Origin: Macrostomum lignano
Lineage: Eukaryota
Length of the DNA: 64,000 bases
NCBI GenBank assembly: GCA_002269645.1
Contig: NIVC01002488.1
Location: forward strand, 1 to 64,000
Direction of reading: 5' to 3'
The translations under genes were made by a program, and so were the position numbers. The first letter of the stretch is position 1; each line of letters begins with the position of its first letter. Positions 1 to 64,000 of the stretch are shown one piece after another. A model generated the notes under the pieces. The model was not told the origin of the DNA. It saw nothing but the letters and a program-made list of their open reading frames with translations, and did not search any database.

Positions 1-2599
1 CAGATTGCCGCATTCGAGATGATCGACTCTTCGCAGGCCTGCGATTAGGAGTGGATTGTTGATGGGATTGCAAACCTTTTCTGCTGGATTAAATGGTGCC
101 CACCTTATGTAGAGTCTGTTAACCTTAAGAACTATAGGGGATTTTGTCTAAGTTAAGGATGTATATCTGACCTCTCCAAGACTCGCTTACCTTTAGAAAG
201 GGTGTGCTCAACTCCAAAATGATGTTTCTGTCTTAAAATAAATATACGGTGTGTAGGCATCCGAGACAGAATATGCTATCAACAAGTCACCCCCAAAACA
301 ACGTTGTTTCATTCAACGGACAAGTCATGTACAAAACAAACCAGGTCTTAAAATTAGGAAATATCAAAAACGAATGTATTACCTGATGCAGCTTTGTTAT
401 GTCGTTCTTCCAGCTTCCTCTTCAGCTGCTCGATGGCGTCCCTCGCCTCGGACACCGCAATTCGGACCAAATCCTTGGCCGCAGGTCCTCTGGACTCCGC
501 TTCCTCCTTAGCTGGGTCCCTAGCAAAAGCATCGAAAGCCAACGAGGCCTTGAGGAACAACAGCCCGATAGCGCCGTCGACGCCTGCACTGCTCGTCTCC
601 AACAGGCTGGAGAACAGAGCCTCCTGCAGCTCGCCGTACTGAACTCGGTACTGCCTGTTCAGCCTGTGCACTAGACTTTTAGAGCCAGAAGCGGTCAGGG
701 GTACACGGAGACGAATCAAAGAAATCGGGAAGACGCTTCGAGCTCGACCGTCGACACCGGATTGTGGATCCACCAGCCTGTAGCGCAGAAGTTGGTCATT
801 CACCAGACGAAGTTTCCGCTGCTGAGTCTCCTCGCCGCTGCGATGCACCGAGCAGATCTCGTCGGATTGCTCATCTTCGTCGTTCGAATCTTCATCATCC
901 GTGTTGCAGTCCATGAACTCGGCTTCTGGATCGTAGTCGACTTTGTTTACTATGTAGATGACTCGATCCTCTGGTCGATTAGCCCGAAGGAATAACAGGA
1001 ATTCTCGGTCCTGGGAAGTGTTTCGTATAGAAAAAAGTTTGGATTCCAAGTATCTGAGATCCACGCAACAAAACTCGTTTTAGCGCGGTTATTTTGCCCA
1101 CAGAAAACCAAGCACTATATACTATAGCACTATAACCAAGCTTGAATTTCTTCGGATTATACAGTAAAGGCCTCGATGAATGTCATCACCCAGCGGAAGC
1201 CAGCGGATTGCCAATATACACCTAAAGCATCAATTTAAAATGGACAAGAATCCCAGAAAACTCACCTGATTGCAAAATCCCTTCTGACTGTCGATAACGT
1301 ACACCACAGTGTGATTCTTCGATCTAGCCAGCTCTCGAAGCAGCCTCTCCCTGACCAGATGATCAACGCAATCGCTAGGCACCTCCACGAAAGCCAGCTG
1401 GCACCTCATGAGCTCCATTGGTGCACCGATCTCCAGCGCGCAGCCGTCCATCGATGCCCAAGCCGACCGTTGCGGCTCGAAGTCGTCGCTAAGCAAGAAA
1501 GTTCGAACCTGGCCGGCCAACGGTCTGCTTGGGTCCAGCTCGACAGGCGGCTGGTTCGGGAACGCTGAGCCCGAGAATCGGACAAACGGCCGCTCGCTGA
1601 AGTGCAGATGCGTCAAGCCGGCCTGGCATAGCAGCAGGCTGCCAACTCCAATTGGCATGATGTCTTCTCCTAGGAGACGATTGATCAGACCGGATTTCCC
1701 GCTGGTGGGGCCGCCGAACACCAGCAGGCGCTGCTCAGCTCGAAGCGTCGCTGTCGACTCAAATTGAGCTCCGATGTCGACGTCCCCGAGTCTCCAAGGC
1801 ACCGGCATCGGCATCTCGTCGGCGGAGCTCATCGCCAGCTGCATCTCGTCGAAGCCGTCGGCCAGTCGACGATGCGTGGCCTCGATGACGGCGCGCAGGC
1901 TGGCGTGGCGCTGAAAATCTGACTGGAATCGGCGCCGCGGCGCGATGTCAGCAGATTCGGTGTTTTCACGCTCAACGCCGGTCGAAGAAGACGCAGACTG
2001 GGGCACTGAGCATTGAATGTCGGGCAGATTGAAGGACTCGTACAACAGCGGCTGATCAATTTCGGCGGGCGTCTCGGGAACGTCTGGAGCATCAGGAAAG
2101 AGCAACTATTGGCACCGACAGTTAGATTTATTGATAACTACATGTAGGTCACACTACCGAGATTTATCCTCCCCAACTTGTGAAGTTGGTGACAGCGCCA
2201 AAAGAGTGTAATATGGGGCGCCAATTTCAGTTTGCAAAGTGGCGCCAAAAGCAGAGTGTAATATGGGGCGCCAATTTCAGTTTGCAAAGTGCGCCAAAAG
2301 CAGAATGTAATATGGAGCGCCAATTTCAGTTTGTAAAGTGGCGCCAAAAGCAGAATGTAATATGGGCGCCAATTTCAGTTTGCAAAGTGGAGCCAAAAGC
2401 AGAATGTAATATGGGGCGCCGATTTCAGTTTGCAAAGTGGCGCCAAAAACAGAGTGTAACTTTTCGCGCCAAATATTTTGGAACAAACTTGAGCTAACAA
2501 CTGCACTGTTGCGCTAGATTGGTTTTAATATTTATTCTAGAAAGCCAAAGCAGCATTGATAAAAGAATAATTACCTTCTCCTTCTGCAGATTCGGCCAT
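1..2599 (-). CDS. Dynamin-superfamily (mitofusin/BDLP-like) GTPase-domain protein, 3' end outside the window; exons 2599-2575, 2083-1266, 1010-383, 131-<1
   Basis: G1 GGPTSGKS followed by LINRLLGEDIMPIGVG (mitofusin-like context) and G4 VNKVD. Splice phases are consistent: ATG exon MAESAEGE G|gtaatt, acceptor ctttcctgatgctccag|AC, CAG|gtgag at 1266, cttcccag|GAC at 1010, G|gtaata at 383, and cctatag|TT at 131 with an open frame to the window edge. Confidence 0.8.
2195..2460. repeat. ~61-bp tandem repeat (about 4 copies) in intron 1 of the dynamin-like gene
   Basis: Unit ggggcgccaatttcagtttgcaaagtggcgccaaaagcagartgtaatat read directly. Confidence 0.9.
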
Positions 2600-2990
2600 T
2601 TTTAATTTTGTTTTTTTAGAAAAGTCGTTTTTTTGCAGTTGTCAACCGGGTATGCGAGTACTTGTTTCCAATTTTCATCCGCCGCTTCTGAAGCAAAGCT
2701 CTAACGGGGATTCAGATAATTATATATATGGTATGTGCGCTTGCTAATGGTTTTTAGCCAGCTGATTCACTGACAGATAATCTAGTTTAGTGTCGTTCTA
2801 TTATAATATCTTGGCAAAATTTGCTGCAGCATTTGCGTGTTGGTTTTTACCTGGGTTAAGCATATTTCTCTCTTACCTGCTTGCTAACTAGGAGAAATGT
2901 GCATTGTGATTATAGAGTAGCTGGTGCATCAACTATCTAGCTATCTGCCTGTCTGCGTGCGTGTTATGCGCAGGCTCACTGTGAGTGTAC

Positions 2991-3006
2991 GCGCAGGCGC
3001 ATGCGT
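2991..3006. promoter_or_regulatory. NRF1-like site upstream of the dynamin-like gene
   Basis: gcgcaggcgcatgcgt contains overlapping GCGCAnGCGC-type matches about 400 bp upstream of the ATG. Motif match only. Confidence 0.3.
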
Positions 3007-3269
3007 ACTGTACTCTCACAGAAATAGTTTATTTATCTTTCTAGTACTAACTAATGCCATCTTGCTTTATGCCTATAGGAGCTTTACCTAGCCTGCAGTC
3101 TCGCTCGCCTAAGTAACTTTAAACATCTCGTATTAACTTGATTTTCTTCTGACACTACTTAGCTTAGGCGCATTCTGGGTTTTTTATTGTTGTGTTTTAT
3201 CGCTGAATTTTTCGTTAAGAAAAAACTATTTTTCAACTACTCGTGACAGAATAGAGTTTGAAGCGTAAG

Positions 3270-3720
3270 GGCGGGTTCAGGGGAGGGTGCAGAAGAAGGT
3301 GTAGGAGAGGGTGCAGGAGAAGGGGCAAGGTAGGGTGCAAAGGAGGTTGAAGCAGAGGGTGCAAGAGGGATGCAGGAGAGGGAGTAGGGGAGGCTGCAGA
3401 GAAGGTTGAAGCAAAGGGTGCAGGAGAAGGGGCAAGGGAGGGTGCAAAGGAGGTTGAAGCAAAGGGTGCAGGAGAGGGGCAAGGGAGGGTGCAAAGGAGG
3501 TTGAAGCAAAGGGTGCAGGAGAGGGCGTAGGGGAGGGTGCAGAGAAGGTGAAGGCTAGGGTGTAGGGGAGGGCGCAGGGGAGGGTGCAGAGAAGGTTGAA
3601 GCAAGAGTGCAGGAGAGGGTGCAGGGGAGGGTGCAGGGGAAGGGTACAGAGAGGGTGAAGACTATGGTGTAGGGGAGGGCGAAGGGGAGGGTGCAGGGAA
3701 GGGTATAGGAGAAGGTAAAG
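3270..3720. repeat. Degenerate purine-rich minisatellite (agagggtgca/ggagaagg units)
   Basis: Repeated gagggtgcag/aggttgaagca motifs; it produces the low-complexity minus-strand ORFs at 3233-3810. Confidence 0.85.
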
Positions 3721-5348
3721 GAGTGGAGAGTGAAGAAGATCAGGATTTCGCACTGATGTGCTGGTACATATTCTTCCCTGATCTACTCTATCCATTACTG
3801 TCAGTAGCAATGTTAGCAGCTTCTACATATTTATTTATTGCCTTTGTCACCTTTTGGATACTGATTTTAAAGTCTCCTACATTTCTTTACTACTCGTAGT
3901 TTTAGAGGAAATTTACAACCTCTTTATATCTATCATACCATACGAGTACACGTAGATTTCGCATGACATATGGCATTTTTTCTTTGCTTGTCTGCTTGTC
4001 TGTGTGTGTGTCAGCGGACTGTCCAGACCCTTCCTACAAGAATATATAAGTACATTAGCTTGATAAACATGCTGCAAAGCTTTTAATCGTGTAGGATTCG
4101 AGATTTCAGCGTACCTTCAAGTTTAGTTGTCCATATCGTTACAATTATTTTAATTGGCTATTGAATTAGAATAGAATAACAAAACCGACAGTTGCAATTT
4201 TATAAATCTATATTGCAACGTGCAAGCGAAAACGAAGGCTTTAAATGTCTTGCCAGCAAATTAAACTCGGATTGCGCAACAAAAATGAAATATATCTATA
4301 GCTGTGTATTCACTGTATTCGTTTGCGAATCTACGACTGTAAGTCTCTTTTTTTAAGAATCTGGTGTCGACTCTTTTAGCTTCGAACCTATAAACTGACG
4401 GACTGTAAAAGTCGGAGTTCAAGTTCAAGAATTCTACACGTCAAAATCTCTGCATTATTTTGGGAATTGGCGCTGTTAGCACTCTTTTTGGGATTCATTT
4501 TGGCGGCTGCCAGTCTCAGGGAGGACATGTCCCCCTGTCCCCTCGTGGCGACGTCCCTGAACTGAAGTAGTTCAGTGATTAACAATCACGATATATTCGT
4601 CATATAGTTTACACTGGTCATATAGAGAACATTAACAAAGCTTATTGGGCTCATTAACATTTCATATAGTGTAGGTTTGTTAGTCATACAGAAGATTAAC
4701 TTAATTTAGCCTAGGAATAAATCGTTAGGTCAAGGATAGGAACCATTTGTCATGGCATGGATGTTAAAATTGTAAAATAAATGTGGGATTGGTATGAAAG
4801 TGTTTTATTGGTCATATAATACTTTCGTTGCTCACTGCACAATGGATTCATTGGTCATAGAGATGATTACTGAGAGTAGGATTAGCTCATTGCTCAAAGA
4901 GTTAGGAATTACTGAATTCAGTTGATAATTTTGCAAATAATTCACTAGTTATATAATGATGAGCAACAGATCAAAGTGTAAATGAGCACAGGTAAGGAAA
5001 GTGCATCATCGCGATCGTAAATTATGACTGCAATTGCACTACAATGGAACATCGAATATCGAAACTTCAAAGGAGTTTCGACCGCTGCAACTGAGTGACC
5101 CGATAATTTCAGGCGTCGGCGGACATCAAACAGAAAAAAATATTAAAAGAACGCGAATTAAAAAAAATGATCACGACGCTGTCACTTCAGGTGAATTCTT
5201 TATGGTCACTGTCGCGAGGAGGGGTTCGCGGGTTATATTGCTAATTAACTATGTCTAAATTTAGATACTACAGGGGCAGTGGTAGAGAGAAAGGAAATTT
5301 TGACGCAGAGGTGAAGAGTTGAGAAACTCAACCCCCCCCATATTCCTT

Positions 5349-5400
5349 ATTAGCCAATCAGCGCGCGAGCGGGGCAGAGTGCTCTGGAAGTTAAATAAGA
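5349..5400 (+). promoter_or_regulatory. Putative core promoter of the achaete-scute gene (CCAAT box, GC-rich stretch, AT-rich TATA-like element)
   Basis: tagccaatcagcgcgcgagcggggc followed by ttaaataaga, 90-140 bp upstream of the ATG. Confidence 0.4.
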
Positions 5401-5491
5401 GAGCGTGAGGTCGTATCCAGCACGCAATCACAAGTAAGTTTCGTGGAGTGTCAAAGAGCCTCAACAAAAGAAATAGAACTTTCGATCTGTC

Positions 5492-6370
5492 ATGTCTGAG
5501 CAGCTTGGTCAGCCTACTATGACGGACAGTCCAAGCAGAGAAGCGGGCAGTTCATCGCAGAGGATCACTGTGGCGTACACCAACCAGCCCTGTCGGAGAA
5601 AACTGCAATTCATCAACGGCAAGTTCGCCGTGCAGAAGCCGCAGACCAGCACCGTGCAGAAGCGCAACGAACGGGAACGGAACCGGGTGAAGCTCATCAA
5701 CCGAACTTTTGCAACGCTGCGCGACCGACTGCCGAAACGATACAACGGCAAGAAGGCTAGAAAGTTGAGCAAAGTTGAAGTGCTCAAAACTGCTTCTACT
5801 TACATAGCCTATCTTGTTAAGCTTCTGGAATCCGATAGTGCTGCTGAGGTTGGCGAGTTCAGCTTCGATCAAGTTCAACAGCGGGCTCAACCATCAAACA
5901 TGACGGCTGCTCGACCAGTTGTCGAGTCTTCATCTGGGATGTGCGACCTCTCCGATCTGCTTTTAAGCGACGAAGACGACGGGACAGCTGCTGGTGCAAC
6001 AGCAGCAGCAACAGCAGCAGCTTCATTGTCCGTCGACAATATTGACGATTCTGCTCTGCTTCAGTTTTCAACCGAAGGGATTGATATCTCAAGTGTCAGC
6101 TGTTCACCTAACGAAGTGCAGCAGCAGCAGCAGCAGCAGCAGAACGATCCGCAACATCAGATTCATTTCTCAAGTGCCTACACTACCGACTGCTTCAATA
6201 TGTCCACTCCGATAAAGCCAGTGACTCAATGCCAGCAAGAGCTGCCTACCACCGCGGCCGGTCCGTCGTATTACCTGGTTGCTCCGGAGTTCGTCACGAC
6301 TGGTGGTCAGTTCACCTGCGGCGGTGCATCGCAGGTGCATCTGCTTTCAATTAGCGGTGAGCTATATTGA
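5492..6370 (+). CDS. ASCL: Achaete-scute family bHLH transcription factor, intronless, 292 aa, with polyA and polyQ tracts
   Basis: bHLH KRNERERNRVKLINRTFATLRDRLP...KLSKVEVLKTASTYIAYLVKLL matches the achaete-scute signature RNERERNRVK...KLSKVE. A single-exon structure is typical of the family. Confidence 0.92.
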   Translation: MSEQLGQPTMTDSPSREAGSSSQRITVAYTNQPCRRKLQFINGKFAVQKPQTSTVQKRNERERNRVKLINRTFATLRDRLPKRYNGKKARKLSKVEVLKTASTYIAYLVKLLESDSAAEVGEFSFDQVQQRAQPSNMTAARPVVESSSGMCDLSDLLLSDEDDGTAAGATAAATAAASLSVDNIDDSALLQFSTEGIDISSVSCSPNEVQQQQQQQQNDPQHQIHFSSAYTTDCFNMSTPIKPVTQCQQELPTTAAGPSYYLVAPEFVTTGGQFTCGGASQVHLLSISGELY

Positions 6371-6422
6371 TTTAATCTTAGATTATTGCATGCAGTGACA
6401 GCTGGAATTCTAACTGGAGTGA

Positions 6423-6790
6423 TTTTTTCAATAGAGAAAGAGGCTGTGTGTATCATGATGCTCTTTAAGTGACATTGTTACAAAAACGGCGAAAGGCATT
6501 ACTGCCTATCCGCCGACTCCCCTGAGCAGGCACACAAGCGCGTGGATACGTACGCAGTCATACGCACAGGCACACACTCACACACGAGTGTACAGCGGTC
6601 CTAACTTTATTTATCGTTAGGCATGTACACTTCACTGTGCCTTGGGGGTTGGTCCTCAAGCTGGGCGTTAATTGCACGAGCAGAGCCAAGCCGAGATTCC
6701 AATTTAAGCCCCAAATTATGCGACTGCACTTGGAATCGAGCCTGGGCCGCTGGCACATCAGAGCGCCTCGCCAGACCACAGAGGCTACAA
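6423..6790 (-). mobile_element. tRNA-derived SINE (family 1), near full-length antisense copy
   Basis: The reverse complement aligns along its length to 12466-12826, including the B-box ggctcgattcc and the A-rich tail. Confidence 0.8.
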
Positions 6791-6799
6791 ATTTGTAAC

Positions 6800-6935
6800 T
6801 AGTGAATCAATGATTCAATGAATCAGCGAATCAGTGAATCAGTGAGTCAGTGAGTCAGTGAGTCAGTGAGTCAGTGAGTCAGTGAGTCAGTGAGTCAGTA
6901 AGTCAGTAAGTCAGTGAGTCAGCGAATCAGTGAGT
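6800..6935. repeat. 8-bp (TCAGTGAG)n array containing 8 perfect TGAGTCA motifs
   Basis: TGAGTCA at 6843, 6851, 6859, 6867, 6875, 6883, 6891 and 6915, flanked by TGAATCA and TAAGTCA variants. Confidence 0.9.
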
Positions 6936-7692
6936 GACCTTTTTAGTGATTTAGTAAATCAATGATTCGTTGAGTATGTGTCTTAGCTAATCGGTGAATC
7001 TAAATGACATGACTTATTTTGCGAATAAAAGATGACAAAAAACGATCACATTCTTTCTCATCAACTTTCACCTTCCAGATCCATTGGGAAACACTGCAGG
7101 ATACCTTCAGTATCTCTAGCCAGTGCGATTGCTGCAAAGACCTGCTGTGATCGAGTCCTTAACGGCTGAGAGACATAATGGTTGCCAAGTTTTAATTATG
7201 TCACACGTATTTAAGCTTTTAATTCCATACAGTTAATTATAACAATTGTATCCGTCAATTGTTTCCTTTTTTGTTTTAATTTCCCCCGGAAAAGAATAAA
7301 TTTATCTGTTATTTAACAATATCGCCATGACTTGCTGTTCTCAGCAATTGCGTTTATAGTTTTGTACTATATTCATACTACATTTAAGTTGTTATTGGCT
7401 GCAAAGGGATTTTTAATACATTTCCTTTGTTATTTAATAATTTCATGTAGTAGTATGTGATAGATTAACCGATTTCGCGTTCACAATGCCTACATGATTA
7501 ACACTTTTGTTTGTTTTAACATCCCGTAGTTTATTGTCCTTCTGTTATTTAACAAATGGCATCGCATTCGACTGCTAAATTGAATAAACAAATTTCAGAA
7601 ATTGTGATCTGTGTGTAAATTCTTAAAATTTGTAGCGACTTTTACGTACTTCTTTTCAGTCTGCTTCTTTTCTCTTATTAATGAATGAATGA

Positions 7693-7810
<118 letters not shown>

Positions 7811-8542
7811 GCAATTCTACGTTTCAATTCATTCTCATTTGGCGTCAAAACTTAGAGTGATATAAAATATGAATCGATATTTTCTATATAATAGCTCATG
7901 CTGCAAGCATCCTGGATCTCAGCTCCTTGTTTAGCCTAACTGATAAAATAAATAATTGAGATTAGATTATAATGCGAATTTAAAGTCAATTCATACATCT
8001 TTATCCTTATCATAAAAATTTAGATTTGGCTTCAATTGTTTCCAAGATTAGTAAATATTTGCCACAGTTTGCAATATTCACAGTTTTCAATTCACCTCTA
8101 CGGAAGGGGAAGGTAAATACAGAAGAAGAAACTAGAAGACTGAAGCTGTTACGCATTATTTCCAAGTCGTTATCGAGGTTTGAAAAGCGCAAACGCGCCC
8201 CACTCACAGCTTCTAGACAAATTTAGCAGGTACAGTCTTAGGGCAAAAGTTTGCGTCACCGCATTGGATACAGACGTCTTCTAATAAGTTCTGCAAGGCG
8301 AGTATTCAGCTTAATTAGCACCTAGGTATTACGAGGTATTCAATAAAACAAATACCCGAAACTTCACTCTGAAATTGCTAATAATTATATAGCCTAAATA
8401 TAACGTATTAGCAGATTTGTGCTGAAATACAGATCGACAGATATGCCACGTGCAAGTTTTGTTTTACTTGGCAAAGGCTACAGCCAGATTCAAACGCAGG
8501 TAGGTGAATGCGCGAAAAATGGCAAAATTTCAGTGGAGCAGG

Positions 8543-8770
8543 GCACCAGCACCAAAGGGGCGCCAGCACCAAAGGGGCGCCAGCACCAAAGGGGCGCCAG
8601 CACCAAAGGGGCGCCAGCACCAAAGGGGCGCCAGCACCAAAGGGGCGCCAGCACCAAAGGGGCGCCAGCACCAAAGGGGCGCCAGCACCAAAGGGGCGCC
8701 AGCACCAAAGGGGCGCCAGCACCAAAGGGGCGCCAGCACCAAAGGGGCACCAGCACCAAAGGAGCACCAA
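8543..8770. repeat. 17-bp minisatellite (agcaccaaaggggcgcc)n, about 13 units
   Basis: Read directly. Confidence 0.95.
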
Positions 8771-8787
8771 TTAAAACACTAGCACCT

Positions 8788-9020
8788 ATTAAAGGCGCCA
8801 TGCCACAGCACCAAATAAAGGGCGCCATGCCACAGCACCAAATAAAGGGCGCCATGCCACAACACCAAATAAAGGGCGCCATGCCACAGCACCAAATAAA
8901 GGGCGCCATGCCACAGCACCAAATAAAGGGCGCCATGCCACAACACCAAATAAAGGGCGCCATGCCACAGCACCAAATAAAGGGCGCCATGCCACAACAC
9001 CAAATAAATTAAGGGCGCCT
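8788..9020. repeat. 27-bp minisatellite (aaagggcgccatgccacagcaccaaat)n, about 8 units
   Basis: Read directly; abuts the 17-bp array. Confidence 0.95.
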
Positions 9021-9924
9021 GACAGTACCAAAGGGCGCCAATGAGGCACCTGAAATCCGAGGCGCAATAGACCAGAGTAATATAGTTGTTATTGTTGGGA
9101 AACAGATATAATTTATTGGAACATATGGTGCTAAGCCTCCCGTGCCAGGAAAGATCGCAACTGGTGTTGAAAAGGCTCCAAATCAGCTAGCAAGAAGAAC
9201 GTCGCCACTGCTCCAAACGAGATGCTATAATTTTGACAGACAATTATGCTAGGGAGCTGGACTGAAACAACTGCATCTCTTCTATCTTGAGGTACATGTA
9301 TATCATTTAAAGTGCTTAGGAAAACTTTCAAGACCAAAATACATCTAAATTTATCTTTTAAAGAGGCTATACAGTATGGACTACGTTATGACTGAAATCT
9401 AGCTGTTATCGCCAAACAGGCGTTTAAAAGTATTGCTTTTTGAGCGCAACTAGTAAAAGTTGAATTAATAATTAGTATTAATTATTTACTAAAATGTTAA
9501 ATTTTTCCTCACTAAAACCAATTTAAGGTAACGGTCCTGGGATATTTAGCTATCCCACGCCCTGAGATAATGGGATAATTTGAGTTTATGGTCTTGGGAT
9601 AATATGGCTATGTCAAACTGACGCAGACGCAGTAAAAATAATGCACCAGATAATTGGCTATGAAATAAATCAAACTCAAAAGCAACAAAAGAGTTGTCTG
9701 TGCCGAATATAATGATCCTTAAAAGCCCGTAGGTAGAGCTGTTCTACTCACTATAGTTGTTTAAATGAACGCTTGCTTTTAACTTGGCATATTTTCATTC
9801 ACTACGTGCAAATTCAACATAACCAAAGTAACTGGATATTTAATACGTTTTAAGCCCAATCTACAGATTTAAAAGTTTGCTTATATAAAGTTATTTGATA
9901 ACTGTCTATAATTTCATTTTAAAA

Positions 9925-12900
9925 ATGCAGGATGTAAAAATCAATAGCTCCAATGATTCACAACAGCGCAATTTTCAATACTTGGCAGGAAAAGCCACAT
10001 GTCTGACGCAAAATAAAGAATTCAAGGATTATCTTATGAAATGGTAAGTTCTTCTGACGGAGATCGAGATCATACGAGATTATATTATAACTGTGTTTAA
10101 TGTTCTAAGCATCCGGTGCGTAGCCACGATTCGTGTCAGGAGGGGGACAGAGACATAAATTTATCTCCAATGAACCGATGCAAGCAAAATATAGGCCTAA
10201 AGGCAGTAAAAAAGTTTTCACCCTTCAGGGGACATGTCCCCAGTGTGCCCCCCCCCCTTGGCTACGCCCCTGCTAAGCATATAGGCTTCTTTTCTAAATT
10301 TCAGTAAGCCAAAATTCACTTTTTAGTCTAAACTTAAGTGTATAATTTGGTAGATTTGGATTGGTTTATGTCATCAAGTCCATGCAGTTAAACAATTAAG
10401 CCAAAATATTTATATTATGTTTTCTTATTTTTTGATATCGAAATAACTTGGATACATAAAGTATGAACTGTATCAAAGTTTTTTTACTACTACAGTATAT
10501 TAATAGCATATTAGTTCCTTTTATCTTATTTAGGATTCACTGACCTTTGTATATAAAATAAAAATATTAGGCCTATTTATTGATTTCTAGGCCTATAACT
10601 ATATGTCTATAATAAGCCCAAGAAGGCATTTAAAATTTATTCAAATATTTCTGATTGCATTTGTAAATCCTTAGTAAAGTCTATCTAAGAATGCCATATA
10701 AACTATAATGATTACTATTAATTCTCTTATAGTAATAAAGAAATAGAGTTCTTCTAAATTTTTAATGTTTAATTCCAATTGCACATTTAAAAAACTTCAG
10801 GTCCATGAAAGGCCGAATATTCTGCCAGTGCTTCTCCTTTGACTGCCAGTTCAAGGTCCATTCAGCCCAGGAGTTTATTGAGGACTTTTTTAAAGACAAT
10901 GTTATTGTGTCTAACCTGCAGACAGTGTCAGACAATACTGGAGAGCCTGTTGCACAATGTGAGTCAGCCATATTTTTGTCTATCTGTTTTAATTTTTCTA
11001 TCAAGCCAGGTATTTAATTTTAAACTATTTCTTTACACCAAAGATTTGTAAAGTAAAAAAGTATCGACTTTTTGGATTTTTTAGCATTTTCAAAAAAAAT
11101 TTCTAGAATTTTTTAAAGGATTTTAACATTTATAATTTAGTATACAGGTGTATATTTAGAAGCCTTTTATAATGTATTTGAGATTCTTATTTATTATTTT
11201 TAAGATTCTAGCTGTGATCTTTGCTCTAGTCTAGGATCTTTAAGATTCTAATATAGGATCCTAAATGAGACTCTAATCTGGGATCTTTGAGATTGTAATA
11301 TAGGATCTTCAAATTGAGATTCTAATGTGGGATCTTTGAGATTCTAATCTGGAATCTTTCACATTCTAATCTGGAATCTTTGAGATTCTAATCTGGAATC
11401 TTTGAGATTCTAATCTGGAATCTTTGAGATTCTAATCTGGAATCTTTGAGATTCTAATCTGAGGATCTTTGAGATTCTAATCTGGAATCTTTGGAATTCT
11501 AATCTGAGGATCTTTGAGATTCTAATCTGAGGATCTTTGAGATTCTAATCTGGGATCTTTGAGATTCTAATCTGAGGATCTTTGAGATTCTAATCTGGGA
11601 TCTTTGAGATTCTAATCTGGGATCTTTGAGATTCTAATCTGAGGATCTTTGAGATTCTAATCTGAGGATCTTTGAGATTCTAGACAGTCACAGAGCTTTC
11701 AAAAAACCAAAAAAAACCTTGGAAGGCGAAAAAGCGTCGAGCGTGTCCCTGGAGCCGGTGCCCTGCACGCACACCACCATGGACCTGTTTGGCCGACTCG
11801 CCGATGAAGTCATTCGCGACGACGGCCAAATCAAGCGATGTTTCGACGAATGGATCGACGAAGTGCAGATTTCGGACAACCTGCGACAGGTGGGTTCGCT
11901 TATTACTTATATGTTTTCGGTTTTCAAATTAAAAAAATATTTTCATTTTCAGTACACTTTACTACTCGCGTACTTGTCAGTAGTATTATTAGGACATGTG
12001 TATTCAGAGCAGAGCAGATCAATCATGCACAAATTCTATAGAGGTCTCAACGATTTTTTCTCCCTGAAGCCCGCGAAAATGAACCGTCATTAAGATTTAC
12101 CTGTTTAGCTGGCCCCTTAAACATGCCACCCTACCAAAAATGTACATCTGCCCGACTTTCTCATCCGGTTGACACTTGTTTTTTATTATTAAAGGCAGGG
12201 GGCTGTGCGACCTTGTCACACAACCGGCTTGCGGCTACGTACGCAGTCATACGCACAGGCACACACTCACACAGGAGTGTACAGGGACCCCAACTTTATT
12301 TACCGTTAGGCATGTACACTTCACTGTGCCTTGGGGGTTGGCCTTCAAGGCCGTTAATTTTACGAGCAGAGCCAAGCCGAGATTGACTCTCGTTGGGTGG
12401 CTGGGTGAAGAATTCCGCGAAGCACATTAATGTATTTTTAGACGCATTTCTATCGATCAAGTGTAGGGGGCCGTAGCCCAGCGGTAGCGCAGCTGCTCTG
12501 GTGTGCCAGCGACCCAGGCTCGATTCCAAGTGCAGTCACATTAATTTGGGGCTGAATTGGAATCTCGGCTTGGCTCTGCTCGTGCAATTAACGGCCTTGA
12601 GAGCCAACCCCCCAAGGCGCAGTGAAGTGTACATGCCTAACGATAAAATAAAGTTAGGGCCGCTGTACACTCCTGTGTGAGTGTGTGCCTGCGTACGTAT
12701 CCGCGCGCTTGTATGCCTGCTCAGGGGAGTCGGCGGAATGGGCAGCAATGCCTCTCGCCGGTTGTGTGCCAATGTCGCTTAAAGTGCGCCAGGGTGCACA
12801 CAACCCCCCTGCCTCTAATAAAAAAATCGATCATGTGTGCTAATGGTAAAACTTCGAAAAAACAGAAATATTTGCGGGCATATATCTCTAGTAAAATTTG

Positions 12901-13840
12901 CACAAGGTTTTGTAATTAAAGTGAACTTTAATCTAAAAAATGACAGCGGCTATTTAAAACAAACCTTGCAGATGCTCCTGAACGAGGACAGCGAAGCGTA
13001 TCTGCTGTACGACGAACCGGAGCGCAACGAGTTTCTCTTCCGTCTGTTGCTGCATTTTGCCATCGGTGGTCGGCTGTGCCAATTTGAAGATTCAATTCAT
13101 CCTTATCTGGATATTGTCAAGGCTCTGTACAAGGACCTGATTACGTGAGTTTTATTGACTATTTATATTTTGATAAAAATCATAAAACTGACAATGTTCT
13201 CTACGTTCTTTTAAAACGAATTCAGCGTTCAGAAAGACCCTGAAACACGGAAGCTGCAGGTTATTTCTCACGTCTACAAAGTGGTTGCTAAGGTAAGCGA
13301 ATGTCGCTGCTTCTCTGAAGAGTTTGCAAGTTTTCTCAATTGCCTATCTTAATTAGAAAGAGGGTTGATTTGGTGGATTTCTCAGAGACACCTAAGACAC
13401 TTAGGGGAAATCAAGCTTTAAGCAAGCTTTTTTTACCTTAAGCCAGGGTCAGATAGCGAACCCCAGCGCTAGACTGTGGGCCAGAGAAGGGGAAAGAAGG
13501 AGAATGAAGAAGAGAGGAGAGAAACGAGACACCGACCTCTAGCAGACCGGATTGCTATTGTGAAGTTTCAACACACCCTGACGTAACGCCTTCGACGAAA
13601 TGGTCTCACAACCAACGGCGCCAATACTGTACGCAGACACACTCTTTCTACGCTCGTAGTGGTCAGGATTCACACACCCAATACACTCCTGTCCCCACCC
13701 GGCAGGACGATAAAGGTCGGGCATTTTACCCCGACAGCGGTCAGCAGCAGCACCTCAACACTTTCGCCTACCTGATCATCGACCCGTTGAAACGCCTGGC
13801 ATTTGTGCTGCACCATCGGTTTGGCAACGGCCAATTTTAA
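9925..13840 (+). CDS. CFAP300: Cilia- and flagella-associated protein 300 (C11orf70 orthologue, dynein-arm assembly factor); exons 9925-10043, 10801-10958, 11726(or 11684)-11889, 12972-13144, 13226-13292, 13706-13840; about 271 aa
   Basis: The spliced translation contains LMKWSMKGRIFCQCFSFD, FFKDNVIVSNL, VPCTHTTMDLFGRL, ISDNLRQMLLNEDSE, EFLFRLLLHFAIGGRLCQFED, LYKDLITVQKDP and TFAYLIIDPLKR, all recognisable CFAP300 blocks. All introns are GT-AG and phase-consistent. AATAAA at 14031. Confidence 0.93.
10113..10272. mobile_element. 160-bp hAT-type MITE in CFAP300 intron 1
   Basis: Imperfect TIR ccggtgcgtagcca / tggctacgcccctg and an exact 8-bp TSD ctaagcat (10105-10112, 10273-10280). Confidence 0.85.
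11270..11682. repeat. 22-23-bp minisatellite (gatctttgagattctaatctg[g/ag])n at the 3' end of CFAP300 intron 2
   Basis: Read directly. Confidence 0.93.
12179..12384 (-). mobile_element. 5'-truncated SINE family 1 copy (antisense) in CFAP300 intron 3
   Basis: The reverse complement matches the body and tail of 12466-12826; the tRNA head is missing and an internal segment is deleted. Confidence 0.8.
12466..12826 (+). mobile_element. Full-length tRNA-derived SINE (family 1) in CFAP300 intron 3
   Basis: A-box-like tagcccagcggtag, B-box ggctcgattcc (12517-12527), tail taataaaaaaa, and an imperfect TSD tcgatca(a/t)gtgt on both sides. Confidence 0.85.
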
Positions 13841-14159
13841 GCAGTTGACAACAGCTGACTGACTGACTGACTGACTTTTTAGTTGTTAATTTTGATGCAG
13901 GCGTCGTGATTTTCTTAGAAACCACTTAATAACAAATGACTTGCAGCACTTGCGTAGTTTAAAAAATTAAAATTTTCTGACTGTTTGATGCTAGCAAAAA
14001 TTGTGCCTTATAGTTAGCCATTTGAAAGCGAATAAAGTCTAATTTGTTTTGAATTTTTATATACTCGTAATAAAATTAACACTATTAATAATATAATAAA
14101 TAACTTAATTGAAATGAATCCTTTGACTTGAAGATTTGTTGTCATTCCTTAACAAATAC

Positions 14160-15460
14160 AAAGTTGTGGCGCCTCCAATCTGTAAGTTGTGGCGCCTCCA
14201 ATCTGTAAGTTGTGGCGCCTCCAATCTGTAAGTTGTGGTGCCTCCAATCTGTAAGTTGTGGCGCCTCCAATCTGTAAGTTGTGGTGCATCCAATCTGTAA
14301 GTTGTGGCGCCTCCAATCTGTAAGTTGTGGCGCCTCCAATCTGTAAGTTGTGGCGCCTCCAATCTGTAAGTTGTGGCGCCTCCAATCTGTAAGTTGTGGT
14401 GCATCCAATCTGTAAGTTGTGGTGCATCCAATCTGTAAGTTGTGGTGCATTCAACCTGTAAGTTGTGGCGCCTCCAATCTGTAAGTTGTGGTGCATCCAA
14501 TCTGTAAGTTGTGGTGCATCCAATCTGTAAGTTGTGGTGCATTCAACCTGTAAGTTGTGGCGCCTCCAATCTGTAAGTTGTGGCGCCTCCAATCTGTAAG
14601 TTGTGGCGCCTCCAATCTGTAAGTTGTGGTGCATCCAATCTGTAAGTTGTGGTGCCTCCAATCTGTAAGTTGTGGCGCCTCCAATGTGTAAGTTGTGGCG
14701 CCCCTAATCTGTAAGTTGTGGCGCCTCCAATGTGTAAGTTGTGGCGCCCCCAATCTGTAAGTTGTGGTGCATCCAATGTGTAAGTTGTGGCGCCCCCAAT
14801 CTGTAAGTCGTGTTGCATTCAACCTGTAAGTTGTGGTGCATCCAATCTGTAAGTTGTGGCGCCTCCAATGTGTAAGTTGTGGCGCCCCCAATCTGTAAGT
14901 CGTGTTGCATTCAACCTGTAAGTTGTGGCGCCTCCAATCTGTAAGTTGTGGTGCATCCAATCTGTAAGTTGTGGCGCCTCCAATGTGTAAGTTGTGGTGC
15001 CTCCAATCTGTAAGTTGTGGCGCCTCCAATCTGTAAGTTGTGGTGCATCCAATCTGTAAGTTGTGGCGCCTCCAATCTGTAAGTCGTGTTGCATTCAACC
15101 TGTAAGTTGTGGTGCATCCAATCTGTAAGTTGTGGCGCCTCCAATCTGTAAGTTATGGCGCCTTCAATCTGTAAGTTGTGGTGCATCCAATCTGTAAGTT
15201 GTGGTGCATCCAATCTGTAAGTCGTGTTGCATTCAACCTGTAAGTTGTGGTGCATCCAATCTGTAAGTTGTGGTGGTGCCTCCAATGTGTAAGTTGTGGT
15301 GCCTCCAATCTGTAAGTTGTGGCGCCCCCAATCTGTAAGTTGTGGTGCATCCAATCTGTAAGTTGTGGTGCCTTCAACCTGTAAGTTGTGGCGCCCCCAA
15401 TCTGGAAGTTGTGGCGCCCCCAATCTGGAAGTTGTGGCGCCTCTAATCCTGAAGTTGTGT
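14160..15460. repeat. 23-bp minisatellite (aagttgtggcgcctccaatctgt)n, about 56 units, between the convergent CFAP300 and tetraspanin-like genes
   Basis: Read directly; variant units (ggtgcatcc, gtcgtgttgcattcaacc) are interspersed. Confidence 0.97.
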
Positions 15461-15748
15461 TGATCTTCAATCGATTTCCGAGTGCCGATTGATCAATAAC
15501 TATTACTCCATCTAAATGTGCCTACTAATGAGTACCTAATCGAAGCATTTCCAGTACTTTACATTCCATATTTCTGCTCAATAGTATTCTCATAGAAAAA
15601 GTCAAATCGTTGCCTCCAAAGTACATCATGCATTCAATTTAAATTATGTCATCAGAAACGCCTTAATAGTACAAACTTAAAAACGTAGAGTTTCTTTAAT
15701 CAACAATTTCTCAAGCTAGTAAAAACAAATTGGTTTAATTATCGAGAG

Positions 15749-18140
15749 TCAAACTCGTCCAGCCATATAATTGAGCTTCACTTCGGTGCTCCCGCTGGGC
15801 GTCGTTGCGTTTGGATTGATCAGCACCAGCTCCGAGTCCATCGTCTGCGATCCGTTGTTGTTGATCTTTGCCGATGCTGACGGCCTTTTCAAGACCGGCT
15901 TCTTTTGTGCAGCTTCGGTAGCTGCCGTCTTTGCTAGCAGATGCTGGTCAACATCTTCGATTCCGCAGTTGGTGCCCAGGCGTTTCTCTGCTCGTTTCCG
16001 ACGTACGTCGTAAATGCAGACGGCCAGGGCGATGAGTAGGTGTGCCGAAGCGAACAGGTAGAGCAGCGAGTAGGTCGCGGTTTGATAGAGTTGCTTCTTG
16101 GATTCGATACCGCGGAGAACTTCAGCAATGCATTCGGCGATTTTCTGTCGATTGTAACGCTCTGAGGGCTGGTGTTGGGGCCATTTTATCCTGTGAGGCC
16201 ATCATATTCAATGTGAGGGAATTCTATTCAATGTGAGGGCATTCTATCCAATGTGAGGCCATTCTATCCAATGGGAGGCCATTCTATCCAATGGGAGGCC
16301 ATTCTATCCAATGGGAGGCCATTCTATCCAATGGGAGGCCATTCTATCCAATGTGAGGCCACTATTTCCAATGTGAGGCCATTCTATCCAATGTGAGGCC
16401 ATTCTATCCAATGTGAGGCCACTATTTCCAATGCGAGGTCATTATGTTAACTCTCTGTAAAAGGCAGCCATAACGCACCTTGGTGCCACTACCAGAGGAG
16501 TTACACCTGGCGAGGCTACCCCTGTCAAAGCGTTGACAACTCTCTGCAGCATTGCGGAACGGCTGGAAACAGCCCGCCGCGTCGCTCCGACTCTCCACCT
16601 CGTCGCCGCTGTAGCTACCGCCGACGACAGGTCGGCAGCCGCTTCTGGCCTCCAACGACACGGTCAAGTGCTCAGTGAGGTGATCATCGATTCTAATGTA
16701 TCGATCGAACGCTACCATGTAGCTGGCTAGGATGGCCTCTCCGCACAGGCCGACCAGCAGGAACACGCTCAGAGCTTTGGGGCTCTGGCAGCAGCAGGAG
16801 CAGAAGATGCTGAGCCAAATTAGCGACACTACGAAAAACGGCACCATGGTTTTCAGGCAGGGGTCGCGATCGAGAAATGCTGAGCAGCCGCCGAGATGCT
16901 TGAGGCAGTAGGCAAAGGTGATTCCGCTTGAGCAGGTCTGGGCGAGGGTCAGGGTGACCAAGAAGGCGATGAGACCGGCCAGTCGGTGCCAGTGCCTTCT
17001 GTAGCGCGCGATCTGCGGTCGGCCGGCAACTTCTGGCGGTAGTTTTAGGATCCGATCGACGCAGTAGCAGCAGAGGGCGGACCAGCGGCTGGAAATTAAG
17101 CGTATATAGTGCCATTTATGGGTGTAAAGTGCCATTTTGGGTGCAAAGTGCCATTTTTGAGAGCAAAGGTCCAATTTTGGGTGCAAAGGTCCAATTTTGG
17201 GTGTAAATTGCCATTTTGAGTGTGAATTGCCATTTAAGAATATTTAGTTTTATTTTGGAAGACGAAATTGCATTAAATTGGTCAGATGTACTTTTGTAAA
17301 GCCGGCGAGAAGACTTTAGTATTGAAATCAGCCTGTCACGCCAGCTGTTTCATTTAAACTGAAATTTTAACATTAGCTATTGCACGAAACACACGCAGTG
17401 AGGGGGGTGAGTGTAAAAAAAAGTAATGGGGCTCAGATGTGACAGTAGACAGCTTTTAAAGATTCGCTAAATTTACAAGGACTTTTAAATTTCAGCATTT
17501 CCTAAATCGATTCAACTTAAATTTCTTCAATGAGAGGTTAACTGGTGCTCTGTGTCTGTTTCTTGATTTTGTGATGGTCAACTGGCGGCCTAGATCTCAG
17601 ATTACCTAGGGTGGTGTCAACTGACCTTTCCTAGAAACCTAGGAATCTAGAAACCTCGCAGATGCTTACGAGCGTAGGATGGGGTCAACTGACCTCTACT
17701 CAAATATGCTTGTGTTGGGATCAAGTGACCTCTCCTCGCAGATTCTTAGGATGGGGTCAAGTGACCTCTCCTCCCAGATTCTTATGATGGGGGTCAACTG
17801 ACCTCTGCTCGAAGATGTCTAGGATGGGGGTCAAGTGCCCCTCGCAGATTCTTATGGTTTGACCCCTCCTCTCAGATGCTTATGCTGGGAGTCAATTGAC
17901 CCCTCCTACCAGTAGATGCTTACGGTGGGGGTCAATTGACTCCCGTTCGCAGATACCCTGTGGGTCAGCAGTCCTAGCTAGTCCTTAGCCATTGCAATCA
18001 TTCCTGACTCACCGACAGATGACAGCTCGAAAGCTCAGCCGACTCGGCTGCAGCATCTGTTCTCCATCATCGCTGTGACCTTGCTGCTCTGTATTCTCTT
18101 CAGCTGAATCTTCAGTCGAGCACGTTACGCGACAATTCAT
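15749..18140 (-). CDS. Four-pass membrane protein with tetraspanin-like topology, 383 aa; exons 18140-18013, 17088-16507, 16190-15749
   Basis: Phase-2 junctions CG|gtgagt, aatttccag|C, AG|gtgtaa and cctcacag|G give one open frame. It has three N-terminal hydrophobic helices, a Cys cluster after TM2 (CSCCC), a large loop with 4 Cys, a fourth TM (YSLLYLFASAHLLIALAVCIY) and a basic cytoplasmic tail. No CCG motif. Confidence 0.72.
16192..16445. repeat. 20-bp minisatellite (ggccattctatccaatgtga)n filling most of intron 2 of the tetraspanin-like gene
   Basis: Read directly, about 12 units. Confidence 0.93.
17105..17950. repeat. Two degenerate intronic arrays: ~20-bp gtgccattttgggtgcaaa (17105-17235) and ~40-bp gattcttaggatggggtcaagtgacctct (17600-17950)
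   Basis: Read directly; units are imperfect. Confidence 0.7.
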
Positions 18141-18727
18141 GCTAACCTGGCTTGAGGGTTAGACATGTGACTCTTTTTACAGGTGAGTTGATAAGAAAGC
18201 AAGAGCATTTGAAAACAGGCGGAATAATTTCGTTTTAAAAGCAGTATTTACATCATATATACTAAAAATGAAATGTCTGTAACTATCTAGCTATGCGATA
18301 GATTTCAGAAAAAGTGGCTCAACCGATTTTCTTCAAACTTGCACCATTTGATCAGAAATTTTCCTGGGACGGTACATGCATCTTGGCTAAGAAATTGCTC
18401 AATTTTAAAGGGATTAAATATTCGAAAAACATGCTTTTTTGCAAAGGTCAAGCAGCTCTTTCGACCTGAAATGAATTGTAAAAATGCGAAAGAAAAAACT
18501 GACTGACTGAATTTCAATTGTGATAAAGATTGCATCACAACAAGATGAAAACAGTGTCGAAAAAATGCACACAAGACTTGATTGTAATTGCGTAACCATA
18601 TTGCTAACTTGAATTGAGACTGATACTGGCTGACTGAGAAATTGATTATGTCATAACTTTTTACTCTAACTGACTTGCTATAAGAATTGAATTATAAGGG
18701 CCACAATACATGTTCTCCAATTGAAAA

Positions 18728-18808
18728 GAGATAGCCAAGATGGGAACAGACTGGACTGCTAATGTAGCGACCTGGGTTCGAATCTTAGTAGTGCAAAAAC
18801 ATTTTTTT
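18728..18808 (+). ncRNA. tRNA-like Pol III cassette inside Helitron A (not a canonical tRNA)
   Basis: A-box-like tagccaagatgg, loop ctGCTaa, T-arm ctggg-ttcgaat-cttag, then a T7 run. The acceptor stem does not pair. Confidence 0.55.
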
Positions 18809-18839
18809 ATTAAAACACTTTAAAACACAAAATGCTAAA

Positions 18840-20309
18840 CATAAAAGAAGCGCAATGTCAAATATAAAAGAGCCACCATGCCAAACAAAAAAAAAGTGCC
18901 ACCATGTAGAACACAGAAGAGACACCATGTCAAACATAAAAGAGCCACCATTTCAAACATAAAAGAGCCACCATGTGAAACATATACGTGACTCAATGTC
19001 AAACATTAAAGAGCCACCATGTCAAACATTAAAGAGCCACCATGTCGAACATAACAGAGACAACATTTCAAACATAAAAGAGCCATCATGTCAAACATAA
19101 AAGAGCCACCATGTCGAACATTAAAGAGCCACTATGTCAAACATAACAGAGACAACATTTCAAACATAAAAGAGCCATCATGTCAAACATTAAAGAGCCA
19201 CCATGTCGAACATTAAAGAGCCACCATGTTGAACATTGAAGAGCCACCATGTCAAACATTAAAGAGCCACCAAGTAAAATATAAAAGAGCTACCATGTCA
19301 AACATAAAAGAGCCACCATGTCGAACATAACAGAGACAACATTTCAAACATTTAAGAGCCACCATGTCAAACATAAAAGAGCCACCATGTCGAGCATAAA
19401 AGAGCCACCATGTCAAACATAAAAGAGCCACCATGTCAAACATTAAAGAGCCACCATGTCAAACATTCAAGAGAAACCATGTCGAACATAACAGAGACAA
19501 CATTTCAAACATTTAAGAGCCACCATGTCAAACATAAAAGAGCCACCATGTCGAGCATAAAATAGCCACCATGTTGAACATTAAAGAGCCACCATGTCAA
19601 ACATTAAAGAGCCACCATGTCGAGCATAAAAGAGCCACCATGTCGAACATAAAAGAGCCACCATGTCAAACATTAAAGAGCCACCATGTCAAACATTCAA
19701 GAGACACCATGTCGAACATAACAGAGACAACATTTCAAACATTTAAGAGCCACCATGTCAAACATAAAAGATCTACCATGTCAAACATAAAAGAGCCATC
19801 ATGTCAAACATAAAAGAGCCACCATGTCGAACATTAAAGAGCCACCATGTTCAACATTAAGGAGCCACCATGTCAAACATAAAAGAGCCACCATGTCAAA
19901 CATTAAAGAGCCACCATGTCAAACATTAAAGAGCCACCATGTCAAACATTCAAGATCAGCCATGTCGAACATAAAAGAGCCACCATGTAAAATATAAAAG
20001 AGCTACCATGTCAAACATAAAAGAGCCATCATGTCAAACATAAAAGAGCCATCATGTGAAACATATACGTGACTCAATGTCAAACATTAAAGAGCCACCA
20101 TGTCAAACATATACGTGACTCCATGTCAAACATTAAAGAGCCACCATGTCAAACATATATGACTCCATGTCAAACATATATGACTCCATGTCAAACATAT
20201 ATGACTCCATGTCAAACATTAAAAATAAAAAAGACACCATGTCACACATAAGGGAGCCACCATATCAAACATAAAAGAGCTACCATGTCAAAACATTATT
20301 GAGCCATTA
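18840..20309. repeat. 22-bp minisatellite (aaagagccaccatgtcaaacat)n, cargo of Helitron A; resumes at 24110-24440
   Basis: Read directly; the same unit occurs on both sides of the 20310-24109 insertion. Confidence 0.95.
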
Positions 20310-21323
20310 TCTCTACCTATAAAAATCAAAACTCTGTCTGTCTGTGGACAAATTACTTCGCTATGGACTCCCAAACCGCTCAACCAAATTACACCAAACT
20401 TTACACCCACCCTAAACTTACTACGGAGAATGTCTTAGGCTACCTTTTAATTTCCTAAATTTGAGTCTTCCTACCTAAAAGTACAAAAAACTGCTCAAAA
20501 TGCGCGATTTTTTCACTTAATCCTCCATAGCGCCGCTCCACTTCTACCGATTCTCTTCAAATTTGACACAGATAATCTTTAACTATTTTGGCACAATTGT
20601 GTAAAATTTCGAGTCTCAAAGTTAATCCTGAGCGGTGCTGTGCACTTTTTAAGTTAGGCTGTTTTTTTCAGCGTAGCAACCACCCCAACCTCCGCCCGCC
20701 TGCCTCTCTTTCCCGATCCTGATCTGGGCCCAGATGTGTATAAGGGTTTCAAAATTGACTAACTTTCAGCTGCCATAAGTTTGCTCCACGTAAAGCGATT
20801 GACTTCAAACTTGACACAATTCTTCATTGACTCATTCTCTATCTAAATGTAAAGTTTCAACTCTGTAACTCAACCGAAAAAGAAACTGTAAGCATGTGAA
20901 GTTTGTCTGCTTTTTCTGTTGTTTGTGCCACTCACTCACTCATTCCCCCAGAGCCAGACGAAGGGTCAGGCGATAGGACTGAATGTACATAGCAAATGTA
21001 CAGTGTTTTGGAATAACTTTTTAATAGCCGTCTCTGTACCCCCGCGAGTGGAGAGGCGTGGAGAGGAGAAAGTTTAGCGAGAGATTCAAACTACTGTCCT
21101 CTGTATAGACAAGTCGCAGCAGTTAAACAAGGATGGCAAATCAAGGCGATGTGGGATGGTTTATAAAAATAGCGAAAAATTAATGAATAACTTATTACAA
21201 TGCAATCCTACTAAATTAGTTACACCATGAAGCTTTTAACATTAATTTTCGCATAGAGTAACTTTAAAATTTAAATGACTCCTAAGAAATGCGCATTTCC
21301 TTGGTTGTTAGACTGCTGCAGAG

Positions 21324-22263
21324 TAGGGATTCCAAAATCCCGACATTTTACAATCCCGGGATTGAATAGTCCCGAAATCCCGATGCTGTTGAAATCCCGG
21401 GATTCAAAATCCCGGAATCCCGGTGCTTTTGCAATCCCGGGATTAAAAATCCCGGGATTCGATTCCCAAAAAAATCCCGGGATTCAAATCCCGGATTTTT
21501 GGCCCCAATCCCGGGATCCCGGGATCCCGGGATTGGAATCCCTAAATTGCTAGACGGACTGTGCGGCGTGCCGCGTGCAGTAGTCATGGTCTCGCGACTC
21601 TCAGAGTCTCAGGGCCTTTTCATATTACCAATTCCAGAACCAGAATCGGTTCGGAATTCGAAGAAAAACAGCAGTATAACTATTAAACTCTGTTAATATT
21701 TGACTGCCTTAACAGCCTCACTTTGCACGATTTTTCACTTTCTTCTTGGCGACTGTCATTCAATAATAAAAACTTTATAGCACGTATCTCCCTCTAGTTA
21801 TGGAGACAAAAAGTTTATACTTCACAAATTGGTTCTTGTTCTGGAACCAGAGAAAGCAATATGAAAAGGCCCTCAGTCTCGTCTCGTGGTAGAAAGCGAA
21901 AAAAAGTTAAAATTATCTATCATTTACAGTTCACATTAACAATTTTTAGCTCAATTAGGACAGGAGCTTTGCAAATGTTTAACGTTTCATTGAGAAACAG
22001 CAAAAACAAATAAATGTTTTATTATTCAAATAAACGTTTAGACTTTAAATTATTTAATTTAGGCATTGAAAGGTCGTTCTAATCCCGGACCAATCCCGGG
22101 ATTAAGGCCTTGAAATCCCGGGATCCCGATCCCGGTCTTTTGCAATCCCGGGATTAAAAATCCCGGGATTCGATTCCCAAAAAAATCCCGGGATTCAAAT
22201 CCCGGATTTTTGGCCCCAATCCCGGGATCCCGGGATCCCGGGATCCCGGGATTGGAATCCCTA
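21324..22263. mobile_element. hAT-type non-autonomous element rich in ATCCCGGGAT palindromes
   Basis: TIR tagggattcca / tggaatcccta and an exact 8-bp TSD ctgcagag (21316-21323, 22264-22271). The right end is duplicated internally at ~21418-21544. Confidence 0.88.
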
Positions 22264-22405
22264 CTGCAGAGTGCAGACTGTGGTGGTGGAGCTGGAGATA
22301 CACAAATTCCTCTCAGGGCTGCTAATTGGCCAGAAAGGTGACGTGTTTAAAGCATAAGAAATGATAACCATGATAGTACGACGTCCCACAAACTGGCTTT
22401 CAAAG

Positions 22406-23904
22406 CAGGGATCGGTAGATTTTTAACTCAAAGGCCAGATAAAGAATCCAGCTCATGGCTGCGGGCCAGATGAGAGTAAAAAAGAAAAGGAATAGACTAT
22501 TAGAAAGAGAGGAAGGGTTAGAGGGGGTAAGAGAAAAGATATAAGATAACAGGAAAGACGAGTGGGGTGAGGACGAGGAGAGAGCAGAGAATATGGGAGG
22601 AGGAAGCGAGAGGAGGGGAGACAGGAGGGAGAGGAAAGAGTAGAGGTGAGAAGAGGAAGAGAGAAGAGGGGAGAGATGAGACAGAGGATCGATGAGAGAG
22701 GAGAGTAGAGAAGAGTGAGAAGAGAATAGAGAACAGAGAGGAGATAGGAGGGGAGAGAGAGGGAGAGAGGAGTGAGAAGAGAGGAGATAAGAGATGAGAG
22801 AGAGAGAGAGTTGAGAAAGAAGAGAGGAGAAAGGAGAGATGATAGAGTAAAGGGAAGAAGAGGAGAGAGGAAAGAGATGAGATTGTGGAGACGAGAGAGT
22901 AGAGATGAGAGATGAAGGAAGAGAGAGCAGAGTGCAAAGAGACAAGAGAAGAGTATAGAAGAGGGAAGAGAAGAGGAGTAAGAAGAGAGGATTCAGTAGA
23001 GGGGAAAGAGAAGAGTACACAGGAGAGTGGAGAGTAAAGATGACAGAAGAGAGAGGGGGTAGAGAGCAAAGATGAGAGTGAACGCGATATATGAGAGGAG
23101 AGAGGAGAGCGAAGAGAGAAGAGAGAAGACAAGAGAGGGAGAGAATAGAAGAGGGAAGAGAAGAGAAGGGAAAAAGGAGAAGGAAAGAGAGGAGTCAAAA
23201 GAGGGGAAAAAGAAGAGTACAGATGAGAGAGGTGAGAAAACATACGAGTATAAGAGAGTAAAGATGGCAGATGAGAGAGGGGAGATGAGAGACCAGAGAC
23301 GAGAGTGAACAGACGAGAGATGGGAGAGTGGAGAGAAAAAAGGATAGAAATAAGAGATGAGAGGTAAGACAAAGGGAGAGAGAAGTGAGTGAGGAGAGAG
23401 GAGGGGAGGGGAGAGAAACGAGAGGACAGGGGAAAGAGTAGAAAGGACGAGAGAGGAGATGAAACAGGGGAGAGATTAGAGGAGAAAGAGATATGGGACA
23501 GGAGAGAGCAGAGAGATAAGAGGAGAGAGAGAGGAGAGAGAGAGGGAAAGAGAGAGGAGAGAACATGCAGAAAGAATGAGAAAAGAGAAGAGAGAAAAGA
23601 TAAAAGAAGAGAAAGAAGAGATAGATAAGAGAGCAAAGACGAGAGAGAAGAGAGGTGAGGGAAGAGACGATAGAAGAGAGGAGAGAGGAGAGAGGAAAGA
23701 AGAGAAGAGATGAGAGGAGAGAGAGGAGAGAGTAGAGAGGAGGGATAAAAGAATAGAAGGGAGAGAGAATAGACGAGAGAATAGGGGATAGAGGAGAGAG
23801 AGAGAAGAGACAGAGACGAGAGAGAGGAGAGGAAACAGAAGAGAAGGTCAAAGTTTCTAAGGATCCAAGGGACATAAGGAGAGGCAGAGGCCAGAGTTTG
23901 CCTG
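22406..23904. mobile_element. Possible hAT-Charlie-like MITE whose interior has expanded into a ~1.35-kb GA-rich tract (22500-23850)
   Basis: The left end cagggatcggtagattttt...aaggccagat...gcgggccag and the right end gaggccagagtttgcctg resemble Charlie/MER58-type ends (from recall). The right TIR is incomplete and no TSD was found. The GA tract itself is certain. Confidence 0.4.
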
Positions 23905-24639
23905 TTCGGAGCACCCCAGCCAACAATATAAATGTTTGCCTCAAATCCTAATTTTTTACGAATGTACTCTATTTTATGTTTAATTCTTACCTAACTATTA
24001 ACGAGTTTTTGTTTGAGTTTGACCTCAGATTTTAGAATATGAGTACATGCAAAATAGTTCCAGGGATTGAAATTCCCCGGGTTCAAAATCCGCGGGTTTC
24101 AACAGCTTGTGCCCAATATAAAAAGACACAATTTCAAATGTAAAAGGGCCGCCATGTCAAACATAGAAGAGCCACCATGTCAAACATAGAAGAGCCACCA
24201 TGTCAAACAACTAAGCCACCATGTCAAACATAACAGAGACACCATTTCAAACGTAAAAGGGCCGCCATGGCAAACATAGAAGAGCCACCATGTCAAACAT
24301 TAAAGAGCTACCATGTCAAACACAAAAGGGCCACCACGTCCAACATTAAAGAGCTATCATGTCAAACACAAAAGAGCTACCATGTCAAACATTAAAAAGC
24401 CACTTTTTTAAACAAAAAAGAGACACCATTTCAAACATAAAAGAAGTGTCATGCCAAACAAAATGAAACCATTATAAAGCTAAGGAAATTGTTGCACTAG
24501 CTACTTGTTCTCTGGTGGATGCTTGCTATTTAAGGATGGATACTTGCTATCAGGGGGATGCTTGCTCTTGGGGTGGAGAGTACTTGCTATCTGAGAGGGG
24601 GTTGCTAGATATCTATAAGGTATCTTTGTATCCAGGTTA

Positions 24640-25285
24640 TGCTTGCTATCAGGGGTTGCTTGCTGTCTGGGGGATGCTTGCTATCTGGGGGGGGGATGCT
24701 TGCTATCTAGGGGATGCTTGCTATCTGCGGGATGCTTGCTATCTGGGGGATGCTTGCTATCTGCGGGATGCTTGCTATCTGGGGGACGCTTGCTATCTGG
24801 GGTCTGGGGGAATGCTTGCTATCTGGGGATGCTTGCGATCTGGGGGATGCTTGCTATCTGCGGGATGCTTGCTATCTGGGGGATGCTTGCTATCTGCGGG
24901 ATGCTTGCTATCTGGGGGATGCTTGCTATCTGGGGTCTGGGGGAATGCTTGCTATCGGGGGATGCTTGCAGTCTGGGGATGCTTGCTATCTGGGGATGCT
25001 TGCCATCTGGGGGACGCTTGCTATCTGGGGTCTGGGGGAATGCTTGCTATCTGGGGATGCTTGCGATCTGGGGGATGCTTGCTATCTGAGGAATGCTTGC
25101 TATCTGGGGGATGCTTGCTATCTGCGGGATGCTTGCTATCTGGGGGATGCTTGCTATCTGGGGTCTGGGGGAATGCTTGCTATCGGGGGGATGCTTGCAG
25201 TCTGGGGGATGCTTGCTATCTGGGGATGCTTGCTATCTGGGGGATGCTTGCAGTCTGGGGGATGCTTGCTATTTGGGGATCAATG
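24640..25285. repeat. 17-18-bp minisatellite (gggatgcttgctatctg)n in the 3' module of Helitron A
   Basis: Read directly; preceded by gcactagctacttg at 24494. The homologous module is at 30492-30870. Confidence 0.93.
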
Positions 25286-26001
25286 CTTGAATGTTGTCTG
25301 AGGATGCTTGCTGTCTTGGGATGTTTTGTTTTTAAGAGGGAATGTCTGTTGTTTTTTCTGAAGGCTTTATTTCGCTGTCTATTTGTTATTTGTAAAAAAC
25401 AAGGATTCTATCCAGATGCCCCCCATCGGGGGGCAAAGATTGCTAGTCCAATATACTAAAAATGGTCTGTCGGTATGTGTGTGTGTGTATGTGTGTGTGT
25501 GTGATCGATTTTAGCAAAAACGGCTCAACCGATTTTCTTCGAACTTGCACTGTTCGATCAGAAATTTTCCCGTGACAGTACATGCATCGTGGCTAAGAAA
25601 TTGCTTGATGCTAAAGGGATTAAATATTCGAAAAACATGCTTTTTTGCAAAGGTCAAGCAGCTCTTTCGACTTGAAATGCATCGTAAGAATGCTAGCAGA
25701 AAAACTGACTGGTTGAATTCTGATTCTGAAATAGATTGCATCACAATACACTTTATTTATCGTCTGTGTACTGGCTGAATTTGACACTCAATTGAATTGC
25801 GTCACAGCTTTGAGTGTGAAAGCATAGCGCAGTACTGAATTTATATTACGTAACCATATTGTAAACTTTCATAGACACTGGTACTGACTTGCCTAAGAAA
25901 TTAATTATGTCATAACTGCTTCGTGTGACTTTTTACTCTACCTGACTTGGTGTGAGTGTTGAATTATATAAGTGGTACAACATCACTGATAATTTCGATG
26001 A

Positions 26002-26092
26002 GAGCTAGCCTAGAGCTGAACAGACCAGACTGCTAATGCAGCGACCTAGGTTCGAATCTAAGTAGTTTAAAAGTAGTAGTGTAAAATTTTTT
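26002..26092 (+). ncRNA. tRNA-like Pol III cassette inside Helitron B
   Basis: tagcctagagctg A-box-like, ctGCTaa loop, ggttcgaatc B-box (26049-26058) and a downstream T6 run; homologous to 18728-18808. Confidence 0.5.
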
Positions 26093-26129
26093 ATTAAAAG
26101 GTTTTATTAAAGGACTAAATAAAAACACT

Positions 26130-29100
26130 TAGATTACTGCACTCGATAAGCCAAGGATTATTGCTATTAATAAACCAAGGATTACTGCTTGACTTACTTG
26201 ACTTAGCTGCAGGGTGGTCCGTAGACACAGCGGGGAAGCGAGGGTCGCCCATTCCGCTAGCCCCTGAAGGCCCGCAGACAGGCAGAGGCGTGGGGCCGGT
26301 CAGGGTGGTCCGCCGGTCCGTCCTGCAGCGTGATCTTCCGTTGGGAAGAAACTGGCTCGTCTAGTCGCCCGAAGGAACTGGATGAGCCGTGGGATGCTGT
26401 CGGGCTGGCAGACCTCGTCAATGGACGGGTTCGGCCCGAGGTAGCGTAGCCGGTCTCTGTTAAAGAAAGGGCAGTGACAGACAAAGTGCTGAGCATCTTC
26501 ATTGTCGCACTCGCAGAAGGGGCAAATTTCGCTCTCGAGGTCGCCTCGGAGGAAGCAGTGCCTGGCGAGGTAGCCATGGCCGGTAAGGGTCATGACAAGG
26601 GCTCGAATATCCTTCCGATTCTGGTTCAGAAGGATGTTTCTGAGCCTGTGAGACGGGCAAGGAACCGCGGCACGAGATTGCCGGCAGTTTTGGGTGCCCG
26701 CCCATCTGTCCCTGTGGAGGGAGTCAGCCCAGTCGTCGATCTGACGATTGATGACTGTCAAGGGCATAGGGACCAGGGGGGCAGGGCCGAAGAAAGAGCC
26801 AGAGCCGCCCCTCTTGGCGAGGGTGTCTGCCAGCTCGTTCCCCGGAAACCCTGCGTGCCCTGGGATCCACTTCAGCCTGACAGTATTGCTTCTGGCCAGG
26901 AGGTTGAGCTGCCGGGCGCAGTCGGCGACTGTCCGGGAGTTCGTTGTGGTGTGGCAAAGGGCCTGTAAGGCCGCTTGGCTGTCGGAGTGGATGACAATAG
27001 TCTTTCCTCTCGTAACCTTGACGTTCAGCTCTGCAGCGCAAGAGCTGATGGCAAGGACTTCGTTCTGGAAGACTGTGGAGAGTCTACCAGTGTGCTGGGC
27101 ATGCGTGGCAATTACGCGGCCGTTGATGATGATGCAGACCCCAAAGCCGGCGCGACCGTCTTTGATGGATCCGTCCGTGTAGCAATGGACCTCCTGGAAA
27201 TTCCAGTGGTCATTGGCAGCATCCCTAGAGGGGATGGTGACCTTGTAGCGCTGAAAGAGGTTGAGAGTGCGGGGTTCGCCGTCAGACAGGACGTGGAGCC
27301 CGCCGCTGTCTCTCAAGTCCTTGAGGCAGAGGTCAGCGTGGGGCAGAAGCTTGCGCTTAGCCATGGCCCTATGGGGCTGGATTCGAATGCCAGCGTCAGC
27401 TAGACGGCGGGCAGTCTTAGCCGCTTCCCTGCGGACAAAGATGTCCAGCGGAGGAATGTTGAGGAAGGCGTTGAGGCCATCGTAAGGAGCAGACGGAGGG
27501 GCGCTCATGATCGTGCGACAAGCGCGCCCTTGCGCTCTCCTGAGAGCCTCTAGACAGGTCTTTATCTGCAGGGCGCTAGCCCAGATCAAGCCGCCATACG
27601 AGATAGCGGGCCTAACCATTGCAGTGTAGATCCACCAGAGGCGCTTGGGGGTGAGCCCCCAGGTGGTGCCGACAGCCCTGCGCAATTGCGCGAGGACTGC
27701 GAAGGCCTTTTTGGCTTTTGTTTGAACGTGGGGTGACCAGTTCAGCCTGTGATCCAGGGTAATACCCAGACATTTAGTCTGCTTGCAGAAGGGGATTTCC
27801 CTTCCGTAAAGCGTGAGCGGCCGAATCTGCCACTTGGTCCTGCTGGTGAACATGATCGCTGCGGTCTTAGTCTCAGAGAGCCTTAAACCACAGCGGTCCG
27901 CCCATTGCTCAGCGGCGTAGATAAAGTTCTGAAGAAGGTCCCTGAGGGTATCAGGGGACGGACCAGATGCCACCGCGGTGACATCGTCCGCATATCCAAC
28001 TTTCAGAATGGGGTCAGGCCGAACATCCCGGAGGAGCTCATCGATGACCATATTCCAGAGAACTGGAGACAGCACCCCACCTTGCGGGCTACCTTTGCAG
28101 ACGGGGACCGTCCTCTGGTAGCCCAGCAGACTGGCGGTGGCCGTGCGATGGCTGATCATGTACATGATCCATCTGGTGAGATGTGAGTGCGTTTGCCTCT
28201 CACAAAGAGCTCTTCGGAACGCCTCAAAGAGGACGTTATCGAAGGCGCCAATGATGTCCAGGAAGATCCCCAGAGCAAAGCCATTACCAAGCACGGCCTT
28301 CTCGAGTTTATCGACCAGGACGTGCAGCGCGCTTTCAGTGGAGCGACCCGCCCGAAAAGCGTGCTGGTTCTCGCTGAGAGGTTTGTTCTTCAGCTCAACA
28401 GAGAGAAGGCGCCAAAGCACCAGTCTCTCCATCAGCTTGACCAGGGAGGAGGTCAAGCTGATCGGTCTGAAGGATTTGATAGAATGGTAGTCCGGGCGGC
28501 CTGGCTTAGGGATAAAGATCACCTTTGCCTCGGTCCATGCCTGTGGGACATAACCAAGCGTGATGCATGCCCGAAGAAGGCTGCAAAGTTTGCGCAGGAA
28601 GCCTGGGCATTTAACCGCCTCTCTTAGGAGGGCCGGTACAATGCCGTCGGGTCCTGGGGCTTTGAAAGGCTTGAAGGAATTTGCTTGAAGGGATTACTGC
28701 ACTTGGAAAACCAAGGATTACTGCACTCGATAAACCAAGGACTATTGCTCTTGGCAAACCAAGGATTACTGCACTCAGGAAGCCAAGGATTATTGCACTT
28801 GGAAAACCAAGGATTACTGCACTCGATAAACCAAGGACTATTGCTCTTGGCAAACCAAGGATTACTGCACTCAAGAAGCCAAGGATTATTGCTATTAATA
28901 AACCAAGGATTATTGCACTTGGAAAACCAAGGATTACTGCACTCGATAAACCAAGGACTATTGCTCTTGGCAAACCAAGGATTACTGCACTCAAGAAGCC
29001 AAGGATTATTGCACTTGGAAAACCAAGGATTACTGCACTCGATAAACCAAGGACTATTGCACTTGATAAACCAAGGAATATTGCACTTGATAGGCCAAGG

Positions 29101-30370
29101 ATTACAGCACTTGATAAACCAAGGATTATTGCACTTGATAGGCCAAAGATTACTGCGCTTGATAAACCAAGGATTATTGCACTTGATAAACCAAGGATTA
29201 TTGCACTTGATAAACAAAGGATTATTGCACTTGATAGGCCAAAGATTACTGCGCTTGATAAACCAAGGATTATTGCACTTGATAAACCAAGGATTATTGC
29301 ACTTGATAAGCCAAGGATTATTGCACTTGATAAACCAAGGATTATTGCAGTTGATAAGCCAAGGATTATTGCATCTGATAAACCAAGGATTATTGCACTT
29401 GATAAACCAAGGATTATTGCACTTGATAAACCAAGGATTATTGCACTTGATAAACCAAGGATTATTGCTCTTGGCAAACCAAGGATTACTGCACTCGATA
29501 AGCCAAGGATTATTGCTCTTAATAAACCAAGGATTACTGCACTTGGAAAACTAAGGATTACTGCACTCGATAAACTAAGGATTATTGCTCTTGGCAAACC
29601 AAGGATTATTGCACTTGATAGGCCAAGGATTACTGCACTTGATAAACCAAGGATTATTGCACTTGATAAACCAAGGATTATTGCACTTGATAAGCCAAGG
29701 ATTATTGCACTTGATAGGCCAAGGATTACTGCGCTTGATAAACCAAGGATTATTGCACTTGATAAACCAAGGATTATTGCAGTTGATAAGCCAAGGATTA
29801 TTGCACTTGATAAACCAAGGATTATTACACTTGATAAACCAAGGATTATTGCACTTGATAAACCAAGGATTATTGCACTTGATAGGCCAAGGATTACTGC
29901 ACTTGATAAACCAAGGATTATTGCACTTGATAGGCCAAAGATTACTGCGCTTGATAAACCAAGGATTATTGCAGTTGATAAGCCAAGGATTATTGCACTT
30001 GATAAACCAAGGATTATTTCACTTGATAAACCAAGGATTATTGCACTTGATAAACAAATATTGCACTTGATAAACCAAGGATTATTGCACCTGATAAGCC
30101 AAGGATTACTGCGCTAGATAAACCAAGGATTATTGCACTTAATAAACCAAGGATTATTGCACTTAATAAACCAAGGATTATTGCACTTGATAAACCAAGG
30201 ATTATTGCACTTGATAAACAAAGGATTATTGCACTTGATAAACCAAGGATTATTGCACTTTATAAGCCAAAGATTACTGCACTTGATAAACCAAGGATTA
30301 TTGCACTTGATAAACCAAGGATTATTGCACTTGATTAATCAAGGATTATTGCTATTAATAAACCAAGCAT
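26130..30370. repeat. 24-bp minisatellite (cttgataaaccaaggattattgca)n, cargo of Helitron B, interrupted by a LINE at 26189-28690
   Basis: Read directly; about 70 units at 28691-30370 plus 2-3 units at 26130-26188. Confidence 0.95.
26189..28690 (-). mobile_element. 5'-truncated non-LTR retrotransposon (LOA/R1/Tad1-group-like): RT + RNase H + CCHC-type motif
   Basis: An uninterrupted frame of ~795 codons from FKPFKAPGPDGI through SFRPISL, QHAFRAGRST, GSPQGGVLSP and YADD, then RNase H (YTDGS, TVFQNE, SDSQAA, WIPGHAGFPGNELAD) and CPFC...HFVCHC. Stop at 26300, short aagtca-type tail, 10-bp flanking duplication ggattactgc (26179-26188, 28691-28700). Confidence 0.93.
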
Positions 30371-30491
30371 TATTGCACTAGCTGAGAAGCTGATTACTGC
30401 GCTGTCTAAAAAAGAGATTATTGCGCTCGCTGAGACGTGGATTGTTGCACAACCTGAGAAAGCGATTATTGCATTAGCGGAAGTAACATTT

Positions 30492-30870
30492 GCACTAGCT
30501 ACTTGCTGTCTCGTGGATGCTTGCTCTCGAGGGGGGATACTTGCTATTTGGGAGAGGGGGTACTGGCTACATGCATGGGATTCTTTCTATCCAGGGATGC
30601 TTGCTATTCAGGGATTCTTGCTATCTGCAGGATGCTTGCTATTTAGGGATTCTTGCTATCTGCAGGATGCTTGCTATTTAGGGATTCTTGCTATCTGCAG
30701 GATGCTTGCTATCTGGGTGGATGCTTGCTATCTGGGTGGATGCTTCTATAATATCTGGGGGGTGCTTGCTAATCTGCAGATGCTTGCTATCTGTGGTGAT
30801 TCTTGCTATGAGCATTAGAGGATGCTTGCTATCTGCGATTGTTCACTTTTGGAGGGGGTTGCTTGCTGTC
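30492..30870. repeat. 3' module of Helitron B: gcactagctacttg followed by degenerate (gggatgcttgctatct)n
   Basis: Homologous to 24494-25285. Confidence 0.85.
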
Positions 30871-31219
30871 TTGGGAATATTTTCTATTTAGGGAAACGAT
30901 ATTTTGTTGACTGTTTGTTAATTTTAGAGAAAATGTGATTTTTTAATTTTGCAAACATCTTAGTCCGTGACAATTTTACACGAATAAGGTGATTTTTAAA
31001 ATGTGAAGAAGGAATTAGTGTTTAAGAAAATGTGTTTTGTTATTGTTTTCCATGAACTATTTTTGCTCCTTTCTTATTGGGCGCCCCGAAGGGGGGCCGC
31101 ACTAGATTGCTAGTCCTGTCTATAAGTGCGATTGAGGATAAAATTATTGGGTTTAAAATAGGCTGGAAATGTACTTTTTAAAGGAGAAGGCAGAAGAGAG
31201 AGAATTTAAGACAGCATAG

Positions 31220-32340
31220 TAATGGAGAGAAGAGAGGAAATGAGAGAAGCGAAGAGAGAGATGAGAAAAATGGGAAGAGGAGAGGAGAGGAGAGGAGAGA
31301 CAGGAAAGGGGAGAGAGGGGAGAGAGAAAAGAGGAGAGAGAATGGGGAGAGGAGAGGAGAGAGAATGGGGAGAAAAGAGGAGAGAGAATGGGGAGAAAAG
31401 AGGAGAGAGAATGGGGAGAGGAGAGGAGAGAGAATGGGGAGAAAAGAGGAGAGAGAATGGGGAGAGAAGAGGAGAGAGAATGGGGAGAGAAGAGGAGAGA
31501 GAATGGGGAGAAAAGAGGAGAGAGAATGGGGAGAAAAGAGGAGAGAGAATGGGGAGAGGAGAGGAGAGAGAATGGGGAGAGGAGAGGAGAGAGAATGGGG
31601 AGAAAAGAGGAGAGAGAATGGGGAGAGGAGAGGAGAGAGAATGGGGAGAGTAGAGGAGAGAGAATGGGGAGAGGAGAGGAGAGAGAATGGGGAGAGTAGA
31701 GGAGAGAGAATGGGGAGAGTAGAGGAGAGAGAATGGGGAGAGGAGAGGAGAGAGAATGGGGAGAGTAGAGGAGAGAGAATGGGGAGAGGAGAGGAGAGAG
31801 AATGGGGAGAGGAGAGGAGAGAGAATGGGGAGAGGAGAGGAGAGAGAATGGGGAGAGGAGAGGAGAGAGAATGGGGAGAAAAGAGGAGAGAGAATGGGGA
31901 GAAAAGAGGAGAGAGAATGGGGAGAAAAGAGGAGAGAGAATGGGGAGAGGAGAGGAGAGAGAATGGGGAGAGGAGAGGAGAGAGAATGGGGAGAGGAGAG
32001 GAGAGAGAATGGGGAGAGGAGAGGAGAGAGAATGGGGAGAAAAGAGGAGAGAGAATGGGGAGAAAAGAGGAGAGAGAATGGGGAGAAAAGAGGAGAGAGA
32101 ATGGGGAGAAAAGAGGAGAGAGAATGGGGAGAGGAGAGGAGAGAGAATGGGGAGAAAAGAGGAGAGAGAATGGGGAGAGGAGAGGAGAGAGAATGGGGAG
32201 AGGAGAGGAGAGAGAATGGGGAGAAAAGAGGAGAGAGAATGGGGAGAAAAGAGGAGAGAGAATGGGGAGAAAAGAGGAGAGAGAATGGGGAGAAAAGAGG
32301 AGAGAGAATGGGGAGAGGAGAGGAGAGAGAGAAGAGAAGA
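31220..32340. repeat. 23-bp purine-rich minisatellite (ggagagagaatggggagaggaga / ...aaaaga)n
   Basis: Read directly. Confidence 0.95.
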
Positions 32341-32789
32341 AAGATCCATTTTGAACAGACGTGGTAAAATCTACGTGTACTTTAAATATTGAAAAAAAGT
32401 TATACTCGTACTTCAGTGATTAAGCGTTAAAAAGTCTCCCATTTAAAAGAATTTAAAAGTCACCCAGACATTCTACAAAACACAAGCTGCAGATAACAGA
32501 AAGCAGAAAAAAAATTCTGGATTCAATTCGCTTCATTTAAATTGCGCCGCAAAGAGTGGCGCTTTTCCAGTTGGCATTAAATTATTAAAATCGACAAGAT
32601 CGTGCTTAGAATTAATATATCTTCTCTCACAAAAATGGCTTAGACGTGATAAAAAGACTGATGTTTTTGTCAAGAAAAAAATCTCAAGGGAATCTGCGAT
32701 TGAGTCCAATTTCTTCGTCTGCTAACATGGAAAACTTAGTACTTTCGGCGCCACTTCGAGTACAAGCGGGCGCTATTTTTCTTACTAAA

Positions 32790-34840
32790 GGTACCACTTT
32801 CGAGTTACGAGAGGTGCCAATTTGAGGTTACTAGAAGCGCCACTTTAAGGTTACTAGAAGCACCACTTTGAGATTACTAGAAGCGCCACTTTGAGGTTAC
32901 TGGAAGCGCCACTTTGAGGTTACTAGAAGCGCCACTTTGAGGTTACTAGAAGCGCCACTTTGAGGTTACTAGAAGCGCCACTTTGAGGTTACTAGAAGCG
33001 CCAGTTTAAGGTTACTGGAAGCGCCACTTTAAGGTTACTAGAAGCGCCACTTTAAGGTTACTAGAAGCGCCACTTTATGGTTACTAGAAGCGCCACTTTG
33101 AGGTTACTAGAAGCGCCACTTTGAGGTTACTAGAAGCGCCACTTTGAGGTTACTAGAAGCGCCAGTTTGAGGTTACTAGAAACGCCACTTTGAGGTTACT
33201 AGAAGCGCCACTTTGAGGTTACTAGAAGCGCCACTTTGAGGTTACTAGAAGCGCCACTTTGAGGTTACTAGAAGCGCCACTTTGAGGTTACTAGAAGCGC
33301 CAGTTTGAGGTTACTAGAAGCGCCAGTTTGAGGTTACTAGAAGCGCCACTTTGAGGTTACTAGAAGCGCCAGTTTGAGGTTACTAGAAGCGCCAGTTTGA
33401 GGTTACTAGAAGCGCCACTTTGAGGTTACTAGAAGCGCCACTTTAAGGTTACTAGAAGCGCCATTTTAAGGTTACTAGAAGCGCCACTTTGAGGTTACTA
33501 GAAGCGCCACTTTGAGATTACTAGAAGCGCCACTTTGAGGTTACTAGAAGCGCCAGTTTGAAGTTACTAGAAGAGCCACTTTAAGGTTACTAGAAGCGCC
33601 ACTTTAAGGTTACTAGAAGCGCCACTTTAAGGTTACTAGAAGCGCCACTTTGAGGTTACTAGAAGCGCCACTTTGAGGTTACTAGAAGCGCCACTTTAAG
33701 GTTACTAGAAGCGCCAGTTTAAGGTTACTAGAAGCGCCAGTTTAAGGTTACTAGAAGCGCCAGTTTGAGGTTACTAGAAGCGCCAGTTTGAGGTTACTAG
33801 AAGCGCCACTTTGAGGTTACTAGAAGCGCCACTTTGAGGTTACTAGAAGCGCCACTTTGAGGTTACTAGAAGCGCCACTTTAAGGTTACTAGAAGCGCCA
33901 CTTTAAGGTTACTAGAAGCGCCACTTTGAGGTTACTAGAAGCGCCACTTTGAGGTTACTAGAAGCGCCAGTTTGAGGTTACTAGAAGCGCCAGTTTGAGG
34001 TTACTAGAAGCGCCACTTTGAGGTTACTAGAAGCGCCAGTTTGAGGTTACTAGAAGCGCCAGTTTGAGGTTACTAGAAGCGCCACTTTGAGGTTACTAGA
34101 AGCGCCACTTTAAGGTTACTAGAAGCGCCATTTTAAGGTTACTAGAAGCGCCACTTTGAGGTTACTAGAAGCGCCACTTTGAGATTACTAGAAGCGCCAC
34201 TTTGAGGTTACTAGAAGCGCCAGTTTGAAGTTACTAGAAGAGCCACTTTAAGGTTACTAGAAGCGCCACTTTAAGGTTACTAGAAGCGCCACTTTAAGGT
34301 TACTAGAAGCGCCACTTTGAGGTTACTAGAAGCGCCACTTTGAGGTTACTAGAAGCGCCACTTTAAGGTTACTAGAAGCGCCAGTTTAAGGTTACTAGAA
34401 GCGCCAGTTTAAGGTTACTAGAAGCGCCAGTTTGAGGTTACTAGAAGCGCCAGTTTGAGGTTACTAGAAGCGCCACTTTGAGGTTACTAGAAGCGCCACT
34501 TTGAGGTTACTAGAAGCGCCACTTTGAGGTTACTAGAAGCGCCACTTTAAGGTTACTAGAAGCGCCACTTTAAGGTTACTAGAAGCGCCACTTTGAGGTT
34601 ACTAGAAGCGCCACTTTGAGGTTACTAGAAGCGCCACTTTGAGGTTACTAGAAGCGCCACTTTAAGGTTACTAGAAGCGCCACTTTAAGGTTACTAGAAG
34701 CGCCACTTTGAGGTTACTAGAAGCGCCAGTTTGAGGTTACTAGAAGCGCCACTTTAAGTTTACTAGAAGCGCCAGTTTGAGGTTACTAGAAGCGCCAGTT
34801 TAAGGTTACTAGAAGCGCCAGTTTGAGGTTACTAGAATCT
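32790..34840. repeat. 23-bp minisatellite (gaggttactagaagcgccacttt)n, about 88 units, with a 667-bp higher-order duplication
   Basis: Read directly; three rare variants recur at an offset of exactly 667 bp. Confidence 0.97.
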
Positions 34841-35499
34841 TGCTATCTTTCTAATAACCATAGAAAATTTTACTGCAGTCAAGGAAAGAAGCTCACCTGA
34901 ATTTGACTTCTTATCCTTCGAGTTGTTTCGGCTAGGAACTTTTCCGTGTTTCACTTTACTTACTTATACAGTGGGCCCGTGTCCACTGAAGTGGACTGCT
35001 GCAATCGGAACTAGTATTTAAGGGGAAGGTTTGGGAGTTTGACCAGAACCTCCAATAGCCTCGCCACTGGGCCTTAGAAGCAAAGGGAGATTTCTCTGTC
35101 ATTGGGGAAGAGCTTGTGTCAGCCCGCACATCCCATTTCTGTCCTGGAGAGGCAGTTCTGGAGGGATTTGGGAAAGAAAACTTGACCTCCTGGCTAGATG
35201 AAAACAGCTGGGATGCATGAATGTCAGAAAAAAATGAAAAGATTTTCGAATAGGAGAACTGTAATTTGTAGGGCCTTAAAATCTGCAATAATCTGCTTCA
35301 AGCTGCTAAAAGTCATCATTTGAGATCGACAGTCGATCATCTTTGCTTGTAGAATTATTTAAATACGTGACTTCGTGTGAATTGCTTGACAAAATGATTG
35401 AGCTGTGAAGTGCACTTGGGGACACGGAGGGACACTGAGGGAAGATAAAAAGATCAGATATAGAATTTCAAAGAAACGAAGGTCAAAGAGAAATCGCTA

Positions 35500-36700
35500 G
35501 AAAGTGGATGAGATGTGCAAAGGCTGCAGAGAGAGAAAGAGGGGGGCAGAGTGGGAAGGAAGTGTGAGAGAGAGGAGAAGGGTAGAGACAGAAAAGATAG
35601 TTATGCAGATGGTAGAAGAGAGGGGGAGAGAGAGAAAAGGAGAGGGGTGTGGGATAGGGACAGATGTTGGGATAGGGAGAAAGACGGGTGAGATAGGGTG
35701 AGAGAGAGAGGGGTGAGATAAGTGAGGAGAGGGTGAGATAGAGAGAGAGGCGGGTGAGATAAGTAAGGAGAGGGGGGATAGGGAGAGAGGCGGTGAGATA
35801 ATGTAGAGAGGGTGAGATAGGGAGAGAGGCGGTGAGATAATGTAGAGAGGGGAGATAGAGAGAGAGGCGGTGAGATAATATAGAGAGGGGGGATAGGGAG
35901 AGAGGCGGGTGAGATAATGTAGAGAGGGGAGATAAGGAGAGAGGCGGTGAGATAATGTAGAGAGGGGGGATAGGGAGAGAGGCGGTGAGATAATGTAGAG
36001 AGGGGGGATAGGGAGAGAGGCCGTGAGATAATGTAGAGAAGGGAGATAGGGAGAGAGGCGGTGAGATAATGTAGAGAGGTGAGATAGGGAGAGAGGCGGT
36101 GAGATAATGTAGAGAGGGGAGATAGGGAGAGAGGCGGTGAGATAATGAGGAGAGGGGAGATAGGGAGAGAGGCGGTGAGATAATGTAGAGAGGTGAGATA
36201 GGGAGAGAGGCGGTGAGATAATGTAGAGAGGGGAGATAGGGAGAGAGGCGGTGAGATAATGAGGAGAGGGTGAGATAGGGAGAGAGGCGGTGAGATAATG
36301 TAGAGAGGGGTGATAGGGAGAGAGGCGGGTGAGATAATGTAGAGAGGGGGGATAGGGAGAGAGGCGGTGAGATAATGTAGAGAGGGGAGATAGGGAGAGA
36401 GGCGGTGAGATAATGTAGGAGAGGGTCAGATAGAGAGAGAGGCGGTGAGATAATGTAGAGAGGGGGGATAGGGAGAGAGGCGGTGAGATAATGTAGAGAG
36501 GGGTGATAGGGAGAGAGGCGGTGAGATAATGTAGGAGAGGGTCAGATAGAGAGAGAGGCGGTGAGATAATGTAGAGAGGGGGGATAGGGAGAGAGGCGGT
36601 GAGATAATGTAGGAGAAGGTGAGATGGGAAAAAGAAGGGTGAGATAGGGTGAGAGAGAGAGAGGGGTGAGATAAGGAAATAGAGGGTGAGATGGGGAGAT
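35500..36700. repeat. GA-rich minisatellite, ~33-35-bp unit (gggagagaggcggtgagataatgtagagaggggata)
   Basis: Read directly. Confidence 0.92.
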
Positions 36701-37149
36701 GGGGAGATTAACAAAAATATGAATACATCAGATTGTGCCAGACTTATGTTTCTCACAAAAATTCCTCAGCTGACCAGAATATTGATCAACTCCCACCAAA
36801 AGCAGAGCTTAATTTGTCGGACAAGCCAGTCACCTCACCCTTGTTGCTAGTACAATTCCTACTTAGTACGAGATTAGAATGCCTCTCGAGAGTTAATTAA
36901 CATACCCGGATAACAGGACTCTTATCTGGTTGTCGTGACAAAGTCGCAAAGTCAATCCAGCTCAATCTTGTTGCAGAATGTTATTCCCCAGCCTAATCTT
37001 GTCTGATGTACTCAAACAGCATTAAAGCGCAGCTTGCTGTGTCAGCTCTCAAATCCCCCCGCGCACACAAGCTCAAATATCGAGTTTCTATTCATGGATC
37101 ACCAAATATTGTATCTGAATTGGAAACTAAGCGCTACTTAAGCCAGATA

Positions 37150-37730
37150 CCATGGCATCTCAGCAACCCCCCCCCCCAATTTGAGCCATGGCATCTCAGC
37201 AACTCCCTCCCCCCACTTGAGCCATGGCATCTCAGCAACTCCCCCACTTGAGCCATGGCATCTCAGCAACTCCCCCACTTGAGCCATGGCATCTCAGCAA
37301 CTCCCCCACTTGAGCCATGGCATCTCAGCAACTCCCTCCCCCCACTTGAGCCATGGCATCTCAGCAACTCCCCCACTTGAGCCATGGCATCTCAGCAACT
37401 CCCCCACTTGAGCCATAGCATCTCAGCAACTCCCCCACTTGAGCCATGGCATCTCAGCAACTCCCCCACTTGAGCCATGGCATCTCAGCAACTCCCCCAC
37501 TTGAGCCATGGCATCTCAGCAACTCCCCCACTTGAGCCATGGCATCTCAGCAACTCCCCCACTTGAGCCATGGCATCTCAGCAACTCCCCCACTTGAGCC
37601 ATGGCATCTCAGCAACCCCCCTCCCCCCAGTTGAGCCATGGCATCTCAGCAACCCCCCTCCCCCCAGTTGAGCCATGGCATCTCAGCAACCCCCCTCCCC
37701 CCAGTTGAGCCATGGCATCTCAGCAACTTC
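37150..37730. repeat. 30-34-bp minisatellite (ttgagccatggcatctcagcaactcccccac)n
   Basis: Read directly; unit length varies in the C-run. Confidence 0.95.
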
Positions 37731-38256
37731 CCTGTGAGCATTTTCTTTCAATAGAAAGAGAAATCCTTTCAGAAAAATACCAATGTTGAATAGGACTAAG
37801 AACGTCTGCACTGTACAATGAGCTTCAATAAAGTGGTGAATATGTTGTAAACTATTTATAAAAGTCCATTTTCCTACTTATTTGCACTAAAATCAATAAT
37901 TGAAGCAGACTTCAAACCAGCCAGTTCTGTTCTAGAAGTCCTCATTTGTATTCGTCTTCCAGCTTCGTCCTACATCAGTGAGTCGATATCTAATTCCCAA
38001 AAATATGCGACCCTTCCAAGCAGAATAACTCAATCAGTTGCGGGACTTCGAGCTGTCAGTCTGTCTGGATGGAGAGTTAGGGCTTCTGCACCCCTCTGTG
38101 CGAGCCCGCATTGGCACTGCAATGGCTGCTCTGCATCGTCCATTCTATTCTTCATCAAATATTGTAGAATAGTGCTGATATGGAAAACGGGAATTTACCG
38201 TACAAGCACGTGTGTTGAATGAATACGTGAGATTTGGATTATTAATAAAGGAATGG

Positions 38257-38397
38257 GAATGGATTGCTAATCTAGCCAATCACAAATCAATTGGAATAGA
38301 ATGGATTGCTAATCTAGCCAATCACAAATCAATTGGAATAGAATGGATTGCTAATCTAGCCAATCACAGATCAATTGGAATAGAATGGATTGCTACT
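38257..38397. repeat. 42-bp triple tandem repeat, each unit with an agccaatca (CCAAT) box
   Basis: gaatggattgctaatctagccaatcacaaatcaattggaata x3 plus a partial unit. Confidence 0.9.
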
Positions 38398-38844
38398 CCA
38401 GTATATTGAATAAAAATAGAAATCTTTATCGTTCATTAATCGCATCGTAAATTTTTCAATAAATGCATCAAATTTGTGTGCCTTTTTCGTGCAGCGCATG
38501 ATTGGCAGGCCGTCAGGATCTCCGTTCTCCAATAGAAAGTAAAAAGTGATTTCTAGAAAGCAACGCAAAGATGGATGCAGAGAAGGAAGCGAAGGAAAGT
38601 AACGAGTATAGCAGAGAAAAACTGCAGCTTGAGGTCACCGGGATGTGAAAAGGCTGGTAAGAGCATTGCTAACTATATGAATGCAAATGGGGGCGTGACC
38701 GAGGGGAAGTGCTGGAGACGGTGGCTCTCAACTTCCCTTAGATACATTGCTTGGTTCTAAAGAATATTATAGTATTTTATTTACGGAGAATTTATATCTT
38801 AAAATTGAGCTGGCTGTGTGAATTACCTTGCCTTGGAAGACGCT

Positions 38845-39435
38845 TTAGCACCAGGGGCTTTAGCACCAGGGGCTTTAGCACCAGGGGCGCCAGCACCAGG
38901 GGCGCCAGCACCAGGGGCGCCAGCACCAGGGGCGCCAGCACCAGGGGCGCCAGCACCAGGGGCGCCAGCACCAGGGGCGCCAGCACCAGGGGCACCAGCA
39001 CCAGGGGCGCCAGCACCAGGGGCGCCAGCACCAGGGGCGCCAGCACCAGGGGCGCCAGCACCAGGGGCGCCAGCACCAGGGGCGCCAGCACCAGGGGCGC
39101 CAGCACCAGGGGCGCCAGCACCAGGGGCGCCAGCACCAGGGGCGCCAGCACCAGGGGCGCCAGCACCAGGGGCGCCAGCACCAGGGGCGCCAGCACCAGG
39201 GGCGCCAGCACCAGGGGCGCCAGCACCAGGGGCGCCAGCACCAGGGGCGCCAGCACCAGGGGCGCCAGCACCAGGGGCGCCAGCACCAGGGGCGCCAGCA
39301 CCAGGGGCGCCAGCACCAGGGGCGCCAGCACCAGGGGCGCCAGCACCAGGGGCGCCAGCACCAGGGGCGCCAGCACCAGGGGCGCCAGCACCAGGGGCGC
39401 CAGCACCAGGGGCGCCAGCACCAGGGGCGCCAGCA
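38845..39435. repeat. 15-bp highly homogeneous minisatellite (gcaccaggggcgcca)n, about 39 units
   Basis: Read directly; the first units are ggggcttta variants. Confidence 0.97.
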
Positions 39436-40846
39436 ACAAGGACTCCAGCTTTCATCAATCGTCGAGTATCATTGCAAACGTCTATACAGCATCCTGTCGC
39501 AGTTTTTGCCGAGCAAACCTGGCGCTTTTCACCCAAATCGACGCAAGATAAGTGCATATTTACGAGCCAAATTCCTTACTGATTCTTTTCAACGCGCCCA
39601 CCATGCCATCCTATTAATTAGAAAGTACATTCCAGCCAGGTTAAAGCAATTATAACAGCAGCAGACGCAAATCCCTTACCCAAAGCGGCACTGGAGATGG
39701 CCATTGTGCAAACAAGACAGTCTGTCAGGAAATGCAGCAGCAGAAGCAGGCAGATAGAAACAGAAGCGGGGGTAGGAGCCAGCCTGGCACAGCTGTCAAA
39801 GTTGGGCCGACCCTGCGAAACAGGCTGAAAGATTCTCAGCTATTGACAAGGCCCTTTCTTCACGCGTGACTGCAGTGCATATGCAGCATAGAAATCTTTA
39901 TTATCGTCTCACTTCCACCAGTTTAGTAGGCAAGGATGAGCGAGTCGAGTTGCCTTCCTCGATTTTCGAGCGGCTGTTGACCATGCAACAAACTTTCTGA
40001 TATATTTTATTTAAAAGCTACCTAATAAAAGTGCAAAATTCCAGAGAGAAATATGGATTTCTTCTTTCTCACGCTTCTTCCACGACTGGCTGACGGAGTA
40101 GAAAAATGATTGCCTTAATCCTGCACAACCGAGTACGAGCTGTTGCAGGAATTTGCTCTAGGCATTCGCGCGCAGATAATTCTGTCTGAAGGGCCAGCCT
40201 AATTCCCCTAAGTCCTAATCCAGAATCGAATCAGAGAAACGTCCAGAATTCTACCACACCTCAGGCAAGACCCACACCAAGAGACCCTGACCATTACAAC
40301 TATTCGATAGTGTGTCAACAGACCTAACGGCATGATTTACCCGAAAACCTAAAAGCCTAACCGAAAGAGTTCTCATGAAATCAACAAAGAATCTGCCCGA
40401 AGAGTTTAAGAATCTACTCGAATCTACCGTGAACATACCGGCAAACTACTGAAGGATCTCTCCAAAAACCTACCGAGAAAACACTATGAAAACTACTGGA
40501 AGATGTACCTAAAAACCTACTGATAAATAGCCTGGAAACTACCAGTGGATCTTCCCAAAACTATGTCCAAGAACCTACCGAGATCATATCTTGGAAGCTA
40601 GCCTCTTCTATAACGTTGTAGATTTAATTATCGTAGTTTACTAGATGATATATTTTTGTTTATTTTTCTTTTGTTATGATTAGCTGTATTTAATTTCAAC
40701 AAAGGTATGTGTATTTAAAATTATTCTTTAATTTTTGCTATACCGTATGCTTCCAAGAATTTCTATGGTATTTAAACCGCGTGTAGAATTCAATTGTTAT
40801 ACCTCGTCTCGCGCCGCCCTCCTGATCGGTTCATAGCGTATTTCTA

Positions 40847-41440
40847 TGTATCCCCCTTTTGCCCCGGGCGAGTGTCTATGTGACGCATGTTTTCATTTAT
40901 TTCCCTAGGTGAATAAATCATTTATTTCCCGCTGCCCCGCGGGCTGATAAATTCGAGACAACAACCATAGACAAACAGCTAGCAGCCAACATACCGAACG
41001 GGGGATACATATCATATTCCCCACTCATTCAGCTGTCTAGGGCCAAAAGCACTCGGTGTCTCGATCATTGACCTCGGCTTCGCCTCGGTCAATAAACGAG
41101 ACACCTCTTGCTTTTGCCCGCTAGACAACAAAATAAATGGGGAATATATACCATGTATCCCCCTTTTGCCCCGGGCGAGTGTCTATGTGACGCATGTTTT
41201 CATTTATTTCCCTAGGTGAATAAATCATTTATTTCCCGCTGCCCCGCGGGCTGATAAATTCGAGACAACAACCATAGACAACGAACGGGGGATACATATC
41301 ATATTCCCCACTCATTTAGCTGTCTAGGGCCAAAAGCACTCGGTGTCTCGATCATTGACCTCGGCTTCGCCTCGGTCAATAAACGAGACACCTCTTGCTT
41401 TTGCCCGCTAGAAAACAAAATAAATGGGGAATATATACCA
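40847..41440. mobile_element. Tandem pair (307 + ~288 bp) of a small putative mobile element with palindromic junctions, flanked by a 6-bp direct repeat
   Basis: Near-identical units tgtatccccc...ggggaatatatacca; tttcta at 40841-40846 and 41441-41446; internal hairpin attgacctcggcttcgcctcggtcaat. The superfamily is not established. Confidence 0.6.
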
Positions 41441-41809
41441 TTTCTATTACTGAGTTAGTGTTTGTTAAACTGTTAAATTATTAAAAATAAATATAATCGT
41501 AATAAAACTAGCCGTCTGTACTCGAACTAAAATCCGCTACACCTGAAAGCTACGAGCGTACCTGACGATAATATGCAACCTACTAATGGACACTTCCTGC
41601 AGACAAGTGTCCATTAGTTCCTGCAGTCAATTTAGTACATTATTTGATTAATTCTAGAAGTAGTTTATATACTCGTATATTTTGTTTAAATAAACGATAG
41701 TATTGCACATAACAAATTTAAAATCACTAGCGTTTCGTTATTTCAGTTAAAATGATTAATTATTCAGTGTAAAATTTTTAGATAAATATTGTTTACTACA
41801 GTTCATGCT

Positions 41810-44233
41810 TCACTCCCCGTGCAGCCTACTGCCAGTAGGACTAGTTGAATACGACCGCCTCTTGCCGAAGCGTAGAATGCGCGAATAGGTGAACGAGCCG
41901 AGCAGAGCGTAGAAAGCCAGCGCGGCAACCCACAGGGGCCGGTTGCGATGGGCCCGGCCGCACACCACGTACCAGTCGCTATAGTCTGCTGGCAGCTCGC
42001 CTTTGGCGGCCGGGCAGGAGAAATCCCAGTCTTCGTCCATGTCCCTCTCGCAGACGTAGCGGTGCCGAACCTACGGTAAGGCCATCGAAAAATACAATTA
42101 CTTGAAAGCAAGCTCAATTCCAGCAAGCTCAAATGATACAAAGATAACGTATAATGTGTTACCTACCTGTAATTATCTGTAATTTAATTGATAATTTATA
42201 ATATGCCTTTTACTCTACGATCAAGGATGTACACCCTTAGAGTTTTCGTCCGGAATTTTAAGCTTATTTTGATAGGCGACCTACCCACTGCTTCGCACAA
42301 CCGATTCGTCTAATACTCGTGTCTCTGCTACCTACACGACTGCTTCTTATGACCTGTCCGTAACTGATACTCCATGAATTGTCATCCGCTATCTATAAAG
42401 ACTGTTGAACTCACCTGTCCAGAGAAGTCCTTTTGCTCAACTCTGCACGGCCCGTAGGTCTGGTGGATACCGTCGCTCACGTGATCCTCCGGCCGGCCAA
42501 AGAACATGATGCAAAACAGAGCGGCATAGTAACAGCAGAGAGCCAGGTTGATAGAGAAATCTGGAGCAGCACGAATGAATGGACCGCACGGATGCTTCAA
42601 CAGCGAGCGTCTTGGCGACTGTCGAGCAATGGCTACCAGGTAGAGACCCACACCGACCATCAGGCTGGACAGTGTCGGCACACCTTGGCGATCCCAACTG
42701 ATCAGCTGTAGCAGCGCCATTTGCACCATCATTAGCGGCGTCGACAAGAGACAAACAGCAACCATGGCAACGGCTTCAGATCGACGCCAGTTCAAATAGA
42801 CCGTTCTAATCAGGAAGCTGAAGGTCCCGGTGAAGGTGATCACCCATAGGGTGCTGCCTACCGGAACGCCGAGCATTCGATAGCTGATTGGCGGGTCCGT
42901 GTCATGCCAGGTCCACCTGACGAATCAGTTCGTGAATTTCGCGTATTGCTGACTATGTCTGCTATTAGATGCTTTCGGAATAGTAGAAAGATTGATTGAC
43001 AGATCATTCGACAGGTTCAATACATTCTCATTGGTGAAGCACGTTTTAAGTAAATATTTATCAATGCATCGTTACTGGATCTAATCTTTTAACATTTATT
43101 TTTGAGTACTGAATGCTGAATAAACGGCTGATTTATTGGGATTACATCCAATGATATTATCATGCTTGATAGTATGAATGGTTAATTTTTATCATGTTCA
43201 TTGGTGTTCGTCGTTATTTCCCGTAATGTTTTCTGTACGAGAGCAGCAGTATTGGGTTATGGGTCGTGAGTCGTGTATCAAGGGGCCCATAATCATAAAT
43301 TGTTGTGCAATAACAATAGGGGTTATAGCCCAGAGGTTAGAGTGTCAGATTCATGACTTGAAGGTCCGTGGTTCGACTCCCGATCCCACTGGAACAATTT
43401 GTGTCCTTTAGCAAGTCACTTAACTCTGCATTGCTTCGGTTCACCCAGCTGTAAAATGGAGTGCCAGCATTAGCTGGGGTAATTGAGTGTGTGTGGCGAC
43501 CCCCCAGTCCTTGGACTGAACAGCCGTACGCAGCCTTCAGATGCGCCGCGCAATAGCTGCGGCTGAGCTGTCGGTTGCACATCTGGCCCAATTGGGCGCA
43601 GGTGTAATCAGTTATGATGCAAATGTAATTAGGCTTAAAAAGTCCCTACACCCAGATAGGGGCGTCACTGTTTCATTAGTCAAACACAAACTCACCAAAG
43701 AAACTTGATACCGATGATGTCGTACGGCATGTAGATCATGATGCCCATGAGACCGCTGAGACAAGCTTCCGCCAGAGTCGGTAGGCCCAGCCGCCAAGCG
43801 CTTACCGTAGCAAAGTACATGAACGTGCAATAGACGCAGCAGATGTACAGCGGCAGCCTTGGCGTGAGCATTATTGTTGCTTGAGCCTGCCAGAAGTTGT
43901 CAACCAGAGGCAGGTACATAAAAAATATGTCGTTTGATGAGCCGGCAAGAAAGCTGGCGAACCAGACGAAGACGTGCCGACGGTCTTGTCGAATAGCGTG
44001 GATTAGCGCCAAAGCGGCAAGGAAGATAAACAGATACTCGCCGATCAGAAACGTTGGCAGAACCTGAAAAAAAGATTTGTTTAAATCTCGGATCTGTGCA
44101 CAATACGAGCTAAAACTAACAAATAAAACGAATTAAAGTTTGTTAAAATTACCTGCCACTGTTCTTTCGGCGACGAAATGTGCTTCCAAGGGATATGATC
44201 CCATTTCGAGTACCAAGTTTTTATTAAATCCAT
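41810..44233 (-). CDS. Multi-pass membrane protein, DUF7802-like, paralogue A, 403 aa; exons 44233-44153, 44063-43696, 42916-42415, 42070-41810
   Basis: Phase-consistent GT-AG junctions. Conserved blocks LALIHAIR, DNFWQAQ..MLTPRLPL, GLMGIMIYMPYDIIGIKFLWWTWHDTDP, GVP, and HRYVC..DMDEDWDFSC...WYVVCGR. The family name is from recall and needs an HMM check. Confidence 0.85.
43319..43631 (+). mobile_element. tRNA-derived SINE with a CORE-like central domain (family 2), antisense in intron 2 of paralogue A
   Basis: Head tagcccagaggttag...ttcatga...ggttcgactcc, followed by tgtgtcctttagcaagtcacttaac...cccagctgtaaaatgg, which resembles the CORE (MIR-type) domain. Confidence 0.75.
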
Positions 44234-44980
44234 AGTTTCGTTGAGTCTTGGTGGACCTATAACAGATTTCTATAGATCGGTAGTCTGAATATTAACCAAG
44301 TGTAGCTGGAAGCTTACTTTAAGAGATCCAAAATATAATATTTATCGACTCTCTACGTGTAAATTTGTTAGTGTGCCGATTTTTAAAAAAAATGTGGCGC
44401 GAGAGCGATAGCACTAGTACAGCTGAGCTCTGCTCAAATGCGAGAAGAGAGAAAGAGAGAGAGAAGAAAATCTGGCGCAGTCTTGCACGGACTGTCACTG
44501 TATAGCGACCCTCACTGAGTGTCTGTAGCTTACTAGCTAGCTCCACTATGCTCACACACAACCTTTAACCTTGCTCTATCACTCAATTGTTCCGCTGTGT
44601 GGCCTGGGCAGCTCCAAGATAAGCGGGTAGCAGCAATTCAGGCTCCAGTTGGCAGTCAAGTCAAGGTCACGTACGACAGATACTTGAAATTCGCCTTTCT
44701 AGCGAGTAAATTCCGTCTGAGTCCCTGTCGAATAAATTCCATTTGCCCACTTGTCGAGTAAATTCCATCTGGCTGCATAGTGGAAGAAGCTTACCTGACT
44801 TACATGCATACTTAAACAAAAAATCTGTGCTTTTATTTGCTCAGGTTTTTTGTTCCTACTCAGTCATTCCGGTCGCTTAATTTTCATAGCCTTCTGAAAG
44901 TCTGGAAACAAGGTTTTGTTCAAGATAGTTCAAAACTACTGGTGCACTCGATCGTAATCACAAATGCTAAAATAACAGCA

Positions 44981-46234
44981 ATGGCAAAGTCCAGCATCAA
45001 CATCGCCCCCGATTACAATCAGTATCCATGGCGACACGTCAACAGCATCCACCAGGTTTTTCACGTAGGTTCTATTCTTATTAAAGTACAATAGAATTAA
45101 AATTTTACCAATTGAAATGCATGTTTTTTATCTATAACTTCTTTCAAGGACTCTCCAGTGCTACTAAGCCTCGAGCTGACCACTCTCAGTCTCTACTCGT
45201 TGCTAATCCTACACGCCATTCGGCGACGCAAACTATCGGTCCTACTTGCTGCCACCATCTCTGGCGCTGTCAACGAAGTTGTATTCACCAGCCTGCCGAT
45301 TGTGAATAACTTCTGGCACGCCCAGGCATGGCTGATGCTCGGTCCTCGCTTGCCAGCCTGGCAGCCAGCTCTGTACGGCCTATTCATCTACGTAGCCTGT
45401 CAGTCCGCCGACATTTTACACAGTTTTGGCTGGAACAGCCGCATCGGTCGTGCGGCTGTCGCAGGCATTTTAGCCTTCCTGCTCCTATTCCCCATGGACG
45501 CCGTCTGCGTCCGGTTTGTGGCTTACACCTGGCACGACTCCGATCCGCTGCTGGCAGACCGAGTCATGGGCGTGGCAGCCGGTAATGGCATGTTTGCTGT
45601 AGCTTTTCCTTTCTGCTTTGCCGCGCTGACTGCTTCTAGTAGACGTTTTGGTCCAGCTATCGCCTGCTTGCTGAGCACTCCGAGTATGGTGCTGCTCACC
45701 CTGCCGCTGGATCAGTTCGTAGGCGACGGTGTACCTACGCAAACCAGCCTGATCGCCCTGTTAGTCGGCATGACGTCAATTGTTGTTGTAGCAGCATCCT
45801 TCACGTCCGGCTCGCCAGAAAGTTCAAAGACGACTGCAGACTTGACTATACCGCTGGTGGGGTTCATCTATTATTTAGTGCTGCTTTCAGTTTCAATTCT
45901 GGCTGATCCAGCCGGCCAGAAAAGCGTCGGATTTCATCAGCCTCTTTCGCCGATCGGCCCGTGCCTGGGCGACATTACCGACCTGTCTGCAAGCGGTCGT
46001 CAGCGTCAAATATACCTTTGTCCAAACGAATTATCAGCAGCCACAAGGGATGTCCTGGATCCGACCTGCGACCCGACGAGAAGCATCGATCAGCACTGGT
46101 ACGTTGTGTGCGGACGGCCATTCGACTCTGCAGGCAACAGTGGTGGCAGCAGGCGAACATTCGTTATCAAGCTGGCTTGCATTGCAGCACTTGGGATGCT
46201 GGGCTTGACCAGCTGTCAGCGGGGCTTGTCGTGA
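44981..46234 (+). CDS. Multi-pass membrane protein, DUF7802-like, paralogue B, 389 aa; exons 44981-45064, 45149-46234
   Basis: Aligns to paralogue A: PWRHVNS vs PWKHISS, LILHAIR, NNFWHAQ..MLGPRLP, PMDAV..YTWHDSDP, YLC...WYVVCGRP. The donor cac|gtaggt and acceptor ttcaag|GAC put the intron at the same aligned position as intron 1 of A. Confidence 0.85.
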
Positions 46235-47882
46235 CATTCTACGTTACACGCTGCATCTATGGTAAAAATATCAGCAGAGCAACCTTTCGTCAATGATCGA
46301 ATTCACGAAGAAATAGCTTGATGATACAAGCAACAAATGCTGGTTGGACGAAACAAAAGTCAATGCTAGTCCAGTTAATTGTGTCACTATTACACAGTAA
46401 AACGCAGTTTTTCGTACCTTTAAAGTAAAATATTTTAGTTGACTGCGAAGATTAGGCTGTCATTTTTTCTATCCTATGATTTTAGGCACAAAACTAAAAG
46501 CTTTGCAAGTAAGCGTGCAGTACATATTATTAATTTAAATGATTCGTGAGCAAAGAAAGGCGTGATTTGCTTTCAAACAATTAATAAACTGAAAAAAAGT
46601 TGACTAAAGAAATTTGATTTGATTCGATAAGACTTTAGAATAAGCAAGTTTATACTTTATTAATCTTATCTCAATGCTTCTCTCATTTTTAGTGCTGGAA
46701 AATAAAATGTTGTTGTGAACTATAATTTGCTTTAGCCTCTGTGCCATTCCAGAAGGGTGCAGAGTGCTAGTAAAAAACTGTTTATGACTCAGATCCTCGG
46801 GTAGATAAATGTTGGTTGTTGATGGCGAAATAGATATTCATACACGATGCGAAAAGCGTCTCTAAAAATGCGAGTTCGCAAACGTTCCTTATTTAACGCC
46901 CACTTTCTGTGCTATACTAACCCCCTAAAGATGCAAGCTCGTCTCAATGAGTGAGACCAATCTGGGTTGCAGAGCCTCCATTCTTTCTTCATTTTCTCTA
47001 TTTGATTGCCGTACTGAACTTAATGGGGTACAGCAGTGCTCCGTCTTTAATGCAAGTTCACGCGCTGTAATTTTTCATATATATTTTTACTCTTTCTCAA
47101 GGACAGGGCTGCTTGTCTGAACGTCATAACCGAATTTATATTTTTGCTGGAATTGTCTCTACTAGGTAGTACCTGATACTTCAAATGACTATAAGTATGG
47201 TAAACTCACCGCGGGCCGTAAACAAGCTTGTCGTTTAGATTGAACCAAAAAGTTTAAACGTCTCAAGAAAATAACAGCAGATTGTAAGTTCGCTAACTTG
47301 AGCCATATATCTCCTGCGCTCGATCGTAAGTGACATTTGGTTTGAATTTTGCCTGATAATTTTAGTGTTGCTAACTGCCATATAATTATGATATAACTTG
47401 CGGTAAAATTACTGAATTCGTTTTTTGCTAATGGACCAACAACTAAAATGGTTTGCTGAGTACAACGTTAAAATTATGGATCATAGCTAGCTCGTAGTTA
47501 GTCTTAGTCTCATAAGTTTGAACTATACATGTAGTTGTCTTATTCGTTAATTTTTTCAAGCAACTACTTGAGGACACCCAGTTAAGCTTTTCAGTAAGAA
47601 ACAATAAAAATAAAATTTTAAAGTTAGCTTCATAAGATCCAGTTCACCAGGTAAAATCTCTGATTCATTTCAGACGGTTTCTTGTTTTATTGATTGTTAC
47701 TCGTACTACTCGTAGGATAAAAAATCGAAGGACCGTATAAAATTTTGAAAAGGTAAATGAACATTTGAGAGAATATTGAAAGAAATTATAGAGTTCTAAA
47801 AGGTTTTACAGACTTTTCAAAGTCTAGTTACGCGTCTTTCCGCCGTCTTTTTAATGCTCCATGATGTTGACAACTTTTATGC

Positions 47883-50800
47883 ATGCACAAAACCGTTTTT
47901 AATCACAAACTATTACAAGGAGCGGTCTGCGCAAAAATGGAGACAAAATTCAAAAGCATCGCCCAAGAGTCGCCATACGTGTTGCCGCGCATCGAGGCTC
48001 CGATCCAGCAGTTCAAGGACGCCGTTAAGCATTGCGAAAAATGGCTTGAAGGTGCTGAACCAGTGATGGAGCAGCTGCATCACCTTCAGCAGCTGCCTGA
48101 CCACGAACGCGGGAACGTAAAAAATCAAGTGCTATTGCTCGCATCCGCACTTGGCAAGTGGCCATTGGTTTCAAAACTGCTGCATAACGACGCAGACCCT
48201 AACTGTGAGCACGAATCTAGCAAGCTCACGCCGTTGCACTTGACTACTCTCGGTGGGCACGTTAGCACTACTCAGACATTGCTGTCCGTTCCCTCTATTA
48301 ACGTGAACGCCACTGATGCTGCAGGAAACACGCCTTTGATGTGCGCGGCTCAATCAGGCTTTCACGCTTTGGTAGCGCCGCTTCTAAACCATTCGGCGGA
48401 CTATTCGGCCCGCAACAACAAAGGATACACAGCGTTCGACGTTGCGTTGGCCAACGGTCGAATTAAAGTACTCAAAATGTTAATGGAAAAGTGGAATCCA
48501 CTTGATGCAACCAATCTGGAAGAGAAAAGAAACTTTTATAAAGCTTGCTGCTTCGAAGCTAGCAAAAACAGCTGGACTGATATATTGGCTTTGCTGGAAA
48601 ATCACGGAGTTTCTCTGAATATTCAGTCAGAATCAGCCGCCGATCTTGTTTTAACCTCCTGCGTCTATATGCAAGAGGGAATTCTACACTTTTTAGTTGC
48701 ACGCGATGTACCTCTTGACCAACCAGAGCACGAGGGCATGCGGCCATTGTTTCACGCTTGCTACAATGGCTCGTTCAATATGGTGAAGCTTCTGTGTGAA
48801 AAGCACGCCGACATCAATGCGCAGGACTCGCAGGGTCGCTCACCCGCTTTTATGGCTGCAGCGGGTGGACATCTTCAAATCCTGCAGCACTTAGAAGAGC
48901 AAGAATGTGACCTAAACGTGATTACCAAATCTGGTGATTCCCTACTTGAAGCTGCTATTGACAGCGGCAATTTCGAGCTATTCGTTTATCTTAGAGAACG
49001 TGTGCAAAGACCTGCGAATTCGCGCGCCACCTTGGCACACAGAGCTGCGGAAAAACTCCGAACCGATATACTAGAGGCCGAACTTTCTGAAGACCGAGAC
49101 CTGATTGAGAAGGAAGATTTCGATGGAAATACTCCACTTTTACTGGCCTGTCAACGAGGATCAAAACAGTTGCTGACACTGTTGCAGAAACTAGGCGCGG
49201 ACTTTAGCCATGCCAATCAGAAAGGCAACACACCGGCGCTATTGCTCAGTGCCATAGGAAACCTGCAACTGCTGCAGATTGTTCATAAAGCTGGTGGAGA
49301 CTTAGACCATCCAAATTGGAAGGGCGATACTCCTATTCTGATGGCTTGTCGATACAATCACTTTAGCGTGGTCAAGTTCTTTAGCGATCATGGGTGCACG
49401 ATGGACTGTGCGAACTATCTGGGGCAAACCCCAGCCTTTTTCTCAGCCAGACATGCAAAGAAAGAATTGCTGCGCTTCCTGGTGGAACAAAAAGCGCCTG
49501 TTGATGACGAGACGACCGATGGAATGACACCCTTGCTAGTAGCAGCTAAGGCAGACCACACAGAGTCAGTCAAAATATTGTTGAGATCGAATTGCCGAGT
49601 GGAACAAGTCAACTCTGAAGGCCGAAATATCGTCTCATTTTCCGCAATCAACGGCAATGTGGAAATGCTAAATATGGCAATAGAAAACAAAGCCGATCTT
49701 CTCGTACGCGAAACGTCGGGAAACACTGCAGTAATTGACGCCTGCCGATATGGCAGACTAGAGGTTTTGGAAATTCTGTCGAAGCAAGCTTGCCCTCTGG
49801 ACGCCAAGAACTACGAAAGCAGAAGTGGGTTGCACTTAGCAGCCGAATTCGGGTTCATCAAAATCGCGAATTTTCTTCTTGAAAAGGAGGTCAATTGCAA
49901 CTCCCGCGACAAGCTGGGCAACACTCCGCTGATGCTAGCCGCTGAAAAAGGCTTCTATAAAATTATTCAGCTTCTCAATCAGAAAGAATGCGACGTGCAC
50001 TTGTACAACAAAGAGGGTAAAACTGCGTTGCACTTCGCCAGCCTAGGAAACAACACTCGAAGCATACAGCTGTTACTCATTGCGGGCTGCAACCCTATGC
50101 AGACTGACAATGCAGGTGCTACACCTCTGATGCTCTCCTGCCAAAGTAGCAAACCAGAGGACAAAAATTCAAATGAGGCCTTTAAAATGCTTTGCGAGTT
50201 TTCGGCGACCGATGGACGCCGGTCATTGTTCTTCTATGACAACAGGATGCAAACCTGCGTTCACTACGCAGCTGAAGTCGGTCAGTACCGTATTCTAGAA
50301 GAGCTACACAATCTTGGATTGCGAATGGATGAGCCGAACCGAGACGGCGAAACACCACTCATCATAGCCGCTAAAGGGCGGTATAGGAAAAGTGTTGAAT
50401 TCTTGATTACGAAATGCAGTGCTTCAGTATCGGCTGTAGACAATAAAGGTCAGTCTGCAGTTCATAAGGCGGCGTTGAAAGGGCACTTGCCTGTGGTTCA
50501 ACTGCTCGAGACCAACGGAGCAGAAATGGACAGGCCTGACAGCTGCGGACGGACCCCTTTGCTGCTAGCCGCAAGTCGCGGTTTTGATAGCATTGTAAAC
50601 TTTTTGCAGGATAAACGCTGTATTGATACAATAGTCTGTCGCGAACGAAACGAGAACATTTTGCATTTGGCGGCGATAGGTGGTCATACGACTATCATAG
50701 AAAGACTTAAAGACAGACAGGATCTTGTCGAATCGTTTACAACTGAAGGAGAAAGCTGTCTTACCTTGCTATTGAAGTCGCGGGATTGTCCGGATCTGGC

Positions 50801-53800
50801 TGTCTTATTACTGACTAAATTTCATGCGAAATACCCTGACTCCTGTGGTCAAAAAGAGCTGCTGATTGCTGCCAGGTTCGGTCATAAAGCCACTCTGAAA
50901 GTCATTCTAAGCCATCCTTGCTGCAACAAAGACGCTGTAGACAGTGAAGGTAACTCAGCATTGATGCTGTCTGCCAGAGAGGGTCATCACACATGCGTGC
51001 GTCAACTACTTGACTCTGGACTTGATCTCAAGCGCCGAAACAACAATGGAGCAACCGCGCTTCATCTCTGCTGCGCCAATGGAAAACGACTTTGCGCTGA
51101 TTTTCTACTCGATGCTTCCGAAAACGAGGGCGTAGAAGAGTCTTTTGTTGACTGGAAAGACAAGCATGGCGACACGGCACTTATTAACGCAGTTCGCTCC
51201 GGTCTATCAGGTCTTGTGCGCACACTAATTCGCAAAGGAGCCCGTTGGGATATCGCAAACAATCAGGGTTACTCTGCGTGGACGTATGCCTTTTCAAGTC
51301 ATCGTCTTGATTTTTTGAGCTTCCTGAAAGAGAAAGGACATCCTCCAGAGACGCTTGAATTGTTGCTGAACGTTTCAAACCTAATAGGAAACTCTAAGTT
51401 TGTTTTGGATGTTTTTCAAAAAGCTTTGTTGCAAAAGAAGCAGGCCTTTTTAGATAAGTTTCTACTCTTCTTCGCAGACAGAATGACGGATCTGACTCAG
51501 CCATGCAGCGACGGCTCCTACCTGCTGCATGCTTGCTCCGAGATGAATCTTACTTCTGCAGCCAGCAAGCTGCTGAAGGAAGGCGCAGACATCGAATGTC
51601 TTGATAGGCAGAATCAGACGCCATTTCTTCGAGCCGTAGCTAAGAATCGAACTGACATGGCCAAATTTCTGCGCAAAAAGGGGTGCAAAATTTATGTCGT
51701 CGACGTAGAAGGTCGAGATGCTTTAATGCTTGCCAGTATAAATCGGAACCACGCACTTTTTGATTGGCTGCTTTGCTTGAACCTAAAGGTTGGATTGCAG
51801 GACAAATATGGTTACTCAGCCTTACACCATGTTGCTAAGCAAGGAAGCCGTCCAATGTTCAAAACCTTGCTGTTGGAATGCAGTGAGAAAGTGGCAGGCC
51901 TAGTTGAAAATAAGCACGGTCTAACCATGGCGCATTTAGCCGCACGTCGAGGCAACGGCCGATTGCTATTAGAAATAGGGAATTCTATCCATCGAAATCT
52001 TCTCAAGACCACGCCTGGAAAGCCGTCAACGTTTGGCATCGCGTGTTACCGTGGCTGGACAAATATTGTCAAGAAATTGATAGCCCTAGGTCACAGCCCG
52101 CCAGTTACAGAGATGTCGCCTTATATTGCAGCTGCTTGCGCTGGCGGTCATCTGCAGGTTTTGATCGAATTGCTTAAAGACGGCTCTGTAAACCCCTCGC
52201 GCAGTGTATTTCAGGCTGCGGGGCGTCACGGAAAGCTATCTGTGGTGGATTATCTGCTAACAACATTCCCAGAAAACAATAACAGAAACGACATTCTTAT
52301 TGCTGCTGTTGCTCAAGGGCATTCGCACATTGTGCGTTACATGTTGGATCAGAAAATTTCAGCTGACCAGATGGACGATAGGCAGAACATGCCTTGTCAC
52401 GTTGCTGCTCTCAGAAGCCACGCGTCTCTGCTGCCAAGCTTGGTCTGCGGTGAGCTGCACTCGGCCCCACTAAATGGCCGTCGGCGAACGCTCCTTCATC
52501 TAGCCTGCATCGGTGGTCAGGAGTCTGTAGTTCGGCTGCTGCTATCAAATGCTACTGACGAGTTCATAGCAGCTGAAGATGGAGACAAATGCTCTGCATT
52601 ACTGCACGCTTGCAGCCAGGGCAGTAAAGAAATAGTTGCGTTGCTGCTAAAGCAAAACAGCGTCAATCCAAACAGCTGCGGAGGGCTTCATGGTACTACC
52701 GGTGTGCATCTGGCATGTCAGGCGGGCCGTCAAGACCTGCTTGAAGTTCTGGCAACAGCTGGAGCTGCTCTGGACGCAGCTGATTTAGAGGGATCAACTG
52801 GCCTGTTGATGGCCGCAGCCCGTGGCCATGCGGATGTAGTTCGATACCTCCTAGCTAACGGGTGCAAATGGGATGCAGTAAATAAGCATGGGGCCAACGT
52901 GATTCAACTGGCTGTGAGTGGCAATCACATGAGCATATTGACTATTCTTTGCGAGCACAACTTTCTACAGCCGCAGTGCTTTGCTAACCAATGCCCCGAT
53001 GCTCAGCTGGAAGTTGGACACCCCATTGGCAGTTCCGCATCCCCGGGCGATGAAGACTGCGCCTTAGCCTACAACAATCTCGACTTATGCAAAGAAATGA
53101 AGCTGGGAGCTGAAAATGCGGATGTGGTTGAAGAACCAGACGCTGGCCCTGAAGCTGGTGAATCTACATCAGTCGTCAATTCTGAAGGATTGGCTGTTCA
53201 TGCGGGTATCAATGACGACGAAGATGAAATTAACGACGTTGGGTCATGGATTGAGTCAAGAGGCGGCAGAGCCAGCGGAGCTGCTTTTTCAACCAGACAG
53301 CTATCGGTCACTAGTTCGAATTTTGCCAGGTAAAATTTTATATATTACCGTACGTACGATTTACTGGGAAAGTAGATTTTAAAATAGGACATAGCAGATG
53401 TGCGTTTTTGACGTCTTTGGATCTGACTATATCGATTTAGTCTCGTGCCTTAACAAGTTCCCTGGGTGTCATCATACGATTTTCATCCATAACGGTCAAC
53501 CAGCTTAAGTTAAAATAGAACGTCAACCCACCAGGATAAATAAAAAAACGCTTTAATTTTCATAGGTGCGGCACAATCCATGAGCTGGAGGACGGTGCAG
53601 ATTCCAGTGAGCTGAAACTACGGGGCACCTTCGGCAGAGCGACAAACTTCTGGACCGTTGAAGCGCAACAAAACAGCAAAGGTGACTGGCTGGTGAAGAA
53701 GTGCCTGAGTTGGTCTGAGACTCCCGATAGCGATCCTTCAAAGACTTTAGGCAACCTAAAGTTGTTGCTTCGAAAGCTTTACGCATTGAAAAGAAGAGAA

Positions 53801-54502
53801 AACCGTTTCAGCGACAAGTCTCACCTTCTATGGCCCATAGAGTTCTCCATCGCTTATCACAGTCGCATTGAAGTGTGCATCGTACACCCGTACGTCAAGT
53901 GGCACCTGCTACAGTATCTCGATCAGCTGTATAGCAATCGAGATCAAGACTCGCGGCTTGAAGATGTGAGCTTTCACAAGTCTATAACGTCGGGCGTGTT
54001 GCACGGCCTTGCTGAGCTACACAGACGCAGCTTAGTTCACGGATCCCTGACTCTGAAAAGCGTTTACTTGACGCAGGATAAGCGCGTAATGCTAAAAGGA
54101 TTCGACGGCATTAATGATATTCTAGCGGAGTTTCTGGAACCGACACGAAATAGACTGCTTCGTGACGCCCACACCAAGGCTCCGGAGCTGTTCCGCGATC
54201 GGAATCGTCAGCCTACAAAGGAGAGCGACATCTGGTCGCTTGGAATTTTGTTGCACCAGCTGGTTACGGGAAAGACACCGTTGGCAAATAAATACGACAC
54301 TGAAGTGAAGGATTTCTATTTAGAAGGCCAAGTGGCACGCCTACCAGAGTTTCTATCGCTCGGAGACGCCCAGCTGCAGTCAGTTCTCGCAGGAAGCTGC
54401 CGAATCGACCCCAACAGTCGGAAAAGTGCATGCGAACTGATGGAAATCCTGCGGCCAACTGCAAGACATACTTCCTGTTGTGAGGCTGTGGATGATGATT
54501 GA
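47883..54502 (+). CDS. Giant ankyrin-repeat protein with a C-terminal pseudokinase domain, about 2127 aa; exons 47883-53329, 53566-54502
   Basis: Dozens of TPLH/GNTPL..AA..G ankyrin motifs over ~1600 aa, then an acidic linker. The phase-2 intron AG|gtaaaa...ttttcatag|G joins in frame to a kinase fold: RGTFGR, LVKK, VHGSLTLKSVYL, LKGFDG, APELF, SDIWSLG. The true start may lie in an unseen upstream exon. Confidence 0.88.
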
Positions 54503-54559
54503 TTTTACTCTAATACTATAACCCTGTTTATTAAATATTTTATCTAGGTGCATGTAAAC

Positions 54560-56250
54560 TACAATTAATTACTTGATTCAGAAAATGCATGAAATGATGC
54601 GCTCGCTTCGCTCGCATTTTTCCTATGCTACTTACTGGCTCATCGTCCCGAAGCGCACTCGTGGCCAAGACATTTACGCACTCAAAACTGAATCTTAGAC
54701 GCATTGTACGAACGCGAACTTATTCTCTCTCGTGGCCATAGACATCCGCGTTATCTGCACGCTTTTCGGGTACGAGTGTCAGCGATAGACATATATCTAT
54801 ATAACTTTAAGAGCGTTTGAAGTTTAAGAAGTGCCCAGAAATCACGCGATCTACAACTTAACCATGGAGCCACCGGCTAAGCGTGTCTACTATGTAGACT
54901 GCAAGAAACTGCCAGGAGAAGCCATTTCTGGAATGTCATCATCACAGATTGACATTCTCCTTCAACAGCAAACCGAGGAGCGGTTTATGGAAAAGCAAAT
55001 GGATGAGCGTCTGATCGAGCAACCGTCAAATGGAGATGGCGAGTTTGTGCTGCCCGAGGATATTGACCTGGATGGCATATGTTCGACTGCGTGCGTTGAA
55101 GACCTCGAGAAAGCTATCAACGACCTAGAAGACAGTGTCGCGAGTAACAATACCACACGACAGACGGATCAGTACGTCAAAAGGCTGTTGGCCTTCATGC
55201 AATCGAATCCGTCATTAAAAATTGACCTGCTGACGGCTGAGCCGGAGGATGTCAACCGTGTGCTGCGAGTGTTCTACGGCACGGCTTGTAAGCCTGACGG
55301 CGGATTTTATTCACCAGCGTCGCTAATCTGCATTCGTGCGGCCTTGACACTCAACTTTCATGGAAACGTGAGTGGGTGCACCTTTAATTTGCCAAAATGA
55401 CGGTACCTTTTTTACATCTACTTTAAAATGGACAATACTGCGAAAGTGACGCAGGCCTCTCATACAGTTCTTTGCAGTACTGTTGTTTTGTTAAATTGTT
55501 ACTTAAAATATACACGCTGACAAACCATGTTAAAGTTTTGCCATAGACATCAATTATCTGCACGCTCTTTTATTATCAGCACGCTTTTTGTATAGACTGA
55601 CTATATGATTTTACCATAGACATAGGCGTTATCTGCACGCTTGAGCGTTGTAATGTAAGATTACTACTAGGCTTTCGAGCCAGCAAGTCCAATGCCAGCA
55701 AGTCCATTGTCGGCTGATTTTCCATGCAAGAATGGCATTCTTGCACTCTTTTGCGTGCAGGAATGGATGTCTATGGTAAAATCTCACTGAAAAAGCATTA
55801 GGCGCAGAAATGCATTCCTGCACGGTTTTGTGCATTCCTGCACGATGAATCATCCGACAATGGAATTCCTTCACGTTCACTCGTGCGTGAAGGACATCGT
55901 GCACTCGTGCGTGCTGATGTCATTCCCGCACTCGTGACCGTGCAGGAATATATCAATGTCAACGTAGTGCGCCAACGTAGTGCTCGAGAGCGCCAAGATG
56001 ATTTTCAATATCTGCACGCTTTTTTGGCTACGCCGCATAGGGTTGGGCCATAGACTGTAAGATTAATGCACGCTTTTTGGACCAAAAATGCACGCTCAGT
56101 CATGGGACAATGGGTGTGATCTAGCGTTGTTTTTTTTCTATATTTTTTGATAACTATGATGGCTATGATTGCTGAACTCCCAGTTGCTTTTGAACTAAAG
56201 ATATCGACACTGTTCTGTTGACAAATACATTTATAGTGGCAGTGTGTTCC
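54560..56250 (+). mobile_element. Internally deleted Crypton-type (tyrosine-recombinase/DUF3504-like) element; residual ORF 54864-55400
   Basis: The ORF contains NNTTRQTDQYVKRLLAF...EDVNRVLRVFYGTACKPDGGFYSPASLICIRAAL, typical of the N-terminal core-binding part of Crypton/ZMYM-KCTD1-type YR proteins. It is fused directly to an FHGNVSGCTFNL tail with no catalytic domain. The flanks carry repeated ccatagac and atctgcacgct motifs. Boundaries are approximate. Confidence 0.65.
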
Positions 56251-56286
56251 AGAATTCAATTGCAAGCATAATTTACAATAAGTAAA

Positions 56287-56314
56287 TCCAAATATACTAA
56301 ATCTCTAAGCTCTA

Positions 56315-56374
<60 letters not shown>

Positions 56375-56749
56375 GTAACTGAACTTCTATGTTTGTTGTT
56401 CTGTTTTTTGTTCTTCGCTGCAATTATGTAAATTATTGATGCATAGCTATTAATTGTTTTTCATTTTCACCGTGAATACGAGCGCTGTAGCTCTATTTTT
56501 ATTCATTCCGGTCACATTCTGGTCGCTCAAAATTTTCCATTAAAGTTGGGCAGATTTCGCAGAAATTAAAAGCAAACATGGAACATTTCCTGACCGTAGC
56601 TGACGGTAACAAGGTAAAATGCAAAAAAATGAAGTTTTCATCATTTTTACATCAACGAAACGGGATATTAGAAAAAGAATAAATAGAATTAAATTCTGTG
56701 AAAACGAATTTGTTTATTTTCGTGTTTACGCAAAAATAGCTACTGCTAG
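56287..56749 (+). mobile_element. Candidate small Helitron-like element containing a (TG)28 microsatellite (56317-56372)
   Basis: A|TCCAAATATACTAAA...(TG)n start like element B, ending tgCTAG|T. The subterminal hairpin is weak. The microsatellite itself is certain. Confidence 0.45.
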
Positions 56750-57164
56750 TTGAAGTTAAAAGTATGTCGATACAACGGTATTGATTCTGAGTTCGGTACG
56801 TGCACGGCCATATTAATTTGGGCCTCGTGTATGAAAAATGGCTTTGGGCTTGTCGTAAGATTCTCGACTTATAGGAGCCAGCAGGATCAGTACAAAAATT
56901 TCAGAGTGTATTTACTGACGATGAAAAAGTGCACCTAACGTCTAATTCACCTGTGTACGCATCCGCGTATTCAAGAGCATGCTCAAGAGTCAATGGAATA
57001 TAGGCTTGTCTTATCAGTACCCAGAAGTCAATTTATCAGCATAAACAGTAGAAAACTTACGAAACTTAAACTTAAAACTACGAATACCTACCTACGAACC
57101 GAAACCCGTTATCTATAATAATCCGAAAGCAATAAAAACTAAATTTCAATGCTTTTGTCATTGT

Positions 57165-57236
57165 CCAATCAAATAATTCGGCCAATCAGCAAACCGCATG
57201 CAAAAACTTGGACAAGAACGCCTCCATACTATAAAA
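57165..57236 (+). promoter_or_regulatory. CCAAT-CCAAT-TATA promoter of the lectin gene
   Basis: CCAAT at 57165 and 57182 and TATAAAA at 57230-57236, about 70 bp upstream of the ATG. Confidence 0.65.
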
Positions 57237-57307
57237 ACAGGATCGAGAGCTGAGACTTTTTGAGAAGGTTGCTTTTGTTGGAAAGATAGCTGAATAAAAA
57301 TTCAAAC

Positions 57308-58076
57308 ATGCATAGCAATTATCCCCTTATTATGCTGCTCTGTGTAGCTCTTATTGTTGGACCAGCGACAGCTCGAGTCATGTTCTCCATTGCCAAAATG
57401 AGGAGCGTCTCAGCTCCGGTTGCCATGGAGACTCTGACTGGCACCGGCAGACTGAAATGCGCCGAGCTGTGCAGTCTGAGATCTGACTGCTATGGCTTTA
57501 GCTGGCTGATGCAGGGTCTGTGCAGATTTTTCAACTTCAATGCTTTCTACAATGACGCCTGGGTGAGCTTGGATGCCTGCGATGTTTACAACGTCAGGAA
57601 GGGTGAGTTTGATGCACGTTATAAATATATATGTAGATTTTTTCAGCACCTTAATCTTGAAGTTATGCTACTTAATTTGTATTCTAGACGCAGTGAAGCT
57701 GAGCTTCATCAGCTGCAACCAGAGCTCGGTCCAGATGAGTGGAGTTTGCGAGAGAGCATTCGATGGTGATACGAACCAGGATTACTCTCATAGATCCTGC
57801 ACCCACACTATTGGCGGTGAGGTAGGCTGGTGGGAGGCCCACCTGTCCCGACCTGCCCTCGTCTCGCACGTCACCATCTACAACCGGGCGGGCTACAGCT
57901 ACCGAATGAGAAAACTTTCCCTGCAGGTGGACGGCTCTGAGTGCTACCGAGTGAACAGGACGACGGACTTCTCTGTGGCCACCTTCCAGTGCAACGCCTT
58001 CGGCAGTAAATTTGGAATAGTCGGCTTGCAGGAAAATTCAATCAACATCTGCGAAGTGGAGATCTTTGGATTTTGA
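57308..58076 (+). CDS. Secreted PAN/apple + F-type (fucolectin, F5/8C) lectin, 227 aa; exons 57308-57602, 57688-58076
   Basis: Hydrophobic signal peptide; PAN pattern CAELCSLRSDCYGFSW...C; phase-1 intron G|gtgagt...ttctag|AC; F-type motifs AFDGD, SCTHT, WWEAHL, VTIYNR and ICEVEIFG; AATAAA at ~58096. Confidence 0.88.
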
Positions 58077-59489
58077 GTGGTTTTTAATGCAAAAAAATAA
58101 ATATCGGTTTAAACAATATTTACGCAAACGTTGACCAAATGACGTACGTAAGCAGAACCTGAATGTATGCTAAAAATTGGGCCGGTTTATTTCTAGTCCG
58201 CATACGGGCGTATGTGTAACGAGTCCGGTATATTTAATATTACTAGCGAAGAGAGAGTATTAGCAACGTATATCAATGGTTCAGCAGATACGTCTGTCAG
58301 TCCTGGACGATTTACTATACTCGGAGCATAAGAAATCTTACTGTCTTAGTATGAATGCGTACACTGGTGATCGGCTCTGATTATAATTATTGTATCTCAC
58401 GTACATGCTAGGTTGATCTACGTCCCAGGCTGCCACACGCTTACAGAAAAAGACTAGAACTTACATGTTAAAATTATGAGTCGCATTTCTTGGAAACGGA
58501 AACCAAATTAACAAAATACGTAATATTAAACCCTAGAATAAATTACGCACGTAATCTAAACAGCTAAGGATTTGAATAAAGTTAAAATACACCATGTTAA
58601 TAAACTAGATTTGAATTACAGAATTTCCAAACCGTTACATATGGTCGAAGTTTCTTTAAAGTATAAAATATCCTGCTATAGAAAACTCTTTCTCTAATCC
58701 TACTTTTTGTGTTAATTTTATTTATATTAAAAATTTATTTTATCACCTATATTTGTTGCAATTTATGTATCAAAACCTGATAATTCGAAAAATTATAATT
58801 TTTTTCTCCTAAATATTGAACTCCTTAAATTACGCTCGTAAATTCGCTTTTTTTGTCGTTGCTTTATTGTCGTGAATCACAGTTACCATTCAATTTTTTT
58901 ATTTTGTTTTATTGCCTTACTTAGTAGTCCTATATAGCTACTTTTACAAAAAGCTTATCGTGTAGTGTTTGACTGCAATTTTTAGCTTAGTTTCTTAGAA
59001 TGGTGGCGAGTTTTGATGGTTAAAATGTTTAACTTTTGTTCGTAGATAATAAATCTTTTTCTTTAGAAAGATTCTTCACTTTGAATTTTAAAATCTTAAT
59101 AACTTTCCTAGCGAGTTCACGGGGCACCTTAACTATGAAGAGGAACCGGCATCAGAATAAGCCCATGCACTTACGTGTTTTATAAGAATAATCATTGTTT
59201 GCTCCAAAATTTGAAATGCAATTGCTAAGTAGCTAGTAAAATAATCTTAAAAAGAAGTCAAGAAATTGTTATCTAATTGTGTTTTAATACGATAACCGGT
59301 ATATGCACTGAATAATCACGCAGTTTCGTAAGTACTTGGCTTAAGAGAGCTGGCACGAACTTGCATAACTATCAGAAGCTAGCGCGCAATTTCATGAAGG
59401 CTTAGAAAACATACGAGTAAACGAGAAATGACGAAAACACAGCGATTAAAGTACATGCATCCATAAAATGTGTGGTTTCCTGATTCGAA

Positions 59490-59680
59490 TTGGCCTAATA
59501 GTGAATTCGGCGAGTCGGGAATTCGGCGAATCAGGAAATCGGCGAATCAGGAAATCGGCAAGTCGGGATTCGGCAAATGAGGAATTTCGGCAAATCGGGA
59601 ATAGGCGACTCGGGAATTTCGGCGAACCAGGAATCGGCGAGCTGGGAATCGGCAAATCGGGATTCGGCGAATCGAGGGTA
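59490..59680. repeat. Cluster of short degenerate (aattcggcgaatcggg)-like repeats, probably a MITE remnant
   Basis: Read directly. Imperfect terminal inversion ggtttcctgattcg / cgaatcgagggtaaacc; no TSD seen. Confidence 0.55.
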
Positions 59681-60950
59681 AACCCTCGCTTACTTATCGA
59701 TTGAGTCAAGAGCTGTCGACACAACTTAGCAAGCCATTTGGTCTCGTTTCTTATAACATAACAAAATGTATTCTAGTTAGCACAGCAAAGTGAATTGAAA
59801 CCGTAGGGATGCTCCAGGTTCAGGAACTCCAACCAATGGTTGAATCTGTAATATATTTTACCAGTAATTTAATCACATACATGTAATTGATATGCTTCTC
59901 GTAACACAGACAATCATTTAGTATCCACCTAACTGCACAGATATTTTTAAGGCTACTTGTTTGGGAATTCAATTTCGAACTGTGTGACTTTGTCAGCTCG
60001 GCTGGTTGAAACCCTACCCCCATGCCATGGTGAGCGCCAATGTGAGGCGTTCCTATGAGACGGCGCGCTTTGGAAGACGCCAGCGTTTCCTGGTTAAGAC
60101 GCACACTAGCTAGTCAGTTACCTGCAATTTGTTGAAGCCAAATGCATGTAGATCCGTTCCACCATCAATAGACTTCTGTTAGGAGCAACAGATGCTCCCC
60201 AGTCCTGCAACAACAAAAATTTTTTGATGAAAGATTTTTCCAAATTTCCGTTCATTTTGTTTGGCCTCCATCTTCCTGAAGTCTAAAGGATCCAACAACC
60301 TATTGTCTTAAGCATCGATCTTGCTTAAACAAAGCCAAAAATAGAAGACTGCGCCTCAGATAGACTCCGGATGTCTGCTCTGGGGTTGGTCGCTTATTTC
60401 CTTGCAGGCAAGCTTCTCTTTAACAAATTGTCGCCTACTCCTGTTGGCTCTACAACGTGGCTAGTTTACTCGTGCCTGTTTTTTTACCCGACACATCTGT
60501 CTGGTCTTTCCGCGAGTTTTCTTTAACTTAGGTATTTTGCATAGCAATCTTTACCTGTCTCTGTCCAACCCTTTCGCCTTAGCTTCTTAGAAAGTAACTT
60601 TCATGTCTGAATTCACCTGTGGATGAGGATTGACGAAAGTCAGATTTTTTTTGGGTGCATCATTCCCAGTCTTTGTCAGACATTTTATTTGCTCAATGTG
60701 CACAGATTGATAGGAAGGTCAGGGAAATCTGCGCTTAAGTTCTTCATGCGCCTGTGTATATAGGAATCAGCGAGCCTGGGTGTGCTCAAGAGGCTGATTG
60801 AATTCGCATGACTAGCTGCTTCCACGATGACTGGGATTCGAAGCTGCTCTCACCACACCTAGTGACTCCTAAAGCTACAACTATAGCAAATTAAATTAGT
60901 GAAATTTGAGGAATTTCATATCGTTTACCAAAACATGCGACAATTTTCAG

Positions 60951-62191
60951 ACAAATCAAAACCGCCTGTTCGATCTTTCGCAGAGAAGCTTTCCGGCTAG
61001 CTTCAGAAGGACATCTTTCAGCTGCAAAGTTGTGCCTTAAACACCTTTGCAGAGACAGTGGTTCTTGCCAGTTTAATAAATTGGCGCAAGCGGCAGCTAG
61101 CAATGGTCACCTGGACGCTGCTAAATATTTTGTCTCACAGATCAGTGGCCGATCGCTCAAAGATGGATGCCTCGACGATATCGCAACCGCAGGATCTTGT
61201 AGAGGTCGCCAGAATGACGTTAAATTCTTCGCCTCCCAGATTAGCGACCAATCACTGAAAGAAAAATGCTACTCAAAATATGCTCAAGAAGCAACTACCA
61301 AAGGTCACCTTGATGTCGTTGAATATTTTGCCTCACGAATCAGTAAGCCATCGGTCAGAGCTCAATGCCTCTCAAAATCTGCAAAAGCAGCACCAAGGAA
61401 CAATCACTTGGATGTCGCTAGATACTTTGTCACACAGATTAGTGACGAATCGCTCAAAGATGAATGCCTCTTGAATTGTGCAACGGTAGCAGCTTGAAAA
61501 AGTCACCTGGATGATTTCGAATTCTTCGCCTCTCACATCAGCGACCAATCGCTCAAAAATGAAAGCTTCATCGAATGTGCAGAAGAAGCGGCTATGGAGT
61601 GTCACCAGGATGATGCTAAATATTTCATTTCAAAGATCAGTGACCACTCGCTTAAAGAGCAATATCTATCCGCTTGTGCAAAAGCAGCCGCTGCTGTAGG
61701 TCACTTGGATATGGCAAAACGTTTCGCCCTACAGCTCAGCGGTCAGTCGATTAAAGATCGATGTCTCACAGCTTTTGCAATGGAATCAGCTTGGAGAGAT
61801 CCCGTTGATGATGCTAAATACTTTGCTTCAGAGATTAATGACCAATCGCTTAAAGAAAAATGTCACCTATGTTGTGCAAGTAGCAAGAAGAGATATGCTA
61901 GGTGTCTCTGGATATTTCTTCTCTCAGATCGGTGACCAATCGCACAAAGGTCAATTAGACATGGCTAAATATTTCGATTCGCAGATCAGTGACCAATCGA
62001 TAAAGGTCCTATGCTCATCAGAATGTGCCAAAGAAGCAGTTTGGAAAGATCACTTGAATGTCTCTAAATATTTTGTCTCACAGATCAGTGACCGATCGCT
62101 TAAAGACGGATGCCTCGCAGATTGTGCAAAAGCAGCTTCATTGAGAGATCATTTGGATGCTGTGAAATATTTCGCCTCCCAAATCTTGTGA
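60951..62191 (+). pseudogene. Disrupted 33-aa (99-bp) ankyrin-like repeat exon, about 12 repeats
   Basis: AAxxGHLDxxKYFxSQISDQSLKxxCLxxCA units at 99-bp spacing (61006, 61105 ... 61798, then 61949, 62048, 62147). In-frame TGA at 61495-61497, a frameshift/deletion near 61870-61945, and acceptor ttttcag| at 60950. Confidence 0.75.
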
Positions 62192-64000
62192 CCAACGCGC
62201 AAACCAATAATAAAGCTTCTTCTAAATGTCAGTGGCGGATCGTGGATGGATCTCCTTGCAAATTTTGATTAGCGGAGACAATTTTTGGTGTCTTTTACGA
62301 GCCTAGGTGTACTGACCTCCAGATGGGTGCCCCTGTTCTTAGGTGGGCCCTCCTGTCTCTCTTAAAAGTCTATATTGTATTTTCGTTGTGTCAATGGCTT
62401 AGTTCCTTTTTTAAACGTGTTTGTGCTAGGAGTATACATTACTTACTTTCAATTGGATTGACAAGGAACAACGAAGCTTGGGCGCAAGAAGGAGCGAAGC
62501 CATTTGAGCTTGACATTGAACATTTGATATTTTAACTTGTAACTTTTTACTCGTGAGACTTTATTACACTGGAAATTATTCTATCGTCTTTTGTATTTTC
62601 CTGATATTTATATCTTAGTTATTTGTTCTGTGTTTTTGTTCAGTGTCAAGCGAGTTTCTCTTTTGTCAGTCTAAAAGAACTTCAGGCTCCTTTCTCCGCT
62701 ATCTAAACTTTTTGAAGTATATTATTCAACACTCATTAGGTTTCAATATTTAAATTCCACTGCATAGCTAAAGTCCGCGTTGTAATTAATGTGTAACAGG
62801 TCGTTTACCGGTAGTCGCTGAAGGCCTCTCACGCCAACTACCTTACACGCCTGCTTAACCCCTCTGCCACGACTGACAGAAGCTTCAAAGAACTGAGACA
62901 AGTCCTTTTCTTAGGCTTGAGCTCAAACTTTACTCAACTCGGCAGTGGAGAGCCTCGGCTCTTCCAAATGCATTGTATTTATAACCCTCGGCATTGTGCT
63001 CGGGGCAGTGTTGGGGTGGTGGCGTGATATTTTTCCGCCCCACCCATCTTATTTGCTTTTTTGCATGGTTACATGTAGCTAGTTAGATGAATTAACACAG
63101 AGAGAGCACGCAGGGTCTGCGTGGCCGTTTAAGAGCAGGCAAATGGGTGGGTCTAACATTAAGTATCTGTGAAAAGTTTGTAACAGCATATTAGCATTGT
63201 AAAAGCTGATATAATGTCTAGCGTCTTAGTTTTTTCATTTAAGCTCCAGGCCAATTTACCATGGTAGCAGTTAAATTCTCACTTTTCTCTGAACTACAAT
63301 ACGCTCGAAAAGCTCTGAAGTCAGGCCCTTCTCTGTGACTACAGTGTATTTATAAAATCAAACGTGCTTACAATCAGCGTCATTAGTTGCATCAAAAATA
63401 GGAAAAGATATCCCACTAAACATCACACGTAGCATTACTCTTCCAATCTAATCCAGGCGTTTACATACAGCCAAAAGAGTAAAAATAAAATTCACTTTCT
63501 TACCAGTAAACTTTCATTGACTCGCTTAAATAATCAAGTAAAATAGTCATCAGTTAAACAGTTGCTCATGCTGCGCTTATGTCCAGCTATAGGTTTTCAA
63601 TCATGCGATGTCGTTTCGTCATGGCCCAATGCCATACAAATTATCTAAGCTGAGCTTATCAAATTGGTTAGCACTGGTGAATTTCAGTCAGGTAACAGAA
63701 AAACTTTACCTCGACAATGAATATCCACGAATATTTATCAGTACCATGCGATCAGTACATGTATCTTTGGGTCAAAATACTTTGGGTCAGATACTATAAA
63801 CCACAGGTTATTTATCTGTTCTCCAAGGTTATAGCAGCCGTATCGCCTTCGAGCCTCGAACATCGATATCAGCAGCAAGCTATTGAGACTGCTCATGCTT
63901 CAAGAATTGGATTGTATCGCTCTTTAAGTAGTAAACTAACTAAACAAGACTTTTCGACAATTCGAGTTTCGAGCTTATAAAAATAATATATATTAATTGG

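Follow-up and report, generated by a model that had tools for sequence, protein, structure and literature searches.

The protein encoded by BOX15_Mlig018177g1 of Macrostomum lignano joins 42 ankyrin repeats to a C-terminal kinase domain that has lost its catalytic residues, and a protein of the same architecture is conserved in a second species. The gene lies at 47937-54502 (annotated range) in the first 64 kb of contig NIVC01002488.1; this stretch of 64,000 nucleotides was analysed as a whole and is called the window below. On balance, and with modest confidence, we regard the locus as a single expressed gene that is maintained by selection and codes for a cytoplasmic, non-catalytic scaffold protein of the Macrostomum lineage. 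The scaffold role is the default reading of the domain types; the protein would be devoid of catalytic activity and would act in the cytoplasm. The gene is already deposited in GenBank and UniProt, yet it is an unstudied, uncharacterised and lineage-restricted predicted protein. A literature search with the gene identifier, the run accession of the orthologue and the terms ankyrin, pseudokinase and flatworm returned nothing relevant, and a look-up in the supplements of M. lignano expression studies did not find the gene.

The gene consists of two exons on the forward strand, where all features described here are located. Exon 1 (47937-53329) codes for the N-terminal helices, the entire ankyrin array and the bulk of an acidic linker, and exon 2 (53566-54502) codes for the end of the linker and the complete pseudokinase domain up to the stop codon at 54500-54502. 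They are separated by a phase 2 GT..AG intron of 236 nt (53330-53565), which can be read from the sequence (..GCCAG|GTAAAA at the 3′ edge of exon 1, ..TTTTCATAG|GTGCGG at the 5′ edge of exon 2). The spliced CDS starting with the ATG at 47937 translates into 2109 amino acids and matches PAA57445.1 (UniProt A0A267E774) exactly; this protein is reproduced only with the junction 53329/53566. The original prediction that two open reading frames form one gene through a phase 2 intron is borne out by this match and by the orthologue, which has the same architecture in a single ORF. Its length of 2127 amino acids has to be corrected, since it was counted from an upstream in-frame ATG at 47883. We place the start at the second ATG, 47937, because this is the annotated start and because the N-terminus METKF is common to the gene product and the orthologue. 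An ORF of 5.4 kb cannot have arisen by chance. A horizontal or retrogene origin was considered for this intron-poor exon; no compositional anomaly was seen, with a GC content of 0.47-0.49 compared to 0.38-0.57 across the window. An AG at 47918-47919, 17 nt 5′ of the start codon, is a candidate acceptor for spliced-leader trans-splicing or for splicing in the 5′ UTR and would be used in one of these ways. Trans-splicing and polycistrons are frequent among M. lignano genes (PMC5730564). A candidate polyadenylation signal, ATTAAA, is located at 54530-54535, 28 nt past the stop codon.

The ankyrin-repeat array spans positions 48123-52961. Pfam detects Ank_2 in 27 stretches (E=1e-201), and the array is one of tandem ankyrin repeats of 33 residues. 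With an iterated repeat HMM we counted 42 repeats between amino acids 81 and 1693 (numbering of the 2127-residue version), a region that could hold about 48 repeats at 33 amino acids each; the earlier estimate from length was roughly 40 or more repeats in exon 1. The repeats are arranged in about eight blocks, and the spacers between them are degenerate repeats or short helical inserts. No repeats of at least 30 nt were found at the DNA level in the array, therefore the ankyrin repeats are old and diverged. In the structure model the N-terminal approximately 60 amino acids form low-confidence helices that run into the repeats, and the N-terminus has no apparent signal peptide or transmembrane segment. 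The array is followed by an acidic, probably disordered linker (52962-53641, a genomic span that includes the intron). AlphaFold2 (AF2) models exon 2 with a pLDDT below 50 over its initial 25 residues.

The kinase domain (53642-54466) has a protein-kinase sequence signature in Pfam (Pkinase 51.7 bits with a cut-off of 31.7; PK_Tyr_Ser-Thr 49.4 bits) and is modelled confidently by AF2 as a complete bilobal fold (mean pLDDT 81.2, pTM 0.82). In a Foldseek search this model matches at least 1979 kinase chains of the PDB at E<=0.001, and only about 15 residues extend beyond the kinase fold at the C-terminus. A Pfam search of the whole protein found no families other than ankyrin repeats and kinase at E<=0.01.

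Motifs were assigned by aligning the domain with PAK4 and with 24 other kinases. The β3 lysine, the second lysine of LVKK (53699-53701), falls into the column of the VAIK lysine in an alignment of 26 sequences and is kept in the orthologue. The HRD motif is replaced by HGS (54038-54046; HGC in the orthologue), by which the catalytic aspartate is lost, and DFG is replaced by GFD (54098-54106; identical in the orthologue). The APE motif (54179-54187) is part of the segment where the domain is most conserved, RLLRDAHTKAPELFRDR, and DIWSLG of helix αF (54227-54244) and the αH-αI arginine are retained. The HRDxK lysine is a threonine, the catalytic-loop asparagine a serine and the αC glutamate column holds a lysine; the glycine loop is degenerate (GTFGRA) and differs between the gene product and the orthologue. 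The alignments confirm the motif calls made originally (β3 lysine, APE and DIWSLG kept; HRD to HGS, asparagine to serine, DFG to GFD), but the serine, listed there among the changes, is also the wild-type state in PAK4/5/6. Both species have lost five of the six signature positions, namely the glycine loop, the αC glutamate, the HRD aspartate, the HRDxK lysine and DFG. With the catalytic aspartate and an in-register DFG aspartate missing in both species and the VAIK lysine kept, the domain is a pseudokinase as judged from its sequence. The retained β3 lysine makes nucleotide binding, and with it a ligand-dependent switch, possible.

The orthologue (P0158, from contigs that may be RNA or DNA) is 2118 amino acids long, 53% identical with 49 gaps and collinear over the full length. 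It carries the repeats, the kinase domain and the dead motifs in one uninterrupted ORF, and the species is presumably a macrostomid. Beyond this species no recognisable relatives were found, including in an exhaustive search of 1.84 billion representatives. Synonymous sites are saturated between the two genes (pS approximately 0.75), so that pN contrasts are given here instead of a proper dN/dS estimate. The pN is 0.28 for the repeats, 0.26 for the kinase C-lobe and 0.53 for the linker, which is only about 20% identical to the orthologue compared to about 55% elsewhere. By these contrasts constraint acts on the ankyrin repeats and on the C-lobe of the kinase domain. The longest invariant stretch comprises the activation segment, P+1 and APE region. 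Within the repeats, the framework residues are conserved and those at the surface are approximately 30-60% identical, which, in a mapping that is coarse because it uses two sequences, looks like the ordinary pattern.

The affinity of the kinase domain was addressed with sequence and structure searches. Its best PDB sequence matches are PAK4 (E=4e-10), PAK6, TAO3, MAP2K5, SPAK and MAP4K, and the catalytic-core segment alone finds TAO3, MAP2K5, PAK4-6, SPAK and MAP4K, with MLKL outside the top 60. A profile built from the two sequences scores PAK4 with 42.1 bits, and the lead of the STE20-type kinases over PDK1, PLK3 and BRAF (AGC, PLK, TKL) is only about 5 bits. Foldseek against the PDB returns generic kinases such as MerTK, RIPK1, Aurora A and HPK1 and does not discriminate between families. 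The nearest hits in the large library are heterogeneous, comprising fungal and bacterial non-RD kinases with uninformative names. In the search of 1.84 billion representatives high totals were limited to multi-kinase proteins, and single-domain scores reached at most 59 bits and covered only the C-lobe, which shows that the kinase domain has no close relatives there. Word-indexed protein searches, first with the single kinase domain and later with the two-sequence profile, found just weak generic kinases. Another ankyrin and kinase protein (P0198) was considered as a relative and rejected; it has an ordinary active HRD/DFG kinase and is 25% identical. The domain thus appears to be an orphan with a weak best affinity to STE20-type kinases (PAK4-6/TAO/MAP4K), from which it may descend. 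It shares with PAK4 the motif S[IV]xLTxDxRVxL at the catalytic loop, including the serine at the asparagine position, as well as DIWSLG. PAK4/5/6, TAO3, SPAK/OSR1 and MAP4K4/TNIK are active and have HRD and DFG, whereas the gene product has HGS and GFD; in the C-lobe approximately 25-30% of residues are identical to STE20-group kinases, and sequence searches give no alignment of the N-lobe. PAKs lack ankyrin repeats and carry a CRIB/PBD at the N-terminus, whereas Pfam finds no PBD family in the gene product.

The original proposal was a receptor of innate immunity or cell death: the ankyrin solenoid would sense a ligand, and a pseudokinase similar to MLKL would serve as the conformational switch. 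Human MLKL has HGK and GFE at the pseudo-active-site motifs (PMC6013482), and HG[S/C] and GFD literally resemble them: both proteins have a glycine after the catalytic-loop histidine, a G-F-acidic sequence instead of DFG and the β3 lysine. These variants are not specific to MLKL: among approximately 330 kinase-domain matches in a large library 121 have HGD or HGN and 25 have GFE, GFG or GFD, so that HGx and GFx variants are common among unrelated divergent kinases. The catalytic core is nearer to STE20 kinases. Among PDB families, rat MLKL ranks third in the profile search (37.6 bits), but MLKL is outside the top 60 PDB matches of the single-sequence query and outside the top 50 Foldseek hits. 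AF2 predicts a helix right after GFD (residues 181-190, moderate pLDDT), and MLKL structures have a helix directly past the GFE-type motif. Since the αC glutamate is a lysine, the β3 lysine would need another partner, possibly the GFD aspartate. Foldseek had been suggested as a check against MLKL, RIPK, ILK and RNase L; it does not favour MLKL, ILK or RNase L. The whole protein contains no 4HB, KEN, death, TIR, CARD or NACHT domain detectable by Pfam, and ahead of the repeats there are just the low-confidence N-terminal helices. A paralogue count, also proposed at the outset, gave no divergent family in sequence searches: all other M. lignano sequences with the gene among those returned are at least 90% identical. 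The absence of divergent paralogues and a collinear orthologue, despite saturated synonymous divergence, do not fit the pattern of a diversifying receptor. The N-terminus, with no apparent signal peptide or membrane segment, also speaks against the proposal. Nothing found ties the gene to immunity or cell death, and we consider such a receptor quite unlikely. The same low probability applies to a device of the Macrostomum lineage that evolved independently, in which the long solenoid would capture a ligand or partner and flip a nucleotide-binding, MLKL-style switch in stress, immune or cell-death signalling.

Slightly less probable still is an atypical active enzyme, either a kinase whose catalytic residues have moved to other positions or a kinase fold that catalyses some other reaction. 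Some proteins initially termed pseudokinases proved to be active, the β3 lysine is retained here, GFD provides an aspartate two residues past the position of the DFG aspartate, and the active PAK4-6 likewise have a serine at the asparagine position. On the other hand, the residue at the catalytic base is a serine in one species and a cysteine in the other, and the replaced HRDxK lysine and αC glutamate, together with a degenerate glycine loop that is not shared between the species, speak against activity. An artefact of the gene model, with separate ankyrin-only and kinase genes or a larger gene that includes an upstream DUF7802 membrane protein, is the least probable explanation of all and a very improbable one: intron retention would terminate the protein directly past exon 1 (TAA at 53331-53333), and in older ML2-based models (UniProt A0A1I8JJ02, A0A1I8H716) DUF7802 and the ankyrin gene are joined by splicing onto the AG at 47918-47919. 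However, the public model comes from a transcriptome-based annotation, derives from transcripts and was delimited by trans-splice and poly(A) sites mapped in experiments. Exon 2 begins inside the linker with no ATG ahead of the N-lobe, and the donor of the fusion model is weak (G|GTGGCA). In the orthologue, repeats and kinase share one ORF; upstream of the ATG both of its contigs lack DUF7802 sequence, and in one of them (L001) an in-frame stop lies 24 nt away.

The preferred explanation remains the non-catalytic scaffold. The approximately 42 old and individually conserved ankyrin repeats would form several solenoid blocks with many protein-binding surfaces, and the disordered acidic linker of about 130 amino acids would tether the pseudokinase at the C-terminus. 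The pseudokinase keeps the kinase fold and what may be C-lobe docking elements (activation segment with APE, αF and the αH-αI arginine) and has lost the phosphotransfer machinery, which makes a binding or allosteric module most likely, rather than an enzyme; its partner could be an active kinase, for instance, or a protein that resembles a substrate. That the kinase domain is encoded in its own exon agrees with an old fusion of domains. The function of the gene can be tested, as M. lignano is open to RNAi, in situ hybridisation and transgenesis. As matters stand the gene opens no long-standing question; if studied, it could provide a case of a kinase domain kept under selection past the loss of catalysis.

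Comparison with known proteins that combine such domains shows similarities in architecture. Canonical ankyrins (ANK1-3) have 24 repeats, ZU5-UPA and a death domain, whereas Pfam finds no ZU5, UPA or Death in the gene product; hits to Ankyrin-2 are limited to the repeats at approximately 25% identity. The four-helix bundle and brace of MLKL were found neither by Pfam nor in the N-terminal structure model. Giardia Nek kinases combine catalytically dead kinase domains with long ankyrin arrays and have structural or scaffold roles. Their domain order is the opposite one, with the kinase first, and they constitute a massively expanded Nek family in a protist, whereas we describe one gene of a flatworm lineage. 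In RNase L the ankyrin array is the ligand sensor and is located upstream of the pseudokinase, as it is in the gene product. RNase L has 9 repeats compared to 42, and it carries a KEN/ribonuclease domain, whereas Pfam detects no KEN/Ribonuc_2-5A here; neither sequence nor fold searches show a preference for it. Similar in layout is also ILK, an adaptor rather than an enzyme, in which N-terminal ankyrin repeats precede a C-terminal pseudokinase. ILK has approximately 4-5 repeats in about 450 amino acids, compared to at least 42 repeats in 2109 amino acids, and it is outside the best 60 PDB sequence matches, which speaks against orthology to ILK. ILK is pan-metazoan, whereas the gene described here has a recognisable relative in one other species; if studied, it could join, as an independently evolved case, the few scaffolds that combine ankyrin repeats with a pseudokinase (ILK, RNase L).

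The kinase domain of the ankyrin-pseudokinase gene lies wholly inside exon 2 and matches Pfam Pkinase with 51.7 bits (cut-off 31.7). An AF2 model based on an alignment of 26 sequences is confidently bilobal (mean pLDDT 81.2, pTM 0.82); its alphaC helix is long, and a short helix follows the GFD motif immediately. Motif states were read from the alignment with PAK4 and from a multiple alignment. The beta3 Lys (LVKK, canonical VAIK), APE, DIWSLG and the alphaH-I Arg are retained. The catalytic loop reads HGS instead of HRD, the catalytic-loop Asn is Ser and the Mg-binding DFG is GFD; here the original prediction had described the motifs correctly, and the loss exceeds what it claimed, since the glycine loop is GTFGRA (canonical GxGxxG), the alphaC Glu column holds Lys and the Lys of HRDxK is Thr. 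The Asn to Ser exchange had also been read as a mark of inactivity. The exchange is a likeness to the group II PAKs: the best PDB matches, PAK4, PAK5 and PAK6, have Ser in this column (hrdiksdSillt in the PDB alignment) and share the surrounding S[IV]xLTxDxRVxL (54038-54061). According to the PDB alignments Ser is the wild-type residue in these active kinases, thus the exchange alone is no evidence of inactivity. The domain is unlikely to be an atypical active enzyme, because the catalytic base is Ser/Cys and four other signature residues are lost.

Human MLKL carries the motifs HGK and GFE (PMC6013482), and the domain had been labelled MLKL-like. With the single sequence as query, the PDB ranking is PAK4 (42 bits), PAK6, MAP2K5, PDK1, TAO3, PLK3, BRAF, SPAK, MARK and TNIK, and MLKL is absent from the best 60 PDB sequences; a two-species profile scores rat MLKL with 37.6 bits and PAK4 with 42.1. 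The 74-residue core from alphaE to APE matches best to TAO3, MAP2K5, PAK4-6, SPAK/OSR1, MAP4K4/TNIK/MINK1, GCN2 and PLK1; MLKL is not among the matches listed for it. The top Foldseek matches are generic (MerTK, RIPK1, Aurora A, HPK1, ASK1 and c-KIT). In a set of about 330 kinase-domain alignments drawn from a large library, a hit list biased towards query-like sequences, the HRD position is HGD or HGN in 121 and the DFG position GFE, GFG or GFD in 25, so these variants recur in unrelated kinases. Together with the preference of the core and the generic structural matches this does not support the label. The motif resemblance to MLKL appears to be convergent, a specific relationship could be proposed only tentatively, and the domain is an orphan with a faint STE20/PAK-like flavour. 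The same resemblance is the sole positive evidence for the sensor-switch model, in which the protein is an innate-immune or cell-death receptor; Pfam detects neither an effector (pore-former, nuclease, death-fold or NTPase) nor a membrane anchor, and we consider this model a long shot.

A full-length search identified an orthologue of 2118 amino acids in a second species (53% identity over 100% of the length), encoded by one uninterrupted ORF on two Logan contigs, L001 and L002 (runs SRR28338163 and SRR28338164). With 49 gap positions, the two proteins align collinearly from the N-terminal METKF as far as the kinase. The orthologous kinase domain retains VKK, HGC, the Thr, the Ser, GFD and the invariant RLRDAHTKAPELFRDR-type segment. 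Identity is approximately 50-75% in the repeats, 50-68% in the kinase C-lobe and 20% in the linker. In Nei-Gojobori counts synonymous sites are saturated (pS approximately 0.75), whereas pN is low in the C-lobe (0.26) and the repeats (0.28), higher in the N-lobe (0.40) and highest in the linker (0.53). Saturated pS, low pN and the kept motifs argue that the dead kinase domain is ancient and under purifying selection; it would have a non-catalytic function rather than being in decay. Between the species, the repeats have 70-88% identity at framework positions and 30-60% at surface positions, which is an ordinary conservation pattern without hypervariability.

Only ankyrin and protein-kinase families are found in the protein by Pfam (E≤0.01; Ank_2 E=1e-201). 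An iterated repeat HMM detected 42 ankyrin repeats between residues 81 and 1693 (2127-residue numbering), in agreement with the predicted "roughly 40 or more". They form about eight blocks with degenerate repeats between them, and the span could hold about 48. The CDS contains no DNA repeats of at least 30 nt, thus the repeats are old and individually diverged, without recent expansion. Behind the array lies a linker that is acidic and of low complexity, and the kinase domain comes after it. In a model of the first 330 residues about 60 residues of low-confidence helices run into the ankyrin repeats, and no separate N-terminal domain is seen. Apart from the protein itself, close relatives are absent from a library of 1.84 billion representatives: the entries with high total scores have 4-10 kinase domains each, the best single-domain scores (at most 59 bits) span only query residues 100-297 approximately, and the nearest matches are fungal and bacterial kinases. 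The only other M. lignano sequences returned with the gene are two from the older ML2 assembly (P0159 and P0280, at least 90% identical), and the next M. lignano match is an ankyrin-only protein with 26% identity. Therefore, the paralogue count revealed no diversified family among the M. lignano matches.

An exhaustive protein search retrieved a 2109-residue M. lignano protein with 100% identity across the kinase region (GenBank PAA57445.1, BOX15_Mlig018177g1, UniProt A0A267E774, "Protein kinase domain-containing protein"). The protein is thus already in public databases as a hypothetical protein. Its annotated range on NIVC01002488.1 is 47937-54502, so window and contig coordinates are the same. 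METKF is the N-terminus of both PAA57445.1 and the orthologue, and an AG acceptor lies 17 nt upstream of the ATG at 47937. This second ATG is the true start codon, which shortens the product from the predicted 2127 to 2109 residues. Two divergently oriented genes for DUF7802 multi-pass membrane proteins are located just upstream (44873-46234, plus strand; 41810-44233, minus strand). In the older ML2-based UniProt models A0A1I8JJ02 and A0A1I8H716 the plus-strand copy is part of the ankyrin-pseudokinase gene, spliced from G/GTGGCA at 46143/46144 to the AG at 47918-19. Against this fusion, the donor is weak, no DUF7802 sequence precedes the gene on the orthologue contigs, and in L001 a stop codon lies in frame 24 nt ahead of the ATG. 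Spliced-leader trans-splicing is common in M. lignano (PMC5730564); the AG is more likely a spliced-leader site, and the plus-strand DUF7802 gene and the ankyrin-pseudokinase gene may share one trans-spliced transcriptional unit. L001 and L002 share 99.98% identity over the stretch that begins 15 nt upstream of the ATG and runs to the 3′ end, and their upstream parts (1-492 and 1-81) are unrelated, which points to alternative 5′ exons or to a splice acceptor immediately ahead of the start codon, as in M. lignano.

The ORFs at 47883-53333 and 53693-54502 have compatible frames and are joined over a canonical phase-2 intron of 236 nt (donor GCCAG/GTAAAA at 53329/53330, acceptor TTTTCATAG/G at 53565/53566). 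As originally predicted they are one gene, since PAA57445.1 is the exact translation of 47937-53329 plus 53566-54499. The Mlig_3_7 annotation is based on assembled RNA-seq data and a de novo transcriptome; transcripts were split where trans-splice and poly(A) sites had been mapped, and TransDecoder called the ORFs (PMC5730564). The 53329/53566 junction thus derives from RNA data rather than ab initio prediction. With a transcript-based annotation and a single-ORF orthologue, a mis-joined gene model is very unlikely. Retention of the intron would place a TAA directly after exon 1 (53330-53333), and the resulting ankyrin-only isoform would lack the pseudokinase.

The eukaryotic DNA of the window contains many minisatellites and one retroelement. 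A 740-residue ORF at 26300-28522 (minus strand) has reverse-transcriptase and RNase H domains and tandem-repeat arrays on its flanks; other retroviral domains are lacking, which points to a non-LTR retrotransposon. Minisatellite arrays are located at 14161-15459, 18837-20292, 24118-24444, 31242-32330 and 32794-34837. A period of 23 bp recurs in at least four arrays with different consensus units (the unit at 24118 is a rotated version of the one at 18837), and further arrays have periods of 15, 17, 24, 27, 31 and 38 bp. The arrays cause spurious long repetitive ORFs and GC-skew spikes. The 292-residue ORF at 5492-6370 (plus strand) encodes a helix-loop-helix DNA-binding domain (Pfam HLH, E=2e-12) and is probably a bHLH transcription-factor gene or exon. 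Three plus-strand ORFs downstream are possibly exons of neighbouring genes: one each at 54831-55400, 57573-58076 and 61030-61497, among them one with a weak QRICH1-like match under the Pfam cut-off, one with an F5/8 type C/NedA-like galactose-binding domain and one with a faint ankyrin-like match.

The best-supported reading is that the protein would act as a cytoplasmic scaffold. The ankyrin blocks would bind partners, and the pseudokinase, on its flexible acidic tether, would be a module for docking or allostery that works through the conserved surface of its C-lobe and activation segment. The kept beta3 Lys, the Lys in the alphaC column and the Asp of GFD might allow nucleotide binding or a switch in conformation. 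Compared with known systems, the gene is an uncharacterised, lineage-restricted variant of the ankyrin-plus-pseudokinase scaffold theme.
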